Shown here: in pieces, positions 1 through 64,000 of the stretch
Layout of the letters: each line of letters starts with the position of its first letter
Position numbering within the stretch: position 1 is the first letter of the stretch
Source: Minisyncoccia bacterium
Lineage (GTDB): Bacteria > Patescibacteriota > Minisyncoccia > Phycocordibacterales > UBA918
DNA: 64,000 nucleotides
Assembly (NCBI GenBank): GCA_964229335.1
Contig: CAXRCZ010000007.1
Span: 59,275-123,274 of the forward strand
Reading direction: 5' to 3'
Made by a program: the position numbers and the translations under genes
Notes under the pieces: model-generated
Database searches by the model: none
Seen by the model: the letters and a program-made list of their open reading frames with translations, nothing else
What the model was told of the DNA's origin: nothing

Positions 1-988
1 GGTCACCGGGAGTAGGGGTGAAAATATCACCCGACTCGCAGTTGTGTCCTACCACAATGTATTCTTTAGTTTCATCATCATTATTTATCACCTCGATTTT
101 ATGTTGAGCGCCGTACATAGCTGTACGCAAAAAATCATTCATACCAGTATTGATTCGCAGAAAAGTGAAGCCGTCGGCTCCAGTATCGACAATATCGTCG
201 ACAGTTGCTACCAAGGTGCCGGCATGCGCAATCAGGTACGTACCAGGTTCAATTTCAAGCCGTAACTCTCTGCCAGTTTCAGCTGCAAAGTTCTCTAACT
301 TGCTAGAAAAGAGCTCCATTATTACCGACATATCAGCCTCTTTCTCAGTATCATATCGATGCACTTTGAAACCACCTCCGATATCGAGCGCGATGACATC
401 GGGTAATTGCGTGGCAATCGAAAGCGACCGATCCATCACCTCTCCCCACACTTTGGGATCTGAACCTGACCCAACATGGATATGTAGGCGATCAATGATC
501 ACATCATTTTCTTTGGCTAGTGCTAGAGCTTCGGGAATATATTCGTACCAAAGTCCAAACGCTGAGGTTGCTCCCCCGGTACTGGTGCGCTTGTTATGCC
601 CCACCCCCATATCAATATTAATCCGTATCCCAACAGTATCAGGATGATTGGCGGCGGCAATAAAATCTCTCAGTTGTCGCATCGAGGTGGCCACATAGAG
701 CACTCCTTGCTCAAGTAATTCAGCAAGATTAGGAGTTGACTGCTGTGAAGATAGCGAAATCTTATTACCCTCGATACCCATTTCTAATAACTCATCTGCT
801 TCATAACTTGAACTGGCATCAAACTCAACACCTGCAGTATCAATGAGTTTTATTATTTCTGGATGTGGATTGGCTTTAACGGCGTAGCGAGTCGTCAAGC
901 CAAATGGAGCTTCTAGACTAGTTAGTTCTTGTAGTCGTCGCTGTATTATTAATCGACTGTATTCGTAACGCGGAAGTGCTGTAGACAT
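1..988 (-). CDS. PLP-dependent group IV decarboxylase (Orn/DAP/Arg decarboxylase family); mirrored copy of 7181-8311, C-terminus cut by the window start
   Basis: ATG at 986-988 (reverse strand). Sequence is identical to the first 988 nt of 7181-8311. Confidence 0.8.
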   Translation of the reverse strand, partial: MSTALPRYEYSRLIIQRRLQELTSLEAPFGLTTRYAVKANPHPEIIKLIDTAGVEFDASSSYEADELLEMGIEGNKISLSSQQSTPNLAELLEQGVLYVATSMRQLRDFIAAANHPDTVGIRINIDMGVGHNKRTSTGGATSAFGLWYEYIPEALALAKENDVIIDRLHIHVGSGSDPKVWGEVMDRSLSIATQLPDVIALDIGGGFKVHRYDTEKEADMSVIMELFSSKLENFAAETGRELRLEIEPGTYLIAHAGTLVATVDDIVDTGADGFTFLRINTGMNDFLRTAMYGAQHKIEVINNDDETKEYIVVGHNCESGDIFTPTPGD

Positions 989-1014
989 TACTCGTAAATT
1001 ATCAAACTTAAATA

Positions 1015-1587
1015 TTAGACACGAATAAACTCGTCAACTTCTGGGAGCGGCATAATTTCTTTACCATTCTTTACCTTACCTTCCTCAAACGGAAATACAC
1101 TTATACTTCCATCTAATTCTAGATAGGCATATTCGACCTCTCCAATATTTCTCACTCCATTCTTTCTTAGTTCGGATTCTAGTTCAGCTTCAGTAAAGTT
1201 TTCAGTTTCCAACGCATGCTGAATTATTTGCCCATTTTTTACTAACAAATTTGGCCTACTATTAATAAATTTTTCGAAAGGTGACCACTTGAGTTTTAAT
1301 CTCGAAGTACCAAACTGCAACGTAATCACTGTCATAATAATTAGTGCTGCATAAATTATTGCTACAGATGGATAAAACATTACATCTCCCACCGCTGAAC
1401 CGAGCGCTACAATTAGTAACATCTCAACTGGAGTCATTTGTTTACGCGCTTTTTTTCCTCCTGCTCTCAGAAACACTAAGGCAAAGATATAAATAACCAG
1501 AACTCTAAAAGTAATTTCTAACAAGAATACCCATTCACTTTCACCAAAAATTGTTTGTGTTAGATCAAATGTAACTACCGGATCCAT
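1015..1587 (-). CDS. DUF421 (YetF-like) membrane protein
   Basis: 190-aa ORF with N-terminal TM helices and a C-terminal soluble domain typical of DUF421. Twin of 6582-7154. Confidence 0.7.
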   Translation of the reverse strand: MDPVVTFDLTQTIFGESEWVFLLEITFRVLVIYIFALVFLRAGGKKARKQMTPVEMLLIVALGSAVGDVMFYPSVAIIYAALIIMTVITLQFGTSRLKLKWSPFEKFINSRPNLLVKNGQIIQHALETENFTEAELESELRKNGVRNIGEVEYAYLELDGSISVFPFEEGKVKNGKEIMPLPEVDEFIRV

Positions 1588-1629
1588 GAAATTTTCTAAT
1601 TAATACGTGTAACGATTACTACAATATGT

Positions 1630-2238
1630 ATGTATAGTATCTTATTTTTCTTTTTTTCGCTTACGATAGCTGCGTCTGGTTTTTTAAAATGGTATGGTTT
1701 CTTAATGGATTGGATCTATCAGTCATATTCAGATGTGCCACAAATACTGTTCTCAGTAATAGTATTTACTTCGATAGTAGTACTTTATACAAGAATCGTT
1801 GGTCTTCGAAGTTTTTCTAAAATGTCTAGCTTTGATTTTGCCATCACAGTAGCGTTTGGTTCTATACTAGCTTCTGTGGTAATCGCAAAAGAACCTAAGA
1901 TATTCCAAGCTGCAGTAGCTATGGGTGGTTTATATTTGTTTCAATACGTACTGTCATTTATAAAAGTGAGGAATAAATGGTTTGCTACCTTGATTGATAA
2001 TGAACCGATTTTACTAATGAATAATCAAGGTTTTTTAGAAGACAATTTAAAAAAAGCCCGAGTTACTAAAGATGAAGTCAGAGATAAACTACGCAAAGCT
2101 AACGTGCTTCAACTCTCAGAAGTAAGGGCTGTAGTTTTTGAAACTACTGGTGATATTTCTGTATTACACAGTACATCCGACAGAAAAATAGATAGTGAAA
2201 TTACAGCCAACGTAAGAGATAAACATTTAATTCAATAA
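1630..2238 (+). CDS. DUF421 (YetF-like) membrane protein, paralog
   Basis: 202-aa ORF with the same architecture. Twin of 5931-6539. Confidence 0.7.
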   Translation: MYSILFFFFSLTIAASGFLKWYGFLMDWIYQSYSDVPQILFSVIVFTSIVVLYTRIVGLRSFSKMSSFDFAITVAFGSILASVVIAKEPKIFQAAVAMGGLYLFQYVLSFIKVRNKWFATLIDNEPILLMNNQGFLEDNLKKARVTKDEVRDKLRKANVLQLSEVRAVVFETTGDISVLHSTSDRKIDSEITANVRDKHLIQ

Positions 2239-2272
2239 CTAGCCGTCTGGGACAATGTTGGAACTTTTTTAG

Positions 2273-2800
2273 CTAAGAAATCGGCTTAATTTCTACTCCA
2301 CTATCTTTATACTCCCGGTATTCTTCCTTGGTTTCTCTCGAATCTACTGACTTACAATAAAACACTTCGTCACCAAAAGAAGACGGTACATCCCACAGCT
2401 TATGTTTAATAACAGCTCCCCACATCCACTTAGAGAGAACGATGTCATCAGATTTCATTATTCCCCCATGAGTAATATTTTCTCCTCCGTCTTTATAGAA
2501 CACCAGATCTCCAGGTTCTGGATTATTTGTTGCTACAAGAATATTCTTACTAAATAGATGTTTTATAAATTCTTGCTGTACAGGATTGTTTCCTCCAAGG
2601 AACTCTGGATCTTGCTCAAGTCCAAAAGCGAATACGAAACAATTATAGTTTATTAAGTATGCTGGTGGTGGGGCTACTATTGTTAACTCCAAAGGAAGAC
2701 GAGATCGAATATATGCTTCAAATTCATCCGGTACCCACCACTTTCTTCCTTCTTCCTCTTCAATTAGTTCTGTGAGTTCCTCTCTGTCTTTTTTGTTCAT
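2273..2800 (-). CDS. Hypothetical protein, possible papain-like Cys/His hydrolase
   Basis: 175-aa ORF with NCFVFAFG and ITHGG motifs. Twin of 5369-5896. Function not recognised. Confidence 0.55.
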   Translation of the reverse strand: MNKKDREELTELIEEEEGRKWWVPDEFEAYIRSRLPLELTIVAPPPAYLINYNCFVFAFGLEQDPEFLGGNNPVQQEFIKHLFSKNILVATNNPEPGDLVFYKDGGENITHGGIMKSDDIVLSKWMWGAVIKHKLWDVPSSFGDEVFYCKSVDSRETKEEYREYKDSGVEIKPIS

Positions 2801-3101
2801 ATGAAGAGTATACCTTGATCAAGAAGTCGAACTAAATATAGCTGAAATATCGGTGCTAGCCGTCTGGGACAATGTTGGAACTTTTCTGGGGTTATGATAA
2901 CTTACTCACAGGAGGACACCATGCACGAACAATCAAGCTCTTACGCAATGTGTTAACAGATTCTCAACCATCCTCGGTTCAAGGACTCGGACGCTCATGA
3001 GCGTTCATCTCTCTACAATAAATTGTCAGGGATGACATTTTCTGAACTCGCTGAAGAGCGAAAGAAAATTGGTCTACTGACTTATGAAGATTAATTTGCG
3101 T

Positions 3102-3129
3102 CACCTCTTTAACAGGAGGTGGCTTTTTT
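3102..3129 (+). terminator. Rho-independent terminator-like hairpin (mirror copy at 5040-5067 on the minus strand)
   Basis: Stem cacctc / gaggtg with an 8-nt loop, followed by gctttttt. Confidence 0.5.
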
Positions 3130-3161
3130 ACGAGCTACCGGACAGGGACGATGTTGGAACT

Positions 3162-3641
3162 TTATTGGCCAGCCGCTTCTAGAGCAGCAAGTGCATATCG
3201 TTGAGTTTCTGGTCGCATTCTCTCATCTTTTTCTAACAAATCATCTAGGTCTACTCTGGTGCACCATCTGTATTCTGTATCCATACTGTCTTCTTCTTGT
3301 GGATTGATTTCTCTAGAATCAGACCGTGCTGCAAATACTAAAGAGGAGTGGTCGTGTACCTCGTTTATTTTATGACGATTCATAAACAATGGTGGGACAA
3401 GGTCTTTATTTGTTTCAGTATCTGTTTGAGTCCAATTTTTAGGACCAATCAAAGTAACTTTTAGACCTGATTCTTCCCAAGCTTCTCGTACCGCAGCTTC
3501 GTTTGCATCTTCGCCGGGATCAATATGCCCTCCTGGCGTACCCCAATAGTTGTACTTTTCATGCAACCTCAGTAGTACAGCATCTCCATTTACTATGAAG
3601 GTATCTACGCAGAGGTCTAGGTAGTAATTTATATGTGCCAT
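3162..3641 (-). CDS. NUDIX hydrolase
   Basis: Nudix box GGHIDPGEDANEAAVREAWEESGL. Twin of 4528-5007. Confidence 0.85.
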   Translation of the reverse strand: MAHINYYLDLCVDTFIVNGDAVLLRLHEKYNYWGTPGGHIDPGEDANEAAVREAWEESGLKVTLIGPKNWTQTDTETNKDLVPPLFMNRHKINEVHDHSSLVFAARSDSREINPQEEDSMDTEYRWCTRVDLDDLLEKDERMRPETQRYALAALEAAGQ

Positions 3642-3833
3642 ACATGAAAGTATAGCAAATTACTGGACAGGGACTCGGTCAGGAGTCGATTATTTTCATG
3701 AATGAAAATATATCGCTCACGACCCTGGCTCGAAACTCCAGTCCCCCAGACTGGTTTTCTCCGCCTTTCTCGTCCCAGTGCTCGGTATCCATAACGATAA
3801 ATTGCGATAGCAAATGCTATCGCAGTTTAATCG

Positions 3834-3907
3834 TGGCTACCGGACAGGGACTCGAACCCCGATCGCTTGGACCAAAACCAAGTGTCCTACCATTAGACGA
3901 TCCGGTA
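3834..3907 (-). tRNA. tRNA-Gln(TTG), mirror copy
   Basis: Exact reverse complement of 4262-4335. Confidence 0.9.
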
Positions 3908-4261
3908 AAATATTTCATTACCAACGATTTACTAACGGGAGGACGCGCAGTGTCCATACTGTCGAGCTAAGTGAGGGTCTAAAGAAAATATGTTTTCTTT
4001 AGACCGAACGTGCGCTGACAGCAAGCTTTGCTTACCATTAGACGATCCGGTAATTTTGTAAAATATAGGTACGTACTTTGGTACGTACCAAAGTACGTAC
4101 CTATATTTTACAAAATTACCGGATCGTCTAATGGTAAGCAAAGCTTGCTGTCAGCGCACGTTCGGTCTAAAGAAAACATATTTTCTTTAGACCCTCACTT
4201 AGCTCGACAGTATGGACACTGCGCGTCCTCCCGTTAGTAAATCGTTGGTAATGAAATATTT

Positions 4262-4335
4262 TACCGGATCGTCTAATGGTAGGACACTTGGTTTTGGTCC
4301 AAGCGATCGGGGTTCGAGTCCCTGTCCGGTAGCCA
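4262..4335 (+). tRNA. tRNA-Gln(TTG) with encoded CCA
   Basis: Acceptor taccgga/tccggta (U1-A72). Anticodon arm cttgg-ttTTGgt-ccaag. T arm cgggg-ttcgagt-ccctg. Discriminator g followed by cca. Confidence 0.9.
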
Positions 4336-4491
4336 CGATTAAACTGCGATAGCATTTGCTATCGCAATTTATCGTTATGGATACCGAGCACTGGGACGAG
4401 AAAGGCGGAGAAAACCAGTCTGGGGGACTGGAGTTTCGAGCCAGGGTCGTGAGCGATATATTTTCATTCATGAAAATAATCGACTCCTGAC

Positions 4492-4508
4492 CGAGTCCCT
4501 GTCCAGTA
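4492..4508 (+). repeat. R1: near-exact copy of the tRNA-Gln 3' end (mirror at 3661-3677)
   Basis: cgagtccctgtccAgta matches tRNA positions 4315-4331 cgagtccctgtccGgta at 16/17, 177 nt downstream. Confidence 0.85.
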
Positions 4509-4527
4509 ATTTGCTATACTTTCATGT

Positions 4528-5007
4528 ATGGCACATATAAATTACTACCTAGACCTCTGCGTAGATACCTTCATAGTAAATGGAGATGCTGTACTACTGA
4601 GGTTGCATGAAAAGTACAACTATTGGGGTACGCCAGGAGGGCATATTGATCCCGGCGAAGATGCAAACGAAGCTGCGGTACGAGAAGCTTGGGAAGAATC
4701 AGGTCTAAAAGTTACTTTGATTGGTCCTAAAAATTGGACTCAAACAGATACTGAAACAAATAAAGACCTTGTCCCACCATTGTTTATGAATCGTCATAAA
4801 ATAAACGAGGTACACGACCACTCCTCTTTAGTATTTGCAGCACGGTCTGATTCTAGAGAAATCAATCCACAAGAAGAAGACAGTATGGATACAGAATACA
4901 GATGGTGCACCAGAGTAGACCTAGATGATTTGTTAGAAAAAGATGAGAGAATGCGACCAGAAACTCAACGATATGCACTTGCTGCTCTAGAAGCGGCTGG
5001 CCAATAA
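4528..5007 (+). CDS. NUDIX hydrolase
   Basis: 159-aa ORF with a Nudix box. Confidence 0.85.
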   Translation: MAHINYYLDLCVDTFIVNGDAVLLRLHEKYNYWGTPGGHIDPGEDANEAAVREAWEESGLKVTLIGPKNWTQTDTETNKDLVPPLFMNRHKINEVHDHSSLVFAARSDSREINPQEEDSMDTEYRWCTRVDLDDLLEKDERMRPETQRYALAALEAAGQ

Positions 5008-5035
5008 AGTTCCAACATCGTCCCTGTCCGGTAGC
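5007..5035 (+). repeat. R2: att-like repeat aaagttccaacatcgtccctgtccggtagc (mirror at 3134-3162)
   Basis: The last 15 nt, tccctgtccggtagc, are identical to the tRNA-Gln 3' end. The first 14 nt are shared with R3 and R4. Confidence 0.85.
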
Positions 5036-5284
5036 TCGTAAAAAAGCCACCTCCTGTTAAAGAGGTGACGCAAATTAATCTTCATAAGTCAGTAGACCAA
5101 TTTTCTTTCGCTCTTCAGCGAGTTCAGAAAATGTCATCCCTGACAATTTATTGTAGAGAGATGAACGCTCATGAGCGTCCGAGTCCTTGAACCGAGGATG
5201 GTTGAGAATCTGTTAACACATTGCGTAAGAGCTTGATTGTTCGTGCATGGTGTCCTCCTGTGAGTAAGTTATCATAACCCCAGA

Positions 5285-5314
5285 AAAGTTCCAACATTGT
5301 CCCAGACGGCTAGC
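5285..5314 (+). repeat. R3: att-like repeat aaagttccaacattgtcccagacggctagc (mirror at 2855-2884)
   Basis: Direct repeat of R4, and shares 11/15 of its 3' part with R2. Confidence 0.85.
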
Positions 5315-5368
5315 ACCGATATTTCAGCTATATTTAGTTCGACTTCTTGATCAAGGTATACTCTTCAT

Positions 5369-5896
5369 ATGAACAAAAAAGACAGAGAGGAACTCACAGA
5401 ACTAATTGAAGAGGAAGAAGGAAGAAAGTGGTGGGTACCGGATGAATTTGAAGCATATATTCGATCTCGTCTTCCTTTGGAGTTAACAATAGTAGCCCCA
5501 CCACCAGCATACTTAATAAACTATAATTGTTTCGTATTCGCTTTTGGACTTGAGCAAGATCCAGAGTTCCTTGGAGGAAACAATCCTGTACAGCAAGAAT
5601 TTATAAAACATCTATTTAGTAAGAATATTCTTGTAGCAACAAATAATCCAGAACCTGGAGATCTGGTGTTCTATAAAGACGGAGGAGAAAATATTACTCA
5701 TGGGGGAATAATGAAATCTGATGACATCGTTCTCTCTAAGTGGATGTGGGGAGCTGTTATTAAACATAAGCTGTGGGATGTACCGTCTTCTTTTGGTGAC
5801 GAAGTGTTTTATTGTAAGTCAGTAGATTCGAGAGAAACCAAGGAAGAATACCGGGAGTATAAAGATAGTGGAGTAGAAATTAAGCCGATTTCTTAG
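5369..5896 (+). CDS. Hypothetical protein, possible papain-like Cys/His hydrolase
   Basis: 175-aa ORF flanked by R3 and R4. Confidence 0.55.
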   Translation: MNKKDREELTELIEEEEGRKWWVPDEFEAYIRSRLPLELTIVAPPPAYLINYNCFVFAFGLEQDPEFLGGNNPVQQEFIKHLFSKNILVATNNPEPGDLVFYKDGGENITHGGIMKSDDIVLSKWMWGAVIKHKLWDVPSSFGDEVFYCKSVDSRETKEEYREYKDSGVEIKPIS

Positions 5897-5901
5897 CTAA
5901 A

Positions 5902-5930
5902 AAAGTTCCAACATTGTCCCAGACGGCTAG
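5902..5930 (+). repeat. R4: att-like repeat aaagttccaacattgtcccagacggctag (mirror at 2239-2267)
   Basis: Identical to R3 over 29 nt. Confidence 0.85.
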
Positions 5931-6539
5931 TTATTGAATTAAATGTTTATCTCTTACGTTGGCTGTAATTTCACTATCTATTTTTCTGTCGGATGTACTG
6001 TGTAATACAGAAATATCACCAGTAGTTTCAAAAACTACAGCCCTTACTTCTGAGAGTTGAAGCACGTTAGCTTTGCGTAGTTTATCTCTGACTTCATCTT
6101 TAGTAACTCGGGCTTTTTTTAAATTGTCTTCTAAAAAACCTTGATTATTCATTAGTAAAATCGGTTCATTATCAATCAAGGTAGCAAACCATTTATTCCT
6201 CACTTTTATAAATGACAGTACGTATTGAAACAAATATAAACCACCCATAGCTACTGCAGCTTGGAATATCTTAGGTTCTTTTGCGATTACCACAGAAGCT
6301 AGTATAGAACCAAACGCTACTGTGATGGCAAAATCAAAGCTAGACATTTTAGAAAAACTTCGAAGACCAACGATTCTTGTATAAAGTACTACTATCGAAG
6401 TAAATACTATTACTGAGAACAGTATTTGTGGCACATCTGAATATGACTGATAGATCCAATCCATTAAGAAACCATACCATTTTAAAAAACCAGACGCAGC
6501 TATCGTAAGCGAAAAAAAGAAAAATAAGATACTATACAT
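5931..6539 (-). CDS. DUF421 (YetF-like) membrane protein
   Basis: 202-aa ORF. Confidence 0.7.
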   Translation of the reverse strand: MYSILFFFFSLTIAASGFLKWYGFLMDWIYQSYSDVPQILFSVIVFTSIVVLYTRIVGLRSFSKMSSFDFAITVAFGSILASVVIAKEPKIFQAAVAMGGLYLFQYVLSFIKVRNKWFATLIDNEPILLMNNQGFLEDNLKKARVTKDEVRDKLRKANVLQLSEVRAVVFETTGDISVLHSTSDRKIDSEITANVRDKHLIQ

Positions 6540-6581
6540 ACATATTGTAGTAATCGTTACACGTATTAATTAGAAAATTTC

Positions 6582-7154
6582 ATGGATCCGGTAGTTACAT
6601 TTGATCTAACACAAACAATTTTTGGTGAAAGTGAATGGGTATTCTTGTTAGAAATTACTTTTAGAGTTCTGGTTATTTATATCTTTGCCTTAGTGTTTCT
6701 GAGAGCAGGAGGAAAAAAAGCGCGTAAACAAATGACTCCAGTTGAGATGTTACTAATTGTAGCGCTCGGTTCAGCGGTGGGAGATGTAATGTTTTATCCA
6801 TCTGTAGCAATAATTTATGCAGCACTAATTATTATGACAGTGATTACGTTGCAGTTTGGTACTTCGAGATTAAAACTCAAGTGGTCACCTTTCGAAAAAT
6901 TTATTAATAGTAGGCCAAATTTGTTAGTAAAAAATGGGCAAATAATTCAGCATGCGTTGGAAACTGAAAACTTTACTGAAGCTGAACTAGAATCCGAACT
7001 AAGAAAGAATGGAGTGAGAAATATTGGAGAGGTCGAATATGCCTATCTAGAATTAGATGGAAGTATAAGTGTATTTCCGTTTGAGGAAGGTAAGGTAAAG
7101 AATGGTAAAGAAATTATGCCGCTCCCAGAAGTTGACGAGTTTATTCGTGTCTAA
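6582..7154 (+). CDS. DUF421 (YetF-like) membrane protein
   Basis: 190-aa ORF. Confidence 0.7.
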   Translation: MDPVVTFDLTQTIFGESEWVFLLEITFRVLVIYIFALVFLRAGGKKARKQMTPVEMLLIVALGSAVGDVMFYPSVAIIYAALIIMTVITLQFGTSRLKLKWSPFEKFINSRPNLLVKNGQIIQHALETENFTEAELESELRKNGVRNIGEVEYAYLELDGSISVFPFEEGKVKNGKEIMPLPEVDEFIRV

Positions 7155-7180
7155 TATTTAAGTTTGATAATTTACGAGTA

Positions 7181-8311
7181 ATGTCTACAGCACTTCCGCG
7201 TTACGAATACAGTCGATTAATAATACAGCGACGACTACAAGAACTAACTAGTCTAGAAGCTCCATTTGGCTTGACGACTCGCTACGCCGTTAAAGCCAAT
7301 CCACATCCAGAAATAATAAAACTCATTGATACTGCAGGTGTTGAGTTTGATGCCAGTTCAAGTTATGAAGCAGATGAGTTATTAGAAATGGGTATCGAGG
7401 GTAATAAGATTTCGCTATCTTCACAGCAGTCAACTCCTAATCTTGCTGAATTACTTGAGCAAGGAGTGCTCTATGTGGCCACCTCGATGCGACAACTGAG
7501 AGATTTTATTGCCGCCGCCAATCATCCTGATACTGTTGGGATACGGATTAATATTGATATGGGGGTGGGGCATAACAAGCGCACCAGTACCGGGGGAGCA
7601 ACCTCAGCGTTTGGACTTTGGTACGAATATATTCCCGAAGCTCTAGCACTAGCCAAAGAAAATGATGTGATCATTGATCGCCTACATATCCATGTTGGGT
7701 CAGGTTCAGATCCCAAAGTGTGGGGAGAGGTGATGGATCGGTCGCTTTCGATTGCCACGCAATTACCCGATGTCATCGCGCTCGATATCGGAGGTGGTTT
7801 CAAAGTGCATCGATATGATACTGAGAAAGAGGCTGATATGTCGGTAATAATGGAGCTCTTTTCTAGCAAGTTAGAGAACTTTGCAGCTGAAACTGGCAGA
7901 GAGTTACGGCTTGAAATTGAACCTGGTACGTACCTGATTGCGCATGCCGGCACCTTGGTAGCAACTGTCGACGATATTGTCGATACTGGAGCCGACGGCT
8001 TCACTTTTCTGCGAATCAATACTGGTATGAATGATTTTTTGCGTACAGCTATGTACGGCGCTCAACATAAAATCGAGGTGATAAATAATGATGATGAAAC
8101 TAAAGAATACATTGTGGTAGGACACAACTGCGAGTCGGGTGATATTTTCACCCCTACTCCCGGTGACCCAGAAGAAATCGAACCGAGAATGTTAAATAAA
8201 GCAGAGATTGGCGACGAGATACGTATTTATGATGTTGGTGCGTATGGCGCAAGTATGCGAGCCAAGGGCTACAACTCGTTTCCAGACGCTGTTGAGGTGA
8301 TAGTCGATTAG
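7181..8311 (+). CDS. PLP-dependent group IV decarboxylase (LysA / Orn / Arg / carboxynorspermidine decarboxylase family)
   Basis: Motifs YAVKANP (PLP lysine), HIHVGSGS, DIGGGF, EPGTYL, GHNCESGD, GAYGASM. Confidence 0.8.
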   Translation: MSTALPRYEYSRLIIQRRLQELTSLEAPFGLTTRYAVKANPHPEIIKLIDTAGVEFDASSSYEADELLEMGIEGNKISLSSQQSTPNLAELLEQGVLYVATSMRQLRDFIAAANHPDTVGIRINIDMGVGHNKRTSTGGATSAFGLWYEYIPEALALAKENDVIIDRLHIHVGSGSDPKVWGEVMDRSLSIATQLPDVIALDIGGGFKVHRYDTEKEADMSVIMELFSSKLENFAAETGRELRLEIEPGTYLIAHAGTLVATVDDIVDTGADGFTFLRINTGMNDFLRTAMYGAQHKIEVINNDDETKEYIVVGHNCESGDIFTPTPGDPEEIEPRMLNKAEIGDEIRIYDVGAYGASMRAKGYNSFPDAVEVIVD

Positions 8312-8344
8312 ATATATTGTACTATAATAGGTATTATAGGTAGT

Positions 8345-8611
8345 ATGAAAAAAAGTCATTATATTGCTGGAATCTTGCTTGGCTTACTCACTCCAGTTGC
8401 CGGAATATTTATTGGATTACAAATCTCTACGACATTCGGAACAATTTTAGCCTGGCCGCTGGTGCTGATGAGTTTCTTGACCGGGATTCCATTTGGTATG
8501 TGGTCACCACTGCTGTGGTTGGTGGCGATGATTCTCTCGGTTATTGTGTGGACGCTAGTGGTGTATGCTCTTAGTCAACTTGGTAAAACACGTGCCAAAG
8601 ACAAGTCTTAG
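8345..8611 (+). CDS. Small membrane protein (hypothetical)
   Basis: 88-aa ORF with 3 hydrophobic helices, followed by hairpin acgcctaccaggcgt and a T-run. Confidence 0.5.
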   Translation: MKKSHYIAGILLGLLTPVAGIFIGLQISTTFGTILAWPLVLMSFLTGIPFGMWSPLLWLVAMILSVIVWTLVVYALSQLGKTRAKDKS

Positions 8612-8686
8612 TAATTGACCAAATAGACTTTTACGCGTACTCTTCAGACATCAACCACGCCTACCAGGCGTATTTATTTTTTACTT

Positions 8687-10477
8687 ATGCAACAATCAGA
8701 AATTCGCAATATCGCTATTATCGCTCACGTAGACCACGGTAAAACTACACTTACCGATGGTTTGATGGAGTTTACTGGTGCCAGAGAAGGGGATGCGTCG
8801 ATGGACAACAACGCGTTAGAGCAAGAACGAGGTATTACCATCTATGCCAAAAACACTTCTGTTGACTATAAAGATACAAAAATCAACATTATTGATACAC
8901 CCGGCCACGCGGACTTTGGGTCTGAGGTTGAGCGTATTTTGCGTAGTATTGACTGCGTTTTGCTGGTGGTAGACGCGCAGGAAGGGCCAATGCCGCAAAC
9001 TAGATTTGTATTAAAAAAATCTCTTGAACTCGGACACAAACCGATTGTGATTATCAACAAGATTGATAAGCCAGCAGCCAATCCTGATCAGTGCGAAGAG
9101 CAGGTACTAGAACTCTTCTGGGAGCTTGGCGCCAGCGATGAACAAAGCGAATTCCCAGTAGTGTACGCTGTCGGTAGAGACAAGGTGGCTAAGCGAAATC
9201 TGACTGACGAAATGACAGACCTCTCTCCAGTACTCGATACAATTCTCGAACATGTTCCAGCCGCCAAAGGATATACCGAAAACGACCCACTCCGAGCTCA
9301 AGTATTCAACCTCGGGTACGATAACTTTTTAGGACGACTAGCGGTAGCGAGAATTTACGAGGGTAAGGTGAGTAAAGGTCAATCAGTGATTGTAAAGCAT
9401 AAAGGCGAGGAGTCCTACAAAGGAAAAATCGTCAAACTATCTGGCTACAAAGGAGTGCAACAAGTAGAGGTTGAAGAAGCGTTTGCTGGCGATATCGTTT
9501 TGATAGCGGGGCTCGAAAAAATAAATATCGGTGACACTATTACCGATACTGATGAAGCAGAACCACTACCAGCAATTGAGGTTGATGAACCAACCGTAAG
9601 TATGACCTTCTTAGTCAACTCTTCGCCTTTTGCTGGAAGAGAAGGTAAGTATGTTACTAGTCGACAGATTGGTGAGCGGTTAGAAAAGGAGTTAGAAATC
9701 AATGTTGGTTTGCAAGTAGAGCAGGCAACAGGTGACGCGTATGTCGTAAAAGGTCGGGGTGAAATGCACATTGCAATTTTGCTTGAAAATATGCGGCGTG
9801 AGGGATATGAACTGTCAGTTTCTCAACCAAAAGTTATTTTCCGGGAAGAGAATGGTCAGACTCTTGAGCCATTTGAAGAAGCGATTATTGATATCCCGAG
9901 CGAATACCAAGGATCAGTGATTGAACGTCTTAGCAATCGTGGTTTTATTATGCAAAACATGGTTCCGCATGAGAACCAAGTTCGACTTATATTCGAAGGT
10001 CCTACCCGCGGTCTATTGGGATATAAAAACCAATTTATTATTGATACGAAAGGAGAGGGAATTCTATCTTCACGGTTCATTGAATTCCGTCCACATGCCG
10101 GAGAAATCAAAAAACGCCAAGTTGGCTCAATGACATCGATGACTACAGGAAAAGCTCTCGGCTTTGCATTGGCTGGTTTGCAGGACCGTGGCGAGCTCTA
10201 TATTGGCGCGGGTACCGAAGTGTATGAAGGGATGGTTATCGGCAACACCAACAAAGGTGAAGAAATGGCGGTAAACCCGACTAAAGGCAAACAGCTCACC
10301 AACATGCGTGCCTCAGGTAGTGACGACAACGTTTCACTTACTCCGCACCGACCACTGAAGATTGAGACAGGTTTGGAAATTATGCAGGAAGATGAGTATC
10401 TAGAAGTCTGTCCAGAAAGTATTCGCTTGCGTAAGCAACTACTCAAAGAAAACGAACGATCACGCCTGCGCCGCTAG
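8687..10477 (+). CDS. typA: Translational GTPase TypA/BipA
   Basis: [17 protein letters not shown] and DTPGHADF motifs. Length 596 aa with an EF-G-like domain order. Confidence 0.9.
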
Positions 10478-11721
10478 TTAGTGGCCGGAATAAACGTTAG
10501 AGCCTTTCCGCGCTCTTTACCTCGACCAGTTCGTCCAATACGGTGTACGTAGTCCTCGAAAGTATTAGGTAGGTCGTAGTTGATGACGTGACTAACACTG
10601 TCGACATGGATTCCACGAGCAGCTACATCGGTAGCTACTAGTACTTTGGCTTGACCACTCTTAAAGCGCTTGAGAGCACGCTGTCTCTGACTATGACTTT
10701 TGTTACCGTGGATTGATTCGGCAGTGATTCCGTTTTGGTTAATCTGGGAGCCGATTCTTTCCACTTGGTGTTTCATTGCGCCAAAGATAATTACTCTGCG
10801 CAGCTCGTCTTTTTTCAAAAGCTCAAGCAAAGTATCAAACTTTTGATCACCGATATACGACACAACATCTTGTTCGATGCTGTCAGTCACGGCCTTTTTC
10901 TTTACCGAGACAGTCACAGGATTGTCCATAAAATCCTTTATCAGACCAGCGGTCTTATCATCCATAGTGGCGGAGAAGAAAAGAGTCTGTCGTTTGGGTG
11001 GAAGTAAATCCAAGATATAGCGCATATCATGAATAAATCCCATATCCAACATACGATCAGCTTCATCAAGTATTACTGAATCAATAGTCTTTAGCGGCAT
11101 CAACCGACGATCTATTAAATCTTTGACTCTGCCTGGCGTACCAATAATGAATTGATTTTTTCGCTTAAGACCACGGATTTGCGGCGCAATACTGGTACCA
11201 CCGACGCATACTGTTGAGTACATCGGGAAACCTTTGCTGAGTAATCTAAGCTCATTTTCAATTTGGATTGCTAATTCTCGAGTCGGAGTGAGAATGAGAG
11301 TAGTTTTTTGATTGTCTGATAGCTTGCGTTCAATCATAGGAATCAGAAACGCAGCTGTTTTTCCAGTACCAGTTTCGGCTAGACCCACCACGTCCTTTCC
11401 TTGCAAGATTTCTGGTATTACTTGGTCTTGAATAGGGGTTGGATCAATTAATCCCATTGTTTTGATGGCTTTTTTCAGAGTTGCGGTAAGGGGTAGGGCA
11501 GAAAATTGTGATTTTGGTACGTATACTTCCTCTGCTACCTCTACAGGATTGCGGTTGATAAACTGAGTCGGGTCAAAAGACGGCATTTGACGGCGTTTTG
11601 AGGTTCGGGTCCGAGTACGAGAAGAAGAGCTCGAGTAACGTCTTCGATTGTTTTGGCTAGCATTATTTTTACGACGTCGAAATTGGCTACCGCCACTTCG
11701 ACGGGGTCGAGTGTTTGTCAT
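10474..11721 (-). CDS. DEAD-box ATP-dependent RNA helicase with a basic N-terminal tail
   Basis: Q motif PTPIQ, plus AETGTGKT, DEAD, SAT and HRIGRTGR. Confidence 0.9.
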   Translation of the reverse strand: MTNTRPRRSGGSQFRRRKNNASQNNRRRYSSSSSRTRTRTSKRRQMPSFDPTQFINRNPVEVAEEVYVPKSQFSALPLTATLKKAIKTMGLIDPTPIQDQVIPEILQGKDVVGLAETGTGKTAAFLIPMIERKLSDNQKTTLILTPTRELAIQIENELRLLSKGFPMYSTVCVGGTSIAPQIRGLKRKNQFIIGTPGRVKDLIDRRLMPLKTIDSVILDEADRMLDMGFIHDMRYILDLLPPKRQTLFFSATMDDKTAGLIKDFMDNPVTVSVKKKAVTDSIEQDVVSYIGDQKFDTLLELLKKDELRRVIIFGAMKHQVERIGSQINQNGITAESIHGNKSHSQRQRALKRFKSGQAKVLVATDVAARGIHVDSVSHVINYDLPNTFEDYVHRIGRTGRGKERGKALTFIPATN

Positions 11722-11935
11722 ATTAGTGAGTATGGTGATTTATACACCAAAGGTGTAAGGGCGGTGCAGGTAATAAATGGAGAAACTAAACAGTATCTGC
11801 AGCTTGAGAGCCCTACACAGATTTCAAAAGCGTCTGTACTCTAACACATTTAAATAATATGTAAATATCAGCTAATCACAGTTTGCTGCAAAAGCTGACA
11901 GCTGCTGAACGGTAGGTAGGGTATGATGAAATAGT

Positions 11936-12133
11936 ATGAGACAACAGCTTCTCTACAGTGAAAACGAATACGCTCGTGTGAAATGGTATCTCGTCAATAG
12001 TGGCAAGGAAGGTACTATCGAAGATATCATGCGGGTCACTCGTCATGGATATCTGAAAGCTGGTCAGATACAGGAACAGTTGCATCGTGAAGGCATTCTC
12101 GACCTCAACGAAATTAGGGAATTTGATGAGTAG
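11936..12133 (+). CDS. Small hypothetical protein
   Basis: 65-aa ORF in an otherwise empty intergenic region, with a weak RBS. Confidence 0.3.
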   Translation: MRQQLLYSENEYARVKWYLVNSGKEGTIEDIMRVTRHGYLKAGQIQEQLHREGILDLNEIREFDE

Positions 12134-12305
12134 CTTTTTGTTCCGGTGTTTGCTATGCGAAAGTAGTCATTCTTATGTATAAGAAAGCCGTACTAGCTGG
12201 AGGACGCTTTCGTAAGACCTTGCCAGCTACTTTGCAAAGCATGAAGTAAAGTAGCGACAAGGTATACGGCTCCTGTAAGGAGTAAGAGATGCTATATTTC
12301 TATAT

Positions 12306-12794
12306 ATGATAAAAAAAGCTGTAGTGGCGGGAGGATGCTTCTGGGGACTCGAAGACCTCATCCACACCCAAAAAGGAGTGGTTGATACTGAAGTTGGCTA
12401 TACAGGCGGAACAAATACCAATCCGACCTACCAAAATCACCCCGGCCACGCTGAGGCAGTAGAGATTACATATAATCCTGAAGAACTCTCTTACAAGGAG
12501 TTGTTAGATTTTTTCTTTCAAATTCATAATCCCACCACATTAAATCAGCAAGGTAATGATAAAGGTACTTCTTACCGTTCAGCCATTTTTTACCAAAACC
12601 AAGAAGAAAAGGCTATAGCTCAAGAAATGATTGCTATTGTAAACCAGTCTGAACGCTGGTCCGATCCAGTTGTTACTAGCCTTGAGCCCTTCACGGCATT
12701 TTATCCAGCTGAGGACTATCACCAAGACTATTTGATAAAAAATCCAGGTGGCTATACCTGCCACGCCATTTATTTTGATAGCTATTTGAAATAA
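12306..12794 (+). CDS. msrA: Peptide-methionine (S)-S-oxide reductase
   Basis: GGCFWG active-site motif and HDPT-like NPTTLNQQG region. Confidence 0.9.
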
Positions 12795-12862
12795 CTTATT
12801 TTGTCTCGCTACTCATGTAGTGTAGAATTAGCAGGTAACTAACCAATAATTTACCTATTACT

Positions 12863-13654
12863 ATGAATCCTTCTGATAATTCAGACCAAAAAGAAACCAC
12901 TACCACAGCTACTGAACCAGTAGCTACTCCAGTTGAGTCCGGTACCAAAAAACCGGCTTGGATGTATTATGCTATAGCGGCGATTGTACTAATTATCCTA
13001 GCGTTGGGGTTGTTGTATGTGATGGAAAAGCAAGGTAAAACCGACACCGGCCTATTTGATTCAATTTTGACCATGCAGTCACAGCAAGTCACTGTCGCAT
13101 TGGTTAATGGACAAAGTATTTCTCAATATGAGTTAGACACTAGTATCGAACAGTTGTCTGCCGGAGCTGCTTCACAGGGAATTGATCAAAATGATCCTCA
13201 AGTGCAACAAGGTCTTCGCGATCAAGCGCTTGAAGTCTTGATTAACACAGAGTTGCTTCGACAAGAAGCTGAACGTCGAGGAGTGACAGTTACAGATGAA
13301 GAGGTGCAAGCACGCTTAGACGCACTAGTACAACAGGTTGGTGGCGAAGAAGTTTTGGCTGAAAGAATGGAAGAGTTCGGAGTGAGTATGGAGACCTTGG
13401 AGTCAGATATTCGCAGTGAGCTCGCTATCCAAAAAGTACTCGACGCAGTCTTTGCTGAAAGAGAAATCACAGTAACTGAAGAAGAAATAAATGAGTACTA
13501 CACAGCCGCTGGTGGAGAAGAAGCTGGCCTACCTCCACTTCAGGAAGTGCGGGACCAAGTTGAACTAGAAGTTCAAAATACCAAACAACAAGAAATCATA
13601 AACGAACTCATCACTGAATTACGCGCCTCAGCCACTATCGAAATAATTGAATAG
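12863..13654 (+). CDS. Membrane-anchored SurA-N/PrsA-like chaperone domain protein
   Basis: Single N-terminal TM helix followed by a helical, Glu/Gln-rich region resembling the SurA N-terminal domain. Weak assignment. Confidence 0.4.
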   Translation: MNPSDNSDQKETTTTATEPVATPVESGTKKPAWMYYAIAAIVLIILALGLLYVMEKQGKTDTGLFDSILTMQSQQVTVALVNGQSISQYELDTSIEQLSAGAASQGIDQNDPQVQQGLRDQALEVLINTELLRQEAERRGVTVTDEEVQARLDALVQQVGGEEVLAERMEEFGVSMETLESDIRSELAIQKVLDAVFAEREITVTEEEINEYYTAAGGEEAGLPPLQEVRDQVELEVQNTKQQEIINELITELRASATIEIIE

Positions 13655-13722
13655 ATTGCTTTGCACACGTCTAGCGCGTTTTCTTCATATACTCCAATAA
13701 GGACTTGGTATACTTATTGGTA

Positions 13723-14976
13723 ATGTCCGAGTCCCTTCAAGCAATCGCTCACGCTATTACATACCACCCACAGGAACGGATAAAGATGCTGCAGAATCTA
13801 CCGCAGTCTCAGCGCAGCGCGGTATTTGAATTACTCTCACCGTATGTGCAGCAGTCTATCTTGCGACATCTTCATGATCACGAAATAGTCGAATTACTTG
13901 ATAATCTTGACTTACGTCACGCCGAACAAGCTCTGGCTCGTCTGAAGAATGTTAAAAGAAGGGTTCGTATTGTACGAAAATTAAAAGGAGAGGTGAGAGA
14001 AAAAGCCGAATATTTTTTGCGGTTTCATCCACAAGCTACGCTGTCCCTGATTAATTTCGATTACTTGTTTGTGTCTGGTGACAAAACACTGGCCCAAGCG
14101 GCTGACTTAATTGAGAGTCATTACGAAGAAACAGGAAAGTATCCGGAACTACTGGTGCATGAGCACGGCGATTTGATTGGGGAGGTGACGTTTGCGACGT
14201 TAGTGCGAGAAAGAAATAATGCTAAGTTAAAAAATTTTGTACATCCGATAAGTACTATTTCTTATCAAACCGAACCGGCCAAAATCGTCGATCATTTGGT
14301 CACCACTAAAAATAAAAAGGTAGTGGTACAAGACCACGACAACAGCATTATCGGCATCATATACGCTGATACGATGAAGTCACTATTTGGAGAATTACCA
14401 GCTGAAGCACTCTATGATTTCGCTGGAGTTGATGATAGCGAGCGACCGTTTGATTCAGTGGGTAAAAAAGTCTCACACCGCTATCGGTGGTTGATACTCA
14501 ACTTACTAACTGCTTTTGGGGCCGGGGCAGTAGTTTTGCTGTTCCAAGATACGCTCGACACCCTGACCATTTTGTCAGTGTACATTCCAATTATGGCTGG
14601 TATGGGCGGTAATGCTGCAACTCAGTCTTTTGCCATTATGGTTCGAGGCTTAACTCTTGGCACGGTGTCATTGCAATCTGCTGGACCAGCTATTGTAAGA
14701 GAGTTTATCGCTGGCGGATTTAATGGTGTGATTATCGGGGCTATAGTCGCCGTTATTTCGTGGTTGTGGAACGGAGAACCATTATTAGGAATAGTAGTAG
14801 GATTAGCTTTGATAATTGCTCATGCTATAGCAGCAGTAGCCGGTGCAATTGTGCCACTACTAATGAAGAATTTGGGGTATGACCCAGCTGCAACATCGAC
14901 TATATTTATCACCACTATCACTGATGTGTGCGGACTCTTATTGTTGTTTGGACTAGCAACGTTAATTCTGTTGTAA
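13723..14976 (+). CDS. mgtE: Magnesium transporter MgtE
   Basis: MgtE N-domain, CBS-like region, and TM domain with GMGGNAATQS. The ATG at 13723 is preferred over the TTG at 13705. Confidence 0.85.
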   Translation: MSESLQAIAHAITYHPQERIKMLQNLPQSQRSAVFELLSPYVQQSILRHLHDHEIVELLDNLDLRHAEQALARLKNVKRRVRIVRKLKGEVREKAEYFLRFHPQATLSLINFDYLFVSGDKTLAQAADLIESHYEETGKYPELLVHEHGDLIGEVTFATLVRERNNAKLKNFVHPISTISYQTEPAKIVDHLVTTKNKKVVVQDHDNSIIGIIYADTMKSLFGELPAEALYDFAGVDDSERPFDSVGKKVSHRYRWLILNLLTAFGAGAVVLLFQDTLDTLTILSVYIPIMAGMGGNAATQSFAIMVRGLTLGTVSLQSAGPAIVREFIAGGFNGVIIGAIVAVISWLWNGEPLLGIVVGLALIIAHAIAAVAGAIVPLLMKNLGYDPAATSTIFITTITDVCGLLLLFGLATLILL

Positions 14977-14999
14977 GGACATAGTGGTATACTAGTGAC

Positions 15000-15557
15000 A
15001 TGAAGATTGCCGAGAGAGTGGTAATGGTAGCTTTGCTCCTAGCTATTTTGGGTGGGGGAGGAGCGCTGTATTACGCAGTCACAAAGGAGAGCGCTGCAGT
15101 ACGCGATGCTGTTGCTCGAGGTGAGTATGAACAACCACTGCCGTCAGAAGAAACGGACACTACCGATCAATCTAACTGGCGGGTTTACTATCCTACTACA
15201 GTTCCAATAGTTATCGGGCCAACTACCGTTGCAGCATCCGTAGCCGATTCGTTACCAGAACGAATAAAAGGCCTCTCTGATACACCATATTTACCTGAGG
15301 GCTTGGTAAAATTATTTGCTTTTGGTGCTGCTGGCAGCCATTCGATATGGATGAAAGACATGCAATACCCACTTGATATCATATGGGTAGACAAAGAAGG
15401 GAGCATTACCCATATAGAAGAAAATATTTCACCAGAGACCTTTCCAGAATCTTTTTCTTCGCCAACACCAGCTTGGTATGTAATTGAAGCGAATGCAGGG
15501 TTTGTGGCAAGTAATAATATTACAAAGACTGACCAAGTAACTATTGTCTTGGAATGA
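15000..15557 (+). CDS. DUF192 domain protein
   Basis: N-terminal TM helix and a PLDIIWVD...ITHI core typical of DUF192/COG1430. Confidence 0.65.
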   Translation: MKIAERVVMVALLLAILGGGGALYYAVTKESAAVRDAVARGEYEQPLPSEETDTTDQSNWRVYYPTTVPIVIGPTTVAASVADSLPERIKGLSDTPYLPEGLVKLFAFGAAGSHSIWMKDMQYPLDIIWVDKEGSITHIEENISPETFPESFSSPTPAWYVIEANAGFVASNNITKTDQVTIVLE

Positions 15558-15623
15558 TGATGTTATCCCATATTGTGCCGAAGGGTATGTTTTTGCTAAA
15601 AACTTGCATAATAGTATAAAACG

Positions 15624-16029
15624 TTGCATACTATGCAGGCACGATGGTCGCCTAAGCTAGTAAATTGTGAACCACAATTGGATAGTTTGGGAGGAAAGTC
15701 CGAACACGCACTAGATTATCTAGTAGCCGGGTAGCGGGTAACACCCGTCATTTAGTCTTTGACTAAAAGAGGTGCGAGCAGAGACGTCACAATCGAAAGA
15801 AAGTGAGTTCCTTCGGGAATAGCTCTATAAGAAATTATAGAGGTGAAACGGCTAAATCCTTACCTGCGTGCAAGGCCGTGCTTTTGTCTCATGGCAAAAG
15901 AGAGCCGCATGAAATATCGAGTAATTGATATTCAAGATATATGACCATCCTAGCCTCACTTTTTGTGTGTGTTTAGACACTAAATACGTACAAAAAGTGA
16001 GGCTACGACAGAATTCGGCTTATGTGCAA
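15624..16029 (+). ncRNA. rnpB: RNase P RNA (bacterial type A)
   Basis: GGAGGAAAGTCCG (CR-I) at about 15692. ACAGAATTCGGCTTAT (CR-V) at about 16008. Terminal pairing ttgca/tgcaa. Terminator at 16033-16055. Contains a long extra hairpin at about 15950-16005. Confidence 0.85.
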
Positions 16030-16112
16030 AAAAGCAGCTCGCAAGAGCTGCTTTTACTATATGATAGACTGAGTCTATAGGAGGCAACAATAGTGTTTTA
16101 AATAATTTTTAT

Positions 16113-18626
16113 ATGGCAAACCAAAATGTTTTTATCCCGCGTTCGTTTCAAAGCGAAGCACCGAAAGAACCAGAGAAACCAGTTCAAAGTGAACCGAAAA
16201 AGGACGATAAGTTGGGAAAAACGTTACATAGAATCACTCAGTATCTAGTGGTGGCACTGGCTTTCTTATTGCCATTGTTTTTTGTGCCAGGGCTGTATGC
16301 GTCGCTTGGTTTTGACAAAGTAATTCTAGCAACTGGTCTGTCACTAACTATTGTTGTTATTGCTAGTTTGTCTGCTTTACGTTACTCACAAGTGAGACCG
16401 GTATTGCCATTACCGTACTTTATTTTTTGGGGAATTGCGGGTATTGCGCTCGTGAGTGCTCTTTTGTCCGGTGACATACAAGATTCTTTAGTTGGGTCAT
16501 ATTTCGAAATCCATACCACTGGCTTCTTGCTATTGTTAGCGTTAGTTATTACGACAACTTTGGTATTGCAACGCTCAAAAATAATGAGCCTACAAGCTTT
16601 ATTGGCGCTACTAATTGGCGCAGGAGTGTTGATAATTTACAATCTCGTTCGGTTTTTTGCCGGGCCAGTCTTGCCACTTAATAGCTTTGGTGACGTCACT
16701 GTCTCACCGCTTGGAGGACTAAATGACTTGGCGGTGTTTGCTGGTGTGACCATTATTTTGTCTCTAGTTGCTCTGTTGCAACTACCACTTAAAATGTGGA
16801 CTAAAAGTCTATTAGCGTGTCTTTGTGTGGCTAGCTTGCTGGTACTCGCAGTGGTGAACTTCTTCTATATTTGGTTGGGTGTAGGTTTCTTTTCTTTATT
16901 ACTACTTATCTATCTATTGTCACGAGACACATTGTTTGGTCATGAGGACGAAACTCCGTCGACTACTACTCGTTCGCTTTTGTTAATCATATTGTCACTA
17001 GTTATTGGTGTAGTTAGTGCTGTGTTTGTGATAGCAGGAAATTATGCTGGCAGTGTGGTATCCCAAGCCACCAATATTGATTACATTGAAGTTCGCCCTT
17101 CGCTCTCTGCTACAGCGGATATTGCGCGAGCTACCTATCAAGACAACCTCCTATTAGGAAGCGGTCCGAATCGCTTTGCTGATATGTGGCGTCTCCATAA
17201 GGATCGTAGTATCAATGACACAAACTTCTGGAATGTTGACTTTACAGCTGGCTTTGGTTTCGTTCCAACCTACTTTATCACACTTGGTGCACTAGGCGGC
17301 GTAGCCTTTATTACGTTTCATCTAGCGTATCTATTGATGGGGTATCAAATGTTAATTAAAACTCAAATTCGTGACCAGTTCTGGTATTTTTTCGGAACAG
17401 TCACTTTTGTGGCATCGCTGCTGCTGTGGGGAGTGACGTATGTATATGTGCCAGGAGCAGCTATCTTATTGCTAACCGCTTTGTTTACTGGACTATCCTT
17501 CGTTGCGTACGGGGCACTCATGCCGGCTACCGCAATAACTATTCCGCTTATAGGCAGTCGGCGACAAGGATTCTTATTGATGGCAATTACTGTCATTTTG
17601 GTGGTTGGTTCAGTCGTACTATTGTTCTTTGTTGGTCAACAATATGCAGCCCAATACGAATTTACTCGCGGCCAAGTGGTCTCAGAATCAGTTGAAGAAT
17701 TCGAAGGCAGTGTGGAACGTGCCTATATGCTATTCAATGACAATCAATTTTTAGCTGGTCTGGCACAGCTAAAGCTATCAGTGATGCAAAGCCTGACGGC
17801 TATTGAAGAACCAACCGAGGCTGATCAAAACAACTTTGCAGAAACTGCACAAGAAGCAATTGTCTTGGCCGAACAAATAATCACCAACGATCCGACTGAC
17901 CCTACTGGCTACGCATTGTTGGCTGATGTGTACTATCTTCTTGATCAGGCTGGCCTAGAAGGCGCCAAAGAACGCGCCGATGCTGCTTTGGCGTCAGCAC
18001 AAGAGCGAGATCCAAAAGATCCAGGGTACGATCTAGCCTCTGCGGTGGTTGCATCTCGAGCCGGCAATACTGAGTTGGCTCGTGAAGAAATCGCCAATGC
18101 GCTGACTCTAAAGAGAAATTATGTCGATGCACTGTTCTTGCTCGCACAGTTAGATATTGAAGAAGGTAATATTGAATCTGCTATTGCTGCCACTACCCAA
18201 GTAGTAACACTTGAACCAAACAATCCGACTCGTTACTACCAATTAGGAATTCTCTTGGCAGCTAACGAACAATATGATCAAGCTATTGCCGCGTATCAAG
18301 AAGCCCTACTTCGTGACAACAGCTTTGCGAATGCTCGCTATATGTTAGCGATGGCATATGTGGCAGCAGAACAAGTTGAAGCAGCACTCGAAGAGCTAAG
18401 AATCGTCCAGTCTACGAATGAAGAAAACGAAGAACTAGCTGCTCTTATAGTTCAACTAGAGACTACCGGTACTCTACCGGCTGCAACCCAAGGATTAGAA
18501 TCTCCCATTAATGAAAATGACAGCGCTGCGACTGCTGATGGGGTGGTGACTGATGAGGTTCCAGAATCAAACGTTATTTCTCCTATCAACACTAACGCAA
18601 GTTCGGGTGAAGCAGGTGCTCAGTAG
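16113..18626 (+). CDS. Large polytopic membrane protein with C-terminal TPR repeats (O-antigen-ligase/Wzy_C-like)
   Basis: 837 aa with more than 10 predicted TM helices, then TPR-like A/L/Y-rich repeats. Sits next to murJ. Confidence 0.5.
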   Translation: MANQNVFIPRSFQSEAPKEPEKPVQSEPKKDDKLGKTLHRITQYLVVALAFLLPLFFVPGLYASLGFDKVILATGLSLTIVVIASLSALRYSQVRPVLPLPYFIFWGIAGIALVSALLSGDIQDSLVGSYFEIHTTGFLLLLALVITTTLVLQRSKIMSLQALLALLIGAGVLIIYNLVRFFAGPVLPLNSFGDVTVSPLGGLNDLAVFAGVTIILSLVALLQLPLKMWTKSLLACLCVASLLVLAVVNFFYIWLGVGFFSLLLLIYLLSRDTLFGHEDETPSTTTRSLLLIILSLVIGVVSAVFVIAGNYAGSVVSQATNIDYIEVRPSLSATADIARATYQDNLLLGSGPNRFADMWRLHKDRSINDTNFWNVDFTAGFGFVPTYFITLGALGGVAFITFHLAYLLMGYQMLIKTQIRDQFWYFFGTVTFVASLLLWGVTYVYVPGAAILLLTALFTGLSFVAYGALMPATAITIPLIGSRRQGFLLMAITVILVVGSVVLLFFVGQQYAAQYEFTRGQVVSESVEEFEGSVERAYMLFNDNQFLAGLAQLKLSVMQSLTAIEEPTEADQNNFAETAQEAIVLAEQIITNDPTDPTGYALLADVYYLLDQAGLEGAKERADAALASAQERDPKDPGYDLASAVVASRAGNTELAREEIANALTLKRNYVDALFLLAQLDIEEGNIESAIAATTQVVTLEPNNPTRYYQLGILLAANEQYDQAIAAYQEALLRDNSFANARYMLAMAYVAAEQVEAALEELRIVQSTNEENEELAALIVQLETTGTLPAATQGLESPINENDSAATADGVVTDEVPESNVISPINTNASSGEAGAQ

Positions 18627-18634
18627 GAAGCGGT

Positions 18635-20311
18635 ATGGTACGCAGAGTTTTTGATCTCATGTATAAAGAAATACGCGGCTTACATCAAGCCGCGTATATC
18701 CTGGCCCTGTTTGCTATTGGTTCACAGCTACTCGCGATAGTAAGAGATAGGTTGTTAGCGCATATATTCGGCGCTGGTCCTGAACTTGATATATATTACG
18801 CTGCCTTTCGTATACCAGATTTATTGTACGTATTATTTGCCTCGATACTGTCTGTATATGTTTTGCTACCGTTTGTTAATCGAGCCGAAGAAAAGAACGG
18901 TATCGCGGCTGGTGTTGCTGTTATCAGTCAAGTATTCTCGTTATTCTTGATTGGTTTCAGCGTTGTGGCTGGGGTATTGGCAATCACTGCGCCATGGTAT
19001 GTACCATACATATTTCCCGGTTTGGCCACTGAGGCGGGTACACTGACAGTTTTACTACAAATATTACTCTTGCAGGCCTTCTTCTTGGGACTATCCAGTC
19101 TGTGTGGGGTGGTTACCCAAATCGGACATCGGTTCGTCTTGTATGCTATCAGTCCGTTATTTTATAACCTAGGAATTATTATCGGTATCACAGTGTTTTA
19201 CCAATTCTTTGGGTTGGCTGGACTAGCGCTCGGTGTTGTTATTGGTGCTTTGGGGCATTTGGCAATACAGATTCCATTTGTGGTTACAAGCCAGTATCGA
19301 TTTACCTGGCAGCATAAAATTGAATGGAAGTTAATCAAAGAAATTCTAGTCGTAGCGATACCACGCGGACTTACTTTATCCGTAAATCAATTGGTTTTAT
19401 TGCTTTTAATTGGTATCGCAACCACCATGGCAGCGGGGTCTGTGTCGGTATTCCAGTTCGCTTTTAATTTGCAATCCGTGCCACTGGCGGTTATTGGTAT
19501 GAGTTATTCAGTAGCAGCATTTCCCACACTGTCCCGTATGTTGGCAAAAGGGAAGACTAAAGAGTTTAACTTACATCTTTTGACTGCACTGCGGCACATA
19601 ATATTTTGGTCAATTCCTATCATGGTCTTGATTGTGGTGTTACGAGCGCAGATTGTACGTGTATTACTCGGTAGTGGCGCGTTTGATTGGGCAGACACAA
19701 GATTGACAGCTGCAGTGTTAGCAGTGTTCGTTATATCGTTATTTGCACAAGCTATCTTGTTACTTTTGTTTCGAGCGTTTTATGCTGGCGGACGCACACT
19801 TGTGCCATTTTTAGTGGCTAGTATTTCTTCAGGATTAGCAATTATCACAGCTTTCTTGTTAGTTGATTTTTATGTGACTCAGCCGGCTTGGCAAATAGCA
19901 CTTAGAGATATGTTCCGTTTGCAAGATGTTATTGGAGCAGAGGTACTCATCCTTGCTTTTGCCTTTACAGTGAGTCAACTACTACAGCTAGTGATGTTAG
20001 TATTCTTGTCTCGAAAAACTTTTGGGATTAGTTATCGTCCGCTATATAAGCTTACCTTAAAGGCAATTCTAGCCAGTATGGTGGGTGGTATCATCGCCTA
20101 CGCCAGTCTGACGTTTGTGGTAGACGGTATCAATCAAAACACCTTTATTGGTATTTCACTACAAGGGCTGGTAGCTGGGGTCGCCGGAATCGTCGGTTCT
20201 GCACTAACATACTATGTACTTAGAGCACCAGAACTACAGGAAATCTACTATTCATTTAAGTCAAAGATTCTAAAAACAGACGTCATCGCTCCTGAACCAG
20301 AACGACTCTAG
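18635..20311 (+). CDS. murJ: Lipid II flippase MurJ/MviN
   Basis: N-terminal LLAIVRDRLLAHIFGAG..DIYYAAFRIPDLLY signature and about 14 TM helices. Confidence 0.85.
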   Translation: MVRRVFDLMYKEIRGLHQAAYILALFAIGSQLLAIVRDRLLAHIFGAGPELDIYYAAFRIPDLLYVLFASILSVYVLLPFVNRAEEKNGIAAGVAVISQVFSLFLIGFSVVAGVLAITAPWYVPYIFPGLATEAGTLTVLLQILLLQAFFLGLSSLCGVVTQIGHRFVLYAISPLFYNLGIIIGITVFYQFFGLAGLALGVVIGALGHLAIQIPFVVTSQYRFTWQHKIEWKLIKEILVVAIPRGLTLSVNQLVLLLLIGIATTMAAGSVSVFQFAFNLQSVPLAVIGMSYSVAAFPTLSRMLAKGKTKEFNLHLLTALRHIIFWSIPIMVLIVVLRAQIVRVLLGSGAFDWADTRLTAAVLAVFVISLFAQAILLLLFRAFYAGGRTLVPFLVASISSGLAIITAFLLVDFYVTQPAWQIALRDMFRLQDVIGAEVLILAFAFTVSQLLQLVMLVFLSRKTFGISYRPLYKLTLKAILASMVGGIIAYASLTFVVDGINQNTFIGISLQGLVAGVAGIVGSALTYYVLRAPELQEIYYSFKSKILKTDVIAPEPERL

Positions 20312-20372
20312 TAATTTTTATATTCTCAGGTAGAGTAAAGCCACTGTCATCGGCTAGGATGTCACTCTTGTT

Positions 20373-22157
20373 ATGAAAAATATCAGAAATTTCAGCATTA
20401 TTGCTCACATAGATCACGGAAAAAGTACTCTCGCAGATAGAATGCTAGAGGCGACAAAAACGGTAGAAGACCGAAAAATGAAAGCCCAGGTTTTGGATTC
20501 AATGGAGCTGGAGCGTGAGCGTGGCATTACTATCAAAATGCAGCCCGTTTCTATGCAGTATCAAAATGATTCGGGAGAATTTGAATTGAATCTAATTGAT
20601 ACACCCGGACACATCGATTTTTCCTATGAAGTTTCTCGAGCACTAAAAGCAGTCGAGGGTGTTTTACTGTTGGTAGACAGTACCCAAGGTATACAAGCCC
20701 AAACTCTGACCACGCTGCAAATGGCCAAGGAGCTTGGATTAGTTATCATCCCAGTTCTCACTAAGACCGACATGCCACACGCTCGCCCTGATGAAGTAGG
20801 GGAAGAAGTGACAAAATTGTTGGATTGTAATAAAGAGGACATACTACTAGTATCGGGAAAGACTGGTGAAGGTGTGCCAGAGCTACTCGAGGCTATATGC
20901 GCAACTATTCCAGCCCCACGGGAACCGCTAATGTCGGAATATAGAGGATTAATTTTTGATTTTCAATACTCCAACCATCGCGGCATCATCGTGTTTATGC
21001 GAGTGTTTGATGGTTCGGTCAAAAAAGGCGATGTACTGCAATTTGCTGCCAGTAAACGATCTTTCACGGCTTTGGATGTGGGTGTGGTCAAGCCCGAAGA
21101 AGCTCCACAATCAGAACTGACAGCCGGACAAATCGGCTATATAGTCACCGGTATTAAAGAGCCCGGTGTGGCAAGTGTGGGGGACACCTTGATTCCTAAT
21201 AAATCAGAAGTAGCACCTTTGTCTGGTCATCAGCTAGCAAGACCAGTGGTCTGGGCGTCTATTTTTCCAGAAAACCAAGATGAGTTTACAAGTTTGAGAC
21301 AAGCTCTAGAGCGCCTTAAATTATCCGACTCATCGCTTTCTTTTGAGGAAGAGTCGTCGGGTATATTAGGTCGAGGTTTCAGATGTGGATTCTTGGGGAT
21401 GCTTCACCTGGAGATAATTACCGAGCGCTTGAAACGCGAGTTTGCGATTGAGATTATTATTACCGCACCATCTATTTCCTACGAGGTGACTTGGCCTGAT
21501 GGGCAAACCGAAGAAATCTATGCTGCTACTCGGTTTCCTGAACATGGAGAAAAAGCCAGTATTAAAGAACCCTGGGTACTGGGCCAGATACTGATGCCAA
21601 GTGATTATATGGGTAACATTCTTACTTTGTTATATGAGCACGAAGGGTCCGTGATAGATACTGAGGTATTTAGTGATGGCCGCACCCTCTTGTCGATTGA
21701 AATGCCACTTCGCGAACTTATGAGAGGATTCTTTGATAGATTGAAGAATGCTAGCAGCGGATACGCCTCTTTTTCTTATGAGATTGCAGAAATACGGCCA
21801 GCCAGCGTTACTAAGTTGGACGTGTTGGTAGCAGAAGAAATAGTACCAGCGTTCTCTCGAGTAGTCGGCATGTCTCGAGCTGATACTGAAGCTAAAGCGA
21901 TTGTCGACAAGTTGTACAAAGCTCTGCCGCAACAGCAGTTTGTGACCAAAATTCAGGCTAAGGTCATGGGTAAAATTATTGCCACTAAAAAGCTCTCAGC
22001 CCTACGAAAGGACGTGACAGCCGGTCTCTACGGTGGTGATATTACTCGAAAAATGAAGCTTCGAGAAAAGCAAAAGAAAGGTAAACAAAAAGCTCTAGCC
22101 CGTGGTAAAGTCCACATCCCACCATCTGTGTTTATGGGTATGTTGAAGGATGATTAG
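20373..22157 (+). CDS. lepA: Elongation factor 4 (LepA)
   Basis: IRNFSIIAHIDHGKSTLADR, DTPGHIDF, and the LepA C-terminal domain. Confidence 0.92.
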   Translation: MKNIRNFSIIAHIDHGKSTLADRMLEATKTVEDRKMKAQVLDSMELERERGITIKMQPVSMQYQNDSGEFELNLIDTPGHIDFSYEVSRALKAVEGVLLLVDSTQGIQAQTLTTLQMAKELGLVIIPVLTKTDMPHARPDEVGEEVTKLLDCNKEDILLVSGKTGEGVPELLEAICATIPAPREPLMSEYRGLIFDFQYSNHRGIIVFMRVFDGSVKKGDVLQFAASKRSFTALDVGVVKPEEAPQSELTAGQIGYIVTGIKEPGVASVGDTLIPNKSEVAPLSGHQLARPVVWASIFPENQDEFTSLRQALERLKLSDSSLSFEEESSGILGRGFRCGFLGMLHLEIITERLKREFAIEIIITAPSISYEVTWPDGQTEEIYAATRFPEHGEKASIKEPWVLGQILMPSDYMGNILTLLYEHEGSVIDTEVFSDGRTLLSIEMPLRELMRGFFDRLKNASSGYASFSYEIAEIRPASVTKLDVLVAEEIVPAFSRVVGMSRADTEAKAIVDKLYKALPQQQFVTKIQAKVMGKIIATKKLSALRKDVTAGLYGGDITRKMKLREKQKKGKQKALARGKVHIPPSVFMGMLKDD

Positions 22158-22159
22158 AT

Positions 22160-22279
22160 TTACACCGCTCCTACACCACCAGAATAGGCAAAAATCATGC
22201 TGATTGCGATAATGGCTGCAAACACAATCCAAACCCACTTCACCGCTTTCTTGCCACGTTTATGAAATAGTATACTCAT
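22160..22279 (-). CDS. Very small membrane protein (hypothetical)
   Basis: 39 aa, MSILFHKRGKKAVKWVWIVFAAIIAISMIF..., a basic stretch followed by one TM helix. Confidence 0.3.
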   Translation of the reverse strand: MSILFHKRGKKAVKWVWIVFAAIIAISMIFAYSGGVGAV

Positions 22280-22382
22280 ACGCTCTATTCTACCTGAAGA
22301 TACTAATAATTTTAAGGGTTGATGGTAGTATAGTAGTGGTGTGTCTTTCCACACAGATTTATGTCTGCGAAAGATTATATTG

Positions 22383-22438
22383 GCCGCTCGTTACAGCCAT
22401 AATCTCCCTTGATAGGTCGATTCTGGCTAAACGCCGGC
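22383..22438 (+). repeat. 56-nt three-stem hairpin motif, copy 1 (candidate structured RNA leader)
   Basis: gccg-ct-cgt-tac-agcca-[24 nt with GTCGATTC]-tggct-aa-acg-c-cggc. Lies 43 nt upstream of the ftsB-like start. Confidence 0.6.
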
Positions 22439-22481
22439 ATAAATTCGCAATATTCGTGTTATCACACTCATTTGCTCATTC

Positions 22482-22865
22482 ATGTTTGATTTTTACCAAA
22501 AACGGAAAATCAGAGCTGTTCTAACTTCTGTCTATACCAGAATATTTTTGCTGATACTGGCCGTTCTGGTGGCTATGAGTGCCTATACGAGGTACAACAT
22601 TGCTGATCAAATGTCAGACCGCAGAGCTGAAGCTGAACGAGAAGTAGAGGAACTACAAACCCGCAAGGTAGAACTAGAAGAAAAAGTAAAATACCTCAAA
22701 GATGACCGCGGAATGGAGGCGGAAATGAGAAGACAGTTTGATGTGGCCCTACCTGAAGAAGAAGTAGTGGTGATAGTAGACGCTGAAAATGACCAGGGAG
22801 CAAATGTAATACTGCCCCTAGAGGCTCAAACCGAAGAGAGAAAATGGTACGAATTCTGGCGATAA
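22482..22865 (+). CDS. FtsB/DivIC-like septum formation initiator
   Basis: One TM helix followed by a coiled coil (EAEREVEELQTRKVELEEKVKYLK). Confidence 0.6.
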   Translation: MFDFYQKRKIRAVLTSVYTRIFLLILAVLVAMSAYTRYNIADQMSDRRAEAEREVEELQTRKVELEEKVKYLKDDRGMEAEMRRQFDVALPEEEVVVIVDAENDQGANVILPLEAQTEERKWYEFWR

Positions 22866-22927
22866 GTCGCTTACGGCGTCTCGGTAAATTTGGTATACTA
22901 TAGCAGTTAAGATATAAACTCATATTT

Positions 22928-23161
22928 ATGGAAGTAGCAATTTACACCACCCCAGTTTGTCATTTTTGTCAGTCAGCGAAAGAATTTTTCAAGGATCACA
23001 ATATTGAGTATACCGAACACGATGTAGCCGCTGATGCTGAAAAACGTGAAGAAATGATTGAAATGACTGGTCAAATGGGAGTGCCAGTGATACGAATAGG
23101 GGATGATGTTCTTATCGGGTTTGATGAACCAAAGCTAAAAGAACTACTGGAGATAGAATAA
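22928..23161 (+). CDS. Glutaredoxin-like protein (NrdH/YruB type)
   Basis: 77 aa with CHFC redox motif and GVPVI. Confidence 0.8.
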   Translation: MEVAIYTTPVCHFCQSAKEFFKDHNIEYTEHDVAADAEKREEMIEMTGQMGVPVIRIGDDVLIGFDEPKLKELLEIE

Positions 23162-23178
23162 TTTATAGAGATAATAAA

Positions 23179-23217
23179 ATCACCGCGTTAATGCATGCAT
23201 TAACGCGGTGATTTTTT
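23179..23217 (+). terminator. Rho-independent terminator
   Basis: tcaccgcgttaatgc / gcattaacgcggtga stem followed by tttttt. Confidence 0.8.
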
Positions 23218-23284
23218 GTTACAGTGAAAAATAAGAGAAAACACCCACCGAAGCGGATGAGTCTCCCGCTTGCGCGTAGGTGTT

Positions 23285-23701
23285 TTAGTTTGGGCTATAT
23301 TCGCGCCAAGGTACGACAGCTCCGTTGAGAGCAATATAGACACCTTTAGGAAGGTGCCGGATCGACCCTACCGCCATACCGAAGTTGAAGTCGACATCGG
23401 AACCAGGCTCACCTTCAGGCACACGACATCCAACAAGGACGATGGTACGAGCCCTGATTTCAGCAAGATGAGCAGCAGCTCGTTGTATTTTGTCGATATC
23501 GTGAATGACGATGTGGTTCGAGAAGTTCGCCTTGATGATGTAGTGTTCTGCAGTATCATAGCTGGCTTGCTTTCCGGTACAGGCTGGACAGAACATCACA
23601 GCCTCATCTTTAATGTGAGCTCGATCCAAAAGTGACTGGAGCGAGCGGCAGAAATTCTTGTATTCTCCATAAGGCATAATGCCAATCATTTCAAGACCCA
23701 T
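23285..23701 (-). CDS. Hypothetical protein, high-GC orphan
   Basis: ggagg RBS 5 nt before the ATG at 23701. 138 aa, no motif recognised. Terminator hairpin at 23232-23280. Confidence 0.6.
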   Translation of the reverse strand: MGLEMIGIMPYGEYKNFCRSLQSLLDRAHIKDEAVMFCPACTGKQASYDTAEHYIIKANFSNHIVIHDIDKIQRAAAHLAEIRARTIVLVGCRVPEGEPGSDVDFNFGMAVGSIRHLPKGVYIALNGAVVPWREYSPN

Positions 23702-23806
23702 CTGCGCCTCCAATTTTTAGGGTGCTATAAACTATCTAAATAATACACTAAAATAACGAACTGTCAAGTAATATTGCTAAATCACATTAGTTTCTTATCT
23801 AAAAGA

Positions 23807-23819
23807 AGGAGCAGACTCG
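23807..23819 (-). repeat. Copy of the tRNA-Phe 3' part (cgagtctgcTcct), distal boundary of the tRNA-Phe island
   Basis: 12/13 identity to cgagtctgcCcct in tRNA-Phe, in the same orientation. Abuts ttagtaactcgtgac. Confidence 0.6.
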
Positions 23820-24277
23820 GTCACGAGTTACTAAGTATATTTGTTCGTGATGCTCAAAATATTGCTTAGGGACATTGACTCGTCCTGGCGGTCACAAGGC
23901 TGAATTGAGTATCAAGATACTCAATTCAGCAAGTGCCGCGGGACACGCCTCGCTCGTTTTCAGCTCCAGGTAATGAGCTGAAAACATCGTTCCGGCGTTC
24001 GAGTCTGCACGCAAGCAAAGCAGTTTGCTTGCTCCCTGAGCAGTCAAAACCCCGCCAAGGGCGGGGTTTCTTTGTGCAGATGCACGGGACAATTCTCGAA
24101 CTTTTGATCTGAGAGTCCTTCACTCTATCAAGCAACTCGAACCACTCCAAAACGCAAACGACGACTCTGTTGAGCCGCCGATTGCTGATGTCGCGTAAGA
24201 GCGACTCTCTCAGCGCGACCGTACATAAAAACCCTCGATGCACGAATGCATCGAGGGTCTGCGGTAGCTAGCAATAG

Positions 24278-24772
24278 CTACTTGGGATTACGAACGAACA
24301 TCCAAGAAACGTTGCTGTCCCACCTGCGGTCGGGGTGACCGTTACGAGCGTAGATCCAGCGCCCGAAGTCGTCGCATACCACGCGGAACACGTTACGATC
24401 GCCTCCCGAGTCCACGATGGTTTCCATTGCCACAAGCGACCATTCGCCACGGGGCAACAGATCGTGGTCATGTAGCCAAAGCTGCGGGGCCGCTTCGGCA
24501 GGGCAGAGCGAGAGGTTGTGACTTTCGGCAGCAGCGTAAATCTGCGCTGTGGTCGCACCGTCTTCCAGTCCCAGCTCTTTGACCAACACCCGAACCAGGT
24601 CGAGCGGAGTTTCCGTATCCTCGAAGGTAGCCCGTTCGAGAATATCGTCACCCCAGTCGCCGATCCTGATGCCAGCATCTTCGAGGCGTTTGCGAGCTTC
24701 TTGAGCGCTTCCGAGATTCCCGACCGTGACTGTTTTCCAGGTCGGGAAGGTCGATTGTGTTGCAGTCTTCAT
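24278..24772 (-). CDS. Hypothetical protein, high-GC cargo of the tRNA-Phe island
   Basis: gggag RBS before the ATG. 164 aa. A spot count of one 60-nt line gave about 60% GC, against about 42% in a lepA line. Confidence 0.65.
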   Translation of the reverse strand: MKTATQSTFPTWKTVTVGNLGSAQEARKRLEDAGIRIGDWGDDILERATFEDTETPLDLVRVLVKELGLEDGATTAQIYAAAESHNLSLCPAEAAPQLWLHDHDLLPRGEWSLVAMETIVDSGGDRNVFRVVCDDFGRWIYARNGHPDRRWDSNVSWMFVRNPK

Positions 24773-24909
24773 TGAACATCTCCCGAGCCAGCTTCCGCCA
24801 GCTCATTTTGAGTGGCGGGTGGTTAACCCAGGAAAAACCTACCTGAATTCAATCACATATCGTGAATCTGTCAACTTGTGCCGTGACTCAGGAGAGCTAT
24901 CTTATTCTG

Positions 24910-25059
24910 ATGACTCACGACGAATGGCTGGAAGAATACATCGATATTTGCGCCACAATCTTCATACGACTGCAGCGAGAAGGACGACTGGAAGAGGTTC
25001 TGTCGACATATGAGAAGACTCGAACTGAGAAAGTCTTAGAAACCAACGATATTTCATGA
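24910..25059 (+). CDS. Small hypothetical protein
   Basis: aggagag RBS upstream of the ATG at 24910. 49 aa, followed by a terminator at 25104-25129. Confidence 0.3.
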   Translation: MTHDEWLEEYIDICATIFIRLQREGRLEEVLSTYEKTRTEKVLETNDIS

Positions 25060-25156
25060 CTTGAGAATCTGACTAAGATTTCTCGAAAGCTTGGAATACA
25101 AAAATACCGCTCAGGTGAGCGGTATTTTTGTGAGGCAGAAAAGCCGTCTCTTTTTG

Positions 25157-25230
25157 TGCTCAGGGGCAGACTCGAACTGCCGACACCTGGTTCTTCAGAC
25201 CAGTGCTCTAACCAACTGAGCTACCTGAGC
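25157..25230 (-). tRNA. tRNA-Phe(GAA)
   Basis: Acceptor gctcagg/cctgagc. Anticodon loop ctGAAga. T arm ggcag-ttcgagt-ctgcc. Confidence 0.92.
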
Positions 25231-25311
25231 ATTAGGTATTTATTTTACTCCACAACTAAGGAGTGCTCGCTATTGTACCGATTTTTACAATTAATTCAAT
25301 CTACTTATACG

Positions 25312-25590
25312 CTAAAACTCCAATTGATTGATATCAATACCGAATACCTCAAAAGTGTCCTGAAATGATTCGTAGTAAGGTGCTAAGAGATAGTAATACA
25401 GCAAGAAAGGTAATCCTAATACTATAGCTACCCATAGGATACGTAACCAGAATCCCCACACCATACTCCGATGGATTTTGTTTAGTAACTGATTGTTTTT
25501 AGATAAGAGCTCTTTGTTCTCAGTTATCATTTCCTCCAATTCTTCAGTGTGCCGACACTCTACTTCGGGTATTTTATTTTTATCCGACAT
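25312..25590 (-). CDS. Hypothetical membrane protein
   Basis: 92 aa, with a coiled N-terminus and 2 TM helices. Confidence 0.5.
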   Translation of the reverse strand: MSDKNKIPEVECRHTEELEEMITENKELLSKNNQLLNKIHRSMVWGFWLRILWVAIVLGLPFLLYYYLLAPYYESFQDTFEVFGIDINQLEF

Positions 25591-25655
25591 AGTTACCAGT
25601 ATAGCAAAAGAGTAGTTGATTATAGTGACTTTGTGCTACTCTAGGAAAATTAATT

Positions 25656-25730
25656 GTCCTTATAGTTTAATGGATAAAACGGCTCCCTCCTAAGGAGCAA
25701 ATCTAGGTTCGATTCCTAGTGAGGACACCA
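25656..25730 (+). tRNA. tRNA-Arg(CCT) with encoded CCA
   Basis: Acceptor gtcctta/tgaggac. Anticodon arm gctcc-ctCCTaa-ggagc. T arm ctagg-ttcgatt-cctag. Confidence 0.9.
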
Positions 25731-25893
25731 ATCAGCCGCCCTGAACACGAACGCGTTCAGGGCGTTGCTGTTGGTAGTACACTACTAGGAATCGAAAGAC
25801 GGAGCTGGTACACAAGACGAGCGTAGCGAGGGCTTGTCAGCGAGTCCGGGGAGGAAGTTCTTAACGAACGAAGTGAGTTTAGAAACTTGACCC

Positions 25894-25912
25894 CGATTCC
25901 TAGTAAGGATAC
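25894..25912 (+). repeat. Copy of the tRNA-Arg 3' end
   Basis: cgattcctagtAaggaTac vs tRNA 25710-25728 cgattcctagtGaggaCac (17/19), 184 nt downstream. Confidence 0.85.
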
Positions 25913-25915
25913 TGG

Positions 25916-26431
25916 TTATTTACTACCCGCTTTCACTTTGAGTTGCGTGGTGCGGTGCTTATCGAGTTTTGGTAGCTTTATTTCTAAGAGACCGTGTTTT
26001 TCTTGGGCGTCAGCTTCATCAATAGCCACTTCTTCAGGTAGGAGTAGGGTACGAGAAAAACTACCCCAAAATAATTCTCTGTGGAAATAACTATCGTCGT
26101 GAGCCTCTTGGAACTCTTCTCTTGAGCCACGGATAGTAACCATATCGCGGGTGATTGAGATATCTAAGTCAGAAGGACTAACACCAGCTACTAGAGCTCG
26201 AATTACAATATCGTCGTCTGTTTGATACATATCTACCGGCAACTCACCCTCACGCGGTTCGTTGCTTGAAACAGAGTCCTCCCATTCTTCATCAGCATCA
26301 TCAGAAAAAGAGACATTTAAATCCATGTCGGCATCATCGTCGCCAAAGTGATGAGAATCATCCAAGACACGATCATAGTCGTCTGATTGGCTGCTGCCAG
26401 TTATTCTTTCTAAAAATGAGGGTTTTTTCAT
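25916..26431 (-). CDS. Hsp20/alpha-crystallin small heat-shock protein with an acidic N-terminal extension
   Basis: ACD core: DMYQTDDDIVIRALVAGV...FSRTLLLPEEV...GLLEIKLPK. Confidence 0.8.
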   Translation of the reverse strand: MKKPSFLERITGSSQSDDYDRVLDDSHHFGDDDADMDLNVSFSDDADEEWEDSVSSNEPREGELPVDMYQTDDDIVIRALVAGVSPSDLDISITRDMVTIRGSREEFQEAHDDSYFHRELFWGSFSRTLLLPEEVAIDEADAQEKHGLLEIKLPKLDKHRTTQLKVKAGSK

Positions 26432-26437
26432 AGGTAC

Positions 26438-27133
26438 TTATCGTAATCGACGGGCTGGTCGTCGGATGCGTTTTATTTTTTCAAATAGGAAAAAGAGAAG
26501 TATTACTCCCATCCACACGACGAGAAAAACTCCTAAAATAGTTTCTCCGCTTGCATTCATTATAAAAAAGTTAAATAAGGCATGCAATACGATAGCAATG
26601 AATAACCCAACCATTCCAAACAACATCTGAGTCCATCGACTCTTGTAATATGCAAAAGCTAAGAATACACCTACAGTAGCTGAAGCTAGCACATGTAAGA
26701 GGGTAGCGCCGACAAATCGGAAGCTACCAGTAAGGGCAGAGTCAAGGTACGCACCGCTAATCAGCGGATTAAAGATGAACAAGGCGTTTTCAAGCGCTGC
26801 AAAGCCAAGTGCGATGGTTATCATGTAAATGACCATATCTATTGGTTCATCCACTTCTTTGTTCCATAATATGACTATCAAAGCGGCGGCATATTTGAGA
26901 AGTTCTTCCAGTATGACCCAGACGAGCACCACTGTTTTTCCGTCATATATATCAATAGCGTATTTTTGCAAGGGTAGTGCAATTGGTACCACTAGCATTC
27001 CTGCCAAAAAACTTAGTGCTACCAATAAATATGGTTCCGGATGCTCTTTATCTTCACGCAACCAAAACCATAGCCAGAAAAGAGCAGGGACAAGTCCAGC
27101 CAATAGCGCGATGGCAACGTACGAAGGATCCAT
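26438..27133 (-). CDS. PrsW-family intramembrane metalloprotease
   Basis: EELLKY and HALFN motifs in a protein with about 7 TM helices. Confidence 0.75.
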   Translation of the reverse strand: MDPSYVAIALLAGLVPALFWLWFWLREDKEHPEPYLLVALSFLAGMLVVPIALPLQKYAIDIYDGKTVVLVWVILEELLKYAAALIVILWNKEVDEPIDMVIYMITIALGFAALENALFIFNPLISGAYLDSALTGSFRFVGATLLHVLASATVGVFLAFAYYKSRWTQMLFGMVGLFIAIVLHALFNFFIMNASGETILGVFLVVWMGVILLFFLFEKIKRIRRPARRLR

Positions 27134-27197
27134 TGTTTGTTTATTGTAACAAACAGCACGGCACCATTTGGACGCCGTGCTGTTTATATGGTTCTAC

Positions 27198-29411
27198 TTA
27201 GTTAGTCGGCCAGCTTTCTATCATCAGAAATTCTCTCTGCTTCATTTCTTCGGGTGCATTTTGCCAGATTGTCTCTGTGACATACGGCATAAATGGGTGG
27301 AGCATTTTGAGTGATTTGGTCAAACATTCTTTGAGTACCTCCTGACGAGCGCGTTTAGCTTCATTATCCTCGCCATTAAGTATCGGCTTTGATTCTTCAA
27401 GAATATTGTCAGCTAATTCGTGCCAGACATAGTGATAGGCTTTATCAGCTGCAAGGTATAAGTTGAATGACTCGATATCGTTGGCTACTTCATCAACCGT
27501 GTTTTGTAAGTCAGTAAGAATTTCATTATCACGTTCACTTAGGTTTGGAGATTGTGCCCAGTCGGTATCAGCAATTGAGGTCAGCACAAAGCGACTAATA
27601 TTCCATACTTTATTAGCAAATTTCTTATAACCACGAACTTTGTCTTCATTAAGTGGCATGTCATTGCCTGGGGCAGCACCAATGATGAGTGATAGGCGAG
27701 TGGCGTCAGCGCCATATTTATCAATCATCTCAATTGGGTTAATGATATTTCCGAGTGACTTGCTCATCTTTTGCCCTTTTTCGTCTCGGACTAATCCGTG
27801 CAAGTATACGTTCCTAAATGGTACTTCTCCTAATAGATACGTGCTCATCAATACCATTCTGGCAACCCAGAAGAAAATGATGTCGTAACCGGTCTCAAGT
27901 ACAGTGGTGGGATGATAGCGTTTCAAATCTTCGGTTTGTTCTGGCCAGCCTAAGGTTGAGAAGGTCCATAATCCCGATGAAAACCACGTGTCTAGCGTAT
28001 CTGGGTCTTGTGTCCAGCCCTCGCCGGGGGAAGATTTTGATACCGTTTTCTCGTCACCCTTGTACCAAACGGGAATCCGGTGGCCATACCAGATTTGCCG
28101 TGAGATACACCAATCACGCAGATTGTGAATCCAGTGGAAATAGATTTTTTTGAATCTATCTGGAAAGATATCGATTCCGCCGTTCTCAACTGCAGCCAGC
28201 ATGAGTTGTTTGAGTGATACCTGATCACCTTGGTTGATACCAGGAATACTCGATTCACCCATGGTGAACGTCTTGTTCACATCAATAAACCATTGTTCTT
28301 TGATTTGTGGTTCAATCACGCCACCTCCACGTTCATTGGTAGCAATGCTATGAACATACTGCTCATCAATTTTTTCAACTAGTCCTTTTTCTTGCATCTT
28401 CTCCACCAAGAGAGGGCGAGCTTTCTTAATATGCATGCCAGCAAAGTCTCCGGCAATATCTAACAAACAACCTCGCTCATCAATGATTGGTTCGTAGTCA
28501 AGACTATGCCGCTCAGCAATTTCAAAATCGACTAGAGAGTGCGCCGGGGTGATTGTCATCACACCTGAACCCATTTCAGGGTCTGCAGCCTCATCTTTTA
28601 TGATAGTGGCGGTAATTGGTCCATTAATCCATTCCACTTCAATTTCTTGTTTGTGTTTGTATTGTGAATAGCGTTTGTCATCCGGGTGCATCACCACGTA
28701 TTTGTCGCCAAATTTGGTTTCTGGACGAACTGTACCGATAGTGAAAGGGCCATACTTGAAATAGTAGAACGGATCAGTTTGCTCCACGTACGCCACTTCA
28801 TCATCTGACACTGTCGTGTGCATGGCCGGATCCCAATTAACTATTCTGGCCCCGCGATAAATCAATCCATCGTTGTACATTCGGATAAAAGCCTCAGTAA
28901 CTGCGTTGTATCGTTTTTCGTCTAGGGTGTAAGCGTAACGACTCCAATCCATGCTGGCGCCCATGCGCTTGGTTTGGTCGATAATAGTTTCCTTACTCTC
29001 TTCGGCAAAAGCAGCAACTTGTTTTAGAAGTTCTTCGCGTCCAATTTCATCTCGACGCTTCTTTTCTTTTTTGTAGATAATGCTTTCAACCTTACTCTGC
29101 GTAGCCAGAGCTGCAGAGTCGGTGCCTGGTACCCAAAGAGTTGGTCGTCCTTGCATGCGGTTATATCGAACAAGAATATCTTCGATGGCAAGCATAGCCG
29201 CGTGCCCCATGTGAAGCGTCCCGGTTACATTTGGTGGGGGGAGAACAATAGAAAAAGGATCCTTTTTTTCATCAGACACAGTTTTCTCGATGCAGGTGTC
29301 AGGATTAAAATAGCCAGATGTTTCCCAAGCGTCATACAGCGCACTTTCGTGTTCATCTGGATTGTAAGGAGATAAAAATATCTCCGGTATTTGAGGCTTG
29401 TTTTCACTCAT
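27198..29411 (-). CDS. valS: Valine--tRNA ligase (short form, no C-terminal coiled coil)
   Basis: PPPNVTGTLHMGHA (HIGH region) and KMSKSLGN. Confidence 0.9.
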   Translation of the reverse strand: MSENKPQIPEIFLSPYNPDEHESALYDAWETSGYFNPDTCIEKTVSDEKKDPFSIVLPPPNVTGTLHMGHAAMLAIEDILVRYNRMQGRPTLWVPGTDSAALATQSKVESIIYKKEKKRRDEIGREELLKQVAAFAEESKETIIDQTKRMGASMDWSRYAYTLDEKRYNAVTEAFIRMYNDGLIYRGARIVNWDPAMHTTVSDDEVAYVEQTDPFYYFKYGPFTIGTVRPETKFGDKYVVMHPDDKRYSQYKHKQEIEVEWINGPITATIIKDEAADPEMGSGVMTITPAHSLVDFEIAERHSLDYEPIIDERGCLLDIAGDFAGMHIKKARPLLVEKMQEKGLVEKIDEQYVHSIATNERGGGVIEPQIKEQWFIDVNKTFTMGESSIPGINQGDQVSLKQLMLAAVENGGIDIFPDRFKKIYFHWIHNLRDWCISRQIWYGHRIPVWYKGDEKTVSKSSPGEGWTQDPDTLDTWFSSGLWTFSTLGWPEQTEDLKRYHPTTVLETGYDIIFFWVARMVLMSTYLLGEVPFRNVYLHGLVRDEKGQKMSKSLGNIINPIEMIDKYGADATRLSLIIGAAPGNDMPLNEDKVRGYKKFANKVWNISRFVLTSIADTDWAQSPNLSERDNEILTDLQNTVDEVANDIESFNLYLAADKAYHYVWHELADNILEESKPILNGEDNEAKRARQEVLKECLTKSLKMLHPFMPYVTETIWQNAPEEMKQREFLMIESWPTN

Positions 29412-29458
29412 ATATTAAGCGATGGTAGCATGAAAAGAAGCTAGATTGAAGTTATTCA

Positions 29459-30631
29459 TTACGCCAATGATTTATTTCCATCAGCGCGGATAACATCCGA
29501 TGCGTCCGGTGCAATCGCACTGCCGGCTCTCGCGTGGCCAGCTAAAGCAATCATTATACTGTTATCAGTAGATAGGGAAGGCGCTGGAAAGTACACAGTG
29601 ACATCGGGTAAATGCTCTAAGAAATATTTTTCAAATTCGTGCTTGATGTGTTGATTGGCACTCACTCCACCGCCAACAATCAGAGTTTTGGCTTGAGTTT
29701 GTTTACTTGCGGCAGCAGTTTTCTTTATGAGCACTTCTGTCACCACATCTTCAAAATCTCTAGCGATTGCTTGTATGTCAGTCTCGCTCAATTCTTTCTC
29801 CTGCACTGCATAGCGCACGGCCGTCTTTAAGCCTGAAAACGAAAAATCCAAGTCACCAGACTGCAACATTGGCTTCGGTAAGTCAGCAAAAGCTGGTAAG
29901 TTGTTTACTCTGGCAACCTTGGCTTGTTTGCCAATTTCAGGTCCACCGGGATAGGGAAGTCCGAGTAAACGAGCGACTTTATCAAACGCTTCGCCAACCG
30001 CATCGTCTCTCGTTTGGCCAACTTTTTTGTAGCTTTGCCAATCATCCATGGCTATGAGCTCGGTATGTCCACCAGAAATAAGCAGACTGATAGCAGGGAA
30101 GGTGATGTCTGAGAGCTGGTCATCACGATCGCTATCGTACACACTAGCTAATACGTGTCCTTCCATGTGATTGGTTGGAACTACCGGAATATTCCACAAG
30201 AGTGCCAGTGCGCGAGCAAAGTTCACTCCCACCCACAACGCAGGCTCCAAGCCAGGACCATTGGTGACAGCAATAATGTCTATTTCGACAAGTGAATGAT
30301 TACGTGCAAATTCAAGTAGTGAATCAGCCAGTCCAGGCTCACGCTCCAGAATCTTCCTCACCGCTTGTTCTTTAGTACTTTCTATGTCGATTGAATCGGT
30401 GTGTAGCTCATCAGCTTCTTCTAGGGTGTTTTTTAGAATTGGGACGATAGTGGCAACATGCTCTCGTTTAGCCAGACGAGGGAACACGCCACCGTATTCA
30501 CGGTGAATATCCACCTGGCTCCATAAGCAATTTCCTAGTATTTCGTAGGTAGCGTGCGGAAACTCACCAGTTGCTTCTATCAAACTAATAGCAGTTTCGT
30601 CACATGATGTCTCAATCGAAAGGATTCGCAT
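29459..30631 (-). CDS. tsaD: tRNA N6-adenosine threonylcarbamoyltransferase TsaD
   Basis: MRILSIETSCDETA start, HMEGH metal site, and GGVSAN. Confidence 0.88.
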   Translation of the reverse strand: MRILSIETSCDETAISLIEATGEFPHATYEILGNCLWSQVDIHREYGGVFPRLAKREHVATIVPILKNTLEEADELHTDSIDIESTKEQAVRKILEREPGLADSLLEFARNHSLVEIDIIAVTNGPGLEPALWVGVNFARALALLWNIPVVPTNHMEGHVLASVYDSDRDDQLSDITFPAISLLISGGHTELIAMDDWQSYKKVGQTRDDAVGEAFDKVARLLGLPYPGGPEIGKQAKVARVNNLPAFADLPKPMLQSGDLDFSFSGLKTAVRYAVQEKELSETDIQAIARDFEDVVTEVLIKKTAAASKQTQAKTLIVGGGVSANQHIKHEFEKYFLEHLPDVTVYFPAPSLSTDNSIMIALAGHARAGSAIAPDASDVIRADGNKSLA

Positions 30632-30647
30632 TTTAGTACTATATATA

Positions 30648-31571
30648 ATGCTTACTGGCTTGGCAAAACTATGGTATCGTCAAATGCAAATGAAAACTGT
30701 AGTAACTCATAACGGAAGCTTCCACAGCGATGAAGTGTTTGCCATTGCAACACTCCAATTAGTGTACGGCAAAGAAGAGATAGAAATTATTCGCACCAGA
30801 GAAGAATCCATCATTACTAGTGCAGACATTGTAGTGGATGTAGGTGGAGTATATGATCCACAATCAAATAGGTTTGATCACCATCAAACAGATGGCCCAG
30901 TTCGACCTAACAGTATTCCTTATGCCGCTTTCGGTTTGGTATGGAAAGAATATTCGCAACAATTGGTTGATGAGTCTATCGCCAGTCATATAGAAGAGAC
31001 ATTGGTGCAACCAATTGACGCTGGAGATAACGGTTTAGAGTTGTATAAAGTCAACGAAATTGGAGTAAAACCAACTGAGTTGTATGCAGTCGTGTCATCG
31101 TATCACCCAATCGGTATTGCAACAGACGTTGAATATTATGAAGCATTTCTACAAGCGGTTGATTTTGCTCGGTGTTATGTGGAAAGAATAATAAAGCATG
31201 GAGAACACATTGAAGAAGAAAAAAAGAAAGCTGAGGAATTGTATATAGCCGCAACTGATAAAAGTATCATAGTCTCACCACAATCGATCAGCAGAGGATT
31301 ATTTAATGAATACGAAGAGCCTTTAGTGGTGGTCTCACCTTCTCCTAATGATTCAACAAAATGGAGGGCTAGCACTGTACCTGTAAGAGGTGAATCATTT
31401 GAAACCAGGGTCAAATTTCCTTCTTCTTGGGCAGGTCTCAGCAATCAAGAATTAATTAATGTCAGTGGAATTGAAGGGGCCCAATTTTGTCATAAGGGTG
31501 GATTCTTGTTTGTGTGTGATTCAAAAGAAGGTGCAATTACAGCGGCTAAAATAGCTACTAAAAATATTTAA
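30648..31571 (+). CDS. MYG1/UPF0160 family metal-dependent hydrolase
   Basis: THNGSFHSDEVFA and FDHHQ motifs. The true start may be the ATG at 30690. Confidence 0.75.
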   Translation: MLTGLAKLWYRQMQMKTVVTHNGSFHSDEVFAIATLQLVYGKEEIEIIRTREESIITSADIVVDVGGVYDPQSNRFDHHQTDGPVRPNSIPYAAFGLVWKEYSQQLVDESIASHIEETLVQPIDAGDNGLELYKVNEIGVKPTELYAVVSSYHPIGIATDVEYYEAFLQAVDFARCYVERIIKHGEHIEEEKKKAEELYIAATDKSIIVSPQSISRGLFNEYEEPLVVVSPSPNDSTKWRASTVPVRGESFETRVKFPSSWAGLSNQELINVSGIEGAQFCHKGGFLFVCDSKEGAITAAKIATKNI

Positions 31572-31578
31572 AATTTTG

Positions 31579-31651
31579 TGTCCGGTACAAGACTTGAACT
31601 TGTGACCTCTACAATGTCAATGTAGCGCTCTACCAGCTGAGCTAACCGGAC
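31579..31651 (-). tRNA. tRNA-Val(GAC)
   Basis: Acceptor gtccggt/accggac. Anticodon arm ctaca-ttGACat-tgtag. T arm acaag-ttcaagt-cttgt. Confidence 0.9.
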
Positions 31652-31676
31652 AAATAGGTGGCTATTAGTATACTTA

Positions 31677-32579
31677 TTATCTGAACAAAGCCAAACCTTC
31701 TTCGATTGCCTCGTCAGCACGACGATTTTTTAAATATTCTGATTGTTCAACCTTTCTTTCAGAGTCCAGTTTATCCGCGATACTCCTCACGAAATCTAAT
31801 GAACGCTGAAGATGCTTTGCAGCAGCTGGATTTTTCTCGTTGGCATACTCGATGAAAGTAGTCAGCTGCTCTACAATTTCTAAAATTGTGACGTGCTTAG
31901 ATATGTGGTCATGTAGAGCATCAGCGTCTTTCAGTCTGGTCATGTCACGCAACATTGGCAAATCAACAGCCACTACTGCACGAGCCATACTGTGCAGCTC
32001 ACCTCTAACACCCGTGTTTTCGGAAGAAAAGTATTTAACCACTGCCAATCTATTGTCCTTGCCGTCGTAGGCATCTATCTCATCTTTAATTCGTCTAAAT
32101 TTAGCAAGCACATCTTTTGAGAAGGTTACATCAACACCTAGTCCAAGGTGACCATATGAGTTTCCTTCTAGTGTTTCAAGAACGATATCAACGCCATTTT
32201 TGATATCGTCATACTCAGACGTCTTGTGTGCTCCCATACCTTCAAACCAGTGTCCGGCATTAATCCCTCGAATCACTTCATATTCTACTCGCTCAGCTAG
32301 TTTCCTGATGTCGCCGCGTGTTAAATCTTCTGTAACAGCTACTCGATCACTGTCCCGGAAATCTTCATGACGGTTTCTTACATACCTAAGGTCATCTTTG
32401 ATACTGTCGGCGCCATAGAGGTTAGAAAAATCTTCTGGTTGAAATGCTAATTCATTGAGTATCTGATGAACATGTTCCGAATTTCTCAATAGTTTATCGG
32501 CTGCTTCTTGTATATCATCAGTTCGCTTTCTTCTATCTAGATTTCTTATAGCCGCTTGTTCTGGGTTCATATTTATCAA
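31677..32579 (-). CDS. Hypothetical protein
   Basis: 300-aa ORF with no recognisable motif. Confidence 0.55.
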   Translation of the reverse strand: MINMNPEQAAIRNLDRRKRTDDIQEAADKLLRNSEHVHQILNELAFQPEDFSNLYGADSIKDDLRYVRNRHEDFRDSDRVAVTEDLTRGDIRKLAERVEYEVIRGINAGHWFEGMGAHKTSEYDDIKNGVDIVLETLEGNSYGHLGLGVDVTFSKDVLAKFRRIKDEIDAYDGKDNRLAVVKYFSSENTGVRGELHSMARAVVAVDLPMLRDMTRLKDADALHDHISKHVTILEIVEQLTTFIEYANEKNPAAAKHLQRSLDFVRSIADKLDSERKVEQSEYLKNRRADEAIEEGLALFR

Positions 32580-32634
32580 GATACATCAATTAGCATCAAA
32601 TGTCGTGTAATAATGTTAAAATCATCAAATTATT

Positions 32635-34413
32635 ATGGCTCAAATCAAGCAACAACGAGACATTCCAAAAACCCCACTAAGCTATGGCTTATACATCCTT
32701 AGGCCATTTCGATATATCGCCTTACTTTCGCTGGCCTGGGTTGTAATTGCTCAACTGTTGGGATTGGCTGTGCCATACACTTTAAAACTTATTGTAGACA
32801 ATGCGCTTATAGCCGAAACTTCCGAGCAACAACAATTGGTATTTTGGCTAGTCATGGCAGTGCCGGTTTTAATCGGATTTGAGTCAATGTTTTGGCGTTT
32901 GAGTGGATTCACCGGGATGCGTTGGATTACCAGGTTACAAGCCAGATCCTACCGAGTTTTATACCGCCATGTAGTGCAACATAGCCACACATATTTTGCC
33001 AATCGTTTTGCAGGTTCGGTTTCGAGTAAAGTCTCAAACGCCTCTGATGGGATTACTGATCTTTCAGACCAGATTCTTTGGCGTCATGTACCAACACTTC
33101 TTAGTTTTGTTTTTTCTGGTTTTTTGATTTTTACAACCCACGTGATAGCCGGGAGTGTCTTCACTGTTATGCTGTTGATTCTGGTACCACTGAATGTATA
33201 TTTGGCTCGAATACGTAGACCTCACGTAGTCTCCTGGGCAGAGAAAAAGACTAAGCTCAAAGGTTATACCGTTGACCTATTAACTAATATTGCTGCCACA
33301 CGACAATACACTCGCAGTACAAGTGAGCTAGAAGATGTGTCAGCTCATGCCGACGACGTAAGAAGTGCAGATTTGAAACAGTGGAGTATTAGTGAATGGA
33401 TTCTTGTTGCTAATGGGGTTGTCATCACGGTTGGTATATTTCTCATGATGCTTGTTTTAGTATTGAACTGGCAAGCCGGTAATGTTACTACCGGAGATTT
33501 TGTCTTAGTTTCAGCTCTGGTTTTTAATCTTGTTGGTACCCTTACTTTTATCGGAGGCTCTATCAATCAATTTGTAAGATTATACGGAGAAATTCAAGAA
33601 GGTTTGGAGCAAACATTATTACCAATCGAAATAGAAGATGATCCAAGAGCCCGGTCTCTTAAAATTGATAGGGCAGATATCTCATGGGACTATGTTTCGT
33701 TTGATTATGAAGGCGTGCCGGTCTTTAAAGATTTTAATCTTAAGATACCAGCGGGCCAGAGACTAGGTTTAGTGGGGCATTCGGGAGCTGGAAAGACGAC
33801 TTTTGTTTCGCTCCTATTACGTCAGCACGATGTCAGCGCAGGTTCAATCAATATCGACAGTCATAACATAGCTATAGTGACTCAAGATTCACTCCGAGAG
33901 CATATTGCGGTAGTACCACAGGAGCCACTTCTGTTCCATCGCTCTATTAGAGACAACATTGCGTATGGCAAGCCTGGTGCTACTGAGGTAGAAATCATCG
34001 CAGTTGCGAAAAAAGCTCAAGCTCACAACTTCATTACTACTTTGCCGAATGGCTATGAGACATTGGTTGGGGAGAGAGGAGTGAAGCTTTCGGGTGGTCA
34101 AAAACAGCGTGTTGCCATTGCTAGAGCTATGTTAAAAGATGCACCGATATTAGTTCTTGATGAAGCGACTTCAGCCCTCGATAGTGAAAGTGAAGTGGCA
34201 ATTCAAAAGGCATTAGAAGAATTGATGGAAGGAAAAACTGTAATTGCAGTAGCTCACCGACTTTCTACTTTGCGTAAAATGGATCGAATCATTGTGCTCG
34301 AAGAAGGGCAGATTGTTGAAGATGGTACGCATGAAGAACTCTCACAGCAGGGTGGTATCTACCAAAGACTCTGGGAGCATCAGGCCGGAGGATTTCTCAC
34401 CGATGAAGAGTAG
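32635..34413 (+). CDS. ABC transporter, fused permease/ATPase (MsbA/multidrug-exporter type)
   Basis: 6-TM domain, Walker A GHSGAGKTT, signature LSGGQKQR, Walker B ILVLDEATSALD. Confidence 0.9.
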   Translation: MAQIKQQRDIPKTPLSYGLYILRPFRYIALLSLAWVVIAQLLGLAVPYTLKLIVDNALIAETSEQQQLVFWLVMAVPVLIGFESMFWRLSGFTGMRWITRLQARSYRVLYRHVVQHSHTYFANRFAGSVSSKVSNASDGITDLSDQILWRHVPTLLSFVFSGFLIFTTHVIAGSVFTVMLLILVPLNVYLARIRRPHVVSWAEKKTKLKGYTVDLLTNIAATRQYTRSTSELEDVSAHADDVRSADLKQWSISEWILVANGVVITVGIFLMMLVLVLNWQAGNVTTGDFVLVSALVFNLVGTLTFIGGSINQFVRLYGEIQEGLEQTLLPIEIEDDPRARSLKIDRADISWDYVSFDYEGVPVFKDFNLKIPAGQRLGLVGHSGAGKTTFVSLLLRQHDVSAGSINIDSHNIAIVTQDSLREHIAVVPQEPLLFHRSIRDNIAYGKPGATEVEIIAVAKKAQAHNFITTLPNGYETLVGERGVKLSGGQKQRVAIARAMLKDAPILVLDEATSALDSESEVAIQKALEELMEGKTVIAVAHRLSTLRKMDRIIVLEEGQIVEDGTHEELSQQGGIYQRLWEHQAGGFLTDEE

Positions 34414-34559
34414 TTAGAGAGGCGACCAATTGGTCGCCTCTATCTGTACAGCCTTAAATTTAGGTGTTATTGTAGCGCCTTCACCGGATGTGAATGAAGA
34501 AGTATCCGGACGGATGCCTGTTCTTTCACATTCACACACTATCTACAAAGGAGGCTTAA

Positions 34560-35741
34560 TTGTCTGCTCAAATAAATGAAAATGTTCCGCTGCCGATTCA
34601 GTGGCTCACCAACCACCTTCCGTGGATGATTACGTGGGGTCCTGCAGGATTCATTCTGGCAAACATCGGCGTAGTCGTGCTCGGCTGGTCGCACTTGTAC
34701 CACGACATTGTTCATGGGGTGCTGAATTTCGGTCTGACGATGGGGTCAGTCACTATATCGGGTCAACCGGATGTGCACTTTTTCGTCAATGACTTTCTCA
34801 TGATGTTCTTCTTCCTCGTCGTGGGGACAGAAGTCAGACGTGAGCTCAGTCAGTTTCCGAGTGTGTCGAGTGCATCAGTGCCGTTCATCGCAGCTGCTGG
34901 TGGCGTCTGCTTGCCAGCAATTCTGTCGGCGGTGATCGCTCCCGACTACGCCTCGACTATCTTCGGCATTCCGATGGCGACTGATATTGCGTTTGCGCTT
35001 CTCTTCGCCGAGGTGTTGAAAGTCGACAAGACGCAACGAACTATCCTGCTGCTCTTGGCGGTGGTGGATGATGTTTTCGGCATTCTCGTCATCGCGGTGT
35101 TCTACACCGACCAGATCGACCTGACCTTTTTGCTGTACGGCATACTGGTTTCGGTCGTTCTGCTCTGGCTCGGCTTCGGACCGAAAACTCCCTACAAAGG
35201 CATTTACCTCATTGGGGCACTACTCCTCTGGTATCTGTTTTATAAGGCGGGTATTCATCCGACCTTGGCGGGTGTCGTCGCTGGGGTAGCGGCTCCGTTT
35301 GATGAATCTGGAGAATCAACTTCAGAGCGCATCGAACGGGTGTTTGCAACCTGGTTTCTGCCAACCATCCTCGGCTTGTTTGCGTTCGTTAATCTCGGTA
35401 TAAACGTACGCGAGTTGGTCGAGTCAGGCATCCAAGCTGACGTGGCCAGCGGTGTTGCAATCGGTCTTTTTGTCGGCAAGATTGCAGGCGTGGCTGGTGC
35501 ACTCTGGCTCATCCAACGTCGCAACCCAGACGCAATCCCGTTCGGCAAACTGGCTATGGCCAGACTTGGAGCTTTGGCTGGGATTGGACTAACAGTCGCT
35601 CTGTTCATCAACAATCTGGCTTTCAACGATGAAAAATTGATTGCCAGTGCCAAGGTGGGTATTTTGACTGGGAGTTTCCTAGCAGTGCTAGCAGCCTGGG
35701 TCTTGACGATTGTTATCAATAGGCAAGAAGCGAAAGTGTGA
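34560..35741 (+). CDS. nhaA: Na+/H+ antiporter NhaA (high-GC)
   Basis: FFLVVGTEVRREL, ATDIAFAL and VVDDVFGILVIAVFY motifs. TTG start. One 60-nt line spot-counted at about 60% GC. Confidence 0.85.
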   Translation: MSAQINENVPLPIQWLTNHLPWMITWGPAGFILANIGVVVLGWSHLYHDIVHGVLNFGLTMGSVTISGQPDVHFFVNDFLMMFFFLVVGTEVRRELSQFPSVSSASVPFIAAAGGVCLPAILSAVIAPDYASTIFGIPMATDIAFALLFAEVLKVDKTQRTILLLLAVVDDVFGILVIAVFYTDQIDLTFLLYGILVSVVLLWLGFGPKTPYKGIYLIGALLLWYLFYKAGIHPTLAGVVAGVAAPFDESGESTSERIERVFATWFLPTILGLFAFVNLGINVRELVESGIQADVASGVAIGLFVGKIAGVAGALWLIQRRNPDAIPFGKLAMARLGALAGIGLTVALFINNLAFNDEKLIASAKVGILTGSFLAVLAAWVLTIVINRQEAKV

Positions 35742-35830
35742 ATGAAAGGGCGGGGGACTGAATATCCTCCGCCTTTTTGTATAAAATTAGTATAATTTGT
35801 ACAATAATATATATTTGTTATAATTAGAGC

Positions 35831-36376
35831 ATGTCTACAAAAATCAATCATTCAAACTTAAACAACACCTTGGTAGCAGTGTCTGCCAAGGAACACGGAA
35901 AATTATTTCAAATTAAAGATAATCAGCTACATCTTCTTGATTATGTAGCTGAACATCCGCCGACTCACAGTGATGACGAAGGGTTCTTTTGGAGCTCAAG
36001 TGATGGTGAAAACCTTGGTTCCGGTTATCCTAAAGAAACTGACGACAAACGAAACCTGGACCGCTACCTCAACGCTATTGGTGGGGAGCTGAGTGAAGCG
36101 GTCAAGAAGATTAATCCGGACAAGATACTGGTCTTAGAACCAGAACACTACAAAGGATTAATCGAAGAAAACTTAATCAATCCAGACCATATTCCAGTAG
36201 AAATCATTGAATACGGAAATTTTGTCGAACACTCAGTCGATGATATTGCTGAATTAATTAACGAACATTATCAAGAAGATCTTGACCCAGCTGATCCAGC
36301 TTCAGTGGCTGGAGAAGAAAATGCTGAAGAGAAACGCAAGATATTAGAGACAGCTCAATTACGATATTCTAACTAA
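35831..36376 (+). CDS. Hypothetical acidic protein
   Basis: 181-aa ORF. A faint resemblance to host-attachment/baeRF-type proteins is not verifiable here. Confidence 0.5.
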   Translation: MSTKINHSNLNNTLVAVSAKEHGKLFQIKDNQLHLLDYVAEHPPTHSDDEGFFWSSSDGENLGSGYPKETDDKRNLDRYLNAIGGELSEAVKKINPDKILVLEPEHYKGLIEENLINPDHIPVEIIEYGNFVEHSVDDIAELINEHYQEDLDPADPASVAGEENAEEKRKILETAQLRYSN

Positions 36377-36391
36377 TCAAATAAATAATAT

Positions 36392-36898
36392 ATGTCAAAA
36401 ATTGCTATTGTTGCTACCAACGGGTTTGAGTACTCAGAACTTACAAAACCAAAAGAATCATTAGAAGAAGCCGGACACGAAGTAACAGTATTATCGATTG
36501 AAGAAGGAGAAATTCAAGCAGCTCATGATGCCGGCTCAGTCACTGTGAATCAGTTGATTGAGGGTAGTGATGCCAATGACTACGATGGCGTGGTGTTGCC
36601 AGGGGGAGTGGCCAACCCTGATATACTGCGCACTCACAGCCACGCAGTTGCGTTTATTCGTCATTTTATTGACGCCAATAAGCCAGTCGCTGCCATTTGT
36701 CATGGTCCCTGGACATTAATCGAAGCTGATGCGGTAGCAGGCAAGAGAGTTACTTCATGGCCATAACTCCGCACAGACTTAGAAAACGCTGGAGCTAACT
36801 GGGTAGACGAAGAAGTTGTTACTGACGGTATGTTGGTTACTAGCCGCAAGCCAGACGATATTCCAGCTTTTGTTGAGGCTTTTAAGGAGTTACTTTAA
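36392..36898 (+). pseudogene. DJ-1/PfpI family protein interrupted by an in-frame TAA at 36764-36766
   Basis: AAICHGPWTL nucleophile-elbow motif. The same frame continues after the stop as [35 protein letters not shown], the normal PfpI C-terminus. Confidence 0.75.
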
Positions 36899-36962
36899 GA
36901 GAATAAAAACTCGATATAGAAAATACGTGAGGGTGTTTCCTCACGTATTTTCTATATATGTG

Positions 36963-37034
36963 TGATCCCACGGAGAATCGAACTCCGATTTCCAGGATGA
37001 AAACCTGGCGTCCTAGCCGTTAGACGATGGGACC
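36963..37034 (-). tRNA. tRNA-Glu(TTC)
   Basis: Acceptor ggtccca/tgggatc. Anticodon arm ccagg-ttTTCat-cctgg. T arm cggag-ttcgatt-ctccg. Confidence 0.88.
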
Positions 37035-37369
37035 ATGGACTACGTTGTGAAAACGTGCGCAGCATAATAACAAATCTGGCAAAAAATGCTAGCTTTCTCG
37101 AATTCTCACAGTGCTAAAAATGGCATTTATACGCAGGGTTAATGACAGGGTTATACAAAAGTTTTGTACATAGTTGCTCACAGTTTTTCCACAGCGAACT
37201 ATATTTATAGCTATTTCGGTAGCTTATTGACTCATGAACCCTGTGTGCGATGCTAGGTATAGGTTTGCGCGGTGGTGAAGTATTTAATACTTTGTTCCGA
37301 GGCTACGGACAATGCGTGCAGGCCAAAGCTCTACGTTGTACAGCAAAAGCGCCCTTTGGGCGCTTTTGC

Positions 37370-37996
37370 TTATGGTAGTTTTACGATATACCAATTCCAT
37401 ATACTTTTCACTGAATATCCATCTTGTATTCCGGAATGAATAATCTGCCAGCCTCGGTCCGCTATATATTGCTTTTGCTGAGTAGGGTTAAGGATAGTGA
37501 ATTGTCGAGGATCTTCATTTTCTTTGTCTCCAGAGGGGTGCTGGGATGGAAACGAAAGATATCCTACCGCTCCAGACCGCATCATTTTTTCAATGTTACT
37601 AAACATCTGATTCCATTGCTCAAGTGGCACATGCATAAGTACTGCGGTAGCAAGAAAACCATCAAAGGTCTTGTTTGGTAGAGAAGCAATATCAGCAATG
37701 TTTCCCAATTCGAAACAAAGTTGAGGATATCTTCTTCTAGCAATATTTAAAAATGATTCACTGATGTCAATACCGTGGTATTCCAGATGTCGGCCGATAC
37801 CAAAGAAAAGTGGTACGAGACTACCGTTAGCGCATCCTATATCTAGAATTTCAGACTTTTCCGGGAGTAGACTCGCGAATTTAGAGAATTCTTTTTCATG
37901 GTAAAAACTATTAGTCTTTACACGAGCCCAATCTTCAGCACGCTCATTGTAATAGTTTTTGGTTTCTTCAATCTTATTTAGCTTTGAGGTTGACAT
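37370..37996 (-). CDS. Class I SAM-dependent methyltransferase
   Basis: ILDIGCANG motif I. The ATG at 37996 is preferred and overlaps the trxB end by 23 nt. Confidence 0.75.
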   Translation of the reverse strand: MSTSKLNKIEETKNYYNERAEDWARVKTNSFYHEKEFSKFASLLPEKSEILDIGCANGSLVPLFFGIGRHLEYHGIDISESFLNIARRRYPQLCFELGNIADIASLPNKTFDGFLATAVLMHVPLEQWNQMFSNIEKMMRSGAVGYLSFPSQHPSGDKENEDPRQFTILNPTQQKQYIADRGWQIIHSGIQDGYSVKSIWNWYIVKLP

Positions 37997-38900
37997 AGAT
38001 GTCTTCGAGGGCGCGGACGGCGTCGCCGGCAGAGATGTTGTTTTGGTGGTAGTGGATATTAGTACAATCACCAGCTGCCCAAATATTTTTCACATTGGTT
38101 TGCTGTGTCCATGGGTCAATCTTGATGCGTTGGTACTCATCCAGTTCTACTGTGTCACCAACAAAGTCAGTATTGGGAATCATCCCAATCTCCACAAACA
38201 CACCAGCTACTGGTAAGGTTTCTTTTTCGCCTGTCGAAGTGTCTTCGTAGGTGAGTGAAGTGACAAATTTGTCTCCTTCAATAGAAAGAGTGTTGGCGTT
38301 GGTGATGCCACGCATGTTTTCATGAGCTAGTACCTTTTCGATAGTAACTGGATCGGCTTTAAACTCGTCGCTATGGTGCAATAGCGTCACGCTCTTAGTA
38401 TAGGCTAGAAGCTGAGCGGCGGTCTCAAATCCAGCGTTACCGCCGCCTATCACTGCTACGTCTTGACCAGCGAAGAGAGGACCGTCACAGCTGGCACAGT
38501 ATGTCACACCCTTGTGCTCAAATTTGTCAGCTCCAGGTACATCAAGTCGACGTCGATTTGAGCCGGTAGCAATAAGAACTGCAGAGGCAGAGTGCTCTGT
38601 ACCGTCTGATAGAGTCGCTGTCGCAGTATCGCCATCAGAAGTCAGGTCGGTGACTAGTTGGTCAGAAACAATGTCTACAATGCCTTCTGCGTAGGTTTCG
38701 ACATGTTTCTTAAGGGAGTCGGCCAATTCGCTACCACTAATAGAAGGACTACCAATCCAGTTTTGGATATCAGGAGAGACGATACTCTGTCCACCCCATT
38801 CCTTTGTAACCATAAGGGTGCGTAGTTGTTTGCGGGAAGCGTATACGGCGGCTGCAGAACCCGCTGGTCCACCACCGATAATTATCAAATCGTACATCAT
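37974..38900 (-). CDS. trxB: Thioredoxin-disulfide reductase
   Basis: IIGGGPAGSAA, redox CASCDG, and GGGNAG. Confidence 0.88.
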   Translation of the reverse strand: MMYDLIIIGGGPAGSAAAVYASRKQLRTLMVTKEWGGQSIVSPDIQNWIGSPSISGSELADSLKKHVETYAEGIVDIVSDQLVTDLTSDGDTATATLSDGTEHSASAVLIATGSNRRRLDVPGADKFEHKGVTYCASCDGPLFAGQDVAVIGGGNAGFETAAQLLAYTKSVTLLHHSDEFKADPVTIEKVLAHENMRGITNANTLSIEGDKFVTSLTYEDTSTGEKETLPVAGVFVEIGMIPNTDFVGDTVELDEYQRIKIDPWTQQTNVKNIWAAGDCTNIHYHQNNISAGDAVRALEDIYVNLKAK

Positions 38901-39016
38901 TAATTTCTTACTCGTAAGGTGTCCACCATCATACCAGAGTAGGGCAATCTAATGAAGAAACCACCTAGTAGTCTAGATGGTTTCTGTTGGGAAGATAAAT
39001 TGTAGTTTTTAGAACG

Positions 39017-39150
39017 CTGGTACCGGTCACAAGTTACTAAGTGTTTTCACTAACTTCGTTAGTTGCGAGCACTAAGTACTCGCGACCCCAGCTCGCTTCT
39101 CGTCGCTGCGGGATAGAGCCGCTCCTCACATCGCTGCGCTTGGCGGTACC
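39017..39150 (-). repeat. Solo copy of the tRNA-linked element family, between ftsZ and trxB, bounded by ggtacc
   Basis: The plus strand carries gtcacaagttactaa (39026-39040), cttcgtt, ctaagtactcgcgaccccagctcgct (39072-39097) and gagccgctcctc. These blocks occur in the same order as at the tRNA loci. Confidence 0.65.
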
Positions 39151-39151
39151 C

Positions 39152-40381
39152 TTATTTCAGCTTACTTCGTCGCAGAAATGCGGGTACCGCCCCCCAATCG
39201 TCCTCTTCATCAGAGTCTTCACTCGCGTCGACTGGTTTTGGTTCACGTTTGGGAATTTCTGGACGTGAAGACTGATTAGTGTTTGCTGCTGGAGCTGGTG
39301 TTTCCTCAGCTTTCTTTGGTAGAGAGTTAAATATCTTTCCTTTGGTTGGTGTAATCTCTATATCTTCATCATCCTCTTGAATCGGAGCTCGGCGAGAGAT
39401 ATGCATGCCACCGGTGTTGAGAGTTTCGTCAGGGAAACCAGTAGCGATAACGGTGACTTTGATTTCATTCTTCTTCAACTTCTCGTCACGAATTGCTCCG
39501 AAGATAACTTTTGCTTGAGAATCAATTGATTCAGTGATTACCCGTGCCGCGTCTTGGATTTCGAGCATACCAAGATCATCTCCACCAGCGATGGCGAATA
39601 GAACACCTTTCGCTCCAGTAATCGAAACTTCCAATAGGGGAGAGTTAATAGCGTCTCGAGAAGCTTCCTCAGCACGCTTGTCGCCAGAAGAAATACCTAC
39701 ACCCATCAAGGCTGAGCCGGCATTTTCCATTACGCTGCGGATGTCAGCGAAGTCGACATTGATGATACCTGGCATGGTAATCAGGTCAGAGATACCTTCT
39801 ACCGCTTGACGTAGAACGTTGTCACACTGCTCAAACGCGTTTTTAACAGTGGTCTCCTTGTCTACAATTGCTAGCAAGCGATCGTTAGGGATGGTGATGA
39901 GTGCATCAACCTCTTTCTTCAGTTCTTCGATTCCTTGCAAAGCAAGACGCATACGCTCTTGGCCTTCAAATAAGAATGGTTTAGTCACTACACCAACAGT
40001 GAGAGCACCACTTTCACGAGCGATTTTAGCTACGACGGGAGCAGATCCGGTACCGGTACCTCCACCCATTCCTCCAGTGATGAAGATCATATCTGATCCT
40101 TTGATGGCGTTGGCGATTTCTTCTCGAGTTTCTTCAGCAGCGCGGCGACCCATGTCAGGGTTACCACCAGCTCCTAGACCGCGGGTGAGGTTCTTACCGA
40201 TGTGAATTTTTTTCTTAGCTAGCGAGTGATGTAAGTCTTGGGCGTCACTGTTTACTGCAATAAATTCCACTCCTTTAACTTTTGAGTTCACCATGTGGTT
40301 CACGGCGTTCTTTCCAGAGCCGCCGACACCAACGACTCTTATACGTGCAAATGACTCTACGTCTGATTTAATTTGTTCCAT
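39152..40381 (-). CDS. ftsZ: Cell division protein FtsZ
   Basis: [11 protein letters not shown] tubulin signature and NTD...GxxGxG start. Confidence 0.95.
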
Positions 40382-40527
40382 ACTGAAGATTATTTTTCAC
40401 CTACTCACCACCCATCAGTCGTGTTCGTAGCTAGTAACATCATCTATCATACACAAACAAAAAAGACCTGTCATCCTATTGACATATCTCACATTCGTGT
40501 AATTGACTTTTACTATCTAAAGTTAGT

Positions 40528-41703
40528 TTATGGTAGGAATTGACTAAGCCAAGCTAACAGATTGTGTCTGGTTTTTTTAACTACTCCGATAGCTGAGGTA
40601 TCGGCAGTGTCACTGGCACCCCACATACACAATCCGTATGCTACCGCCCATGACACATCGCGTCCTTTGACATTTTTTCCTTTACCTATTTCTAAATTCG
40701 CTGTCCTTGCTGGTAGAGATAGGGTCTCTTTAGCGACATCAACCGTTTGAGGTAGAGAGGCACCACCGCCTGTCATAATAATTCCTGCTGGCAACAGACC
40801 GTCACGTTTGATATGTTTGAGATGATTTTCTACCAGGTCAAATATTCCTTTCAATCGTTCGGTAATAATTTCATCTACTTTCTTTTTGGAAAACGTTGCG
40901 CTCGTCATAGCACCGCGTTTTATCTTCTCAGCTTCTTCTAGTGGTACTCGCAAGCCAAGCGCTAGGTCGTTGGTAACGTCAGCGCTCCCGACTGGAAAAA
41001 TTTTGAGAGAGATGGGGGTGGATTCTTCAAATACTACCACTGAGGTTGTTTCAGCCCCTATGTTAGCTAGTACACACCCGGCTCTCTTTTGGGCTTTGGA
41101 GAGCAGTACAAAGCTGGCAGCAAGCGGGGATGCGATGACATCTTCTACGTATACACCGGTGTTTTCGATGGTGCTAATTAAATCATTCACATGCTGTTCG
41201 TAGGTAGTAATGAACAAACTATCAACCTCGAGCTTGGTACCCTTGAGACCTTGCGGTCGACCCAAGACTTCAGTGCCGTCGATGGTGTATCGAAGCGGAA
41301 TTCCATGCAGGATGCGGCGATTAGGAATATGGTCAAGGACGCGTTCCTCGCTATCCTGCATTAACTTTTCAGTGTCAGTGGATGTCACTTCGGAATCTGC
41401 TCGGGTCGGAATGATTTCGCCGTGAGAGTAAATTTCTTCAAGACCAATACTACCAATTGCTACATGAGCCTTTTTAATGCTAATTCCAGCTGTTCTTTCG
41501 GCTTGAGTGAGGGCAGCTTTGAGACTACGTGATACCTCGCCTGGTTGTAGTATGTAGCCATTTTTTAGACCACGGCTTTCTGATAGGCCAGTGGCAATGA
41601 TTTCAGGTTTTTGTGACCCTGACTGATTTTTAACCACACGAGCCACTGCCACTTTAATGTGGTAGGTTCCAATATCGATACCAGTGATGATTTGATCAGC
41701 CAT
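40528..41703 (-). CDS. ftsA: Cell division protein FtsA
   Basis: Actin-like fold motifs GIDIGT and GGGASL. Immediately upstream of ftsZ. Confidence 0.88.
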   Translation of the reverse strand: MADQIITGIDIGTYHIKVAVARVVKNQSGSQKPEIIATGLSESRGLKNGYILQPGEVSRSLKAALTQAERTAGISIKKAHVAIGSIGLEEIYSHGEIIPTRADSEVTSTDTEKLMQDSEERVLDHIPNRRILHGIPLRYTIDGTEVLGRPQGLKGTKLEVDSLFITTYEQHVNDLISTIENTGVYVEDVIASPLAASFVLLSKAQKRAGCVLANIGAETTSVVVFEESTPISLKIFPVGSADVTNDLALGLRVPLEEAEKIKRGAMTSATFSKKKVDEIITERLKGIFDLVENHLKHIKRDGLLPAGIIMTGGGASLPQTVDVAKETLSLPARTANLEIGKGKNVKGRDVSWAVAYGLCMWGASDTADTSAIGVVKKTRHNLLAWLSQFLP

Positions 41704-41706
41704 AGA

Positions 41707-42090
41707 TTATGTAATTTTGAACTTACGCAAATACGCTTGCTCTTGTTTTTCCATTGTATCCCCGTGGTCATGTCCTTTCAAATGCAGACAACCGTGGATA
41801 AATAAGAAAGCGACATGTCCTCTGGGAGTGAGGGAAAACTTAGTAGCCTCTCTCTTGGCAATGTCTGGACAAATATATATTTCGCCCACTTTTTCATCTA
41901 GAGGGAAAGAGAGTATATTTGGAATGTAGTCTTTGTTCCGGTATTTTTTATTTAAAGTGGCGGCACGGTCGCGGCCAATGAAGGTAAGAGATAGCTCGTA
42001 ACGCTGGCCAAGGATTTCGTTTTTGATTGCTTCATACGGCCACACCGGATAGTCGGAGACGGTAGCTGAGACGGTGACAGAATTAGACAT
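41707..42090 (-). CDS. ybeY: rRNA maturation RNase YbeY
   Basis: HGCLHLKGHDH zinc motif. Confidence 0.88.
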   Translation of the reverse strand: MSNSVTVSATVSDYPVWPYEAIKNEILGQRYELSLTFIGRDRAATLNKKYRNKDYIPNILSFPLDEKVGEIYICPDIAKREATKFSLTPRGHVAFLFIHGCLHLKGHDHGDTMEKQEQAYLRKFKIT

Positions 42091-42114
42091 AGCAAATGTT
42101 ATTATACACTACTA

Positions 42115-42154
42115 AAAAACCGCGCCGTGAGCAGATGCTAACGGCGCGGTTTTT
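42115..42154 (-). terminator. Rho-independent terminator after rpsU
   Basis: accgcgccg...cggcgcggt stem flanked by A and T runs. Confidence 0.75.
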
Positions 42155-42158
42155 GGTT

Positions 42159-42401
42159 TTACCGGCGAGAACGAAAATCTTGAATCTTGCCTAGCTTTAC
42201 GAGTTTTTCGTATCGATCACGTTTCTCCAGTTTTTTGAGTTTAGCAGTGCGTTGTACATTGCGACTCTTGTTGCGAGAGTGGTAGCGATTATTTCGCACT
42301 TTAGGAATGATCCCGGCGCCTTGTACACGCTTTGTAAAGCGACGAATTACGTTCGCGCTACTCTCATTATTGTTTTTTGTTACTTCAACATTGGTTGCCA
42401 T
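42159..42401 (-). CDS. rpsU: 30S ribosomal protein S21
   Basis: MATNVEV...ANVIRRFTKRV...RYHSRNKSR basic profile. The ATG at 42401 is preferred. Confidence 0.8.
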   Translation of the reverse strand: MATNVEVTKNNNESSANVIRRFTKRVQGAGIIPKVRNNRYHSRNKSRNVQRTAKLKKLEKRDRYEKLVKLGKIQDFRSRR

Positions 42402-42446
42402 AGGTCGCAAGAGCATAGCATCACTCGCCGAGATTAGCAAGACTAT

Positions 42447-43607
42447 TTAGAGCGTCACACTACTTTTTCGGCGCAGGCGTTTGACAGCTTCGTGCATATT
42501 AACAAATTCCTGGTTTCGAGCGTCCATATCGCGCAGTATCACTGTATCTTCGACAAATTCTTTTTGCCCGATAATGATGGAGTACTTCACCCCTTTGTTT
42601 TCCGCATCGCGCAGCTGCGCTGATAATGAATCAGACGTTAGGTCGTGAAAGACAGGCACACCAGCTTGTTTAAGAGCGTCTATCAGCAGCAAACTGCGGA
42701 TTTTTGGTCCAAAGCCGAGGTGAACTACATATACCGCTGGGGTGATACTTTTTATACGAGGTAGTCGAGCAGGGGTCTTGGAATTTTTAAGGGTCACCAC
42801 TACACCAGCGGCAGGTGTGCGAGCGTGCGTGTTGCGGTGAACAAATTCGTCAAATCGACCGCCTTGGATAGTTAGCGGCGGCTCGTCTTCGCCTAGCAAG
42901 TCGATAGAGAAAATAGCGTCTGAGTAGCATTCATGGTGAGCCATCATCTTTGGGTCTATCTCATATGGAGTGTCACTCATATCGAGAAATTCAATGATCT
43001 CTCGAAAGTGCTTGCGGCTCGGATCGCTCAAGTATTCTAGAGGGTTAGGTGAACGCTGGGCCAGTTCATGATTTTCCTTAATGAGTTGACTCAGGGCACG
43101 CAGAGGGTGTTCTTTCATTAACTCACGAGCCTCAGACGACATAGTGTCCATTCGTTTCTTAAGGAAATTAGTCAACTCGCGCGTATATCGCGCGACTGAA
43201 TCTCGGTCTCCAAGTGAATTAATTCGCACTGAGTGTTCAGTGTGGCCGAGGTCAGTAGCTAAAGCACGGGCAGTTTGAATGAGTAAGGCTTCAGCAATGC
43301 TTTTTTCAGCATTGAAGACATGAAAGATTACCGCCGCTTCACCGGTTCGTGGGGTTTGGGCAATAGAGTAAAAGAGAACCGGTCGATCAAACGCATGAAG
43401 CTGGTCTTCACAGTAGGTAACTAGTCCCGAACTCAACAAACCATTTTGTTCATCAACACGCTTATTAAGACCAGTGACTGAATGGGGAAGGGTGACAGTG
43501 CACTCTTTGCACTCAGTTTCTTTTTTGAGTTGCTCAGCCTCCCGAAATCCAAAGTGTTCAGCCACTTGGCGAGCAGTTTTAAGGAAATCTGTTGGAGAGT
43601 AAGACAT
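42447..43607 (-). CDS. HisRS-like class II aaRS paralog with an HGTP anticodon-binding domain and degenerate catalytic motifs
   Basis: INSLGD and QGGRFDEF match HisRS. The C-terminal VYVVHLG...KYSIIIGQKE matches the HGTP domain. The motif-2 arginines and RGLDYY are not recognisable. Confidence 0.6.
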   Translation of the reverse strand: MSYSPTDFLKTARQVAEHFGFREAEQLKKETECKECTVTLPHSVTGLNKRVDEQNGLLSSGLVTYCEDQLHAFDRPVLFYSIAQTPRTGEAAVIFHVFNAEKSIAEALLIQTARALATDLGHTEHSVRINSLGDRDSVARYTRELTNFLKKRMDTMSSEARELMKEHPLRALSQLIKENHELAQRSPNPLEYLSDPSRKHFREIIEFLDMSDTPYEIDPKMMAHHECYSDAIFSIDLLGEDEPPLTIQGGRFDEFVHRNTHARTPAAGVVVTLKNSKTPARLPRIKSITPAVYVVHLGFGPKIRSLLLIDALKQAGVPVFHDLTSDSLSAQLRDAENKGVKYSIIIGQKEFVEDTVILRDMDARNQEFVNMHEAVKRLRRKSSVTL

Positions 43608-43608
43608 A

Positions 43609-44229
43609 TTAGTTAGAGGTATTAGTTACGCTAGTAATGGCGCCTGGAAAAAACTCAAATGACTGAGGCGGAAACAGTCGTACCCACGCTCTGCCAATAA
43701 TCTTATCCTCTTCCAGTGGTCCCCAGGTGCGAGAGTCAGAGCTTTTATCACGATTATCACCCATCACAAAATATTCATCTTCACTGAGGGTGGTAGTGAA
43801 TGGAGCGGTCGGTGTCATTTGAGCGATGTATGGTTCGTCTAGTACAAAGCCATTGGGTGAATTTTGATTAGATATTGTCACTTCGTTATCAATGATTGAA
43901 ATGGTTTCTCCTGGTAAGCCAATCACTCGCTTAATAAAGAATTTTGATGGATCACGGGGGTAGCGGAATATGATTACTTCACCGCGAGCAGGCTCATCAA
44001 AGTGGTAAGTTACTTGATCAATTATCAAATACTCACCGGTATAAAATGTCTCTTCCATAGATGCGCCAGAGACAATAAATGGTTGAGCAATAAATAACCG
44101 AATCGGGACTACGATAATAATGGCGATGATAGAAAAGCGGACAATTTCTGCGAGAGGATGCTCCTTCTTCTCCGGTTTGGTGGTGTCGGTAGAAAGATCA
44201 GTGGAGGGTTGTTGAGAAAATAACGCCAT
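43609..44229 (-). CDS. lepB: Signal peptidase I
   Basis: SGASME (Ser box), RVIGLPGE, and GDNRDKSSDSR. Confidence 0.9.
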   Translation of the reverse strand: MALFSQQPSTDLSTDTTKPEKKEHPLAEIVRFSIIAIIIVVPIRLFIAQPFIVSGASMEETFYTGEYLIIDQVTYHFDEPARGEVIIFRYPRDPSKFFIKRVIGLPGETISIIDNEVTISNQNSPNGFVLDEPYIAQMTPTAPFTTTLSEDEYFVMGDNRDKSSDSRTWGPLEEDKIIGRAWVRLFPPQSFEFFPGAITSVTNTSN

Positions 44230-44323
44230 GAGAAGATGATTTTTATTATTATACGAAATTTTAGAAGGTAAAACAAATTAAGCAAAATCACGAGCAACAA
44301 AGTTGCGACTAAATTTTGCTTAT

Positions 44324-44379
44324 GCCGGCGCTTAGCCAGAATCGACCTCTCAAGGGATATTTTGGCTGTAGCGAGCGGC
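44324..44379 (-). repeat. 56-nt three-stem hairpin motif, copy 2
   Basis: Minus strand reads gccg-ct-cgc-tac-agcca-[24 nt with GTCGATTC]-tggct-aa-gcg-c-cggc. Lies 94 nt upstream of the lepB ATG. Confidence 0.6.
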
Positions 44380-44423
44380 AAAGGAAGTCTGTTCCGTTGC
44401 CGACAGTTAAAGCAAGTACTTAT

Positions 44424-44479
44424 ACAGGCACTTAATCAGATTCGACTTCTCTAGGAAGAATATGATTGTAGTGAGCTGT
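44424..44479 (-). repeat. 56-nt three-stem hairpin motif, copy 3
   Basis: Minus strand reads acag-ct-cac-tac-aatca-[24 nt with GTCGAATC]-tgatt-aa-gtg-c-ctgt. Exactly 100 nt from copy 2. Confidence 0.6.
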
Positions 44480-44662
44480 AAAGAAAGTACAACATCAACT
44501 ACTATTAGTTAAATTACTCTGAAGTGATTGGGTCGGCACTGTGCTTAGAACACGAATCGAGTTCTCCGCTCACAATCTTAGATTGCTCCGCGAGATTCCA
44601 ATCACAGCGCCGACCCAACACCGCCCTCCGAAAACACTAAACAACATGCTATTGTTTTAAGA

Positions 44663-45250
44663 ATGCATTACATCGTAGGACTAGGGAATCCAGGTACAAA
44701 GTATGAAGAAACCCGTCACAATGTTGGCTGGATGCTGCTGGATTACATGAGAGAACAGGCCTCACTACCGGCTTTGGTGCACGAGAAGAAAAATAGTGCC
44801 CACCTGACTGAAGGTAGTATTAGCGGAGTATCAGTGAAGCTCATATACCCTGACACATATATGAATAACTCTGGCTCAGCGGTGGCAAAATTTGTCTCGA
44901 AGGATGAGATTCAGAATTTAATTGTTGTTCACGATGATGTGGACTTGCCATTTGGTACGATTAAAATTGGTAAGGGTAGGGGTGATGGTGGTAACAACGG
45001 CATCAAATCCATCATTTCAAAGCTTGGCAGCAAAGATTTTATTAGAATTCGTATCGGCATAGCTCCCACTAGTTTTTGGACTGGCGAAGTCAAGCGACCG
45101 CGAGGGGGAAGGGTGCTCGAAAGTTTCGTACTCAAGCCATTTAGCAAGAAAGAGGAAAAGCAGCTCAATGAAGTGTTGGAAAAGACTTATAAAGCACTTC
45201 AGGAGATACTAAAAAACGGCCCCGAAGTCGCGATGAACAGATTCAATTAA
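44663..45250 (+). CDS. pth: Peptidyl-tRNA hydrolase
   Basis: VGLGNPG..Y..TRHNVGW start and HDD(V)DLPFG. Confidence 0.92.
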   Translation: MHYIVGLGNPGTKYEETRHNVGWMLLDYMREQASLPALVHEKKNSAHLTEGSISGVSVKLIYPDTYMNNSGSAVAKFVSKDEIQNLIVVHDDVDLPFGTIKIGKGRGDGGNNGIKSIISKLGSKDFIRIRIGIAPTSFWTGEVKRPRGGRVLESFVLKPFSKKEEKQLNEVLEKTYKALQEILKNGPEVAMNRFN

Positions 45251-45254
45251 TCAT

Positions 45255-45839
45255 ATGGAGAGATTTGAAACATACCCCAACAATAGACAAGAAAATTGGA
45301 TTACTTATCGAGAGTCTCCAGAATTTTTGAGTGGTATAAAAAAACTTGAGAAGTTATATGAAATTACACATCAAGCTAAAGTAATTATTTTAGCCGTTGC
45401 ATTAAATATAAAAAAAGCTGGAGAATTTGAGGTATCAGAATCAGAGGCTAACTACACAGAAGAAATGTTGTCTGAATTAGGGGTCTTTTTCAATCGTCAC
45501 AGTACTCATGAGGAGCACGGTTTAATTGAAACGCGCTTTTTTATTGGTGCTACAATGGAAGATTTACATGAAGCTCTTGATGCTACTGGAAAAGGAGATC
45601 ATGCTAGTTTTGGAAAAGCAATGGATTTTCCAGTGACCGCAGTCGAAGCGTATGCTAATGAGAGTAAGTTAGTGCAATGGGGCGATTGGTCACGCTTGAC
45701 CGAAGAAGAGAAAGCTTTCCTCTTCTTTCGTTTTTCAGAAGAGCATTTTGACGAAGAGGTTAAGTGGCTTGAACAAATCATAGCAGCAGTTAAACGGTAT
45801 TCTCCAACTATATACGAAGAAGTCATGAAAATGAGATAG
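45255..45839 (+). CDS. Hypothetical protein
   Basis: 194-aa ORF, 4 nt after pth. Confidence 0.55.
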   Translation: MERFETYPNNRQENWITYRESPEFLSGIKKLEKLYEITHQAKVIILAVALNIKKAGEFEVSESEANYTEEMLSELGVFFNRHSTHEEHGLIETRFFIGATMEDLHEALDATGKGDHASFGKAMDFPVTAVEAYANESKLVQWGDWSRLTEEEKAFLFFRFSEEHFDEEVKWLEQIIAAVKRYSPTIYEEVMKMR

Positions 45840-45995
45840 TGGACCACAAAAAAATCCGCCGAGGCGGATTTTTGTGTCTTGAGAGCGTTTCAAAATCAGA
45901 CAAGTGCTTAGGAGGCCAGCTGAAATTTTTCGAGTCGTACTAGGTTGTACGGTGAGAAAGATTACAGTGCCAGCCAACAACTCAATTGTCGATTT

Positions 45996-47123
45996 TTAAG
46001 AGTTCGCCTGGGCTTCTTTGTAAGATAGCGTCATCTTCTGTTCGTTTGGTTCGAACAAAGTAATTTTGAATTTGTACACTCCGCCAAGCGACAAGGTCTC
46101 TTTGAGTTGTTCTTCTGATTCAAATTCAGAAACATGTACCAATCCAGCTACGCCTTCTTCGATAGAAGCCAGTGCACCATGTTTGTTGTACTTGATAACA
46201 ACCGCGTCCACTACTTCATCCTTGGTGTACTTCTTAGAAGCAGACACCCAAGGGTTTTCTTTCAGTTGCTTGATTGAGAGTGAGATTTTGTCATCTTTCA
46301 CTTCAATCACTTTCACTTCAATCTGATCACCTACTTTGTAGAGAGACTTGGTGTCTTCTACTAGACCCCAATCAATTTCAGAGATATGTACCAGTCCTTC
46401 GAGGCCTGGTTCAAGTTTTACAAAGATACCAAAGTCCACTGCACCGGTGACTTCACCTTTGACCACTTCACCAACATCGTACTTGTTCACTTTTTCACCT
46501 TTTTCTTCTTTTTCTTGCTGGCTCTTTTCAGAGAAGATAAGTTTGTGTTCTTTTTGGTCAGCGGTGATGATAGCGACTGACAGGTGCTGTCCAACCAGCT
46601 CGTTAAGAGCGACTAGGATTTTGTCCTTGTCACCATCAGCTACCCGAGGATAATTCTCAGATGATAGCTGTGAGGCCGGTAAGAATCCTTGAATTCCTTG
46701 CCATTCGATAATAAGTCCGCCTTTGTTAGCTTCTTTAACCTCAAGGCTCATTACTGTGCCACGGTTGGCAGCTTCTTCAGCTTCACCCCAAATGAGGGCT
46801 TGGCGAGCTTCCTTGAGTGATAATTCGATGTATCCGTCTTCGTTTTCTGGTTCGACCACTTTTGAGGCAATGGTGTCACCAACTGAAACTTTGCGAAGAA
46901 TATCACGAGCGTTCATGTACTCACGACCATAGATAATACCGGTTCCGTAGGGAAGGATATCGATATATACCTTAGCTCGTCCAACAGCTGATACAGTTCC
47001 TTCGACAATTTGTCCAGCTTCAAGTGGGGCTGGTGTGTCAGCTAGGAAATGCTGCATGATGTTGGCTGAATCGCCTCCGGTGATGGTGGCGTTTGAAGAC
47101 GCAACGGTAGTTGCTTCTGACAT
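45996..47123 (-). CDS. rpsA: 30S ribosomal protein S1 (four S1 domains)
   Basis: Repeated G.VV.G.V......G.FV S1 motifs. The ATG at 47123 is preferred. Confidence 0.85.
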   Translation of the reverse strand: MSEATTVASSNATITGGDSANIMQHFLADTPAPLEAGQIVEGTVSAVGRAKVYIDILPYGTGIIYGREYMNARDILRKVSVGDTIASKVVEPENEDGYIELSLKEARQALIWGEAEEAANRGTVMSLEVKEANKGGLIIEWQGIQGFLPASQLSSENYPRVADGDKDKILVALNELVGQHLSVAIITADQKEHKLIFSEKSQQEKEEKGEKVNKYDVGEVVKGEVTGAVDFGIFVKLEPGLEGLVHISEIDWGLVEDTKSLYKVGDQIEVKVIEVKDDKISLSIKQLKENPWVSASKKYTKDEVVDAVVIKYNKHGALASIEEGVAGLVHVSEFESEEQLKETLSLGGVYKFKITLFEPNEQKMTLSYKEAQANS

Positions 47124-47324
47124 ACTATATATTTGCTTTACTTCCGACGACACGCGTCCGCGCAACTGTCGCTCGTGGCCATTGTCCGTGAGCGCGGGGT
47201 TAAACGTGTGCCGCTAGAAACTATTAATACCTAAAAGGTGCTAGCAAATATACCAAAAAATATTTTTTTGTCTATATAAACATGAAGGCCGCACGAATCT
47301 AAGATCCGTGCGGCCGTAACCTCT

Positions 47325-47831
47325 TCAGAGGTAGTAGTACCGTTGGCGGTGCATCCGGCGCGTGCGTCCGGTCCATCCACGTTGCCACTTGGGAGCCCGC
47401 TGAGCTCCATAGCCGCGCTGATTGCGAAACGCAGGACGGCATTCGCGCCTGAAGACTTCTTCCTCAGGAAGAATGCCGACATTGGTGCGGTTCCGACCGT
47501 AGAACGCGGGTGGCGTCTGGGTCTGGTAACCGAACTCGTCATTGAGACGGATTACGTCGCCGTAGCGCTTGTGAAGCCAGTCTTTGATGTCGACCTGCAA
47601 GCCGTCATCCCAGTCATAATCGCTGCCGAGGAGCAGCGAAGACATGACGGTCTGCTCCAGTTCTTCGTCGAACGTGTGGTCGAAATCTTCCTCGTCGTCA
47701 TTCGATGGTGCCAGCTCGTAGATGCTGACTTGATCCGTCGAAAGTTCGTACTCGGAGCTTTCGTCGTCTTCACTGAGACCGAAGTTGGTATCGATGAATT
47801 GACCATTCACAGCGTCTCTCAAAGCAGGCAT
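47325..47831 (-). CDS. Hypothetical high-GC protein with an acidic N-terminal half and an Arg-rich C-terminal tail
   Basis: ggagg RBS 7 nt before the ATG. Terminator hairpin ggccgcacg...cgtgcggcc at 47288-47316. The antisense ORF 47343-47855 was rejected. Confidence 0.6.
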   Translation of the reverse strand: MPALRDAVNGQFIDTNFGLSEDDESSEYELSTDQVSIYELAPSNDDEEDFDHTFDEELEQTVMSSLLLGSDYDWDDGLQVDIKDWLHKRYGDVIRLNDEFGYQTQTPPAFYGRNRTNVGILPEEEVFRRECRPAFRNQRGYGAQRAPKWQRGWTGRTRRMHRQRYYYL

Positions 47832-48009
47832 TTCAAACCTCCATACTGTAGTTGATAGGGAACGAATTCAAACTTTACTATATCATAGTATATATAATAA
47901 GTCAAATAAATATTAAAAATAATTTTGTGGATAAATGACATGTATATGCAACACCAGACGCCGCTGAAAACTTCGTTTTCCGCCTGCACTGCTTTATACT
48001 AGTGACACT

Positions 48010-48630
48010 ATGGTTATTACATATCACGGAGGACAGTGTTTTAAAGTATCGTTTGGTGATACCACGTTAGCGTTTAACCCTGTTTCAAAAAAATCAAAAT
48101 TACCAGAAAGCAAATTTGGCTCAGATATCGTGTTCGTATCGTTGTGGCACCCAGACTATAACGGAGTTGAGCAGGTGACTCACGGTTCTAAACAACCGTT
48201 TGTAGTTGATAATCCCGGCGAATACGAAATCGGCACCGTAACCGCTCGCGGGTACGGGGTAAAAACCACCTACGACAAACAAGAGACCTTCAACACCATT
48301 TATCAGGTAAGACTGGAAGAAATGAATATTGTATTTCTTGGTGCACTTGGAGAGCCTGATATTGACCCAAAGATTCTTAGTGAACTCGGAGATATCGACA
48401 TCCTATTCTTACCAATTGGTGGAGGAGACTTATTAGAAGTACCTCAAGCCAGTAAACTAGCAGTCAAACTAGAAGCCAAGGCAGTCATTCCAATGCAGTA
48501 TGATGCCGCTGCGTTGCAATCATTTCTTAAAGAAGAAGGGGAAGAAAAATTAAAGTCTGTAGAAAAACTCACCATCAAGCGAAAAGATCTCGCCACCATG
48601 AGTGGAGATGTGGTGGTACTAAAAAGTTAA
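48010..48630 (+). CDS. MBL-fold metal-dependent hydrolase (UPF0173-like)
   Basis: An ITYHGGQCF start and about 206 aa length are typical of this family. No full HxHxDH motif was seen. Confidence 0.55.
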   Translation: MVITYHGGQCFKVSFGDTTLAFNPVSKKSKLPESKFGSDIVFVSLWHPDYNGVEQVTHGSKQPFVVDNPGEYEIGTVTARGYGVKTTYDKQETFNTIYQVRLEEMNIVFLGALGEPDIDPKILSELGDIDILFLPIGGGDLLEVPQASKLAVKLEAKAVIPMQYDAAALQSFLKEEGEEKLKSVEKLTIKRKDLATMSGDVVVLKS

Positions 48631-48645
48631 TTATAGAGATACGAC

Positions 48646-49011
48646 ATGCGTGATCTTATCGAAAAGGCGAGACAAAAACCCAAAGAGGCACGTGATCGTA
48701 TTGCATTTGCGAGTGCTGCCGGAGTGACAGCTGTCATTTTTGCTGGCTGGTTGGCGGTATCCCATACTCAGTTTTCAATGCTGGCAGAAGTCAGTAACGA
48801 TATCCAGCCAGCCGGTGCTTTCTCAGGTCTCATCAATCAAATTAAAGAACGAACCAGCGATTTACCAATGATGAATCAGGAAAGTGAACCTGCGCCAACA
48901 CCAAATGCTTCTTCAACTATCTATAATCGTTCGACTACCTCGCCAAGTAGCGTTTCACTGGAGCAAAGACGAGAGGTTCGAATTGCCACCAGCACAGCAA
49001 CTAGTTCATAA
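48646..49011 (+). CDS. Hypothetical membrane-anchored protein
   Basis: 121 aa with one TM helix. Confidence 0.5.
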   Translation: MRDLIEKARQKPKEARDRIAFASAAGVTAVIFAGWLAVSHTQFSMLAEVSNDIQPAGAFSGLINQIKERTSDLPMMNQESEPAPTPNASSTIYNRSTTSPSSVSLEQRREVRIATSTATSS

Positions 49012-49069
49012 AACTAGTATGAATGTGCTATACTAGCCTAGTTATTTTCACCCAAAACGACGATCTGTT

Positions 49070-51538
49070 ATGCCGAAAAAAACCGTAGTGAACGACACTC
49101 CACCAGAAGAAGATCGGATTATCGATCAAAGTATTACCACCGAAATGGAAACGGCGTATTTGGACTACGCGATGTCGGTGATTACCTCGCGCGCCCTGCC
49201 AGATGTACGTGACGGTCTCAAGCCAGTGCACCGTAGAATCCTCTACTCAATGCGTCTAAATGGCCTGACTTCAGGCGCGAAGTTTAAGAAATCTGCGACG
49301 GTTGTGGGAGATGTACTCGGTAGTTTTCACCCACATGGAGATAGCGCTGTATATGAAGCGATGGTGAAGTTGGCACAAAATTTCTCTACTCGCTATCCAT
49401 TGGTACTTGGTCAAGGAAACTTCGGTTCGATTGATGGTGACTCAGCTGCGGCCTATCGATATACCGAGGCCAAGATGTCTAAGGTAGCGGAAGAGTTGTT
49501 GCGGGATTTAGAAAAAGACACCGTTAATTGGCGACCTAACTTTGATGGTACAAAGAAAGAACCAGAGGTCCTGCCAGCTGCAGTGCCCAACCTATTACTC
49601 CTAGGCTCGCTTGGTATTGCAGTCGGGATGGCTACTAACATACCGCCACACAACCTGCGAGAGGTAGTTAACGCCACTGCCCACCTCATCGATGATCCTG
49701 ACGCGAGTACCGACGATTTGCTTCAACATGTCAAAGGGCCAGATTTTCCAACCGGAGCGATTGCCTTTAACCAAAAAGACATCAAGCACGCCTACGCCAA
49801 CGGTCGGGGTGGGGTAGTGGTGCGTGGTGAAACCGAGATTGTCGAAGACAAGCGTGGTTCGTTTTCAATCATCATCACGTCACTACCGTATCGAGTCAAT
49901 AAGGCGGACATGCAAGAAAAGATTGCCAACCTAGTCCGTGAGAAAAAAATTGAAGGCATCAAAGAAATGCGCGATGAATCAACTAGCGATATTCGTGTCG
50001 TGATTGACCTGAAGTCCGGTTCACAACCACAAACAGTACTCAACAAACTCTACAAACACACTCAACTCGAAGACACGTTCCATTACAACATGGTGGCACT
50101 GGTGGATGGTATTCCGCAAACTCTATCTCTTAAAGTAATTCTCCAAGAGTACATTAAACACCGAGCTGAGGTGATTCGGCGCCGTACCGAATACGATTTA
50201 AATAAAGCCAAAGACCGCGAGCATATTTTGCTCGGACTCAAAAAGGCCCTCGACCATATCGATAAAATCATCAAGCTAATTCGAGCTGCCAAAGATGTGC
50301 CGACCGCACATGCGCAGTTGATGAAAGAGTTTAAATTCTCAGACATTCAAGCTCAAGCTATTCTTGACATGCGGCTCCAGAAACTTGCTGGATTAGAACG
50401 CAAAAAGATTGAAGACGAGCTGGCTGAAGTACAAAAACTCATCAAATCACTTGAAGCTATCCTCAAGAGTAAGGCCAAGATGATGACCATCGTCAAAGAC
50501 GAGCTGATGGAAGTGGCTGATAAATTTGGCGATGATCGTCGAACCAAAATTGTCAAAGGCGGCGTCAAGCAACTCAACCCAGAAGACTTGGTTCCTGATG
50601 AAGAGAGCGTGTTGGTGCTCACCAAAGGAGGGTATGTAAAGCGTACTAATCCGTCAGAATACAAAACCCAACGAAGGGGAGGGGTCGGTGTAGTTGATCT
50701 CAACACCAAGGAAGAAGACATGGTGACCACCCTCCTTACTACCTCTACCCATAGTGACTTACTCTTCTTCACCAATGCTGGGAAGGTCTATCAGAGTAAA
50801 ATGTACGAAATCCCAGAAGGAAGACGAGCTACCAAGGGCAAGTCAATTATGAACTTCTTGCCACTACAGTCTGAAGAACAAGTAACTTCAGTATTGGCAG
50901 TCCGTAAAGAAGAATGGGATGGCGAGTGGAGTCTGATGATGGTGACCAAAAATGGGGTGGCGAAAAAGAGCGACGCAGCTGCCTTTAAGGACGTGCGTCG
51001 AAGTGGACTCATCGCTATCAAGCTCAAGCCAGAAGACTCTCTAATTGCTGCCAAATTTGTTGGTAAGGGAGATGAGGTGTCACTCATTAGTAAAAATGGT
51101 CAGTCAATCCGCTTTACCGAAGCCGATGTGCGCCAAATGGGCCGTACTGCTGCCGGAGTAGGGGCTATGAAACTGTCTAAAGGCGATACGATTGTGTCAG
51201 CCGACGTATTTAAGAAAACCGAAAAAGACCGCGAAATATTAGTGGTCACTGAAAATGGTTTTGGGAAATCAACGCCAGCTAAAGAATACAAAACTCAAAA
51301 ACGCGGTGGCTCAGGGGTCAAAACCGTCAAAGTAACCGAAAAGACCGGTAAGGTAGTTGGAGCTATCGTCCTCAGTCAGGAAGAGCGAGCCGAAGGCGAA
51401 TTAGTCATCATGAGTCAGAAAGGACAGGTAATTAAACTACCACTCAAACAAGTCCCAACCCTCGGTCGTGATACGCAAGGAGTCAAAGTGATGAAGATGC
51501 GGGCCGGAGACTCAATTGCTTCAATTGTGTTTGTGTAG
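49070..51538 (+). CDS. gyrA: DNA gyrase subunit A
   Basis: [24 protein letters not shown] and the active-site AAYRYTE region. C-terminal beta-pinwheel repeats. Confidence 0.95.
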
Positions 51539-51611
51539 TCAAATCTCTATCAGTACTGGCTTTACACAGCGCCGGAGTCCAGTACCACGTCTGTACTATA
51601 TAATGTAAGGG

Positions 51612-52154
51612 ATGAATACTAGCGGCAGATTTGTAGCGCCGGAGGCGGTGGCATCTCATTTTCATATTAAACCTGGAGACCAGGTGGCTGATTTTGGTGC
51701 TGGTTCCGGATTTTTCTTACCGGCCCTCTCAGCTCGAGCTGGTAAGAGTGGTCGAGTCTACGCCTGCGAAATCCAACGACCACTGGTAGATGCTATTGCT
51801 GAGAAATCCAGAACCGAAAACTGGTTCAATGTACAAGTATTGTGGTGTGACCTAGAACATGCCGAAGGGGTGGCAATACCCGAAGGGTCGCTGGATGTGG
51901 GGGTGTTAGTTAATACCTTGTTTTTACTAGAAGACAAAAAAACAGCAGTGAGCGAAATAGCTCGGGTACTGCGTACTGGCGGCAATTTGTTTGTAATTGA
52001 CTGGACCGAATCCTTCAAGGGACTGGGGCCGCGACCGGATGATGTGGTTGATGCGGCTATTGCGACAGCTCTGTTTGAACAAAATGGTTTTGTCTTAGAG
52101 CGAGAATTTGACGCTGGTGAGCATCATTATGGCTTAGCCTTTAAAAAGATATGA
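51612..52154 (+). CDS. Class I SAM-dependent methyltransferase
   Basis: VADFGAGSGFF motif I. Confidence 0.7.
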   Translation: MNTSGRFVAPEAVASHFHIKPGDQVADFGAGSGFFLPALSARAGKSGRVYACEIQRPLVDAIAEKSRTENWFNVQVLWCDLEHAEGVAIPEGSLDVGVLVNTLFLLEDKKTAVSEIARVLRTGGNLFVIDWTESFKGLGPRPDDVVDAAIATALFEQNGFVLEREFDAGEHHYGLAFKKI

Positions 52155-53449
52155 AACTCCGTCCATTTGAATTAGCTTTAATACTAGGATTTGCGCTATT
52201 GGCCGCAGTGGCTCTGCTTCTCTTGGCAAACTTTCAAAACAGTAACCGTGGGGAGGTGACAGTAGGTACAGTAGTCATCTGGGGAACTCTAGATGGCGAG
52301 AGAATGTATGAATTATTGCAAGAATTAGCTGATGCTCAAGACGAATACAGTGATGTAAGTTATCGGCAAATAGCTGCTGAAGAATTAGAAAATCAACTTG
52401 TCAATGCTCTCGCTGATGGTCGAGGACCGGACTTGTTACTAGTGCCGCACGAACAATTGGTCAGCATGCGCAGTCGTTTGCGTCCAATTACCTACGATTC
52501 ATTCCCAAGACGCGACATTATCGATACTTATATCGACGGTGCGCAAATATTTGCTCTTAACGATGGGTTGTACGCCTATCCAATCGCTGTCGATCCCTTA
52601 CTGCTGTATTGGAACCGAGCTCTGCTAGCGAACGCTGGATTTCTCAATGCGCCTGCCACTTGGGAGCAGCTTGTAAATGAATATGTACCAGCTCTAATCG
52701 AGCGTGATGCCAATCGACAGATTATGCGCAGTGTAGTAGCTATGGGTGAATATGAGAATATTCGCAACGCGCATGGTATTGTATCGACGCTGCTACTCCA
52801 AGGTGGGAGTGAAATGGTGCTCGAAGATGGTCGACAGTATTCAGTGCTATTAGACACATCTGTGTCAGGCTCTGGTCGACCATTGCAATCAGCGGCTGAT
52901 TTCTATACTCGATTTAGCCGGCCTTCTAACACACTATATTCATGGAACCGGTCTCTGCCAGAAGATCGGCAACATTTCCTGGCCGAAGATCTCTTGCTTT
53001 ACTTTGGCTACGCTAGCGAAGGGGTAGAAATTGAGCAGCTCAACCCAAATCTCAGCTTTGGAGTGGCCGAAGTGCCACAAGGCGCTTCAGCCACTGTACG
53101 CCGCACCTACGGAACCTTTTACGGACTAGGACTACTACGGGCCTCAGATAATATTGCAGGCGCAGCCGCGGTAATGAACATCCTCTCGAGTCCAGCTGTA
53201 GCAGCTAGAATTGCGATTGATAACGACATTGTGCCGGCGCATCGTAGTTCGGTAGCTACCGGTAGCAATGATACGTACGGGCGTACTGCTTACTCAGTTG
53301 CCCCTGTGACTTACGGTTGGCTCAATCCCGAGATTGAAGCCAGTCGAGATATTTTCTCTACCATGGTTAGGGATATTGTTGAAAACCGTTTTGATGTTAG
53401 TGATGCAGTGAGGGATGCCATTGACCGTTTACAAGTGCAGTATAATTAA
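52151..53449 (+). CDS. Membrane-anchored extracellular solute-binding-protein-like protein
   Basis: N-terminal TM helix, then a family-1 SBP-like pattern (GPDLLLVPHEQL, LLYWNRALL). Confidence 0.5.
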   Translation: MKLRPFELALILGFALLAAVALLLLANFQNSNRGEVTVGTVVIWGTLDGERMYELLQELADAQDEYSDVSYRQIAAEELENQLVNALADGRGPDLLLVPHEQLVSMRSRLRPITYDSFPRRDIIDTYIDGAQIFALNDGLYAYPIAVDPLLLYWNRALLANAGFLNAPATWEQLVNEYVPALIERDANRQIMRSVVAMGEYENIRNAHGIVSTLLLQGGSEMVLEDGRQYSVLLDTSVSGSGRPLQSAADFYTRFSRPSNTLYSWNRSLPEDRQHFLAEDLLLYFGYASEGVEIEQLNPNLSFGVAEVPQGASATVRRTYGTFYGLGLLRASDNIAGAAAVMNILSSPAVAARIAIDNDIVPAHRSSVATGSNDTYGRTAYSVAPVTYGWLNPEIEASRDIFSTMVRDIVENRFDVSDAVRDAIDRLQVQYN

Positions 53450-53452
53450 CCT

Positions 53453-53908
53453 ATGAAATTCATTTCTCAACTACACGTTTGCTTGATGAGTCTGGCCGGA
53501 TTGTTACTTTTTCCGAATAGTCTTTTGGCTCAGACTAACCCCACTAGCCCCAGTCGACCACCAGAAGACCCAGGAGCTAATCCCACCAGTCCTAGTCGAC
53601 CGCCAGCTAGTGGTTCGGAAGGGGATAGTGGAGCTGGTTCGCAAACGTTGACTAACCCACTTGCCTTCGATTCCATTCAAGATTTATTAGTGGCACTACT
53701 CAATGTGTTGATAGTTATTGCTACTCCAATAGTTGTCTTCTTTATTATTTTTGCTGGTTTCAAGTATGTAACCGCTCAAGGTAATGCCGAGAAGGTAAAA
53801 GAAGCTACTCGCGCCCTTACGTATGCCGTTATTGGAGGAGTGCTTATTATCGGCGCTGTAGCCATAGCCGAAATTATTGGAAATGTGGTTGACCAATTTA
53901 GCGCCTAA
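53453..53908 (+). CDS. VirB2/TrbC-like (T4SS-pilin-like) small membrane protein with a Pro-rich tandem repeat
   Basis: Signal peptide, then NPTSPSRPP twice, then a helix / charged GNAEK loop / helix core. Confidence 0.55.
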   Translation: MKFISQLHVCLMSLAGLLLFPNSLLAQTNPTSPSRPPEDPGANPTSPSRPPASGSEGDSGAGSQTLTNPLAFDSIQDLLVALLNVLIVIATPIVVFFIIFAGFKYVTAQGNAEKVKEATRALTYAVIGGVLIIGAVAIAEIIGNVVDQFSA

Positions 53909-53910
53909 GC

Positions 53911-54165
53911 ATGGAAACTCCGACAGACATAAAATCATTAGCAGCTTTCATTCTTAGATTTATAGAGATTCTTATCCCAGCGTTATTTGCTGTCGTCTTT
54001 GTGTATGTGATTTGGAAGATTATTAATGCTTGGGTGATTCACGGTGGTGACGAAACTAAGCGTGCTGAAGGCCGGCGGCTAGTAGTTATCGCAGTACTGG
54101 TATTTGTGGTGATGATCAGTACGTGGGGAATTGTCGCGTTGATCAAAAATTCTTTATTTGGATAA
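53911..54165 (+). CDS. VirB2/TrbC-like small membrane protein
   Basis: 84 aa with two TM helices separated by a GGDETKRAEGRR loop. Confidence 0.5.
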   Translation: METPTDIKSLAAFILRFIEILIPALFAVVFVYVIWKIINAWVIHGGDETKRAEGRRLVVIAVLVFVVMISTWGIVALIKNSLFG

Positions 54166-54182
54166 AGTATAATTAATTTACT

Positions 54183-54554
54183 ATGAAAAAAGTAATAACC
54201 ATTGCTAGTCTAGTCCTTATGACACCATTGATTACCTTTGCCCAGTCTCGGGATGGTGTTGGCGGGCCACTGAGTAACACCCTCCAAGAAATTTTGATTT
54301 TTATCAATGATGTACTCATTCCGTTTATTATTGGCATCGGCTTTTTAGCCTTTGTGTGGGGAATGTTTCAGTACTTTATCGCTGGAGGCGCTAATGATGA
54401 GTCAAGAGAGAAAGGTAAGAAGTTGATGGTCAATGCTACTATTGGCTTTGTGGTGATTATCATTTTCTTTGGCTTCATTAATATGCTCACTAGTAGTTCT
54501 GGTCTTGAAGGCGAGCGGCTGAAGAATATTCCACAGGTCAACGTACCGAGATAG
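54183..54554 (+). CDS. VirB2/TrbC-like small membrane protein
   Basis: Signal peptide. LIFINDVLIPFIIG...YFIAGGANDESREKGKK core shared with the next gene. Confidence 0.55.
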   Translation: MKKVITIASLVLMTPLITFAQSRDGVGGPLSNTLQEILIFINDVLIPFIIGIGFLAFVWGMFQYFIAGGANDESREKGKKLMVNATIGFVVIIIFFGFINMLTSSSGLEGERLKNIPQVNVPR

Positions 54555-54655
54555 GTTTTGTTATACACATTGGTTTTTTAGTAGACTGAAAAACCACCAG
54601 TTTTAGTATATAATTGATAAAACGTTACCACGTTGTTAGAAATATTTACAAATTT

Positions 54656-55051
54656 ATGAAAAAAATTACCTCAACATTACTAGCGCTTGCGCTACTAGTT
54701 ACACCATCATTGTCTCTTGCTCAACAAGGATTTGATGCGGACAACAGTCAGCTCACAGACTTCTTTACCGAAGTATTGATATTTATCAACGATGTTCTAA
54801 TTCCATTTATTCTTGGAGTAGCCTTCCTGTTCTTTGTCTGGGGAGTCTTCAGATACTTCATTGCTGGCGGAGCCGACGAAGAAAAGCGTGAACAAGGCAA
54901 AAAGATTATAATTTACTCTCTCCTTGGATTTGTAATCATTATCATCTTCTGGGGATTGGTAAACTTGCTGGCTGAAAGTACTGGATTTGAAGGAGATCGG
55001 TTAGACGACATTCCACAAGTTGATAATTTGATTAGGGGAGGTGGTAACTAA
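54656..55051 (+). CDS. VirB2/TrbC-like small membrane protein
   Basis: Close paralog of 54183-54554 (LIFINDVLIPFILG...YFIAGGADEEKREQGKK). Confidence 0.55.
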   Translation: MKKITSTLLALALLVTPSLSLAQQGFDADNSQLTDFFTEVLIFINDVLIPFILGVAFLFFVWGVFRYFIAGGADEEKREQGKKIIIYSLLGFVIIIIFWGLVNLLAESTGFEGDRLDDIPQVDNLIRGGGN

Positions 55052-55123
55052 CAACTACTCAATTTATACTCAAAAAAGCCCCGTACGGGCTTTTTTATTA
55101 CTTGTTCATGCTAAAATTTTATT

Positions 55124-55453
55124 ATGACTCCTCAACAAAAAGCCAGTACTGAAGCGGCTACTTTTGTCGCTAAGCTGAACGACATAATCCTGTTTCCCAT
55201 TATCGCTATCTTGGCTGGAGTAGCTTTCCTGGTTTTTCTCTGGGGATGTGCGCAGTACATCTTCAAGGCTAACAATGATCAAGCTCGGTCAGATGGTATT
55301 CGGCACATTACCTTCGGTATTATTGGTTTAGTAGTAATGCTGAGCGCTTGGGGAATACTTTCTATAGCCACAGCTACATTTGGTTTAGACGATGAGCTTA
55401 ATTGTGCGCAAGACCCGACACAATCAGGCTGCGATAACGCATTTCGTCCATAA
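55124..55453 (+). CDS. VirB2/TrbC-like small membrane protein
   Basis: Same helix-loop-helix core with a C-terminal Cys pair. Confidence 0.5.
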   Translation: MTPQQKASTEAATFVAKLNDIILFPIIAILAGVAFLVFLWGCAQYIFKANNDQARSDGIRHITFGIIGLVVMLSAWGILSIATATFGLDDELNCAQDPTQSGCDNAFRP

Positions 55454-55508
55454 GAAAAGCCCCTGCCGCAATAAAGCAGCAGGGGCGTTTAGTAAAGAAC
55501 TCTGGAAC

Positions 55509-56861
55509 TCAGGAACAGGGATTCGGGCGGTCGGTGTTGAGACGAACTCGAAAGTTCATCTCATCCTGATCGCCAAAACCATCCGGACGGGGCACCAAGA
55601 GTGCCGACCAGAATTCTTGGGCCGGGTACTCTGCGTCGGTTGCCCAACGCGTGGCCTCGCAAAAGTCCACTTCAGGGGTTAGGTTTTCCAGATATACCCC
55701 CTCAGGAACTTCATTCTGGTTGAACATCAGCATGCAGTCCTTACCGAAGTTGACCTGCATTCCCTCAGCGATTTTGTCAGTGGTAACCACCACGACATCA
55801 TCGCAGATTTCGAGAGCTGCCGATCCGGTCCGGTCAACAGATACCGATGCTGCACTGACTGCAGCTGGGCCTCCGAAAATGGAGAACACCAGCAGCGCAA
55901 CCAGCAAGATGCCGGCCCCACCCCCTATCTGCGCGGTCGCCTTGCGGGTGCTACGCATATAGGAACGCGAGTACACCACAAACGCACCGATGGTGATGGC
56001 CAGGAGGATTGCTCCCAACCAAAACCACGGCGAGCCGGTCAGTTCGAGGAGTTTGACCACCCCCACTTTCGGATTTCGCCAGTTGGCTTCTTCTGTGGTA
56101 AGCGGTTCGAGTTTCACTCCTACTCCATCCTTGGCATAACACGGCTTTGTTTCCGTGCAGTCGGCCGGCGAGAGATCGGGTACGATTTCCTTGGTTACCG
56201 GGTTGTACATAACCACCGCGGCACCATTCTCATCGCTGACTTCTTCCGGCAGGTTGTAATTCAGGCTAATGCCAAAAGTGCTCCAGAGCAGTGCCAGAAA
56301 CGCTCCTGTGAGGTATAGAAGCTGAAGTCGTCGCGACCAGTTTCCCCGCTTGCCATAGACAAGTCCGAGAGTGGTAAACGCCACGATCACCAGTAGCAAA
56401 CCCCAGAAAGCAAACGGCGCTTCACCGAACGAATAAGTGGCAAGCACCACACTGCTCATCGAGAAGACGTGCAGATAGATGAGTCCAACCTTCGCCAGGT
56501 TGCCAGGCGTGTTTGCGATTCCTTGGCTTACATCCCGATCCTTCAGGAACGTAAATATCGCCCCAATTGGAATCGAGTGTGCGAGCACTGTCGACGATGT
56601 GAGCACACCCGCGATGGCTAGTAGGCCAATTATCGCCGGGATGAAGTTGAGCGGGTGGTACACCAGATTGATGAGCCACATGATCAACAGCATACCGACA
56701 AGTGTCAGCAAGCTACCACGTGCGATAAAAGAAATCGGCTGCAACAACCATTTCAGGTGCTCCACTATCCATTCAATGATGTTGGACTGTGTTGGAGTGT
56801 GTGGAGCCGGCAGTTCGTTGGGATTATGTACCCGAACCGGCAAGTTACGTGGATCGTACAT
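55509..56861 (-). CDS. Hypothetical polytopic membrane protein with a C-terminal extracytoplasmic Cys-containing domain (high-GC)
   Basis: ATG at 56861 with an aaagga RBS, 16 nt after the upstream gene stop. About 8 TM helices. 60-nt lines spot-counted at 52-63% GC. Confidence 0.6.
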   Translation of the reverse strand: MYDPRNLPVRVHNPNELPAPHTPTQSNIIEWIVEHLKWLLQPISFIARGSLLTLVGMLLIMWLINLVYHPLNFIPAIIGLLAIAGVLTSSTVLAHSIPIGAIFTFLKDRDVSQGIANTPGNLAKVGLIYLHVFSMSSVVLATYSFGEAPFAFWGLLLVIVAFTTLGLVYGKRGNWSRRLQLLYLTGAFLALLWSTFGISLNYNLPEEVSDENGAAVVMYNPVTKEIVPDLSPADCTETKPCYAKDGVGVKLEPLTTEEANWRNPKVGVVKLLELTGSPWFWLGAILLAITIGAFVVYSRSYMRSTRKATAQIGGGAGILLVALLVFSIFGGPAAVSAASVSVDRTGSAALEICDDVVVVTTDKIAEGMQVNFGKDCMLMFNQNEVPEGVYLENLTPEVDFCEATRWATDAEYPAQEFWSALLVPRPDGFGDQDEMNFRVRLNTDRPNPCS

Positions 56862-56877
56862 GATTAAATTCCTTTCA

Positions 56878-57633
56878 TTACCAACTAAGCCAGCGGTACC
56901 ACCACGGTTGAGCGGCTCGGCGTTGTTTGAGTTGTTGAACCGATTCGTGCATCGAGCGACTCCAGCTTCCATTGTTTTCACCAAAGTTGGCTGGGACTCT
57001 TTTCAGACGACCATCAGCTTCGCGTATTTTCTCCACAAAGCTTGGCGTCGGCATACTTTTTTGCCTGAGCCACGAGATACCGGCTGCAAAACCTGTACGA
57101 TCACCTGATCGATCATTGCTGTTTTCTTGAATCACAGCAGCAAACCGCTTAAGAAAGTCAACCGAATGAGAATCATCAGGAGGGTTTTTAATCTCCTCGG
57201 TTTTCTTACCACCCTTCTTATCAGTGGTCGATACTAATTTGGTTACTTTCTCAGGCGTCCGCATTCTTACCACTAGGGCACGAAATTGGTTAAGGTAAAA
57301 CTTACTGGCAAAATAGCCAAGGAAGCCATTACCGTAACCAGTTACAATCCATTCGCGAAATTTACGCAGGGTGGTACGTTCGTGCTCGTCGAGCTTAGCT
57401 TCGATACCATCCATGGCAATCTCATCTTTGAAACTAAAGAGACCGCCATGAGCCAGTTTCGCAGCACGCGATGATTTTTCAGAAGGCTCAGATCCACCCC
57501 AGACTGTCGATATAAAATCGTAAGCAATCCAGAGATTTCCGCCGGCCTGAAAAATCTCTTTGAAAATCTCAGAGATTTTTTCTAACCCACGTGTTTTCTC
57601 TTCAACTTCGTCGAGCTTTTTTTTGTCAGGCAT
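56878..57633 (-). CDS. Hypothetical soluble protein, first gene of the high-GC two-gene operon
   Basis: 251-aa ORF with no motif recognised. Confidence 0.55.
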   Translation of the reverse strand: MPDKKKLDEVEEKTRGLEKISEIFKEIFQAGGNLWIAYDFISTVWGGSEPSEKSSRAAKLAHGGLFSFKDEIAMDGIEAKLDEHERTTLRKFREWIVTGYGNGFLGYFASKFYLNQFRALVVRMRTPEKVTKLVSTTDKKGGKKTEEIKNPPDDSHSVDFLKRFAAVIQENSNDRSGDRTGFAAGISWLRQKSMPTPSFVEKIREADGRLKRVPANFGENNGSWSRSMHESVQQLKQRRAAQPWWYRWLSW

Positions 57634-57810
57634 TACTATATTCCTTTTTCAATACGCTAGTATTTTGCCAGATTGGGCAATCAAGCGGTTAAACACAAGC
57701 GGGGAAGCAGAGCCTCCCCATTCCACCTAAAATAATAGCATATTTATCAAATAAGTCAATATATAGCAATTTTTCTTGCCAGTCACTATATCTTTGCTAC
57801 TATTTGCCAC

Positions 57811-58842
57811 GTGAACAAAAAATCTCGAGATTTGCGTAGCCGTGAAGACAAAAGAAAGGCGGCTGCAGAAGATACCCGACCTAGACGAACGATTTCGTTC
57901 TACCGTTATGTGCAGATTGATAATCCGGAAGCTTTTCGAGAGCGATTATTAGACAAATGGCAGGAGCTTGAATGTCTAGGACGAATATATGTAGCCAAAG
58001 AGGGAATCAACGCCCAAATGAACGTACTAGAAAAGAAGTGGGATGAGTTCAATACTTGGACACAAACCCAGCCAGAACTAGCTGGTGTACCGTACAAAGT
58101 TGCGGTGGAAGAAGGCCAAGCGCCATCGTTCTATAAATTGGCTATCAAGCTGCGTGACAAAATTGTGGCTGATGGACTAGATGATAGTAGTTTCGATGTG
58201 ACTGATACTGGCGACTATCTGACTGCTGAGGAGATGAATCAATATCTTGATGATCCAGATGCGGTAGTGGTAGATATGCGAAATAGCTACGAGAGCGAAG
58301 TAGGGCATTTTGATGGGGCGATTACTCCGAAGGTAGAAACCTTTCGCGAAGAATTAAAGAAAACACCAGAATTATTAAAGGAACACAAAGATAAAAAAAT
58401 TGCTTTGTACTGTACTGGGGGTATTCGTTGTGAAAAAGCCAGTGCATGGCTCAAGCATAGTGGCTACAAAGATGTGCGACACCTCAAAGGCGGGATTATT
58501 GACTATGCGCACCAGGTAAAAGAGAAGCAATTACCGAATAAGTTTAAAGGTAAGAACTTTGTATTTGATGAGCGGCTTGGGGAACGAGTCGGCGAGGAAA
58601 TCATTGCCACTTGTCACCTGTGTCGCAAAGTCAAGAGTGACACTCACTACCACTGCCGAAACCAAATTTGCCACACATTATTTATTGGTTGTGATGAGTG
58701 TGTTGAGAATAAGCGTGGGTACTGCGGCAAAGTGTGTGAACTGATTGACAAACTACCCAAGCCTCTAAAAAAGAAAGCAGCGCGGTTTTACAATACTGTC
58801 GTCCGGGGACGTAAACAGTTTAAGAAAACTCGGCTGGTGTAA
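57811..58842 (+). CDS. trhO: tRNA uridine(34) hydroxylase TrhO (rhodanese-domain UPF0176/YceA)
   Basis: FYRYV...EGINAQM and the rhodanese loop YCTGGIRCEKA. C-terminal Cys cluster. Confidence 0.85.
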   Translation: MNKKSRDLRSREDKRKAAAEDTRPRRTISFYRYVQIDNPEAFRERLLDKWQELECLGRIYVAKEGINAQMNVLEKKWDEFNTWTQTQPELAGVPYKVAVEEGQAPSFYKLAIKLRDKIVADGLDDSSFDVTDTGDYLTAEEMNQYLDDPDAVVVDMRNSYESEVGHFDGAITPKVETFREELKKTPELLKEHKDKKIALYCTGGIRCEKASAWLKHSGYKDVRHLKGGIIDYAHQVKEKQLPNKFKGKNFVFDERLGERVGEEIIATCHLCRKVKSDTHYHCRNQICHTLFIGCDECVENKRGYCGKVCELIDKLPKPLKKKAARFYNTVVRGRKQFKKTRLV

Positions 58843-58887
58843 ACAAAATCCCTGCTTTAATACTAGTATTAAAGCAGGGATTTTTTG

Positions 58888-58968
58888 TGCGTGAGAGAGG
58901 ACTCGAACCTCCACGGATTGCTCCACTAGTTCCTAAGACTAGCGCGTCTACCATTTCGCCACTCACGC
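58888..58968 (-). tRNA. tRNA-Leu(TAG)
   Basis: Acceptor gcgtgag/ctcacgc. Anticodon loop ctTAGga. Long variable arm. T arm ggagg-ttcgagt-cctct. Confidence 0.9.
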
Positions 58969-59071
58969 GTAAATGTGGCGCTGAGTATAGCAAACAATTA
59001 GTACCAGTGCCAGTTGAAAATACGCTTGAACTATCGATATCACTGAGGTACACTCAGGCGCACCAACTATT

Positions 59072-59144
59072 CCGCCCATAGCTCAGTTGGTAGAGCAGGT
59101 GGCTCTTAACCACAAGGTCCTAGGTTCAAGTCCTAGTGGGCGGA
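59072..59144 (+). tRNA. tRNA-Lys(CTT)
   Basis: Acceptor ccgccca/tgggcgg (C1-G72). Anticodon loop ctCTTaa. T arm ctagg-ttcaagt-cctag. Confidence 0.85.
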
Positions 59145-59340
59145 CAACGTTAAGAAAAACTGTGCCTGCGCACAGTTTTTTAGTTGTCCGAGGCGGAGCT
59201 ATGTTTTTTCTCTTAACCTTGAGAAAAAGCCAGCGAGCCGGGGTCGCGAGTACTTAGCAAAATTTTTGCGAAGCGAATATTTTGGTTAGTAACTGGTGAC
59301 GTCAACGTAAAGAAAAACTGCCCAACGGCAGTTTTTCTAT
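59145..59340 (+). repeat. tRNA-linked element copy downstream of tRNA-Lys, bracketed by a duplicated flank-plus-terminator
   Basis: caacgttaagaaaaactg + hairpin at 59145-59182 recurs as caacgtaaagaaaaactg + hairpin at 59304-59340. The interior has cgaggcggag, agcgagccggggtcgcgagtacttag (59232-59257), gcgaag and ttagtaactggtgac (59286-59300). Confidence 0.7.
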
Positions 59341-59428
59341 TGGTGCCGGGAGCGGGACTCGAACCCGCACGCCCTGTAAGAGGCAAGGGATTTTAAGTCC
59401 CTCGTGTCTACCATTCCACCATCCCGGC
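59341..59428 (-). tRNA. tRNA-Leu(TAA) with encoded CCA
   Basis: Acceptor gccggga/tcccggc. Anticodon loop ctTAAaa. Long variable arm. T arm gcggg-ttcgagt-cccgc. Confidence 0.9.
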
Positions 59429-59451
59429 ATGCACTATCGAACAATGTTTTG

Positions 59452-59474
59452 TTCGTGAGTCCTGGGCGGGAATC
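59452..59474 (-). repeat. Exact 23-nt copy of the tRNA-Cys 3' end plus flank
   Basis: ttcgtgagtcctgggcgggaatc is identical at 59452-59474 and 59631-59653. Confidence 0.9.
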
Positions 59475-59636
59475 TTCCCACAGTTACTAATTCGTTACAC
59501 TCATAAGTACTGCTAGACGCGGCTCAACCGTTTCAATTTCTAGGAATGGAAATTGAACCATGTCTCCGCCGTTCGATTCCAGAAAGATTGTGCGCAGGCA
59601 CAATCTACCCATGCCTACGAAAACTTAGTTTTCGTG

Positions 59637-59708
59637 AGTCCTGGGCGGGAATCGAACCCGCGCATGGAGGTTTTGCAGACCTCAGCGTTACCACTTCGCC
59701 ACCAGGAC
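59637..59708 (-). tRNA. tRNA-Cys(GCA)
   Basis: Acceptor gtcctgg/ccaggac. Anticodon arm gaggt-ctGCAaa-acctc. T arm gcggg-ttcgatt-cccgc. Confidence 0.9.
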
Positions 59709-59767
59709 AGTAATAATTCGCTCCGTACTTTAGCATTTATATAATGCGGTGACAAAGCACAAACTAA

Positions 59768-60103
59768 CTAATCCTCACTCTCAAGTTGGCGAAAGACATC
59801 ATCTATATGTTGACGGTGCCGTTCACCAGCATCAATCATGAAGTCGAAGTGAGGAATTCTTTTTATCTTAGTGTGGCTTTTTAGATATTGCCGCATATCT
59901 CCACCCGAACGCTTCAAAAAAATAAGCGCTTCATTCTCCTTACCGTCAGGCAAGGTTGTGAAGAAAACTATTGCACGTTTCAAGTCAGGCGAAATATCAA
60001 TCCGTGTAATAGTAATTAACGGATCAGCATTGGCTTCTTGCTGTACAAACTTGGCTACGTTCTCCTGTAGCAAATGTGCTACTTTAGCTTGTCTTTCAGA
60101 CAT
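59768..60103 (-). CDS. rbfA: Ribosome-binding factor A
   Basis: 111 aa, directly downstream of infB. V..LL...V..F KH-like pattern. Confidence 0.8.
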   Translation of the reverse strand: MSERQAKVAHLLQENVAKFVQQEANADPLITITRIDISPDLKRAIVFFTTLPDGKENEALIFLKRSGGDMRQYLKSHTKIKRIPHFDFMIDAGERHRQHIDDVFRQLESED

Positions 60104-60106
60104 AGG

Positions 60107-61615
60107 TTAGGTGATTACTGTATCGTATGGCTTGAGATAGTCTCCAGCTGCGATTTCGCTACGGGTTTCAAGTTGCATACCAAATTCACCCTCTTCGACT
60201 TGGTTCACATCAGACTTACCTTGCTGCAGGTTTTTGATTACTCCGGTACCGATTTCTATGTCACGACGAGTAATTTTGACTGGTTGATTCATTTTGATTA
60301 CTCCTTCGTCCATTCGTCCACCAAGAACGTGAGTGTATTTTTGGGTACTAAAGTGTTTTAAGATTTTTACTGAACCTGTAGTTATCTTTTCTTCTTTTTT
60401 TGGAGTGCGGTTTTTAAGAGCCGTGTTAAGCCATTCTGATAGTTCGTAAATAATTGAGAAAGTATTAATCTCTACCCCTAATCGTTCTGCCAGGTCTTTG
60501 GCCGGCCGCTCTACTTTTACATTAAATCCGACGATAATCGCGTCAGGAGTTGCACTGACATTTTGGACGTCATTGGCAGTCACGTCACCGACACTACTAT
60601 CAATAACCTTTACTATAATTCGATCTGATTCAAACTTATCTAATTCGTGGCGAATGGCCTCAATGGTTCCGTACACATCTGCTTTGATTGCTATTGGCAC
60701 CACCGGCAGGCTACTAGCCTCATATGCTTGTTGCGGGTTATCCTTAGCGGTTTGGTTCTCCTCGACCAGTGCTTCAGCTTCCTTTTTACTACTCACTGCT
60801 TGAAAGTTGGTACCGACTTCAGGAACTTCATTAAAACCAATGACTTTCACTGGGATTGATAGACCAGCTTCTTTCACCGTTTTTCCTTGGAAGTCTTCCA
60901 TGATGCGTATTGGTGAGTAAGCAGTGCCCGACACGACAAATTGACCGCTAGCAAGCGTACCGTTGGTTACTAGTAGCGTAGCGGTATTTCCCCGACGAGG
61001 ATCAAGATTACTCTCAATTACCTTTCCGCTAGCGGCGGCGTTGGTGTCACCAGTAAGTTCGGCAAGGTCAGCTGTTAGACTAACGAGGTCTAGCAACTCC
61101 TCAATTCCTTCTCCGGTCTTGGCAGAAATTCCTGCCCAAGGAATATCACCTCCCATTCCCTCAATATAAATTTCGTTTTCAATCAGGCTGGTCTGAGTTT
61201 GAGAAATATTAGCCCCAGGCTTATCGATTTTATTGATGGCTACAATATAAGGAATATCTGCTTGTTTGATTGATTCGAGCGCCTCTAATGTCTGTGGCTT
61301 CACTCCATCTTCAGCCGATATGATTAAGATAGCAATATCTGCCACATCGGCTCCTCGCAAGCGCATCTTTTGAAACGCTTCATGGCCTGGAGTATCGAGG
61401 AAGGTCAGAGTCTCATCGCTCCCTTCTTTGGTCGTATGCTCCACTACATACGCTGAAAGGTGCTGGGTAATACCGCCCGATTCGGTATCTACCACGTTAC
61501 TCTTGCGAATGTAGTCGAGGAGAGTCGATTTTCCGTGGTCGATATGACCCATTACTACCACGATGGGGTGGCGCTTGATTACATTGGGAGCTGCTGTTTT
61601 TGTTTTTTTTGCCAT
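60107..61615 (-). CDS. infB: Translation initiation factor IF-2 (short N-terminus)
   Basis: RHPIVVVMGHIDHGKSTLLD, DTPGHEAF and NKID. Confidence 0.92.
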   Translation of the reverse strand: MAKKTKTAAPNVIKRHPIVVVMGHIDHGKSTLLDYIRKSNVVDTESGGITQHLSAYVVEHTTKEGSDETLTFLDTPGHEAFQKMRLRGADVADIAILIISAEDGVKPQTLEALESIKQADIPYIVAINKIDKPGANISQTQTSLIENEIYIEGMGGDIPWAGISAKTGEGIEELLDLVSLTADLAELTGDTNAAASGKVIESNLDPRRGNTATLLVTNGTLASGQFVVSGTAYSPIRIMEDFQGKTVKEAGLSIPVKVIGFNEVPEVGTNFQAVSSKKEAEALVEENQTAKDNPQQAYEASSLPVVPIAIKADVYGTIEAIRHELDKFESDRIIVKVIDSSVGDVTANDVQNVSATPDAIIVGFNVKVERPAKDLAERLGVEINTFSIIYELSEWLNTALKNRTPKKEEKITTGSVKILKHFSTQKYTHVLGGRMDEGVIKMNQPVKITRRDIEIGTGVIKNLQQGKSDVNQVEEGEFGMQLETRSEIAAGDYLKPYDTVIT

Positions 61616-61713
61616 AATTTCTCGAACTAAAAAAGCCTGTAACTAAGGCAGACTCTAGCGTGTAAGTGGCGGCAGTATAGCAGATATTTACTAGTTATTC
61701 TAGGTGTGTCATT

Positions 61714-62928
61714 ATGCGAACATATATGTTTTGGAAAACTGCACCAAAAAGGATATATCTGGATTACGCGGCAGCTACACCACTCTTGCCTGAAGTTGTG
61801 GCGGCTATGCAGCCGTATCTAGATAATTTGTATGCAAATCCCAGTTCGATTCATAGCGAAGGACAATTAGCCAGTGCTGCTGTTGAAGAAGCACGAAAGA
61901 ATATTGCTAGGACGTTTGAGGTGCGACCAGAGTTTATCACGTTTACCTCTGGCGGGACTGAGGCAAACAACCTTGCAATTAGAGGGTCTGTGATGGCGGC
62001 GCGCAAAGAGGGGCAAGATTTGTCTGAACTAGAAGTGATAACTACTAGAATTGAACATCCAGCCACTCTGAAAACAGTTGAAGCGCTAGCTCAGCGTGGA
62101 GTAACCGTACAGTATGTCAGTGTCGACGAGCGCGGTTTAATAGATATAGAAGAGCTGGAAAAGAAAATTTCAGCCAACACGGTTCTTATGACCACAACGT
62201 ATGCCAATAGTGAAATTGGCAGTATCCAAAAGTTACACACCATTAAAAAGACACTACGAAAAAAAGAACAGCAGTTTGGAAATAAAATACTTTTTCATGT
62301 TGATGCTGCCCAGGCTCCTCTATGGCTCAATTGTCAATTCGACGCTATGAAAGCTGATTTAGTTACATTTGATGCAGGGAAGTGTAATGGACCAAAAGGA
62401 GTAGGGTTACTACTCCGGTCACCTCGTGTTGCGCTAAAACCAGTTATCTATGGCGGCGGACAAGAAGATGGATTGCGGCCCGGAACCGAGAATGTGGCCG
62501 GTATTGTCGGTGCAGCAGTGGCGTTTCTCGAGGCTCAATCCAACTGGCGTAAAAATCAGGAGGCTATCAGTAAAACTAGAGATGAAGCGATTGCTTACAT
62601 CCAAAAAGAAATTCCTAATGCAATAGTAAACGGTGCTGTCGGAGAGTTGCGCCAAGCCAATAATATAAACATCTCTATCCCTGGACATGATACAGAGTTT
62701 GCCACCATAGTGCTCGATAAGCACGGCTTTGCCGTATCAACCAAGTCAGCCTGTGCTGGCGCGGGCGGGGGAGAAAGTGTAGTAGTGCGCGAGATTTCTG
62801 ATGAACCAGCTCGCGCCAGCTCGACCTTACGTATTTCACTTGCTCCAGACACCAAACTATCAGACCTTAAACGCCTTACAGCTGTTCTTACATCTCATAT
62901 TGAGAAAATGTCCAATTACACACCATAA
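61714..62928 (+). CDS. Cysteine desulfurase (class V aminotransferase, NifS/IscS-like)
   Basis: IYLDYAATTPL, HVDAAQA, and the C-terminal STKSACAG active-site Cys loop. Confidence 0.85.
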   Translation: MRTYMFWKTAPKRIYLDYAAATPLLPEVVAAMQPYLDNLYANPSSIHSEGQLASAAVEEARKNIARTFEVRPEFITFTSGGTEANNLAIRGSVMAARKEGQDLSELEVITTRIEHPATLKTVEALAQRGVTVQYVSVDERGLIDIEELEKKISANTVLMTTTYANSEIGSIQKLHTIKKTLRKKEQQFGNKILFHVDAAQAPLWLNCQFDAMKADLVTFDAGKCNGPKGVGLLLRSPRVALKPVIYGGGQEDGLRPGTENVAGIVGAAVAFLEAQSNWRKNQEAISKTRDEAIAYIQKEIPNAIVNGAVGELRQANNINISIPGHDTEFATIVLDKHGFAVSTKSACAGAGGGESVVVREISDEPARASSTLRISLAPDTKLSDLKRLTAVLTSHIEKMSNYTP

Positions 62929-62998
62929 GTTTTGACTTATTTTGCCAATTGGCGCAATATGCTGAGCGAACAGTTATTTATAGGACGGAGGTCAAACT

Positions 62999-63274
62999 AT
63001 GTGTATCTTTTTGCCTCTGGCCATGTGCTTTTTAGCTCCCCAACCAGCTGAAGCAATTCCTGAGGAAGTCCGCTCGATTCGGCTGCCAGAATGGTGTTTG
63101 GAAGTGACCGAAGAAGAGTTTGAGTCGATACCGTTAGGTAAATTCACTAGAACCAGTTGGTGGTGGATGTACGTGTTTCGATATAATAATAAAATCTATT
63201 CAATCACTTACTACAACAATCCAGTTTTTACCGCTGAGGTAACTTCTGGACGCTGTTATCAATTGGTTGGTTGA
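62999..63274 (+). CDS. Small secreted hypothetical protein
   Basis: ggaggt RBS and signal-peptide-like N-terminus. 91 aa. Confidence 0.45.
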   Translation: MCIFLPLAMCFLAPQPAEAIPEEVRSIRLPEWCLEVTEEEFESIPLGKFTRTSWWWMYVFRYNNKIYSITYYNNPVFTAEVTSGRCYQLVG

Positions 63275-63428
63275 AGAAGCAACAATTACGAAAGCCCGCG
63301 CAGAATTCGCGGGCTTTTCTTTTGACTTGCGTAGTCATCTATTGCAATATAGAGAGACGACTGCGTGGAGGAAAGACTGTTTTGACTGATAAGCTGAAAG
63401 AACTTATACAACGAACATATTTTTTGTT

Positions 63429-64000
63429 ATGCCGAATTTTCACAACTTTACCTCAAAGGCCAAAGAGGCTATTCGAAAGGCTCACGAGCTAGCTATTGAA
63501 CGTGGCCAAAATCACGTCAGCACTCTCCATTTACTGACAGCTTTGTCGATGCAAGATGATAGCGCGGTGATTGTGATGCTTGATCGCTTGGATATCGATA
63601 TTATTGCCTTTACCGATTTGCTCCTTGAGGCCTTGGAGACACCCGAAACCCAAAATACTATTTCTCAATCATACCAACTATATCTCACACCAGAGCTGGC
63701 CAAGGCGCTAGAGTTTTCTACTGTGTACGCAGAGCAACTAGGAGATACATACGTAGGAGTAGAGCATTTATTTGTCGCAATTCTTGAGAATCCTGGTCCT
63801 GCTGCTGAGATTATTCAGCGAAGCAATATTCAGAAAAAACAAGTACAAGACACTATTAAAGAGCTACGCGAAAACAATATTAGTGACGCAGAGATGCCAA
63901 AGAAGTTTCGTACGCTTACTAAATACACTCGCAATCTTACTAAGCTTGCTCAAGAGAACAAAGTTGATCCAGTTATTGGTCGCGACATAGAAATCCAACG
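63429..64000 (+). CDS. Clp/Hsp100 ATPase (ClpB/ClpC type), N-terminal part, runs off the window
   Basis: Open frame from the ATG at 63429 to the window end; not in the ORF track because it has no stop. Two Clp_N repeats (HVSTLHLLTAL, VGVEHLFVAIL) and LDPVIGRD-like VDPVIGRDIEI. Confidence 0.8.
   Translation, partial: MPNFHNFTSKAKEAIRKAHELAIERGQNHVSTLHLLTALSMQDDSAVIVMLDRLDIDIIAFTDLLLEALETPETQNTISQSYQLYLTPELAKALEFSTVYAEQLGDTYVGVEHLFVAILENPGPAAEIIQRSNIQKKQVQDTIKELRENNISDAEMPKKFRTLTKYTRNLTKLAQENKVDPVIGRDIEIQ

Follow-up and report, generated by a model that had tools for sequence, protein, structure and literature searches.

A perfect 8,168-nt palindrome at the start of a Patescibacteria chromosomal sequence is very probably a fold-back artefact

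How does a stretch of bacterial chromosome come to begin with its own mirror image? The DNA analysed here, 64,000 nucleotides long and referred to as the window, opens with a left arm (1–4084) that is the exact reverse complement of a right arm (4085–8168). Direct comparison of the bases gave 4,084 matches in 4,084 positions, with 0 mismatches and 0 spacer. Extended outward from the axis, which lies between 4084 and 4085 (axis region 4060–4109), the match continues for 4084 nt and is halted solely by reaching base 1. A repeat search, separate from the base comparison, returned an inverted repeat with the same arms, 1–4084 and 4085–8168, 100% complementary and with 0 nt between them. The perfect, spacer-less palindrome that the first-pass annotation had reported at 1–8168 is thereby borne out. 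The left arm stops where the window starts, so that the arms measure at least 4,084 nt; cut in this way by the window start, it has no outer junction in the window and no join to unique sequence. From the right arm the sequence runs on without a break into the remainder of the window. The source contig is given as 126,716 bp in a protein index, an even number that would permit an axis at 63,358 if the whole contig were a palindrome.

What do the arms contain? Closest to the axis, at a distance of 177 nt, is the native copy of a tRNA-Gln(ttg) gene at 4262–4335 (+), detected by ARAGORN and by the Rfam tRNA model (59.1 bits). Its mirror copy, detected by the same two means, lies at 3834–3907 (−). 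Nothing except tRNAs reached the gathering threshold in the Rfam scan. Further out in the right arm are a NUDIX hydrolase gene at 4528–5007 (+; Pfam PF00293, E = 1.2e-17; mirror 3162–3641, −), an ORF of 175 aa at 5369–5896 (+; mirror 2273–2800, −) with a weak match to DUF7689 (PF24738, E = 2.2e-5), and two genes assigned by Pfam to the DUF421/YetF family, the first, for a membrane protein, at 5931–6539 (−; mirror 1630–2238, +) and the second at 6582–7154 (+; mirror 1015–1587, −). The arm boundary, 8168/8169, falls inside a gene for a PLP-dependent decarboxylase of the diaminopimelate type at 7181–8311 (+; PF02784 and PF00278), at a point marked by no sequence feature. Homologues of this enzyme are named diaminopimelate decarboxylase in their source records. 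This is its sole full-length copy; the mirror at 1–988 (−) comprises the first 329 codons and is cut by the window start. With the decarboxylase homologue of a relative (L017) as the query, tblastn found matches at both 7154–8308 and 1015–2. For each ORF of the left arm there is an identical counterpart at 8169−x, as the annotation had stated with two quoted pairs as examples, and the mirror coordinates confirm its list of items present twice: the tRNA-Gln, the NUDIX gene, the 175-aa ORF, both DUF421 genes and most of the decarboxylase. It had also placed the stop of the left arm inside the decarboxylase, at the sequence end; the truncated copy at 1–988 agrees, the end in question being that of the window.

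Which of the two arms belongs to the organism? An independent assembly, of run SRR28144605, bears on this question. In this Logan assembly, contig L001 (SRR28144605_66696) matches 4445–11064 with 100% identity and passes unbroken across 8168/8169. In this k=31 assembly there is no graph vertex at 8168, the path from 4445 to 11064 is unbranched, and a further contig (L084) carries the sequence on over 11038–15138. There is no alternative junction out to at least 11 kb. Since L001 passes unbranched through 8168/8169 at 100% identity, the right arm, 4085–8168, is on this sequence evidence judged to be the native chromosomal copy. Near the axis, Logan coverage starts at 4445, where L001 starts. 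When ORFs of 90, 69 (axis-spanning) and 62 aa, of a kind rarely called as genes, were used to look for Logan sequence further left than 4445, none was found.

The window encodes BipA, LepA, MurJ, ValRS, FtsZ, FtsA, GyrA and IF2, all of them core genes, and represents the core of the chromosome in an uncultured member of the Patescibacteria/Paceibacterota. For comparison we used 80 decarboxylase loci from GTDB genomes. Among these the tRNA-Gln(ttg) upstream of the decarboxylase is kept in L017 only; P0007 and P0010, the nearest relatives by decarboxylase, lack this synteny. In L017, a single distant relative, the tRNA-Gln–decarboxylase locus is internal to a 93-kb contig and is preceded by pyrG-ftsX-ftsE-prfB. 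None of pyrG, ftsX, ftsE and prfB was found within the 64-kb window. Because this flank is absent, the left neighbourhood expected from L017 is missing here and a mirror image stands in its stead. No palindrome was found upstream of the tRNA-Gln of L017. A search for the present organism's own pyrG with the L017 PyrG as query was abandoned: the best 120 matches were all 79–90% identical, and the orthologue was indistinguishable among them.

Why should the sequence turn back at 4084/4085? The surroundings of the axis are non-coding, with the tRNA-Gln starting 177 nt downstream, and three GTAC motifs fall within the opening 17 nt of the right arm, the densest cluster in the approximately 60 kb of non-duplicated sequence (4085–64000). 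These repeats, GGTACGTACC, alternate purine with pyrimidine and are followed by TTTT. Read across the axis, the layout is AAAA plus a 21-nt GTAC-rich stem, then the mirror of the stem, then TTTT. The position of the axis is non-random: it is intergenic, near a tRNA-Gln, dense in GTAC and terminator-like. In exact-pattern scans the axis-proximal sequence gave 0 matches in JGI metagenomes and 0 in IMG/VR. A filled-in Acc65I end (GGTAC|GTACC) was considered as the origin of the axis and was dropped as implausible for a metagenome library.

Two other sites in the window are built in the same manner. At 23176–23215 and 58845–58884, A4, a stem, the mirror stem and T4 form perfect, spacer-less palindromes that are bidirectional hairpin terminators of this genome, and their layout recurs in the 25 nt with which the right arm begins. 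These terminators, however, total 40 nt and have unique sequence on both sides, whereas the palindrome at the start of the window measures 8,168 nt. They represent the upper limit in the window, where the largest other spacer-less palindromes are of 40 nt (arms 20 nt); in 1.22 Mb from the 80 related loci the largest are of 40–44 nt (arms 20–22 nt). A chance palindrome is not at issue, since natural examples reach just 40–44 nt and that of 8,168 nt exceeds even the longest natural spacer-less palindromes of the lineage about 200-fold, taking the window and the 1.22 Mb of relatives together. It is plausible that the sequence beside the axis is half of a terminator-type palindrome that served as the turning point of a fold-back. 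The natural extent of the axis palindrome is inseparable from its mirror image by sequence alone, its left half being mirrored by construction.

We conclude that the 8,168-nt palindrome is very probably a fold-back artefact of sequencing or assembly and not a structure of the chromosome, and that the left arm is most likely an artefactual copy. The first-pass annotation had ranked such an artefact highest, and the perfection and size of the palindrome, the native right arm and the site of the axis support that ranking. Its variant in which the fold-back passes through a genuine short palindrome fits as well, a short terminator-like element adjoining the axis. The left arm, 1–4084, would then lie outside the genome of the organism, a mirror of the native 4085–8168 made by a turn from one strand to the other at 4084/4085. 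The true chromosome most likely runs left from about 4085 into different sequence; going by the gene order of one relative, this could be the side of pyrG. The contig probably broke at about 4085, in non-coding DNA just upstream of the tRNA-Gln and beside an apparent half of a hairpin terminator; a short natural palindrome would be the expected place for a fold-back to arise.

By what route might the strand have turned? Three may be envisaged: (a) an inverted self-loop at a dead end of a de Bruijn graph, through which SPAdes or MEGAHIT would push, so that the last edge is doubled; (b) a chimera formed by snap-back or template switching in the course of amplification or library preparation; and (c) a long read that passes from one strand into its complement. 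We infer that one of these produced the palindrome, and that the left arm would be found to be without read support.

Artefacts of this class are documented. In the lonely inverted loop of Rahman & Medvedev (2022; PMC9528984) the last k-mer of a dead-end edge is self-complementary in its suffix, and the sequence spelled is that edge followed by its reverse complement. The contig then ends in a perfect palindrome with no spacer; the palindrome at 1–8168 is likewise perfect and spacer-less. Such loops, or palindromic unitigs, in de Bruijn graphs are spelled in full by SPAdes and MEGAHIT (PMC9528984). The loop requires a palindrome of about k−1 nt in the reads, whether natural or from a chimeric read, and the axis palindrome would have to reach that length. 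Fold-back reads of Nanopore and PacBio (Heinz, Meyerson & Li 2026; PMC12870357), typically 1–4% of reads, have equal arms of kilobase size, as have the palindromic chimeras of MDA (Pacasus, 10.1101/173872; PMC13265396) and the palindrome of the window. Small offsets or deletions are frequent at the junction of amplification chimeras, whereas the junction here is exact. Fold-back or palindromic chimeric reads can lengthen a contig end (PMC12870357; 10.1101/173872; PMC13265396; 10.1101/2023.06.06.543983), and single-cell assemblies contain palindromic contigs (10.1101/2023.06.06.543983).

Could the duplication nevertheless be real, present in the cells or in a subpopulation of them, as the first-pass annotation had listed among its alternatives? 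It would have arisen by fold-back priming where a double-strand break had occurred at a short natural palindrome or close to one, with its outer left junction beyond the window. Inverted duplications are reported to form in vivo by fold-back priming where short inverted repeats are present (PMC10622511). Short palindromic GTAC motifs do adjoin the axis, and the end of the left arm does lie outside the data shown. We nevertheless consider this origin improbable. When bacterial DNA replicates, long palindromes without a spacer are known to be highly unstable, and on general knowledge a perfect one of more than 8 kb would be expected to be very unstable in a bacterial chromosome. The arms are 100% identical over their whole length, whereas those of natural palindromes in the lineage measure at most 22 nt. 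The absence of a branch between 4445 and 11064 in the independent assembly means that a real duplication would need arms of more than about 7 kb, with essential genes doubled. Moreover, a place at the end of the sequence is what a fold-back artefact predicts; for a real event it would be a coincidence.

What of a hairpin telomere? The end of a linear replicon, or the head-to-head dimer junction formed during its replication, might have been read round its tip at 4084/4085, in the manner of Borrelia. Known protelomerase target sites have an alternating core, which the GTAC repeats of the axis loosely recall, and the axis is a specific, non-random site. The size of the arms is compatible with a single long read. 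Genuine hairpin telomeres do give perfect terminal inverse duplications, of 5–18 kb, in long-read assemblies, and the Borrelia wrap-around is a terminal inverse duplication of several kilobases with a defined inversion point, likewise seen here (10.1101/2025.07.18.665644). The polarity of the region speaks against a telomere, however. On the strand that leads away from the axis, 4085–24000 has a GC skew of +0.075, and that strand carries 15 of 17 genes. Both replication and transcription thus proceed outward from the supposed telomere, the reverse of the pattern expected where a Borrelia-like chromosome has its origin in the interior. The region belongs to the core chromosome, and in L017, albeit a single distant relative, the homologous tRNA-Gln locus is internal, with housekeeping genes upstream. 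No protelomerase or integrase gene was found within the 64-kb window, and no protelomerase or tyrosine-recombinase domain in any of its ORFs of at least 380 aa; an ORF of 491 aa without a family assignment matched no solved structure. Compared with known phages and plasmids, the arm has no similarity except in the tRNA.

The comparison with Borrelia itself breaks down at several points. There the duplication is present at both ends of the replicon, the telomere motifs are conserved and the genome encodes a telomere resolvase (ResT). Here one end is visible, the window is without a resolvase, the polarity is reversed and a relative has the locus in the interior of a contig. The closed Patescibacteria genomes on record to date are, to our knowledge, all circular. 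A hairpin telomere is thus very improbable. It had been put forward in the first-pass annotation as an alternative, and of that proposal the picture of read-through round a tip does match the palindrome, while the polarity, the synteny with L017 and a window without a protelomerase weaken it. The least probable claim of all is the specific one of a member of the Patescibacteria with a hairpin-ended linear chromosome or replicon, resolved at the GTAC-repeat palindrome by a putative protelomerase.

What follows from these readings is very different. A telomere, if true, would be a significant finding; we know of no earlier linear, hairpin-ended chromosome in Patescibacteria, and it would be the first there. 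If the palindrome is a fold-back artefact, its biological interest is nil, and about 4 kb of a public genome are a false duplication, whose spurious extras are one more tRNA-Gln, a repeat of four genes and a truncated copy of the decarboxylase. Estimates of duplication and contamination would be inflated, analyses of paralogues or inverted repeats could be misled, and a real contig break would be hidden at a tRNA-linked, terminator-like site. As to the genes of the arm themselves, the relatives of the NUDIX hydrolase in metagenomes are 63–79% identical to it and occur in unrelated contexts.

How exact is the palindrome that opens the window? Compared directly, 1–4084 and the reverse complement of 4085–8168 have 0 differing positions, and a repeat finder independently returned the same two arms at 100% complementarity with a 0 nt spacer. 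The perfect, spacer-less palindrome of 8,168 nt claimed by the first-pass annotation is therefore exact. Its accompanying claims hold as well. Every left-arm ORF is matched by an identical one at 8169-x; tRNA-Gln(ttg) is doubled, with copies at 3834–3907 (−) and 4262–4335 (+) called by ARAGORN and Rfam; and the left arm ends within the decarboxylase gene, 1–988 (−) being a truncated mirror of the full copy at 7181–8311. Outward extension from the axis (4084/4085) is halted solely by reaching base 1. Since this ‘sequence end’ is the window end, 4,084 nt is a minimum for the length of the arms. The outer boundary at 8168 carries no sequence feature, and exists solely because the left arm meets base 1.

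In the non-duplicated sequence (4085–64000), the longest perfect spacer-less palindromes are two of 40 nt (20-nt arms), followed by one of 24 nt. Across 80 related decarboxylase loci (1.22 Mb) the maximum arms are 20–22 nt. The 8,168-nt palindrome is thus some 200 times the natural maximum of the lineage. The two 40-nt palindromes, at 23176–23215 and 58845–58884, are related in sequence (AAAATCACCGCGTTAATGCA|TGCATTAACGCGGTGATTTT and AAAATCCCTGCTTTAATACT|AGTATTAAAGCAGGGATTTT), with TTGT directly after each; the second adjoins tRNA-Leu. They are probably bidirectional hairpin terminators.

To what does the right arm belong? Decarboxylase relatives are labelled Paceibacterota, Parcubacteria, Kaiserbacteria or Saccharibacteria, and the closest non-self homologue is just 70% identical. 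The rest of the window carries core-chromosome genes (BipA, DEAD-box helicase, MsrA, MgtE, MurJ, LepA, ValRS, TsaD, FtsZ, FtsA, GyrA, IF2) and scattered tRNAs. Known phages and plasmids resemble the palindrome arm in the tRNA only. The Logan contig L001 (6,620 nt), from an independent assembly of SRR28144605, matches 4445–11064 at 100% identity, and a second, L084, spans 11038–15138. This assembly shows no branching at 8168/8169 nor elsewhere out to 11 kb. We conclude that the right arm runs on into the chromosome without a break. Logan assembles at k = 31. The two contigs overlap by 27 nt only (11038–11064), less than k−1, which suggests coverage gaps and an organism of low abundance in SRR28144605; the start of L001 at 4445 is therefore uninformative about the axis. 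Look-ups of three small ORFs near the axis found no Logan contig adjoining L001 on the left. More data, or long reads, probably lie behind the public contig of 126,716 bp.

The axis falls within a non-coding stretch, 177 nt upstream of tRNA-Gln. The right arm opens with GTACCAAAGTACGTACCTATATTTT; three GTAC motifs within 17 nt give it the highest GTAC density in the ~60 kb of non-duplicated sequence (4085–64000). Of just two GTACGTAC octamers in that sequence, one lies inside this cluster. A T4 run begins 21 nt from the axis; with its mirror the region reads A4 and a 21-nt stem, then a 21-nt stem and T4, the same layout as the AAAATC...GATTTT palindromes at 23176–23215 and 58845–58884. The GTAC cluster, the T4 run and this terminator-like layout indicate that the turning point is not at a random position. 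A short natural hairpin here is plausible from the sequence, its left half being mirrored by construction and its natural extent unreadable.

Nearby, 31 nt from the axis and 147 nt upstream of the genuine gene, 4115–4136 is a 22-nt exact duplicate of the tRNA-Gln 5′ end at 4261–4283 (TTACCGGATCGTCTAATGGTA), with mirror copies in the left arm. Neither ARAGORN nor Rfam calls a tRNA in it; an old rearrangement or integration at this locus may have left it behind as a pseudo-tRNA.

What should lie to the left of the axis? Among the 80 related loci, only L017 (JBGSPE010000007.1) retains tRNA-Gln(ttg) upstream of the decarboxylase. Downstream, L017 and the window share the order decarboxylase, MsrA, DEAD helicase, SurA-like protein, MgtE. 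In L017, where the locus lies in the interior of a 93-kb contig, pyrG, ftsX, ftsE and prfB precede the tRNA. None of these four is present in the window, so that, judged by this one fairly distant relative, a left flank of the expected type is missing and a mirror image stands instead. L017 PyrG is too highly conserved to single out this organism's pyrG as a query. Exact-pattern scans with the axis-side sequence gave no matches in JGI metagenomes or IMG/VR, and the NUDIX relatives in metagenomes are not syntenic.

The native right arm, the scale, the axis site and the missing left flank all support the explanation that the first-pass annotation had ranked first. We conclude, short of proof, that the palindrome is very probably a fold-back artefact and not a real genomic feature. 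Three documented routes fit. A k-mer at a dead end whose suffix is self-complementary would form a lonely inverted loop in the de Bruijn graph; SPAdes and MEGAHIT traverse such loops, outputting the edge and its reverse complement (PMC9528984). A chimera from amplification or library preparation could give a palindromic molecule and hence a palindromic contig, as earlier reports describe (10.1101/2023.06.06.543983; Pacasus, 10.1101/173872; PMC13265396). Or a long read may have passed from template to complement strand, as typically 1–4% of reads do (PMC12870357). Were a short natural hairpin present at the axis, it would promote all three routes and account for the contig break there.

Could the duplication instead have arisen in vivo? 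This is quite unlikely: long spacer-less palindromes are expected to be unstable, the arms are perfectly identical, the independent assembly has no branch out to 11 kb, and the duplication would coincide with a sequence end by chance. A hairpin telomere would give the same picture, since long-read assemblies of Borrelia hairpin telomeres contain inverse duplications of 5–18 kb, at both ends and at conserved motifs (10.1101/2025.07.18.665644). Here, however, GC skew is +0.075 across 4085–24000 and 15 of the 17 genes there point away from the axis; replication and transcription directed away from the putative end are the opposite of what a linear chromosome with an internal origin would show. 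No protelomerase or tyrosine-recombinase domain occurs in window ORFs of at least 380 aa, and ten smaller ORFs checked are housekeeping or without assignment. With the homologous locus internal in L017, these results make a hairpin telomere or dimer junction very unlikely.

Besides the fold-back, the right arm holds copies of the tRNA-Gln 3′ end downstream of the tRNA, at 4490–4508 (CGAGTCCCTGTCCAGTA), 5005–5034 (TCCCTGTCCGGTAGC, within a 30-nt repeat), and 5284–5313 and 5901–5930 (a pair of identical 30-nt copies, more diverged, AAAAGTTCCAACATTGTCCCAGACGGCTAG). These repeats flank the NUDIX gene (4528–5007) and the 175-aa DUF7689-like ORF (5369–5896), and the arrangement resembles a tandem integration of small cassettes at a tRNA gene. 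No integrase lies near the repeats. L017 has different genes in this place; in the locus L093 a NUDIX homologue (540–1004) lies directly downstream of tRNA-Arg, without a repeated tRNA tail.

Elsewhere in the window, the ORF at 55509–56984 (−), 491 aa long, begins with TTG; it has many hydrophobic segments and is apparently membrane-spanning. Alone among the ORFs of at least 380 aa it is unassigned, with neither a Pfam family nor a counterpart among solved structures. Two further ORFs of at least 150 aa overlap it, so its present limits may not define a genuine gene. A 63-nt sequence occurs twice, inverted, 90% identical and 21.9 kb apart: 22380–22442 (+), upstream of a 127-aa coiled-coil ORF (22482–22865), and 44320–44382 (−), upstream of signal peptidase I (43609–44229, minus strand). 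It matches no Rfam family at threshold, and may be a common leader or regulatory RNA. Finally, a 26-nt inverted repeat pair (CTAAGTACTCGCGACCCCAGCTCGCT; 39072–39097 and 59232–59257), 20 kb apart and 96% complementary, has one copy within the tRNA cluster at 58.9–59.7 kb.

Follow-up and report, generated by a model that had tools for sequence, protein, structure and literature searches.

A tRNA-Gln-anchored array of single-gene units in Patescibacteria, probably an integron-like cassette array

Here we describe an array of short gene units lying 3' of a tRNA-Gln gene, and separated by sites related to the 3' end of that tRNA, in a 64-kb stretch of DNA (hereafter the window, meaning the whole stretch analysed). 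On balance we favour the reading that this is an integron-like cassette array, distributed across the Patescibacteria, which uses the tRNA-Gln 3' end together with a site derived from it; the recombinase, the inferred part of this reading, would be encoded elsewhere.

Background

Patescibacteria make up a large share of bacterial diversity and have genomes of ~1 Mb with few recognisable mobile elements. In a survey of gene transfer that covered 125 Patescibacteria genomes, neither tRNAs nor integrases nor cassettes come up anywhere (PMC12455944). The motif reported below was absent from the searchable literature, in which no description of such arrays was found.

Results

The tRNA-Gln locus of the window

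The array ends at the overlap between its last repeat, R4, and the DUF421 stop codon (Table 1). All four repeats lie where the original prediction had placed them, with a similarity far beyond chance. The match of R1 to the tRNA 3' end at 16 of 17 positions was borne out, and R2 indeed shares the tRNA 3' end, over 16 nt rather than 15: its right half, GTCCCTGTCCGGTAGC, equals tRNA positions 4318-4333 (16/16), while R3, R4 and the consensus of the wider motif family differ from the local tRNA. R3 and R4 are identical to each other, as had been noticed, over 30 nt (5284-5313 and 5901-5930) and not 29. Forward genes do end at repeats, the stop codon of the 175-aa gene (5894-5896) falling 4 nt short of R4; the NUDIX gene runs into R2, whose first bases coincide with its stop codon (5005-5007).

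Table 1. Coordinates of the features of the tRNA-Gln locus in the window
Feature	Position	Strand	Remarks
Palindrome left arm	1-4084	.	reverse complement of 4085-8168, 100% complementary, 4084 nt, zero spacer
tRNA-Gln 5'-end copy, 21 nt (acceptor + D-arm)	4116-4136	+	100% identical to 4261-4281
Hairpin-rich conserved spacer, 5' fragment to tRNA	4137-4261	+	homologous spacers in L126, L101, L108
tRNA-Gln(UUG)	4262-4335	+	59 bits; CCA encoded; anchor and left boundary of the array
Type B non-coding unit	4336-4508	+	ends in R1
R1, tRNA 3' fragment, T-loop to CAGTAA	4492-4508	+	16/17 versus tRNA 3' end
TATACT, -10-like hexamer	4515-4520	+	7 nt ahead of NUDIX ATG
Cassette gene 1, NUDIX hydrolase, 159 aa	4528-5007	+	Pfam PF00293, E = 1e-17
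R2, 31-mer hybrid site	5005-5035	+	motif left half TAAAGTTCCAACATC + 16 nt of tRNA 3' end
Reverse-oriented small unit	5036-5283	-	intrinsic terminator 5069-5046 (- strand), tiny ORFs
R3, full 33-nt motif copy	5282-5314	+	2 mismatches to the 31-nt consensus
TATACT, -10-like hexamer	5357-5362	+	6 nt ahead of the ATG of the 175-aa gene
Cassette gene 2, 175 aa, conserved Cys + His	5369-5896	+	Pfam PF24738 (DUF7689), weak, E = 2e-5
R4, last motif copy	5899-5931	+	final base overlaps convergent DUF421 stop codon
DUF421/YetF genes	5931-6539, 6582-7154	-, +	downstream of the array

The 21-nt copy of the tRNA 5' end sits 145 nt upstream of the tRNA-Gln gene, and an exact 16-nt tRNA 5' fragment has the same arrangement, 85-159 nt upstream, in seven other loci; the intervening spacer is 78% identical to that of L126 over 118 nt. 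Directly 3' of the tRNA, the type B unit opens with a terminator-like hairpin at 4345-4366 and has a conserved core (GACGAGAAAG ... GGGTCGTGAG ... GACCGAGTCCC). The original prediction correctly took this "160-nt" unit as non-coding and missed its membership in a conserved non-coding family, with homologues 3' of tRNA-Gln in L108, L138 (two copies) and L174, a 3' module found after tRNA-Asp in L007, and a sister family, type A, that displays compensatory base-pair changes. When Rfam 15 covariance models were run on window positions 4085-6000 and six related loci, only the tRNA matched meaningfully.

Both window cassette genes carry the -10-like hexamer, the position of which before the NUDIX ATG suggests a leaderless promoter. 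R2 is followed by the trailer TCGTAAAAAA and a hairpin, and a similar trailer, TCG(T/A)A, an A-run and a hairpin, lies directly 3' of the tRNA in L133, L126 and L157. The reverse-oriented unit holds two tiny ORFs of 20 and 11 aa, the latter preceded by AGGAGG; likewise, a stretch between two motif copies in L007 (9112-9237) carries a reverse-strand terminator.

The left half common to the repeats, AAAGTTCCAACATYGTCCC, has three exact matches on the forward strand, three in the mirror copy discussed next, and no other in the 64 kb. A tolerance of up to 3 mismatches raises the number of matches to 7, where chance alone predicts 0.06; the seventh has 3 mismatches and lies at 24086-24104. Exact matches are thus found solely at the array locus, and a generic scattered repeat is ruled out.

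The array had been described as mirrored in whole at 2239-3907, and this mirror image is not a second array; the mirrored tRNA and its repeats all lie inside the left arm of an exact fold-back (1-4084/4085-8168), which is cut by the window start on the left and ends within a lysA-like ORF (7181-8311) on the right. The fold-back is probably an assembly artefact, and since the palindrome is perfect and has no spacer, it represents the same array read twice and gives no independent evidence. Look-ups of two ORFs spanning 4028-4471, which would identify the true upstream sequence of the tRNA, gave no match, and an independent Logan contig begins only at window position 4447. That a gross fold-back exists in the window, and that four viral matches to a looser motif pattern (see below) were coincidences within a coding region, could be taken to mean that the whole pattern stems from chance similarity, from a repeat of a generic intergenic kind or from faulty assembly. 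We give this explanation virtually no weight: it is refuted by the excess of matches, six of the seven falling at the array locus, by the independent Logan assembly (L001), which has R1-R4 base for base, and by the recurrence of the same grammar beside the same tRNA in the metagenome contigs described below.

A conserved 33-nt motif

R2-R4 are members of a sharp-edged 33-nt motif, A-N-AAAAGTTCCAAC-N-TCGT(C/A)CCA-N-AC-N-GCCAGC, which a metagenome scan located in at least 120 contigs (loci L077-L196; counts across loci here and below rest on the matches listed). Among 209 non-identical instances, information content is high at positions -1 to 31 and nil in the flanks. The window and L007, which have 65% LysA identity and other cassette genes, share 26 of 31 motif positions, and the motif is nearly invariant at almost every position in genomes of 29-57% GC. 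Compared with tRNA-Gln, the consensus has three fixed differences and a non-tRNA left half, as seen in R3, R4 and most copies. Judged from their sequence, R3 and R4 are copies of a phylum-wide conserved motif, not decayed local tRNA ends.

Inspection of the consensus revealed no dyad or inverted symmetry between the motif arms; in this the motif is unlike dif, attC and res sites, which counts against the cassette reading. By itself the motif forms no tRNA-like helix, and the flanks hold no conserved partner sequence. The idea that its reverse complement is a degenerate tRNA 5' half or a promoter was dropped for want of consistent support.

Anchoring at tRNA-Gln

Among the matches listed, tRNA-Gln (UUG or CUG) lies upstream of the array in the same orientation in 31 distinct loci; it is the sole tRNA found directly upstream of motif arrays, and none of these 31 loci has motif copies upstream of it. 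It is present in 10 of 14 loci with at least 5 kb of upstream sequence. About a third of the arrays with long upstream sequence lack it, which counts against the cassette reading. Fragments of the tRNA, both 5' and 3', flank the gene in many loci, and in hybrid sites (R2 in the window; the first copy in L085) the motif left half is joined at GTCCC to the tRNA right half. A copy common to L145, L157 and L164 has the acceptor 3' strand of the local tRNA, with a different T-stem in L157. Furthermore, motif position 28 equals base 71 of the local tRNA in 52 of 56 copies, T coinciding with T in all nine cases. The hybrid sites and this agreement speak for crosstalk with the tRNA in the DNA itself. 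The proposal of att-like repeats that bound single-gene units and have tRNA-Gln as their anchor is upheld, in that the motif is tied to this tRNA in the 31 loci.

Some of these features would also be expected if the array were the scars of serial integration, that is, of integrase-bearing islands or prophages that entered at a tRNA-Gln attB and decayed to one gene each, leaving the repeats as attR remnants. R1 and R2 copy the tRNA 3' end, tRNA fragments flank the gene, R2 with its tRNA-type trailer fits a displaced original tRNA end, and tandem accretion separated by partial tRNAs is known from the tycheposons of Prochlorococcus (bioRxiv 10.1101/2020.12.28.424599). We nevertheless regard this history as quite improbable. 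R3, R4 and most copies elsewhere depart from the local tRNA in the ways given above, and independent decay is not expected to leave one and the same sharp-edged motif in genomes that range from 29 to 57% GC; moreover, the units, at ~500 nt (median), are intact, expressed-looking single genes, not pseudogene debris, and integrase remnants occur in none of the ~120 loci among the matches listed.

Exchange of units at the site

Two contigs from one metagenome (L112 and L175, Ga0075163) have the same sequence up to the end of the motif and become unrelated at the base that follows, and the downstream unit of L175 is homologous to that of L101. In L083/L139, L083/L187 and L145/L157/L164, the upstream sequence differs and identity is 96-99% from the motif onward. 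The motifs of L083 and L187 differ at positions 9 and 12 and agree from position 13 onward, so that the breakpoint falls within the site. Also, units placed behind the tRNA (in L095, L133 and L135) recur elsewhere behind a motif copy (in L082, L192/L103 and L091), and these three tRNA/motif pairs align from nucleotide 1 or 5; a fourth pair, L157/L145, has a 5-nt offset and aligns from about nucleotide 40.

The tRNA 3' end and the motif are, from these alignments, interchangeable left boundaries of units. The comparisons show that units are gained, lost and exchanged as blocks, with breakpoints within the site or at its end, and that the tRNA's own 3' end acts as first site of the array. An invariant locus is not what was found, the unit content differing between relatives and even within one metagenome. 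The comparative evidence comes from metagenome contigs throughout, and chimeric assembly at a 31-nt repeat could mimic some of the swaps; assembly chimeras cannot account for the cross-species conservation or for the in-register equivalence of tRNA and motif. No circular cassette contigs were found, terminal overlaps being absent in all loci, which counts against the cassette reading.

Array grammar and cassette content

Motif copies within a locus are always co-oriented and number 1-8 per contig stretch. The 128 non-identical units have a median length of ~500 nt; their largest ORF runs forward in 91 units and in reverse in 34, the other 3 having no ORF, and in half of the forward cases the stop codon lies between -5 and +12 nt relative to the motif. 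Units hold mostly one small, unrelated gene, and 89 cassette proteins were nearly all singletons. The commonest family is NUDIX (7 of 91 cassette proteins), with HIT, SET, GNAT, peptide deformylase and GH25 proteins also represented; no recombinase is among the 25 most frequent cassette families. A TATA(A/C)T hexamer was found in 24 of 70 forward cassettes, and in 21 of them it precedes the start codon by 6-7 nt. GC skew is positive upstream of the arrays in 28 of 30 loci and downstream in 24 of 27 (on both sides in 9 of 11 two-sided loci).

The 175-aa protein may be NlpC/P60-like, its match to the endopeptidase PDB 4xcm having an E-value of 0.15. Its family comprises 83 clusters in varied contexts, the few named ones coming from candidate-phyla MAGs. 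The supposition that its homologues always reside in motif arrays was rejected, the motif being absent from 11 loci (L201-L211, three homologues); homologues often sit in ordinary operons without the motif, which counts against the cassette reading. One homologue lies just downstream of tRNA-Ser and a type A unit. A defence role for the window cassette genes was likewise set aside, as PADLOC gave only a weak NUDIX match.

The grammar bears on a further explanation, in which the motif is mainly an RNA or transcription signal, a 3' processing, stability or termination element mimicking the tRNA 3' end, and units are shuffled by RecA recombination, aided by competence, with no dedicated recombinase. 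In RNA, the tRNA 3' end is recognised by RNase Z, RNase P and the CCA-adding enzyme. The resemblance of the motif to that end speaks for such a signal, as do the 73% of cassette ORFs that are sense to the motif, the stop codons that often abut or overlap it, the co-orientation of the array with the tRNA and with replication, and the lack of any linked recombinase in ~120 arrays among the matches listed; natural competence of Saccharibacteria, described in PMC10187176, would supply the route. We consider this explanation unlikely all the same. Antisense units (27%) and units without an ORF have this boundary too, which speaks against a role confined to mRNA, and the terminator-like hairpin directly after the tRNA, together with the cassettes' own promoters, means that co-transcription is not required. 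In addition, the motif alone lacks both a tRNA-like helix and a conserved flanking partner, its near-invariance across 29-57% GC fits recognition of the sequence by a protein, and blocks of identity only 31 bp long lend themselves poorly to double crossovers driven by RecA.

Recombinase and mobile-element searches

Every ORF of 80 aa or more from the window and the metagenome motif loci (L077-L196) was searched by phmmer with E. coli XerD and gamma-delta resolvase and by hmmsearch with an HMM built on XerD and the L078 protein. The 64-kb window yielded no tyrosine or serine recombinase, in agreement with the original prediction. The sole match was a Xer-like gene in L078/L097, two near-identical contigs of one genome, where it adjoins lexA and a sigma factor. 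A recombinase is linked to almost none of the ~120 listed arrays, which counts against the cassette reading. A Pfam census of 129 array-flanking proteins gave no recurrent recombinase, the 25 most frequent flanking families all being housekeeping.

The strict motif pattern had no match in viral contigs; four viral matches to a looser pattern all fall within a methyltransferase-like ORF in phages of high GC content, where no tRNA is close by, and were dismissed as coincidence. When 50,697 phage and 72,556 plasmid records were searched by BLAST, the consensus gave only partial chance matches of 17-23 nt. A phage or plasmid attP was rejected as the source, since the motif is on no phage or plasmid record searched; this absence, too, counts against the cassette reading.

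Discussion

The proposed mechanism

In the cassette-array reading, the window locus would be one instance of a widespread Patescibacteria array anchored at tRNA-Gln. Each unit would be a short self-contained module, usually one small gene and often with its own leaderless promoter, some units having a structured non-coding element in place of the gene. At its end the unit would have a site for recombination, which is a tRNA-Gln 3' end copy (T-loop to ...CAGC) or else the 33-bp derivative A-N-AAAAGTTCCAAC-N-TCGTCCCA-N-AC-N-GCCAGC. We infer that recombination is site-specific, with the crossover in the central TCGTCCC region common to motif and tRNA, and that a helper element or another part of the genome encodes the recombinase. 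The array would then work as an integron or accretion island, a stockpile of accessory genes beside a strongly expressed gene co-oriented with replication.

More tentatively, and at somewhat less than an even chance, the array is an undescribed gene-capture platform in which the tRNA-Gln 3' end and its 33-bp derivative are attachment sites for single-gene cassettes that move about phylum-wide, served by an unlinked enzyme. That enzyme is possibly of a new kind, because the site is asymmetric and tRNA-like and the same arrays contain conserved structured elements that mimic tRNA. If so, the "integron" principle would have evolved a second time, independently, and would give ultra-small bacteria a major route of gene flow; an integron-like architecture would have evolved from a tRNA attachment site.

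The conserved 33-bp site makes the question of how Patescibacteria acquire accessory genes directly testable. The motif can be used to pull cassettes from metagenomes, by PCR or in silico, and could define a Patescibacteria "cassette metagenome"; it can also serve as bait for the recombinase, and genetic work on the Saccharibacteria, which are cultivable and naturally competent, could possibly use it as a neutral insertion site.

Comparison with known systems

Casposon and CRISPR leader-proximal insertion adds one repeat per insertion and so builds a polar repeat-insert array. A tRNA gene or leader acting as polar insertion point is common to these systems and the present array, whereas here it is genes that are inserted, the repeats do not amount to exact target-site duplications of the tRNA end, and neither Cas1 nor a casposase is among the 25 most frequent Pfam families of array-flanking genes.

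Xer/dif modules (IMEX, Acinetobacter pdif) are similar in comprising small gene modules with short sites (~28-33 bp) and in not encoding the recombinase within the module. However, dif is a 28-bp site of two partly symmetric arms and a 6-bp centre, and pdif sites alternate in orientation, whereas the motif has no dyad and its copies are all direct. The sign of the GC skew, kept in 9 of 11 loci with long two-sided flanks, indicates that the arrays are not at the terminus, and the dif/terminus hypothesis was rejected on this ground.

Elements without an integrase are known to be mobilised in cis beside ICEs. In tycheposons and other tRNA islands, as here, the array is anchored at the tRNA 3' end with partial tRNA copies between successive units, older units are pushed outward, and integrase-less units persist between att sites. 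The islands consist of multi-kb elements, in contrast to single genes of ~0.5 kb; the units here are separated by a distinct conserved motif rather than by local tRNA copies; and among the matches listed the ~120 loci have no integrase, while the site is conserved across many species of the phylum.

Integrons differ in that intI is expected beside the array, and the window array has none. Their attC sites are imperfect palindromes of 50-150 bp (R''/L''/L'/R' boxes) that fold single-stranded, whereas the site here is 33 bp long, has no palindrome, derives from a tRNA 3' end and occurs in Patescibacteria; and their cassettes are mostly promoterless and served by a common Pc, whereas about a third of the forward cassettes here have a leaderless -10. 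To this extent the original comparison with integrons did not hold, and it held for the co-oriented, single-ORF cassettes. Like integrons and CALINs, the array has co-oriented, mostly single-ORF cassettes of a few hundred bp, each with its recombination site at the 3' end and a stop codon abutting it; the genes are extremely diverse, mostly orphans, and are swapped as blocks at the site; and there is a fixed primary start site, the tRNA-Gln 3' end standing in the position of attI. An integron-like cassette array, the term used in the original prediction beside serial integration of islands, is the better fit of the two.

The tRNA-Gln locus and its repeats

The window carries ordinary bacterial housekeeping genes, and its nearest relatives are Patescibacteria MAGs labelled Saccharibacteria or Paceibacteria, with LysA identities of at most 66%. 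Matches to T4SS_pilin (PF18895) occur in 3 of the 46 larger ORFs at 8169-64000. Comparison of repeats within the window placed four att-like repeats, R1 to R4, behind tRNA-Gln(UUG) where the original prediction had put them. Exact copies of the left half common to R2, R3 and R4 are confined, within the 64 kb, to the array locus; with up to three mismatches allowed there are seven matches against 0.06 expected, a count that includes mirror copies and a three-mismatch match at 24086-24104. The repeats are not an assembly artefact, since an independent short-read assembly (Logan SRR28144605, contig L001) is base-for-base the same as the window from 4447 on, R1-R4 included.

Repeats at the tRNA-Gln locus and conserved non-coding units in the window and in relatives' loci (L-numbers)
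Feature	Position	Strand	Remarks
tRNA-Gln(UUG)	4262-4335	+	
R1	4492-4508	+	16/17 match to tRNA 3' end
R2	5005-5035	+	last 16 nt identical to tRNA 3' end
R3	5284-5313	+	same as R4 over 30 nt
R4	5901-5930	+	same as R3 over 30 nt
Conserved non-coding units	window 4336-4508; L095 709-873; L201 7741-7910; L007 2396-2600		after tRNA-Gln, tRNA-Ser, tRNA-Asp

The array is also found in mirror image, since 4085-8168 in reverse complement reproduces window 1-4084 exactly (4,084 nt per arm, zero spacer). The window start truncates the left arm, and the right arm stops in the middle of a lysA-like gene; the centre (4084/4085) reads GGTAC and GTACC on its two sides, with another GGTACGTAC 8 nt away. In the Paceibacteria MAG L007, the region upstream of tRNA-Gln consists of ordinary genes, ftsX and pyrG, and the same flank in metagenome locus L133 resembles, by eye, the end of pyrG. 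The palindrome is very probably a fold-back chimera, with a real inverted duplication as the possible alternative, and the whole contig could be one palindrome, because its 126,716 nt is an even number. Under either origin, the mirrored array does not count as independent evidence.

The reverse-strand unit at 5036-5283 contains a strong AGGAGG with an 11-aa ORF (MHEQSSSYAMC) behind it, a 20-aa ORF (MTFSELAEERKKIGLLTYED) and a clean intrinsic terminator, and could encode a small peptide or an sRNA. L007 has a reverse-terminator unit at the equivalent position. The family of the 175-aa Cys/His protein (5369-5896) comprises at least 83 clusters, of which the few with a named source come from candidate-phyla MAGs; the protein has a weak match to DUF7689 and a faint NlpC/P60-like match to PDB 4xcm. 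A 65%-identical homologue in L201/L202 (L201 8001-8528) lies just 3' of tRNA-Ser(GGA) and a type-A non-coding unit, and in L209 a homologue is wedged between two NUDIX genes, with the motif absent.

A conserved motif in polar arrays across Patescibacteria

In L007, whose LysA is 65% identical to that of the window, the order is tRNA-Gln, an unrelated 118-aa ORF and a motif copy (AAAAGTTCCAACTTCGTACCATACGGCCAGC; 26/31 match to R3). A 125-nt unit with a reverse-strand terminator and a degenerate motif copy come next, and after them a DsbB-like gene, so called by eye from its CxxC motif, and lysA. A pattern built on the window and L007 variants matched at least 120 metagenome contigs. Among the matches listed, 209 non-identical instances yield the logo A-N-AAAAGTTCCAAC-N-TCGT(C/A)CCA-N-AC-N-GCCAGC, which is sharply bounded by flanks showing no conservation, on contigs of 29-57% GC.

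The site is thus conserved, and its arrays are polar and co-oriented behind tRNA-Gln. Among the matches listed, all copies in any one locus share one orientation (1-8 per stretch), the 128 non-identical units have a median length of ~500 nt, and their largest ORF runs forward in 91 units and in reverse in 34, while 3 have none, with forward stop codons concentrated at -5 to +12 nt relative to the motif. In 31 distinct loci among these matches, tRNA-Gln (UUG or CUG) is the sole tRNA directly upstream, always in the same orientation and never with a motif copy upstream of it; the exception is L191, where a co-oriented tRNA-Ser lies 2.8 kb upstream in its place. Of the 14 listed loci whose upstream sequence reaches 5 kb or more, 10 have tRNA-Gln, so that orphan arrays also exist. 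GC skew on the tRNA-Gln/array strand is positive upstream in 28/30 and downstream in 24/27 cases (metagenome loci L077-L196), so that tRNA and array are consistently co-oriented with replication. The arrays do not lie at a skew switch; because the sign is the same on both sides elsewhere, the apparent change at 4085 in the window reflects the palindrome only.

Among the matches listed, the cassette proteins (n=89) are nearly all singletons; the families represented include NUDIX (7/91), HIT, peptidase S51, SET, peptide deformylase, GH25, isochorismatase, GNAT, HAD and others, with no recombinase family in the top 25 by frequency (91 proteins). TATAAT or TATACT was found in 24 of 70 listed forward cassettes, in 21 of these at 6-7 nt before the start codon, a placement that suggests leaderless promoters inside cassettes. 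In the window, TATACT at 4515-4520 and 5357-5362 precedes the ATG of the NUDIX and 175-aa genes by 7 and 6 nt, and neither gene has a Shine-Dalgarno sequence (4515-4530, 5357-5371), which together suggest leaderless mRNAs.

Exchange of units at the site

Units have been exchanged as blocks, and the breakpoints fall inside the site or at its end. Two contigs from metagenome Ga0075163, L112 and L175, are identical over at least 70 nt upstream and the whole motif but unrelated from the base that follows; in L175 the downstream unit is homologous to one in L101. The sets L083/L139, L083/L187 and L145/L157/L164 are unrelated upstream and 96-99% identical from the motif on. The motifs of L083 and L187 differ at positions 9 and 12 and match from 13, which places a breakpoint inside the site. 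Units found immediately 3' of tRNA-Gln in L095, L133 and L135 have counterparts in L082, L192/L103 and L091, respectively, that come straight after a motif copy and align with them from nucleotide 1 or 5 after ...CAGC; the L157/L145 pair has a 5-nt offset and aligns from about nucleotide 40. Since the same units follow either one in register, the tRNA 3' end and the motif are interchangeable left boundaries.

There is also sequence crosstalk between site and tRNA end. Hybrid sites (R2 and the first L085 copy) have the left half of the motif and the right half of the tRNA joined at a common GTCCC, and a copy in L157 has the tRNA acceptor strand with a different T-stem. In 52 of 56 copies, motif position 28 carries the same base as position 71 in the local tRNA (T with T in 9/9), the copies not being phylogenetically independent. 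R2 is followed by TCGTAAAAAA and a hairpin. In other genomes the tRNA itself has a comparable trailer of TCG(T/A)A, an A-run and a hairpin, so that R2 looks, from its sequence, like the original end of the tRNA in a displaced position. Such an arrangement would arise if a circle with motif-left, GTCCC and tRNA-right recombined with the tRNA.

We infer that an enzyme acting in trans exchanges units by site-specific recombination and that the crossover falls within the central TCGTCCC. The main rival to this reading holds that the motif serves as a conserved signal in RNA or in regulation, and that in naturally competent cells homologous recombination across its 31 identical nucleotides shuffles the units. 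We consider this unlikely, given that antisense units make up 27%, that non-coding units exist and that the motif has no foldable structure. Classical decayed islands at tRNA-Gln would account for R1 and R2 and leave both the conserved non-tRNA motif and the tiny intact units unexplained, making this origin quite improbable. The original interpretation thus holds up in part: of its two readings, the integron-like cassette array is a better fit than serial integration leaving island scars.

tRNA-like units and tRNA fragments

The 160-nt unit behind the window tRNA, described as non-coding in the original prediction, is so, and moreover belongs to a conserved family of two types, A and B. Read by eye on the displayed sequences, both resemble the neighbouring tRNA's top half, interrupted: the acceptor 3' strand in inverted copy, the 5' strand of the T-stem, a 70-110-nt T-loop insertion and a fragment from T-loop to 3' end. 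Type A gave 31 hits in 26 loci and no Rfam match, and its predicted pairs show compensatory changes in 15 of 24 (alignment of 18 sequences). It also lies behind tRNA-Ser (L201) and tRNA-Asp (L007), with ends matching those tRNAs, and units of the A/B kind occupy cassette positions inside arrays (L092, L138). They could represent a new kind of tRNA-like RNA, or else a mobile element targeting T-loops.

In eight loci, the window included (4116-4261, with the fragment at 4116-4136), an exact tRNA 5' fragment lies 85-159 nt upstream of tRNA-Gln; a conserved hairpin-rich spacer separates the two. L190 and L193 have nested tRNA genes, with a complete tRNA-Gln inside a hairpin of an interrupted outer one. 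L157 (7470-7545), L126, L133 and L155 repeat the tRNA-Gln 3' end in inverted orientation ~40 nt downstream of the gene, across a terminator hairpin. This inverted copy would lengthen the hairpin to ~70 nt and tie up the acceptor 3' strand in any transcript that reads through.

Recombinase searches and relation to known systems

No recombinase was found in the 64-kb window, as originally stated. Among the matches listed, the only one near an array is a Xer-like gene in L078/L097, which lies at a distance of 2.7 kb, next to lexA and a sigma factor. The array flanks are housekeeping genes (dnaX, ftsEX; pyrG in L007), the motif has no dyad symmetry, and no circular contig was found among the loci. 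Viral, phage and plasmid records have no motif copy beyond coincidences inside coding regions. A candidate viral attP in contigs L197-L200, where 25 nt match the motif's left two-thirds, was read as such a coincidence: in L197 it falls within an ORF whose sequence resembles a DNA methyltransferase, in GC-rich DNA, and for L198-L200 the checks covered tRNAs and motif copies only.

We found no literature description of such arrays or of the motif sequence, and as our coverage was incomplete the novelty is provisional; a 2025 survey of Patescibacteria gene transfer does not mention tRNAs, integrases or cassettes (PMC12455944). The locus is an instance of a widespread, apparently undescribed Patescibacteria cassette system with a putative enzyme. 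The array behaves like an integron or CALIN, yet is not one by the tests that define integrons; it likewise behaves like tRNA-anchored accretion islands such as the tycheposons (bioRxiv 10.1101/2020.12.28.424599), yet no integrase gene or remnant was found in it, and R1 and the right half of R2 copy the local tRNA end but R3 and R4 do not.

Follow-up and report, generated by a model that had tools for sequence, protein, structure and literature searches.

Background

Cis-mobilisable elements (CIMEs) and site-specific accretion at tRNA 3' ends are known from ICESt1/3 of Streptococcus thermophilus, systems that rely on tyrosine integrases and span many kilobases. Folded single-strand recombination sites, on the other hand, are represented by the attP hairpin of CTX-phi, which is used by XerCD, and by the attC sites of integrons. 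Little of the mobile DNA in the tiny genomes of Patescibacteria (CPR) has been charted. Among large serine recombinases (LSRs), a zinc-ribbon-domain motif lying 5 bp nearer the centre in attB than in attP was proposed, and tested by mutagenesis, for the serine integrase of the Listeria innocua prophage LI (PMC3783163). Variable proteins of diversity-generating retroelements (DGRs) include Mtd, TvpA and many DGR targets of CPR bacteria (PMC8144416, PMC5006420).

In this study, a GC-rich island behind tRNA-Phe was analysed in a 64-kb stretch of Patescibacteria DNA (64,000 nucleotides, hereafter the window). We propose that the island is probably composed of two unrelated insertions piled at the tRNA-Phe 3' end, namely a small structured element and a cargo element of LSR type that carries no recombinase.

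Results and discussion

A GC-rich insertion at the tRNA-Phe 3' end

25157-25230, minus strand: tRNA-Phe(GAA), the attachment target (ARAGORN; Rfam tRNA, 71 bits)
25098-25131: hairpin with a U-rich arm just past tRNA-Phe (read from the sequence; not called by a consensus terminator scan)

The GC content is 0.51-0.61 across 23900-24800, against 0.44 for the whole window, in agreement with the original prediction of about 1.3 kb of GC-rich DNA behind a tRNA-Phe on the minus strand and a hairpin following it. Both the tRNA and the hairpin are present at the positions given above. In related genomes the gene order is lepA-ftsB-grx-tRNA-Arg-o92-tRNA-Phe-hsp20, without any of the three ORFs described below, and a comparison of tRNA-Phe loci, proposed at the outset as a check, found the island features missing at the equivalent locus of the 50 related genomes compared. 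Since the same locus in relatives lacks the three ORFs, the GC-rich stretch is inserted DNA at the tRNA-Phe 3' end. Most LepA relatives carry the label Nomurabacteria, Paceibacteria or Kaiserbacteria, and the host genome is Paceibacteria-like and not clearly Saccharibacteria, the identity that had first been raised as a speculation.

The island does not match the classical type of tRNA-linked island that encodes a tyrosine integrase; the only ORFs beside tRNA-Phe encode 65 and 164 aa, neither with an integrase domain. Viral contigs gave no match to the small-element pattern, and a phage origin was rejected. Inversion of the block from tRNA-Arg to tRNA-Phe by recombination between two cores was likewise rejected, as each core keeps the copy of its own tRNA and no swap is seen.

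A small structured element behind tRNAs

A tRNA-tail family of small elements was defined in this analysis by the terminus TTAGTAACTNGTGAC, after which the 3' part of the target is repeated in direct orientation, and by an inverted copy of the same 3' part that lies upstream of the core and is split by a CTGC-loop hairpin. More than 130 copies occur in Patescibacteria metagenomes, and at least 120 metagenome stretches match the pattern. Read in the direction of the tRNA, the layout begins with the target's own 3' part, a replacement trailer and a terminator, followed by the inverted copy with its small interrupting hairpin. Then comes a conserved core of about 110 nt, in which helix P1 encloses a variable hairpin P2 and precedes P3, a long imperfect hairpin ending in TTAGTAACTCGTGAC, and finally the target's displaced original 3' part.

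Dozens of metagenome loci have perfect direct repeats of 17-31 nt starting at C56 of the T-loop, and an inverted target copy, 8 nt or longer, was found in 59 of 70 family members against none of 70 shuffled controls. Among the matches listed, a same-strand tRNA of almost any type lies within 450 nt upstream of 84 of the 133 motif copies, and the opposite arrangement is seen only once (84:1). In the window, covariance-model matches lie behind five of the nine distinct tRNAs as well as behind ftsZ, and the motif followed by a tRNA 3' repeat also occurs after four other tRNAs. Covariation in P1 supports folding of the core: the pair types are GC52/AU12 and CG28/GC22/AU10/UA3, 98.9% of cells pair, and the core covariation score is 0.258 against 0.093 for shuffled alignments (0/500) and at most 0.056 with partners slid. 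When the island and two clean copies were searched against Rfam 15, only tRNAs reached the gathering threshold, with permissive scans at chance level, and our literature search returned nothing relevant on the family motif or on a CPR/Parcubacteria serine recombinase with tRNA; the small structured repeat is apparently undescribed.

The copy in the island comprises the following features.

23807-23819, minus strand: direct copy AGGAGCAGACTCG of the tRNA-Phe T-loop/acceptor segment, 12/13, matching tRNA positions 25162-25174
23820-23834, minus strand: family terminus TTAGTAACTCGTGAC, exact motif, abutting AGGAGCAGACTCG
23835-23996, minus strand: structured core, a diverged and interrupted copy (covariance-model matches; alignment with other copies)
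23997-24042, plus strand: inverted copy of the tRNA-Phe 3' end, 21/21 nt, as GTTCGAGTCTGC at 23997-24008 and CCCTGAGCA at 24034-24042
24011-24032: hairpin GCAAGCAAAGCAGTTTGCTTGC splitting the inverted copy, with the family's CTGC loop (read from the sequence)
24046-24070: terminator-like hairpin CCCCGCC/GGCGGGG of the small element (sequence and fold)

Both defining features of the family are therefore found here, the exact motif at 23820-34 preceding a 12/13 target copy and the 21/21-nt inverted copy being split by the CTGC-loop hairpin. The abutting terminus and tRNA-Phe copy were as predicted, and this layout recurs in the window and at metagenome loci beyond chance, the exact terminus occurring just twice elsewhere in the window, at 39026 and 59286. 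The direct copy at 23807-23819 putatively represents the tRNA's displaced original 3' part, decayed past 13 nt. By covariance model the core of the island copy is weak, giving two partial matches (23820-23914, E 0.035; 23944-24006, E 0.5) with an extra hairpin between them, and it is recognised mainly from its exact terminus and from the tRNA copies on either side; other copies of the core in the window score 29-79 bits. The non-coding part is exceptionally hairpin-rich, as the predicted cluster of hairpins implied, and the fold of 23800-24085 has z = -9.1 against shuffles. The full inverted tRNA-Phe 3'-end copy within the island had been missed in the original prediction.

Could the core be a host RNA gene, or a processing signal of tRNA transcription units, that is not mobile and merely adjoins the island? 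Its covarying helices, the invariant G-U on the tRNA-sense strand, the fixed orientation to tRNAs and its frequency among the tRNAs of the window would all suit such a function. However, its presence at the orthologous tRNAs of related species is patchy, tandem copies occur (L179, L045 and L093), and the target direct repeats are typical of insertion. A copy inside the ftsZ 3' end moreover re-encodes the C-terminal peptide, and an intrinsic terminator separates tRNA from core, so that an immobile RNA gene seems improbable.

Several known types of mobile element were also considered. Fixed target-site duplication was rejected because the repeats span 2-31 nt, and a tRNA-primed retroelement because the inverted copy matches the genomic trailer and not CCA. 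A MITE does not fit, the core ends AAAGNCG... and ...CTCGTGAC being unrelated and the repeats of 2-31 nt being copies of a gene 3' end. An LSR as the small element's own recombinase was rejected as well, since six further LSR loci lack the core and since the LSR element in L129 has its own end and lies upstream of a complete small element.

As a tentative suggestion, for which the likelihood is rather low, the core with its inverted and direct target copies might represent a new class of recombinase-less mobile element in which a folded single strand, either DNA or RNA copied by reverse transcription, is integrated, much as with CTX-phi or attC. The hairpin stem would then reproduce the duplex of the target's 3' end, the integration would be directed to the T-loops or ends of tRNAs and to the 3' end of ftsZ, and a host or trans-acting enzyme would mobilise the element; alternatively, the core RNA might guide the reaction via its target-complementary arm.

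A cargo element with an LSR-type end

24078-25149: cargo element, 1.07 kb, between tRNA-Phe and the small element
25150-25159, minus strand: GCACAAAAAG, the final 3 nt of tRNA-Phe and its trailer, the tRNA-side short repeat (sequence; repeat search)
24070-24077, minus strand: GCACAAAG, displaced tRNA end plus trailer at the junction of cargo and small element (repeat search)
24078-24101, minus strand: far end, T-loop-like GTTCGAG (24095-24101) with a 17-nt spacer (motif and spacing as in LSR elements)
24862-25059, plus strand: 65-aa ORF, divergent partner of the 164-aa gene, conserved in L002

The target is restored: tRNA-Phe is intact, and GCACAAAAAG (25150-59) has its counterpart in GCACAAAG (24070-77). 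These copies of the short repeat on either side of the cargo share just 7 identical nt (about 12/13 if a 2-nt gap is allowed). The far-end pattern GTTCGAG-N17-GCACAAAG is the far-end type of LSR-encoding elements at tRNA 3' ends. From GTTCGAG to the tRNA-end repeat there are 23-24 nt in the window and in L218, L219, L129, L019 and L055, and in L002 GTTCGAG stands 24 nt ahead of an 8/9 repeat. Inside tRNAs the same spacing is 18-19 nt, so that in the window 24 nt in the element arm face 18 nt in the tRNA, and an offset of +4 to +6 was seen in five LSR-encoding elements plus L002. An offset of about 5 bp in the far arm is what would be predicted if phage-side and host-side half-sites of an LSR were being compared. 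Judging from this arrangement, we read 24078-24101 as a putative phage-side (attP-type) arm of an LSR attachment site, in which GTTCGAG would be the motif bound by the zinc-ribbon domain. The tRNA-side arm has no obvious inverted GTTCGAG.

LSRs with Resolvase, Recombinase and Zn-ribbon domains are present in the autonomous relatives (L129, L019, L055 and L218-L223), and homologues of the LSR always overlap a tRNA 3' end while carrying no small-element core. As no LSR homologue was found within the 64-kb window, it is the anatomy of the site that points to LSR dependence of the cargo element. The hairpin at 25098-25131 is probably a replacement terminator delivered by this element.

The 65-aa ORF shares 44% identity over 43 aa (E 6e-14) with a 69-aa ORF at the same position in L002, and the pair of 65/69-aa ORF and 164-aa gene lies within an insert of about 1.09 kb behind tRNA-Leu in L002-L006. 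It is this ORF that is the conserved small partner, and no support was obtained for the 49-aa ORF originally suggested. Equivalence of the 65-aa ORF to the small protein of LSR elements was rejected, as the two have no similarity.

The original prediction regarded the island as a cargo-carrying relative of 160-nt elements. Read in that way, the whole 1.35 kb would be one small-element family member loaded with cargo that had integrated a single time at the tRNA-Phe T-loop, with the 12/13 repeat as the sole scar. The block does run from the tRNA to the family terminus with a T-loop/acceptor copy, and some other family members measure 1-2.4 kb from tRNA to terminus and hold small unannotated ORFs. 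Against a single unit, there is an internal junction, where a displaced tRNA end with trailer, a terminator and a full inverted copy lie 3' of the cargo, as in gene-less copies; the cargo has an LSR-type end of its own; and the identical cargo pair lies behind tRNA-Leu in other genomes without any core. We thus regard a single insertion as unlikely. The predicted terminus and tRNA copy at the island's end stand, but the complete small element is separate from the cargo. Two separate layers are indicated because LSR homologues carry no core and because in L129, in an arrangement like that of the cargo, an LSR element sits between tRNA-Tyr and a small element. The stacked acquisitions suspected at this locus are supported by this two-layer anatomy.

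A stranded DGR variable-protein gene

24278-24772, minus strand: 164-aa gene, short form of a DGR variable-protein family (35 homologues; alignment)
24291-24411, minus strand: segment homologous to the DGR variable/template repeat (73.6% identity to the L212 template repeat)
24232-24258: hairpin with an 11-bp stem and a 4-nt loop, just past the 164-aa stop codon (sequence)

The 164-aa protein had been taken for an orphan, yet it has 35 homologues and is a member of a DGR variable-protein family. Identity is 59-70% to P0002-P0015 and 41-43% to P0025/P0026; all homologues come from uncultured metagenome contigs, and the only named distant matches are Bacillaceae 'helicase' proteins (E 1e-4 to 1e-6). 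Compared with homologues of 195-212 aa, about 45 N-terminal residues are lacking. In homologues the gene immediately precedes bAvd and reverse transcriptase, and template/variable repeat pairs are present (L212-L217), and the L212 template mismatches its own variable repeat at 13 of 35 template-A sites and at none of 94 other sites. When the window segment was compared with this heterologous template, 16 of 33 A sites differed against 17 of 90 others (Fisher p = 0.0015), with ordinary divergence overlaid, and the stretch 24291-24411 is best described as a putative fossil, a frozen variable region. The AlphaFold2 model of the protein (pLDDT 93) is only weakly similar to C-type lectins (TM 0.30-0.36, E above 0.1, not significant). 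Foldseek against PDB and BFVD and a PDB profile search gave no significant match for the 164-aa protein, and Pfam, PHROGs, PADLOC and NCBIfam offered no family for it or for the 65-aa ORF.

The intact ORF and its confident predicted fold, the preference of the changes for template-A positions, and the reverse transcriptase and Avd found in related genomes (L048, L057) might instead indicate a working DGR target that is diversified in trans by a reverse transcriptase and template repeat lying elsewhere in the 126-kb contig or the genome, which would make the island an adaptive surface or ligand-binding module and not a relic. This seems quite unlikely. Self-BLAST of the last 300 nt of the gene against the whole window gave no second copy, leaving the gene without a template repeat there, and tBLASTn with L214/L212 queries detected neither reverse transcriptase nor Avd within the 64 kb. 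In addition, the nearest known template is mismatched at 19% of non-A positions too, and the short form paired with the 65-aa ORF has no DGR parts at any locus seen (L002-L006, L007 and L009).

With a GC content of 0.58 and a GC3 of 0.65 in a genome of 0.44 (lepA, ftsB and grx have GC3 of 0.31-0.41), the 164-aa ORF could be read as a recent gain from a high-GC donor, for example the actinobacterial host of an epibiotic Saccharibacterium, a source on which the original prediction had speculated. Such an origin is hardly credible now: the genome groups with Paceibacteria/Parcubacteria-labelled genomes, and no actinobacterial homologues are found among the matches. The gene family has a GC content of 0.55-0.65 in hosts of 0.44-0.58, even beside its own lower-GC reverse transcriptase, and since it is GC-rich in every host, the high GC of the 164-aa gene is not evidence for an actinobacterial donor.

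An asparaginase-like ORF beyond the repeat

23285-23713, minus strand: 142-aa ORF, diverged small asparaginase-like, outside the repeat

The ORF starting at 23285, likewise predicted to be an orphan, encodes a diverged small asparaginase-like protein of 142 aa. A word-indexed search returned only the ORF itself, but pairwise BLASTP against the asparaginase-domain proteins of L218/L219 (149/163 aa) gave 38% identity across 69 aa (E 1e-14), and true ORFan status was rejected; the Pfam asparaginase match is slightly under the cut-off. A promoter-like site (match 11/12) is located at 23740-23767. The ORF was not found at this locus in relatives, and it is either a separate older acquisition or a lineage-specific gene.

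Proposed history of the island

The anatomy of the island, its repeats and homologies, the covariation of the core and the lack of the island in relatives are observations; for the two-insertion explanation that we favour, the following order of events is inferred from them. The gene-less small-element copy (23807-24077) would be the older layer, and the 1.07-kb element (24078-25149) the younger one, having entered between tRNA-Phe and the first layer, most likely by LSR recombination near the tRNA's final nucleotides. This arrival would have restored the tRNA end, supplied a new terminator and left the short repeat GCACAAA(AA)G. As the younger element carries no recombinase, it would be non-autonomous or decayed and dependent on an LSR acting in trans, and it might still be mobile at present. 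A second T-loop-like GTTCGAG at 24136-24142 is not accounted for by two layers, and it may be a sign of more than two.

Comparison with known systems

tRNA 3' ends are landing pads for at least two systems in these genomes, a large serine-recombinase family lying antisense over the tRNA and a very abundant small structured element. The cargo element resembles LSR elements and prophages (A118/LI, Bxb1, phiC31) in that the autonomous relatives (L129, L218-L223) have their recombinase gene beside the attachment site, only short identity is present at the crossover, and the motif of the element-side arm lies about 5 bp further from the junction, matching the published shift (PMC3783163). It differs in its target, which is the extreme 3' end of a tRNA, with the recombinase ORF running antisense into or across the tRNA, and in that the window element is without a recombinase. 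The T-loop is apparently the recognition motif, shifted by about 5 bp in the element arm, and such recombinases could give compact tRNA-targeting integrases.

Like CIMEs, the units of this locus are bounded by attachment sites and have no integrase genes, and as in accretion they are stacked in tandem at one tRNA end, newcomers pushing older units downstream. Unlike CIMEs, the units measure 0.17-1.1 kb, and the putative enzyme is a serine recombinase.

The small elements are short, gene-less, hairpin-rich, multi-copy and intergenic, as are MITEs, REP/BIME and IS200/605-derived PATEs, but they lack both terminal inverted repeats of their own and a target duplication of constant length; their flanks are copies of the target 3' end that keep the gene intact, and their orientation is strict. 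With CTX-phi and attC they share a characteristic order, in which a target copy, the interior, an inverted copy, a structured spacer of about 100 nt and a target copy follow one another. This is the order produced by single-strand integration with a hairpin stem mimicking the target duplex, and G-T pairs favour one strand in the small elements as well. However, no link to Xer/dif or IntI was found, and the sites targeted are the 3' ends of tRNAs and of ftsZ. The likeness to folded single-strand sites may serve as a working analogy only. The structured core could be a new RNA or a new module for single-strand recombination.

For the 164-aa protein, the likeness to DGR systems lies in its homologues, which have a C-terminal variable region of about 130 nt and, immediately downstream, a template repeat with adenine-specific changes, Avd and reverse transcriptase. 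Unlike in these systems, the template repeat, Avd, reverse transcriptase and about 45 N-terminal residues have been lost from the window copy or were never part of it, and its fold is only weakly C-type-lectin-like (at the TM values given above). The stranded gene for a variable protein shows that DGR cassettes break up and move between loci, and one kind of GC-rich orphan in CPR genomes is thus explained without host-to-symbiont transfer.

The island downstream of tRNA-Phe

The features noted in the original prediction, namely tRNA-Phe, a GC-rich stretch downstream of it, a terminus motif TTAGTAACTNGTGAC (one of three copies in the window) and a 12/13 copy of the tRNA, are all present, and comparison of composition gave a GC content of 0.51-0.61 across 23900-24800 against a window mean of 0.44. 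The reading of the island as inserted DNA that stops at the family terminus, in a stacked locus, also held, but the proposed single layer did not, as two layers were found.

Features of the island and its flank, in minus-strand order
25157-25230, minus: tRNA-Phe(GAA)
25150-25159, minus: GCACAAAAAG, tRNA end and trailer
25098-25131: hairpin after tRNA-Phe
24862-25059, strand opposite to tRNA-Phe: 65-aa ORF
24278-24772, minus: 164-aa ORF
24232-24258: hairpin after the 164-aa ORF
about 24102-24231: about 130 nt of non-coding DNA containing an extra T-loop-like GTTCGAG
24095-24101, minus: GTTCGAG, then a 17-nt spacer
24070-24077, minus: GCACAAAG
24046-24070: terminator hairpin
24034-24042: complement of the acceptor 3' strand
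24011-24032: CTGC-loop hairpin
23997-24008: complement of the T-arm
23835-23996, minus: diverged core
23820-23834, minus: terminus motif TTAGTAACTNGTGAC
23807-23819, minus: AGGAGCAGACTCG, direct copy (12/13) of the T-loop/acceptor part of tRNA-Phe, abutting the terminus motif
23285-23713, minus: 142-aa ORF

The DNA from 24077 downward makes up a small element with all its parts, among them 21/21 nt of the inverted tRNA-Phe 3' end, and therefore the cargo sits between tRNA-Phe and a resident small element. The non-coding DNA of 23800-24085 folds far more stably than shuffled sequence (z = -9.1). GTTCGAG occurs five times in the 1.35-kb island, where about 0.16 copies are expected. The extra T-loop-like copy, GGTTCGAGTTGC at 24136-24142 (minus strand), lies in non-coding DNA between the 164-aa gene and the end of the cargo element, and may be left over from a third layer.

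LepA (20373-22157) shares 73-84% identity with LepA of genomes labelled mostly Nomurabacteria, Paceibacteria, Kaiserbacteria and Parcubacteria, with some labelled Saccharibacteria, which does not bear out the suggested Saccharibacterium. Across 50 relatives, the genes run in the order lepA, ftsB, grx, tRNA-Arg(CCT) reversed, o92, tRNA-Phe and hsp20 reversed, and the 164-aa, 65-aa and 142-aa ORFs are absent from this locus in 50/50. Spacing on the 3' sides of tRNA-Arg and tRNA-Phe ranges between about 50 bp and 7.5 kb in these relatives, thus both sites are hot spots of insertion. In the window, the tRNA-Arg(CCT)-o92-tRNA-Phe block with the elements behind both tRNAs (about 23807-25915) is inverted with respect to most relatives carrying both tRNAs, and since each core keeps the repeat of its own tRNA, the inversion breaks fall outside the elements. 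Inversions on a smaller scale, each of a single tRNA, occur in L029, L038, L041, L045 and L049.

The 142-aa ORF, which has a strong promoter-like site, matched only itself in an indexed search, while pairwise comparison gave 38% identity over 69 aa to asparaginase-domain proteins (149 and 163 aa) of the comparison loci L218 and L219, whose genes lie inside the span between the end repeats of large serine recombinase (LSR) elements. The HGTDT motif of asparaginases, judged by their catalytic threonines, reads HDIDK here, and the protein is probably inactive. Lying beyond the repeat, this ORF is regarded as either an independent acquisition or a gene particular to the lineage.

Elsewhere in the window, positions 1-8168 form a perfect palindrome (arms 1-4084 and 4085-8168, 100% complementary, spacer 0) that holds tRNA-Gln and its small element twice in mirror image; a fold-back assembly artefact at the contig end is most likely, a real hairpin-type end being possible. 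A 63-nt inverted repeat, 90% complementary, lies at 22380-22442 and 44320-44382, 21.9 kb apart. Two other GC-rich patches, 55509-56984 (a 491-aa ORF without Pfam match, GC 0.54, GC3 0.61) and 34560-35741 (an NhaA antiporter gene, GC 0.525), may be further acquired genes.

A family of small structured elements at tRNA 3' ends

The conserved-end pattern of the small elements matched at least 120 metagenome stretches and none of the viral contigs searched. A same-strand tRNA lies within 450 nt upstream of 84/133 motif copies, and only one copy shows the opposite arrangement; nearly every tRNA type is represented. In the tRNA direction, a typical copy comprises the tRNA, its trailer and terminator hairpin, the trailer and tRNA 3' part again in inverted form (often interrupted by a small CTGC-loop hairpin), the core and a direct repeat. 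Many copies have, after the motif, a perfect repeat of 17-31 nt that matches the 3' part of their tRNA from T-loop C56 on, and in others, mostly at tRNA-Glu, -Lys and -Arg, the repeat is limited to the last few nucleotides and trailer. An inverted target copy of at least 8 nt was found in 59/70 family copies against 0/70 shuffled controls, and in the comparison locus L195 it is the exact complement of the tRNA 3' strand and not a copy of the 5' strand. The core is patchily present behind orthologous tRNA-Phe, -Arg and -Val in relatives and tandem copies occur (L045, L179), a pattern in keeping with insertion and loss and not with a feature fixed in the host.

Core copies found in the window with a covariance model from the core alignment
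3678-3775: behind tRNA-Gln
25788-25893: behind tRNA-Arg
59182-59300: behind tRNA-Lys
59476-59580: behind tRNA-Cys
23820-23914 and 23944-24006: behind tRNA-Phe, two weak halves
39026-39150: sixth copy, at the ftsZ 3' end

Each of the five tRNA-linked copies carries a repeat specific to its own tRNA. The sixth belongs to a small element (39026-39200) inside the 3' end of ftsZ (39152-40381), where the conserved C-terminal peptide ...VPAFLRR is re-encoded by element-borne sequence and the displaced copy reads ...VPAF-stop. Flanks resembling the ftsZ end (CGGTNCCNGCNTT) also follow the motif in metagenome copies L099, L147 (twice), L198 and L204. The variable repeat length and the restored tRNA or FtsZ 3' end would be in line with site-specific recombination in which the element supplies a copy of the target end.

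The core structure was derived from 65 aligned copies with RNAalifold and pair counts. Helix P1 (3 bp) has two strongly covarying pairs (GC52/AU12 and CG28/GC22/AU10/UA3), the sequence-variable hairpin P2 is enclosed by two more covarying closing pairs, and P3 is a long imperfect hairpin (GTCGAGAGTACTTAG ... CTTAGTAACTCGTGAC) with a variable tip, one covarying pair (GC46/AU11/GU5) and one invariant G-U. Overall, 98.9% of cells pair. Covariation scores 0.258, compared with 0.093 in shuffles (0/500) and no more than 0.056 when partners are slid, and the G-U pairs suggest that it is the tRNA-sense strand that folds. The core matched no Rfam family; an RNA function is possible.

The cargo gene as a putative stranded DGR target

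While the original prediction took both ORFs for orphans, the 164-aa protein has 35 homologues, most of them 195-212 aa long with about 45 extra N-terminal residues. In five comparison loci (L212, L213, L214, L216 and L217) the homologue is immediately followed by bAvd and a reverse transcriptase. A second copy of its last about 130 nt stands 330-470 nt further downstream and differs at template adenines (in L212 at 13/35 A sites and 0/94 other sites). Such adenine-specific repeat pairs are the signature of diversity-generating retroelements (DGRs), known to be common in CPR (PMC8144416). Window positions 24291-24411 share 73.6% identity with the heterologous L212 template repeat and differ from it at 16/33 A sites against 17/90 others (p = 0.0015). 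No template copy, Avd or reverse transcriptase was found within the window, and the 164-aa gene is best read as a stranded DGR target. Its structure model (pLDDT 93) had no significant structural match, the best including C-type lectins (TM 0.30-0.36).

Members of the gene family have GC 0.55-0.65 and GC3 0.62-0.86 against a host GC of 0.44-0.58, and in L212 the variable-protein gene (GC 0.62) is GC-rich even beside its own reverse transcriptase (GC 0.43); high GC is thus a family trait and not the sign of a high-GC donor as had been speculated.

In Kaiserbacteria-labelled relatives L048 (3457-4824) and L057 (2376-2810), a DGR reverse transcriptase and Avd lie a few kilobases upstream of lepA. 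In L007 (7205-8630), tRNA-Gly has behind it a paralogous pair of genes for variable proteins (160 and 209 aa), directly followed by UPF0102, which in L212 comes after Avd and reverse transcriptase; this order suggests loss of the DGR machinery in L007.

LSR-type elements and the proposed mobility of the cargo

Two relatives with large insertions (L019, L055) and a metagenome locus (L129) carry an LSR gene whose 3' end runs antisense over a tRNA. This LSR family has 2472 homologues at E <= 1e-30, and the same kind of overlap, with tRNA-Tyr, -Lys or -Leu, was seen in 4/4 further contexts examined. No core was found in the further LSR loci examined, therefore the LSR and small-element systems are separate; in L129, tRNA-Tyr and a small element have an LSR element between them. 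In L218 (8378-9991), L223 (4936-6558), L221, L222, L019 and L055, the target tRNA gene (Tyr, Leu, Lys or Arg) is overlapped or entirely enclosed by the recombinase ORF in antisense. LSR genes of L129 (4068-5823) and L055 (18249-20069) are flanked by 138-150-nt perfect inverted repeats that include the last about 50 codons, and flipping the segment would leave the ORF intact; a second pair of inverted repeats, about 250 nt long, encloses the neighbouring cargo (L129 546-792/3825-4073, L055 13309-13550/18014-18255).

At the far ends of the LSR elements compared (L218, L219, L129, L019 and L055), GTTCGAG (or GTTCGTG/GTTCGTT) stands 23-24 nt ahead of a repeat of the tRNA's last nucleotides and trailer, whereas T-loop GTTCGA within the tRNA stands 18-19 nt ahead of the same point. 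The cargo end in the window shows the same spacing, 24 nt in the element arm against 18 nt in the tRNA, as does L002, where inspection of the sequence shows GTTCGAG-N17-ACACAGAAA and, at the tRNA-Leu end, ACACACAAA. In the LI (Listeria innocua prophage) serine integrase, the motif bound by the zinc-ribbon domain, TTTAGTATC, is shifted in attB 5 bp centre-ward relative to attP (PMC3783163), and by analogy we infer that GTTCGAG is its counterpart here. On this reading, the cargo block, part of an island formerly taken as a whole for a cargo-carrying relative of the 160-nt elements, would be an LSR-type element that lacks its recombinase and carries a DGR relic. Inserts of about 1.09 kb with the same gene pair (65/69-aa and 164-aa) lie behind tRNA-Leu(GAG) in L002-L006, which argues for a recurrent non-autonomous unit and not a one-off deletion. 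Separately, CTTAGTAAC of the small-element terminus (e.g. 59286-59300) resembles TTTAGTATC at 7/9 positions, which may be coincidence.

Further work would best be directed at the family of small structured elements and at the site logic of T-loop mimicry. CTX-phi integrates at dif as a single strand in which the stem of a hairpin imitates the target duplex. Small elements may be read as target copy, interior, inverted target copy, structured spacer and target copy, and a single strand with such a stem would yield this order by one strand exchange; a folded-strand mechanism of this kind could account for the existence of an inverted target copy.

Follow-up and report, generated by a model that had tools for sequence, protein, structure and literature searches.

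The window, a 64,000-nt stretch of a Minisyncoccia bacterium genome, carries a tRNA-Arg gene followed on the same strand by a unit whose last segment repeats the tRNA 3′ end (Table 1). This copy (X2) lies 184 nt downstream of the corresponding tRNA segment (X1) and differs from it at two positions, as the sequence-only reading had reported, and two matches for CGATTCCTAGTGAGGACAC arose in none of 100 dinucleotide shuffles. In addition to the direct copy X2, the unit contains the tRNA 3′ segment in inverted form (antiX). Since antiX is inverted and X2 is direct, the local order is sense/antisense/sense (X1, antiX, core, and X2). The block 'GGAATCGAA..CGGAG' had been taken as a fixed motif of the element, which does not hold because its first part is the reverse complement of the T-loop and T-stem of the adjoining tRNA. 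The complement behind this block is 13 nt long at tRNA-Arg, 10 nt at tRNA-Cys, and 12 nt at tRNA-Phe (the last read directly from the sequence). Two further blocks of that reading, 'AGCGAGCYGGGGTCGCGAGTACTTAG' and 'TTAGTAACTNGTGAC', correspond to the two strands of the helices P4 and P3 described below. The earlier observation was real, and it came without antiX, without the covarying three-way junction, and without the RtT analogue. The Arg element is one of a family of ~90-140-nt non-coding modules that Paceibacteria (CPR) carry directly downstream of tRNA genes and in the same orientation. The window itself comes from a CPR bacterium of Paceibacteria type.

Table 1 Features of the tRNA-Arg unit and of the other copies in the 64-kb window.
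Feature	Positions	Strand	Evidence and remarks
tRNA-Arg(CCT), anchor gene, CCA encoded	25656..25730	+	ARAGORN; Rfam tRNA, 68.4 bits
X1 (CGATTCCTAGTGAGGACAC), from T-loop position 56 to the tRNA-Arg 3′ end, before CCA	25710..25728	+	
Hairpin H (GCCGCCCTGAAC / GTTCAGGGCG), then a T-rich stretch	25735..25764	+	Sequence and fold; between tRNA-Arg and module
antiX (ACTAGGAATCGAA), 5′ strand of P1	25784..25796	+	Exact 13-nt reverse complement of the tRNA-Arg T-loop/T-stem
Conserved three-way-junction core, ending in ...CTTGACC	25797..25893	+	RNAalifold, covariance-model alignment, covariation
X2, 17/19 copy of X1; 3′ strand of P1, then an unpaired acceptor 3′-strand tail	25894..25912	+	
Full type-A model match, Arg copy	25783..25909	+	Covariance model R1, 81.1 bits (seed member)
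Type-A copy after tRNA-Gln (4262-4335), X2 at ~4492-4510	4389..4507	+	74.2 bits; seed member
Mirror image of the Gln copy	3662..3780	-	Fold-back of the window start
Type-A copy after tRNA-Lys (59072-59145)	59177..59316	+	23.1 bits, E 4e-4
Type-A variant after tRNA-Cys (59636-59708, -)	59452..59585	-	22.3 bits, E 6e-4; antiX GGAATCGAAC
Type-A copy between ftsZ and trxB, without a tRNA	39008..39155	-	29.2 bits, E 9e-6
Type-A-like end of the tRNA-Phe island	23808..24011	-	15.0 bits, E 0.064, marginal
Cargo of ~1.1 kb, from tRNA-Phe (25156-25230, -) to the Phe-island core	24012..25155	-	Two overlapping unannotatable ORFs

We used a covariance model (R1) built from 12 units, of which 10 came from other genomes and only the Arg and Gln units from the window, and searched the window with filters off (59.9 kb). 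The six loci previously grouped as one family were all matched by R1, including four outside the seed, and the similarity of their blocks is significant, although the Phe-island end is only a marginal match (E 0.064). The tRNA-Gln copy is found twice because window positions 1-4084 are an exact fold-back of 4085-8168. The offsets between tRNA end and copy given before, 184 nt (Arg), 179 nt (Cys), and 177 nt (Gln), are right; the direct repeat matches at 17/18 positions in Gln and at 23/23 in Cys (X1 59631-59653, X2 59452-59474). At the Arg, Gln, Lys, and Cys copies, the gap from the tRNA end to the module is 33-54 nt. Contrary to what had been proposed, the duplicate does not always start in the T-loop. 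At tRNA-Lys, P1 and the direct repeat CAACGTTAAGAAAAACTG combine the end of the tRNA with the trailer and one half of a hairpin (59145-59162 versus 59303-59320, 17/18). Between ftsZ and trxB, P1 consists of a copy and an inverted copy of GGCGGTACCC, a GGTACC-containing segment of the conserved last FtsZ codons, so that the repeat there is made of FtsZ C-terminal codons. The Lys and ftsZ/trxB copies have a 25/26 block in common. At the end of the Phe island, antiX (GCAGACTCGAAC) lies near 24000, and the core end TTAGTAACTCGTGAC (23820-23834) is followed by X2 (CGAGTCTGCTCC, 23808-19). The whole Phe cargo stretch is missing in a syntenic relative (L006), since only 40 nt separate tRNA-Phe from Grx there.

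The scan of 1.28 Mb of related genomes together with the window gave 59 R1 matches. For 55 of the 59, a tRNA on the same strand ends 9-80 nt upstream or one unit farther away. In a search for direct copies, a copy of the tRNA 3′ end with at least 15/17 identity was found 40-400 nt downstream of 32/294 tRNAs (80 IF-2 loci from GTDB genomes and the HSP20 loci), compared with 1/310 in the upstream control. These results bear out a real multi-copy family tied to tRNA 3′ ends. In an independent sample of at least 120 metagenome stretches, a tRNA end lies at most 120 nt upstream in 74 of 108 matches, and at least 27 isoacceptor types are occupied, both among the matches listed. Type A thus occurs behind many isoacceptors, in agreement with the earlier view that several different tRNAs serve as sites, and the view that the unit is too small to encode a protein is also supported. 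Type B, a second kind of core captured by model R2, is framed by antiX and X2 in the same way. Among 305 tRNAs, type A stands behind 45 and type B behind 30, together ~25%; occupancy per isoacceptor is 10-48% for types with four or more genes, by A in some genomes and by B in others. At least one further core type exists, and the third type reads antiX-CGAACGGATTGTCGG...

Since about a quarter of the tRNA genes in the sampled Paceibacteria carry such modules, they are a major feature of CPR genomes that has gone unannotated. The observation holds and extends further than first reported: it is a large undescribed family that is absent from Rfam. At the gathering threshold and at E ≤ 5, Rfam yielded only tRNAs and a sub-threshold RNase P RNA in the window, and no ribozyme, riboswitch, RtT, ω-RNA, or bridge-like model matched any copy at E ≤ 5, which agrees with the first impression that no described family could be recognised. 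Our literature search likewise found no described CPR tRNA-trailer family. The modules will confuse the annotation of tRNA islands, att sites, and intergenic RNAs.

RNAalifold predicts that antiX pairs with X2 to form P1, which closes a three-way junction; two of its arms are hairpins, and the nucleotides at the junction hardly vary. From 5′ to 3′, the junction consists of A(AA)G, P2a, a GGA/GA internal loop, the P2 hairpin, GG, P4, and the P3 hairpin. P2a has the form G-N-C / G-N′-C, in which N and N′ covary (CG 30, AU 11, GC 9, and UA 4). P4 is GGUCG-like / UGACC-like with a near-invariant G·U pair, and no spacer separates it from X2. A hammerhead or K-turn reading was set aside by inspection because of the junction strand lengths (3-4, 2, and 0 nt) and the GGA/GA loop. 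We also considered antiX as a free-standing feature of tRNA terminators and rejected this, since every strong antiX case has some core type behind it. P1 also tracks the cognate tRNA: over 29 units, exact complementarity to it extends for a median of 9 nt and a maximum of 14 nt, compared with 6 nt for non-cognate tRNAs. Several units contain all of the complement of X, interrupted by a hairpin where the acceptor and T-stem meet.

The fold is supported by covariation. In the genome set (83 related genome loci and the window, n = 59 matches), 89.8% of the cells were paired in alignments that had been fitted to the covariance model, versus 63.6% after shuffling (reached in 0/500) and 35-44% after sliding, and 382 double changes were observed versus 113 in the shuffled sets. 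The metagenome set, 100 loci among those listed and none of them in the R1 seed, likewise aligned by fitting to the model, gave 90.0% paired cells versus 68.8% shuffled and 32-40% slid (108 matches among those listed), where the pattern used for the choice of loci fixes part of P4; 610 double changes were observed versus 192 shuffled among the matches listed. P1 covaries as well, with helices 1-2 paired in 69-91% and double changes at all nine pairs. The pair 114-184 occurs as GU (46), GC (41), AU (12), and others (4), and G·U cells outnumber A·C cells overall (102 versus 40). Since G·U cells exceed A·C cells, the fold is assigned to the tRNA-sense strand, which suits co-transcription with the tRNA. 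Covariation by itself is common to an RNA fold and a single-stranded DNA fold and cannot tell the two apart (PMC5737381).

The boundaries of the repeats fall into two classes. In the common class, X2 begins at T-loop position 56 with the junction GTGAC|CGAnTCC. Across 43 units, X2 and the tRNA are at least 95% identical per site over positions 56-73, position 74 is mismatched in 6/43, and beyond position 74 the mismatch rises to 35-55%, so the repeat stops sharply at 73/74. In the second class, which is typical of tRNA-Lys and includes the window copy, P1 is formed from the last bases of the tRNA and the trailer (GCACAAAG / CTTTGTGC), and the hairpin starts at the tRNA end. The junctions read GTGAC|CGA or GTGAC|CAC, and the repeat is 7-9 nt long in the 3′-end class, ~19 nt in the T-loop class, and at least 40 nt in arrays. 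The footprint of an insertion with a fixed target duplication is not seen, as the repeat has no fixed length and two junction classes exist. X2 mismatches amount to 2.1% at sites unpaired with antiX and 1.8% at paired sites. Since the unpaired sites are also ~98% identical, RNA pairing alone does not explain the sharp identity block of X2, which looks like attachment-site identity, recent duplication, or gene conversion. As a possible signature of retro-origin, CCA present in X2 but not in the tRNA was counted in 6/44 units and the reverse in 2/44, which is no clear asymmetry, and this candidate was dropped.

The occupancy of orthologous sites varies among relatives. In L006, tRNA-Arg and tRNA-Phe are followed by bare terminators, and only 75 nt lie between ftsZ and trxB, where the site is empty. 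In another relative (L002), tRNA-Arg lacks a unit and tRNA-Phe is followed by two, of which the first shows a perfect 22-nt repeat. Together with the patchy occupancy of isoacceptors, these loci reveal both filled and empty tRNA sites. Relatives do not show fixed structures at every tRNA, and the idea of a unit that comes and goes survives. For near-identical strains with empty sites, the exact-protein matches of HSP20, Grx, and ORF92 all came from the same sample. Units also form tandem arrays of up to five copies. Cores that are 90-97% identical over 60-75 nt recur at different tRNAs or in separate metagenomes, where their P1 helices are unrelated; the shared core runs from the AAG after antiX to GTGAC, and antiX and X2 are local. 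This whole-core identity test replaced an argument for transposition from a shared P2 subfamily, which is weakened because P3 is not common to the same units. Some units hold cargo between the tRNA and antiX, namely 1.1 kb at tRNA-Phe of the window, 1.1 kb in L179, and a GIY-YIG gene in L066. In some units, a palindrome that begins in the tRNA 3′ strand, spans the hairpin, and reaches antiX is perfect over ~30 bp, and a DNA-level process is therefore suggested. A terminator-like hairpin with a T-run stands between the tRNA and the core in 20/44 units, versus 53/235 element-free tRNAs, and these hairpins therefore argue against efficient read-through.

Enzymes that could mobilise the units were sought in the available part of the source genome and in related loci. 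No full-length relative with an integrase, and no autonomous element, appeared among the 20 window ORFs, ~200 related loci, and IMG/VR. Tyrosine, serine, HUH, and DEDD enzymes were absent from the 20 window ORFs (Pfam) and from the neighbourhood of ~200 copies, and TnpB, IscB, and IS110 genes were absent from the window ORFs tested and the loci inspected. Among the cargo ORFs, Pfam and PADLOC returned nothing relevant except the GIY-YIG ORF in L066. The core pattern occurred in 46 IMG/VR stretches; none of them scored with the model and none had a tRNA, and we thus regard them as chance matches.

The arrangement of antiX, core, and tRNA-3′ copy is already known, since the RtT RNA behind E. coli tRNA-Tyr has the same layout. 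The 178-bp units of E. coli tyrT-tyrV all finish with the terminal 19 nt of tRNA-Tyr, AAUCCUUCCCCCACCACCA, and the outer helix of the RtT consensus (RF00391), GgGaaGGAU / AUCCuuCcC, corresponds to antiX paired with the tRNA-Tyr copy. Like RtT, the Arg, Gln, Lys, and Cys copies of the window and 55/59 matches in relatives lie directly 3′ of a same-strand tRNA. The unit ends in a T-loop-started tRNA 3′ copy at Arg, Cys, and Gln but not at Lys or ftsZ, and an upstream complement pairs with the tRNA copy to close a multi-branched fold. Tandem units, strain-variable copy number, and the lack of an encoded enzyme are also shared. However, no homology is detectable: the 45-bit threshold of RF00391 was not reached, with no window match even at E ≤ 5, and in the reciprocal search with R1 only P1 contributed, at 7-8 bits. 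In enterobacteria, RtT is linked to tRNA-Tyr, whereas the CPR family stands behind at least 27 isoacceptors among the metagenome matches listed, and it differs in its compact three-way core, 3′-end junction class, occasional non-tRNA sites, and versions with cargo. According to PMC3318445, which cites Bosl and Kersten 1991, rtT exists as an RNA that is liberated from the tyrT transcript. No function is known for it (PMC3318445; bioRxiv 10.1101/2024.07.17.603846). The 45-year-old tyrT/RtT puzzle of E. coli gains a second, much larger and more diverse example of its design, and a comparative analysis of a tRNA 3′ copy, an inverted copy, and a structured core becomes possible for the first time.

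We favour, at roughly an even chance, the reading that the family is an RtT-like structured-RNA module of tRNA trailers, which is gained, lost, and amplified by recombination through the copies of the tRNA 3′ end. Between the two options raised from the sequence, a tRNA-linked small RNA gene is now preferred, and a non-autonomous MITE-like element is not supported. The module would act as an RNA that is read through from the tRNA promoter within the precursor, fold once X2 has been transcribed, and be cut out by the processing of tRNA ends, as with rtT. Since antiX can pair with the tRNA 3′ half or with X2, the module could affect the folding or maturation of the upstream tRNA in cis. Units may be lost or amplified by recombination between X copies, and they would be acquired by recombination in which the tRNA body and X2 serve as homology arms, with no dedicated recombinase in cis. 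The read-through RNA is favoured by the sense-strand fold, the interchange of G·U and G-C, the conserved loop and junction bases, the fixed orientation, and the RtT precedent. On the other hand, a purely RNA account is opposed by the terminator hairpins, the sharp X2 block, the palindromes, the cargo, and the filled and empty sites. When a core reaches a new tRNA, antiX may be rewritten by template-switch homogenisation of the overlapping inverted repeats, which is one possibility.

The observations that do not suit a purely RNA account argue for a DNA-level process, and the main rival reading, which we regard as possible but rather unlikely, is a non-autonomous mobile DNA cassette. Here antiX, core, and X2 would constitute a folded single-stranded attachment site, comparable to integron attC or CTX-φ attP. 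The stem would mimic the target duplex, and a recombinase acting in trans would exchange strands at tRNA positions 55/56 or at the 3′ end, leaving a tRNA regenerated with an element-borne X1, the cargo or hairpin, antiX, the core, and the displaced original 3′ end as X2. The sense/antisense/sense order, present in all tRNA-linked copies, is that of R′ ... R″-VTS-R′ in integron cassettes, and the one-strand fold, the tandem stacking, and the presence of a single gene in some units are further likenesses. The repeat spans the T-loop to the exact tRNA end, the other class of junctions falls on the tRNA 3′ end, and Williams is said to have named in 2002 the T-loop and the tRNA 3′ end as the two sublocations used by tRNA-targeting integrases. 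Orthologous sites that are filled or empty, units with cargo (as at the window tRNA-Phe, in L179, and in L066), and units that stack and accrete with identical cores and different P1 helices are also consistent with a cassette, and where tRNA genes are co-oriented, their sense strand would serve as the template of lagging-strand synthesis. The folded attP of CTX-φ-type elements exploits host Xer recombinases; two opposite target copies ~100 nt apart fold there as a mimic of the duplex, and such a fold would permit integration without an element-encoded recombinase. However, the CPR family has neither a phage genome nor a dif-like sequence, and its intervening segment is conserved and structured. 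The lack of a tyrosine, serine, HUH, or DEDD enzyme among the 20 tested ORFs of the window and beside ~200 copies, and the absence of the family from IMG/VR, count against a cassette. IntI is lacking in the 20 window ORFs, and the junction sequences have no RYYYAAC/GTTRRRY boxes and thus no R-box consensus. attC sites have conserved stem boxes and a variable apex, whereas the stem of the CPR family is local tRNA sequence and its apical part is conserved in sequence, which is the opposite pattern. The frequent interchange of G·U and G-C and the GGA/GA internal loop are more typical of RNA.

Other DNA-based origins fit less well. Integrative elements that target tRNA genes also produce direct repeats from the T-loop or 3′ end, leave the tRNA intact, accrete in tandem, and occupy orthologous sites variably; these elements, however, are kilobases long, and the CPR modules are ~90-190 nt with no integrase in cis at any locus inspected. 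The modules might instead be scars or miniaturised, CIME-like remnants of integrase-bearing islands that once resided in the tRNA genes, given that direct repeats of tRNA 3′ ends are the classic attL/attR and that tRNA-Phe and tRNA-Gln of the window have larger, foreign-looking insertions. We consider such an origin very unlikely, since random deletion remnants are not expected to share a compensated three-way junction across a bacterial class, nor to have a uniform size of 90-140 nt and an inverted tRNA copy, and no integrase remnant was seen. CIMEs are not known to have the conserved single-strand fold and the inverted tRNA copy. MITEs are likewise small, non-coding, and multi-copy, with inverted-repeat ends and a stable hairpin-like fold. 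However, the CPR modules do not share terminal inverted repeats, as the inverted repeat differs at every site and the P1 strands copy the neighbouring tRNA, and they have no fixed-length target duplication and no parent insertion sequence that we could find. At the other extreme, degenerate tandem tRNA duplicates or chance terminator-like hairpins would mean that there is no distinct feature at all. tRNA genes do duplicate in tandem, and A-rich trailers and hairpins are common behind tRNAs, yet this account is barely credible and was refuted by the model matches (E-values to 1e-21 outside the seed), the upstream control (1/310), and covariation; the core has no remnants of a D-arm or anticodon arm, and it stands behind at least 27 isoacceptors among the metagenome matches listed.

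Two further readings assign the RNA a more specific role. A guide-RNA gene resembling ω-RNA/reRNA or bridge RNA, in which X2 and antiX program a TnpB, IscB, or IS110-type protein, would account for the presence, directly after the conserved scaffold, of 17-23 nt that match exactly a genomic target lying behind the T-loop GGTT, and for segments complementary to both target strands. It is highly improbable in our judgement, because the would-be guide X2 is sequestered in P1 rather than free, the target resides in the same genome and would entail self-targeting, and neither a TnpB, IscB, or IS110 gene in the window ORFs or loci inspected nor an Rfam match at E ≤ 5 was found. TIGR-Tas dual-guide arrays were also considered and set aside, as those are 36-nt units in long arrays. 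A bolder proposal, which we hold to be distinctly unlikely, is that the module works in cis as an RNA switch for tRNA maturation, or else is a recombinase-free or trans-mobilised DNA element whose target is set by the pairing of antiX with X. As a switch, the three-way junction would bind a ligand or protein, and the folded state would lock antiX onto the decoy X2; in the unfolded state, antiX would invade the acceptor and T arm, so that the precursor misfolds or its 3′ end is masked. This would amount to riboswitch-like control of individual tRNAs, portable by rewriting P1. If the competition between antiX-tRNA and antiX-decoy pairing is functional, it would represent a new way of controlling tRNA maturation, and if the modules move as DNA, they would represent a mobile element with ends written from its target.

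The tRNA-Phe island carries a 1.1 kb cargo with higher GC content, and neither of its two cargo ORFs was matched in Pfam or PADLOC. In the syntenic relative L006, the gap between tRNA-Phe and Grx is only 40 nt. Both ends of the island are break points in the same-sample Logan short-read assembly.

Features of the window discussed here
Feature	Position	Strand
tRNA-Phe island	23230-25155	
Cargo ORF, tRNA-Phe island	24278-24772	-
Cargo ORF, tRNA-Phe island	24726-25013	+
Further ORF, tRNA-Phe island, past X2	23285-23713	-
tRNA-Gln 5′ end and its upstream copy	4261-4281; 4116-4136	
AAAGTTCCAACAT copies (n = 3), each followed by tRNA-Gln-3′-end-like sequence	5005-5034; 5284-5313; 5901-5930	
Type-B-like core	~12190-12290	
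RNase P RNA	15639-16031	
63-nt inverted repeat	22380-22442; 44320-44382	
DivIC-like gene	22482-22865	
ORF downstream of the other 63-nt copy	43609-44229	-
GC-rich hairpin	44533-44640	-

Stacked and cargo-bearing units were found at loci outside the window. At one of them (L186 4480-5130, reverse strand), three cores are stacked 3′ of tRNA-Gly(TCC): two units belong to the T-loop class and one, which uses the preceding X2 as its base, to the 3′-end class. The sequence from the acceptor 3′ strand through the terminator forms a perfect palindrome of ~30 bp. At another (L066 7686-8090), the bracketing repeat of a 316-nt unit is the tRNA-Gly 3′ end; the unit lacks a type-A core and contains an ORF for an 87-aa GIY-YIG nuclease (Pfam E 3e-14). 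A third core type, antiX-CGAACGGATTGTCGGTTTACGAGCACAG…, lies 3′ of tRNAs in L020 (~11240-11460) and downstream of tRNA-Cys in L029, and is caught by neither covariance model, R1 (type A) nor R2 (type B). Within the window, a type-B-like core, …AAGACCTTGCC…GGTATACGGCTCCTGTAAGGAG, matches R2 partially (29.7 bits) with no tRNA nearby.

Around tRNA-Gln, 21 nt of the tRNA 5′ end have a second copy 145 nt upstream of the gene; 124 nt lie between the two copies. This repeat is a 5′-side counterpart of the tRNA 3′ duplications. On the downstream side, the three AAAGTTCCAACAT copies set apart single genes (NUDIX, DUF7689 and YetF-like), an arrangement resembling a cassette array whose repeats are of a different type. 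Since positions 4085-8168 are mirrored in 1-4084 as an exact reverse complement with a 0-nt spacer, tRNA-Gln and its module, with all contents, are present twice in 1-8168. This inverted duplication has the appearance of a fold-back that arose during assembly or amplification at a contig end, though it may instead be a real hairpin end.

Other repeats and structured RNAs were also observed in the window. Two inverted copies of a 63-nt sequence (90% identity), which has no match in Rfam, each lie upstream of a gene and may be a leader or promoter element that the two genes share. The RNase P RNA is of bacterial class A (73 bits, under the Rfam threshold of 100 bits) and is flanked by DUF192 and a TPR gene, as in syntenic relatives. 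The long GC-rich hairpin, GGTGTTGGGTCGGCGCTGTG…CACAGTGCCGACCCAATCAC, weakly matches R1 (14.7 bits) and is probably an unrelated structured RNA.
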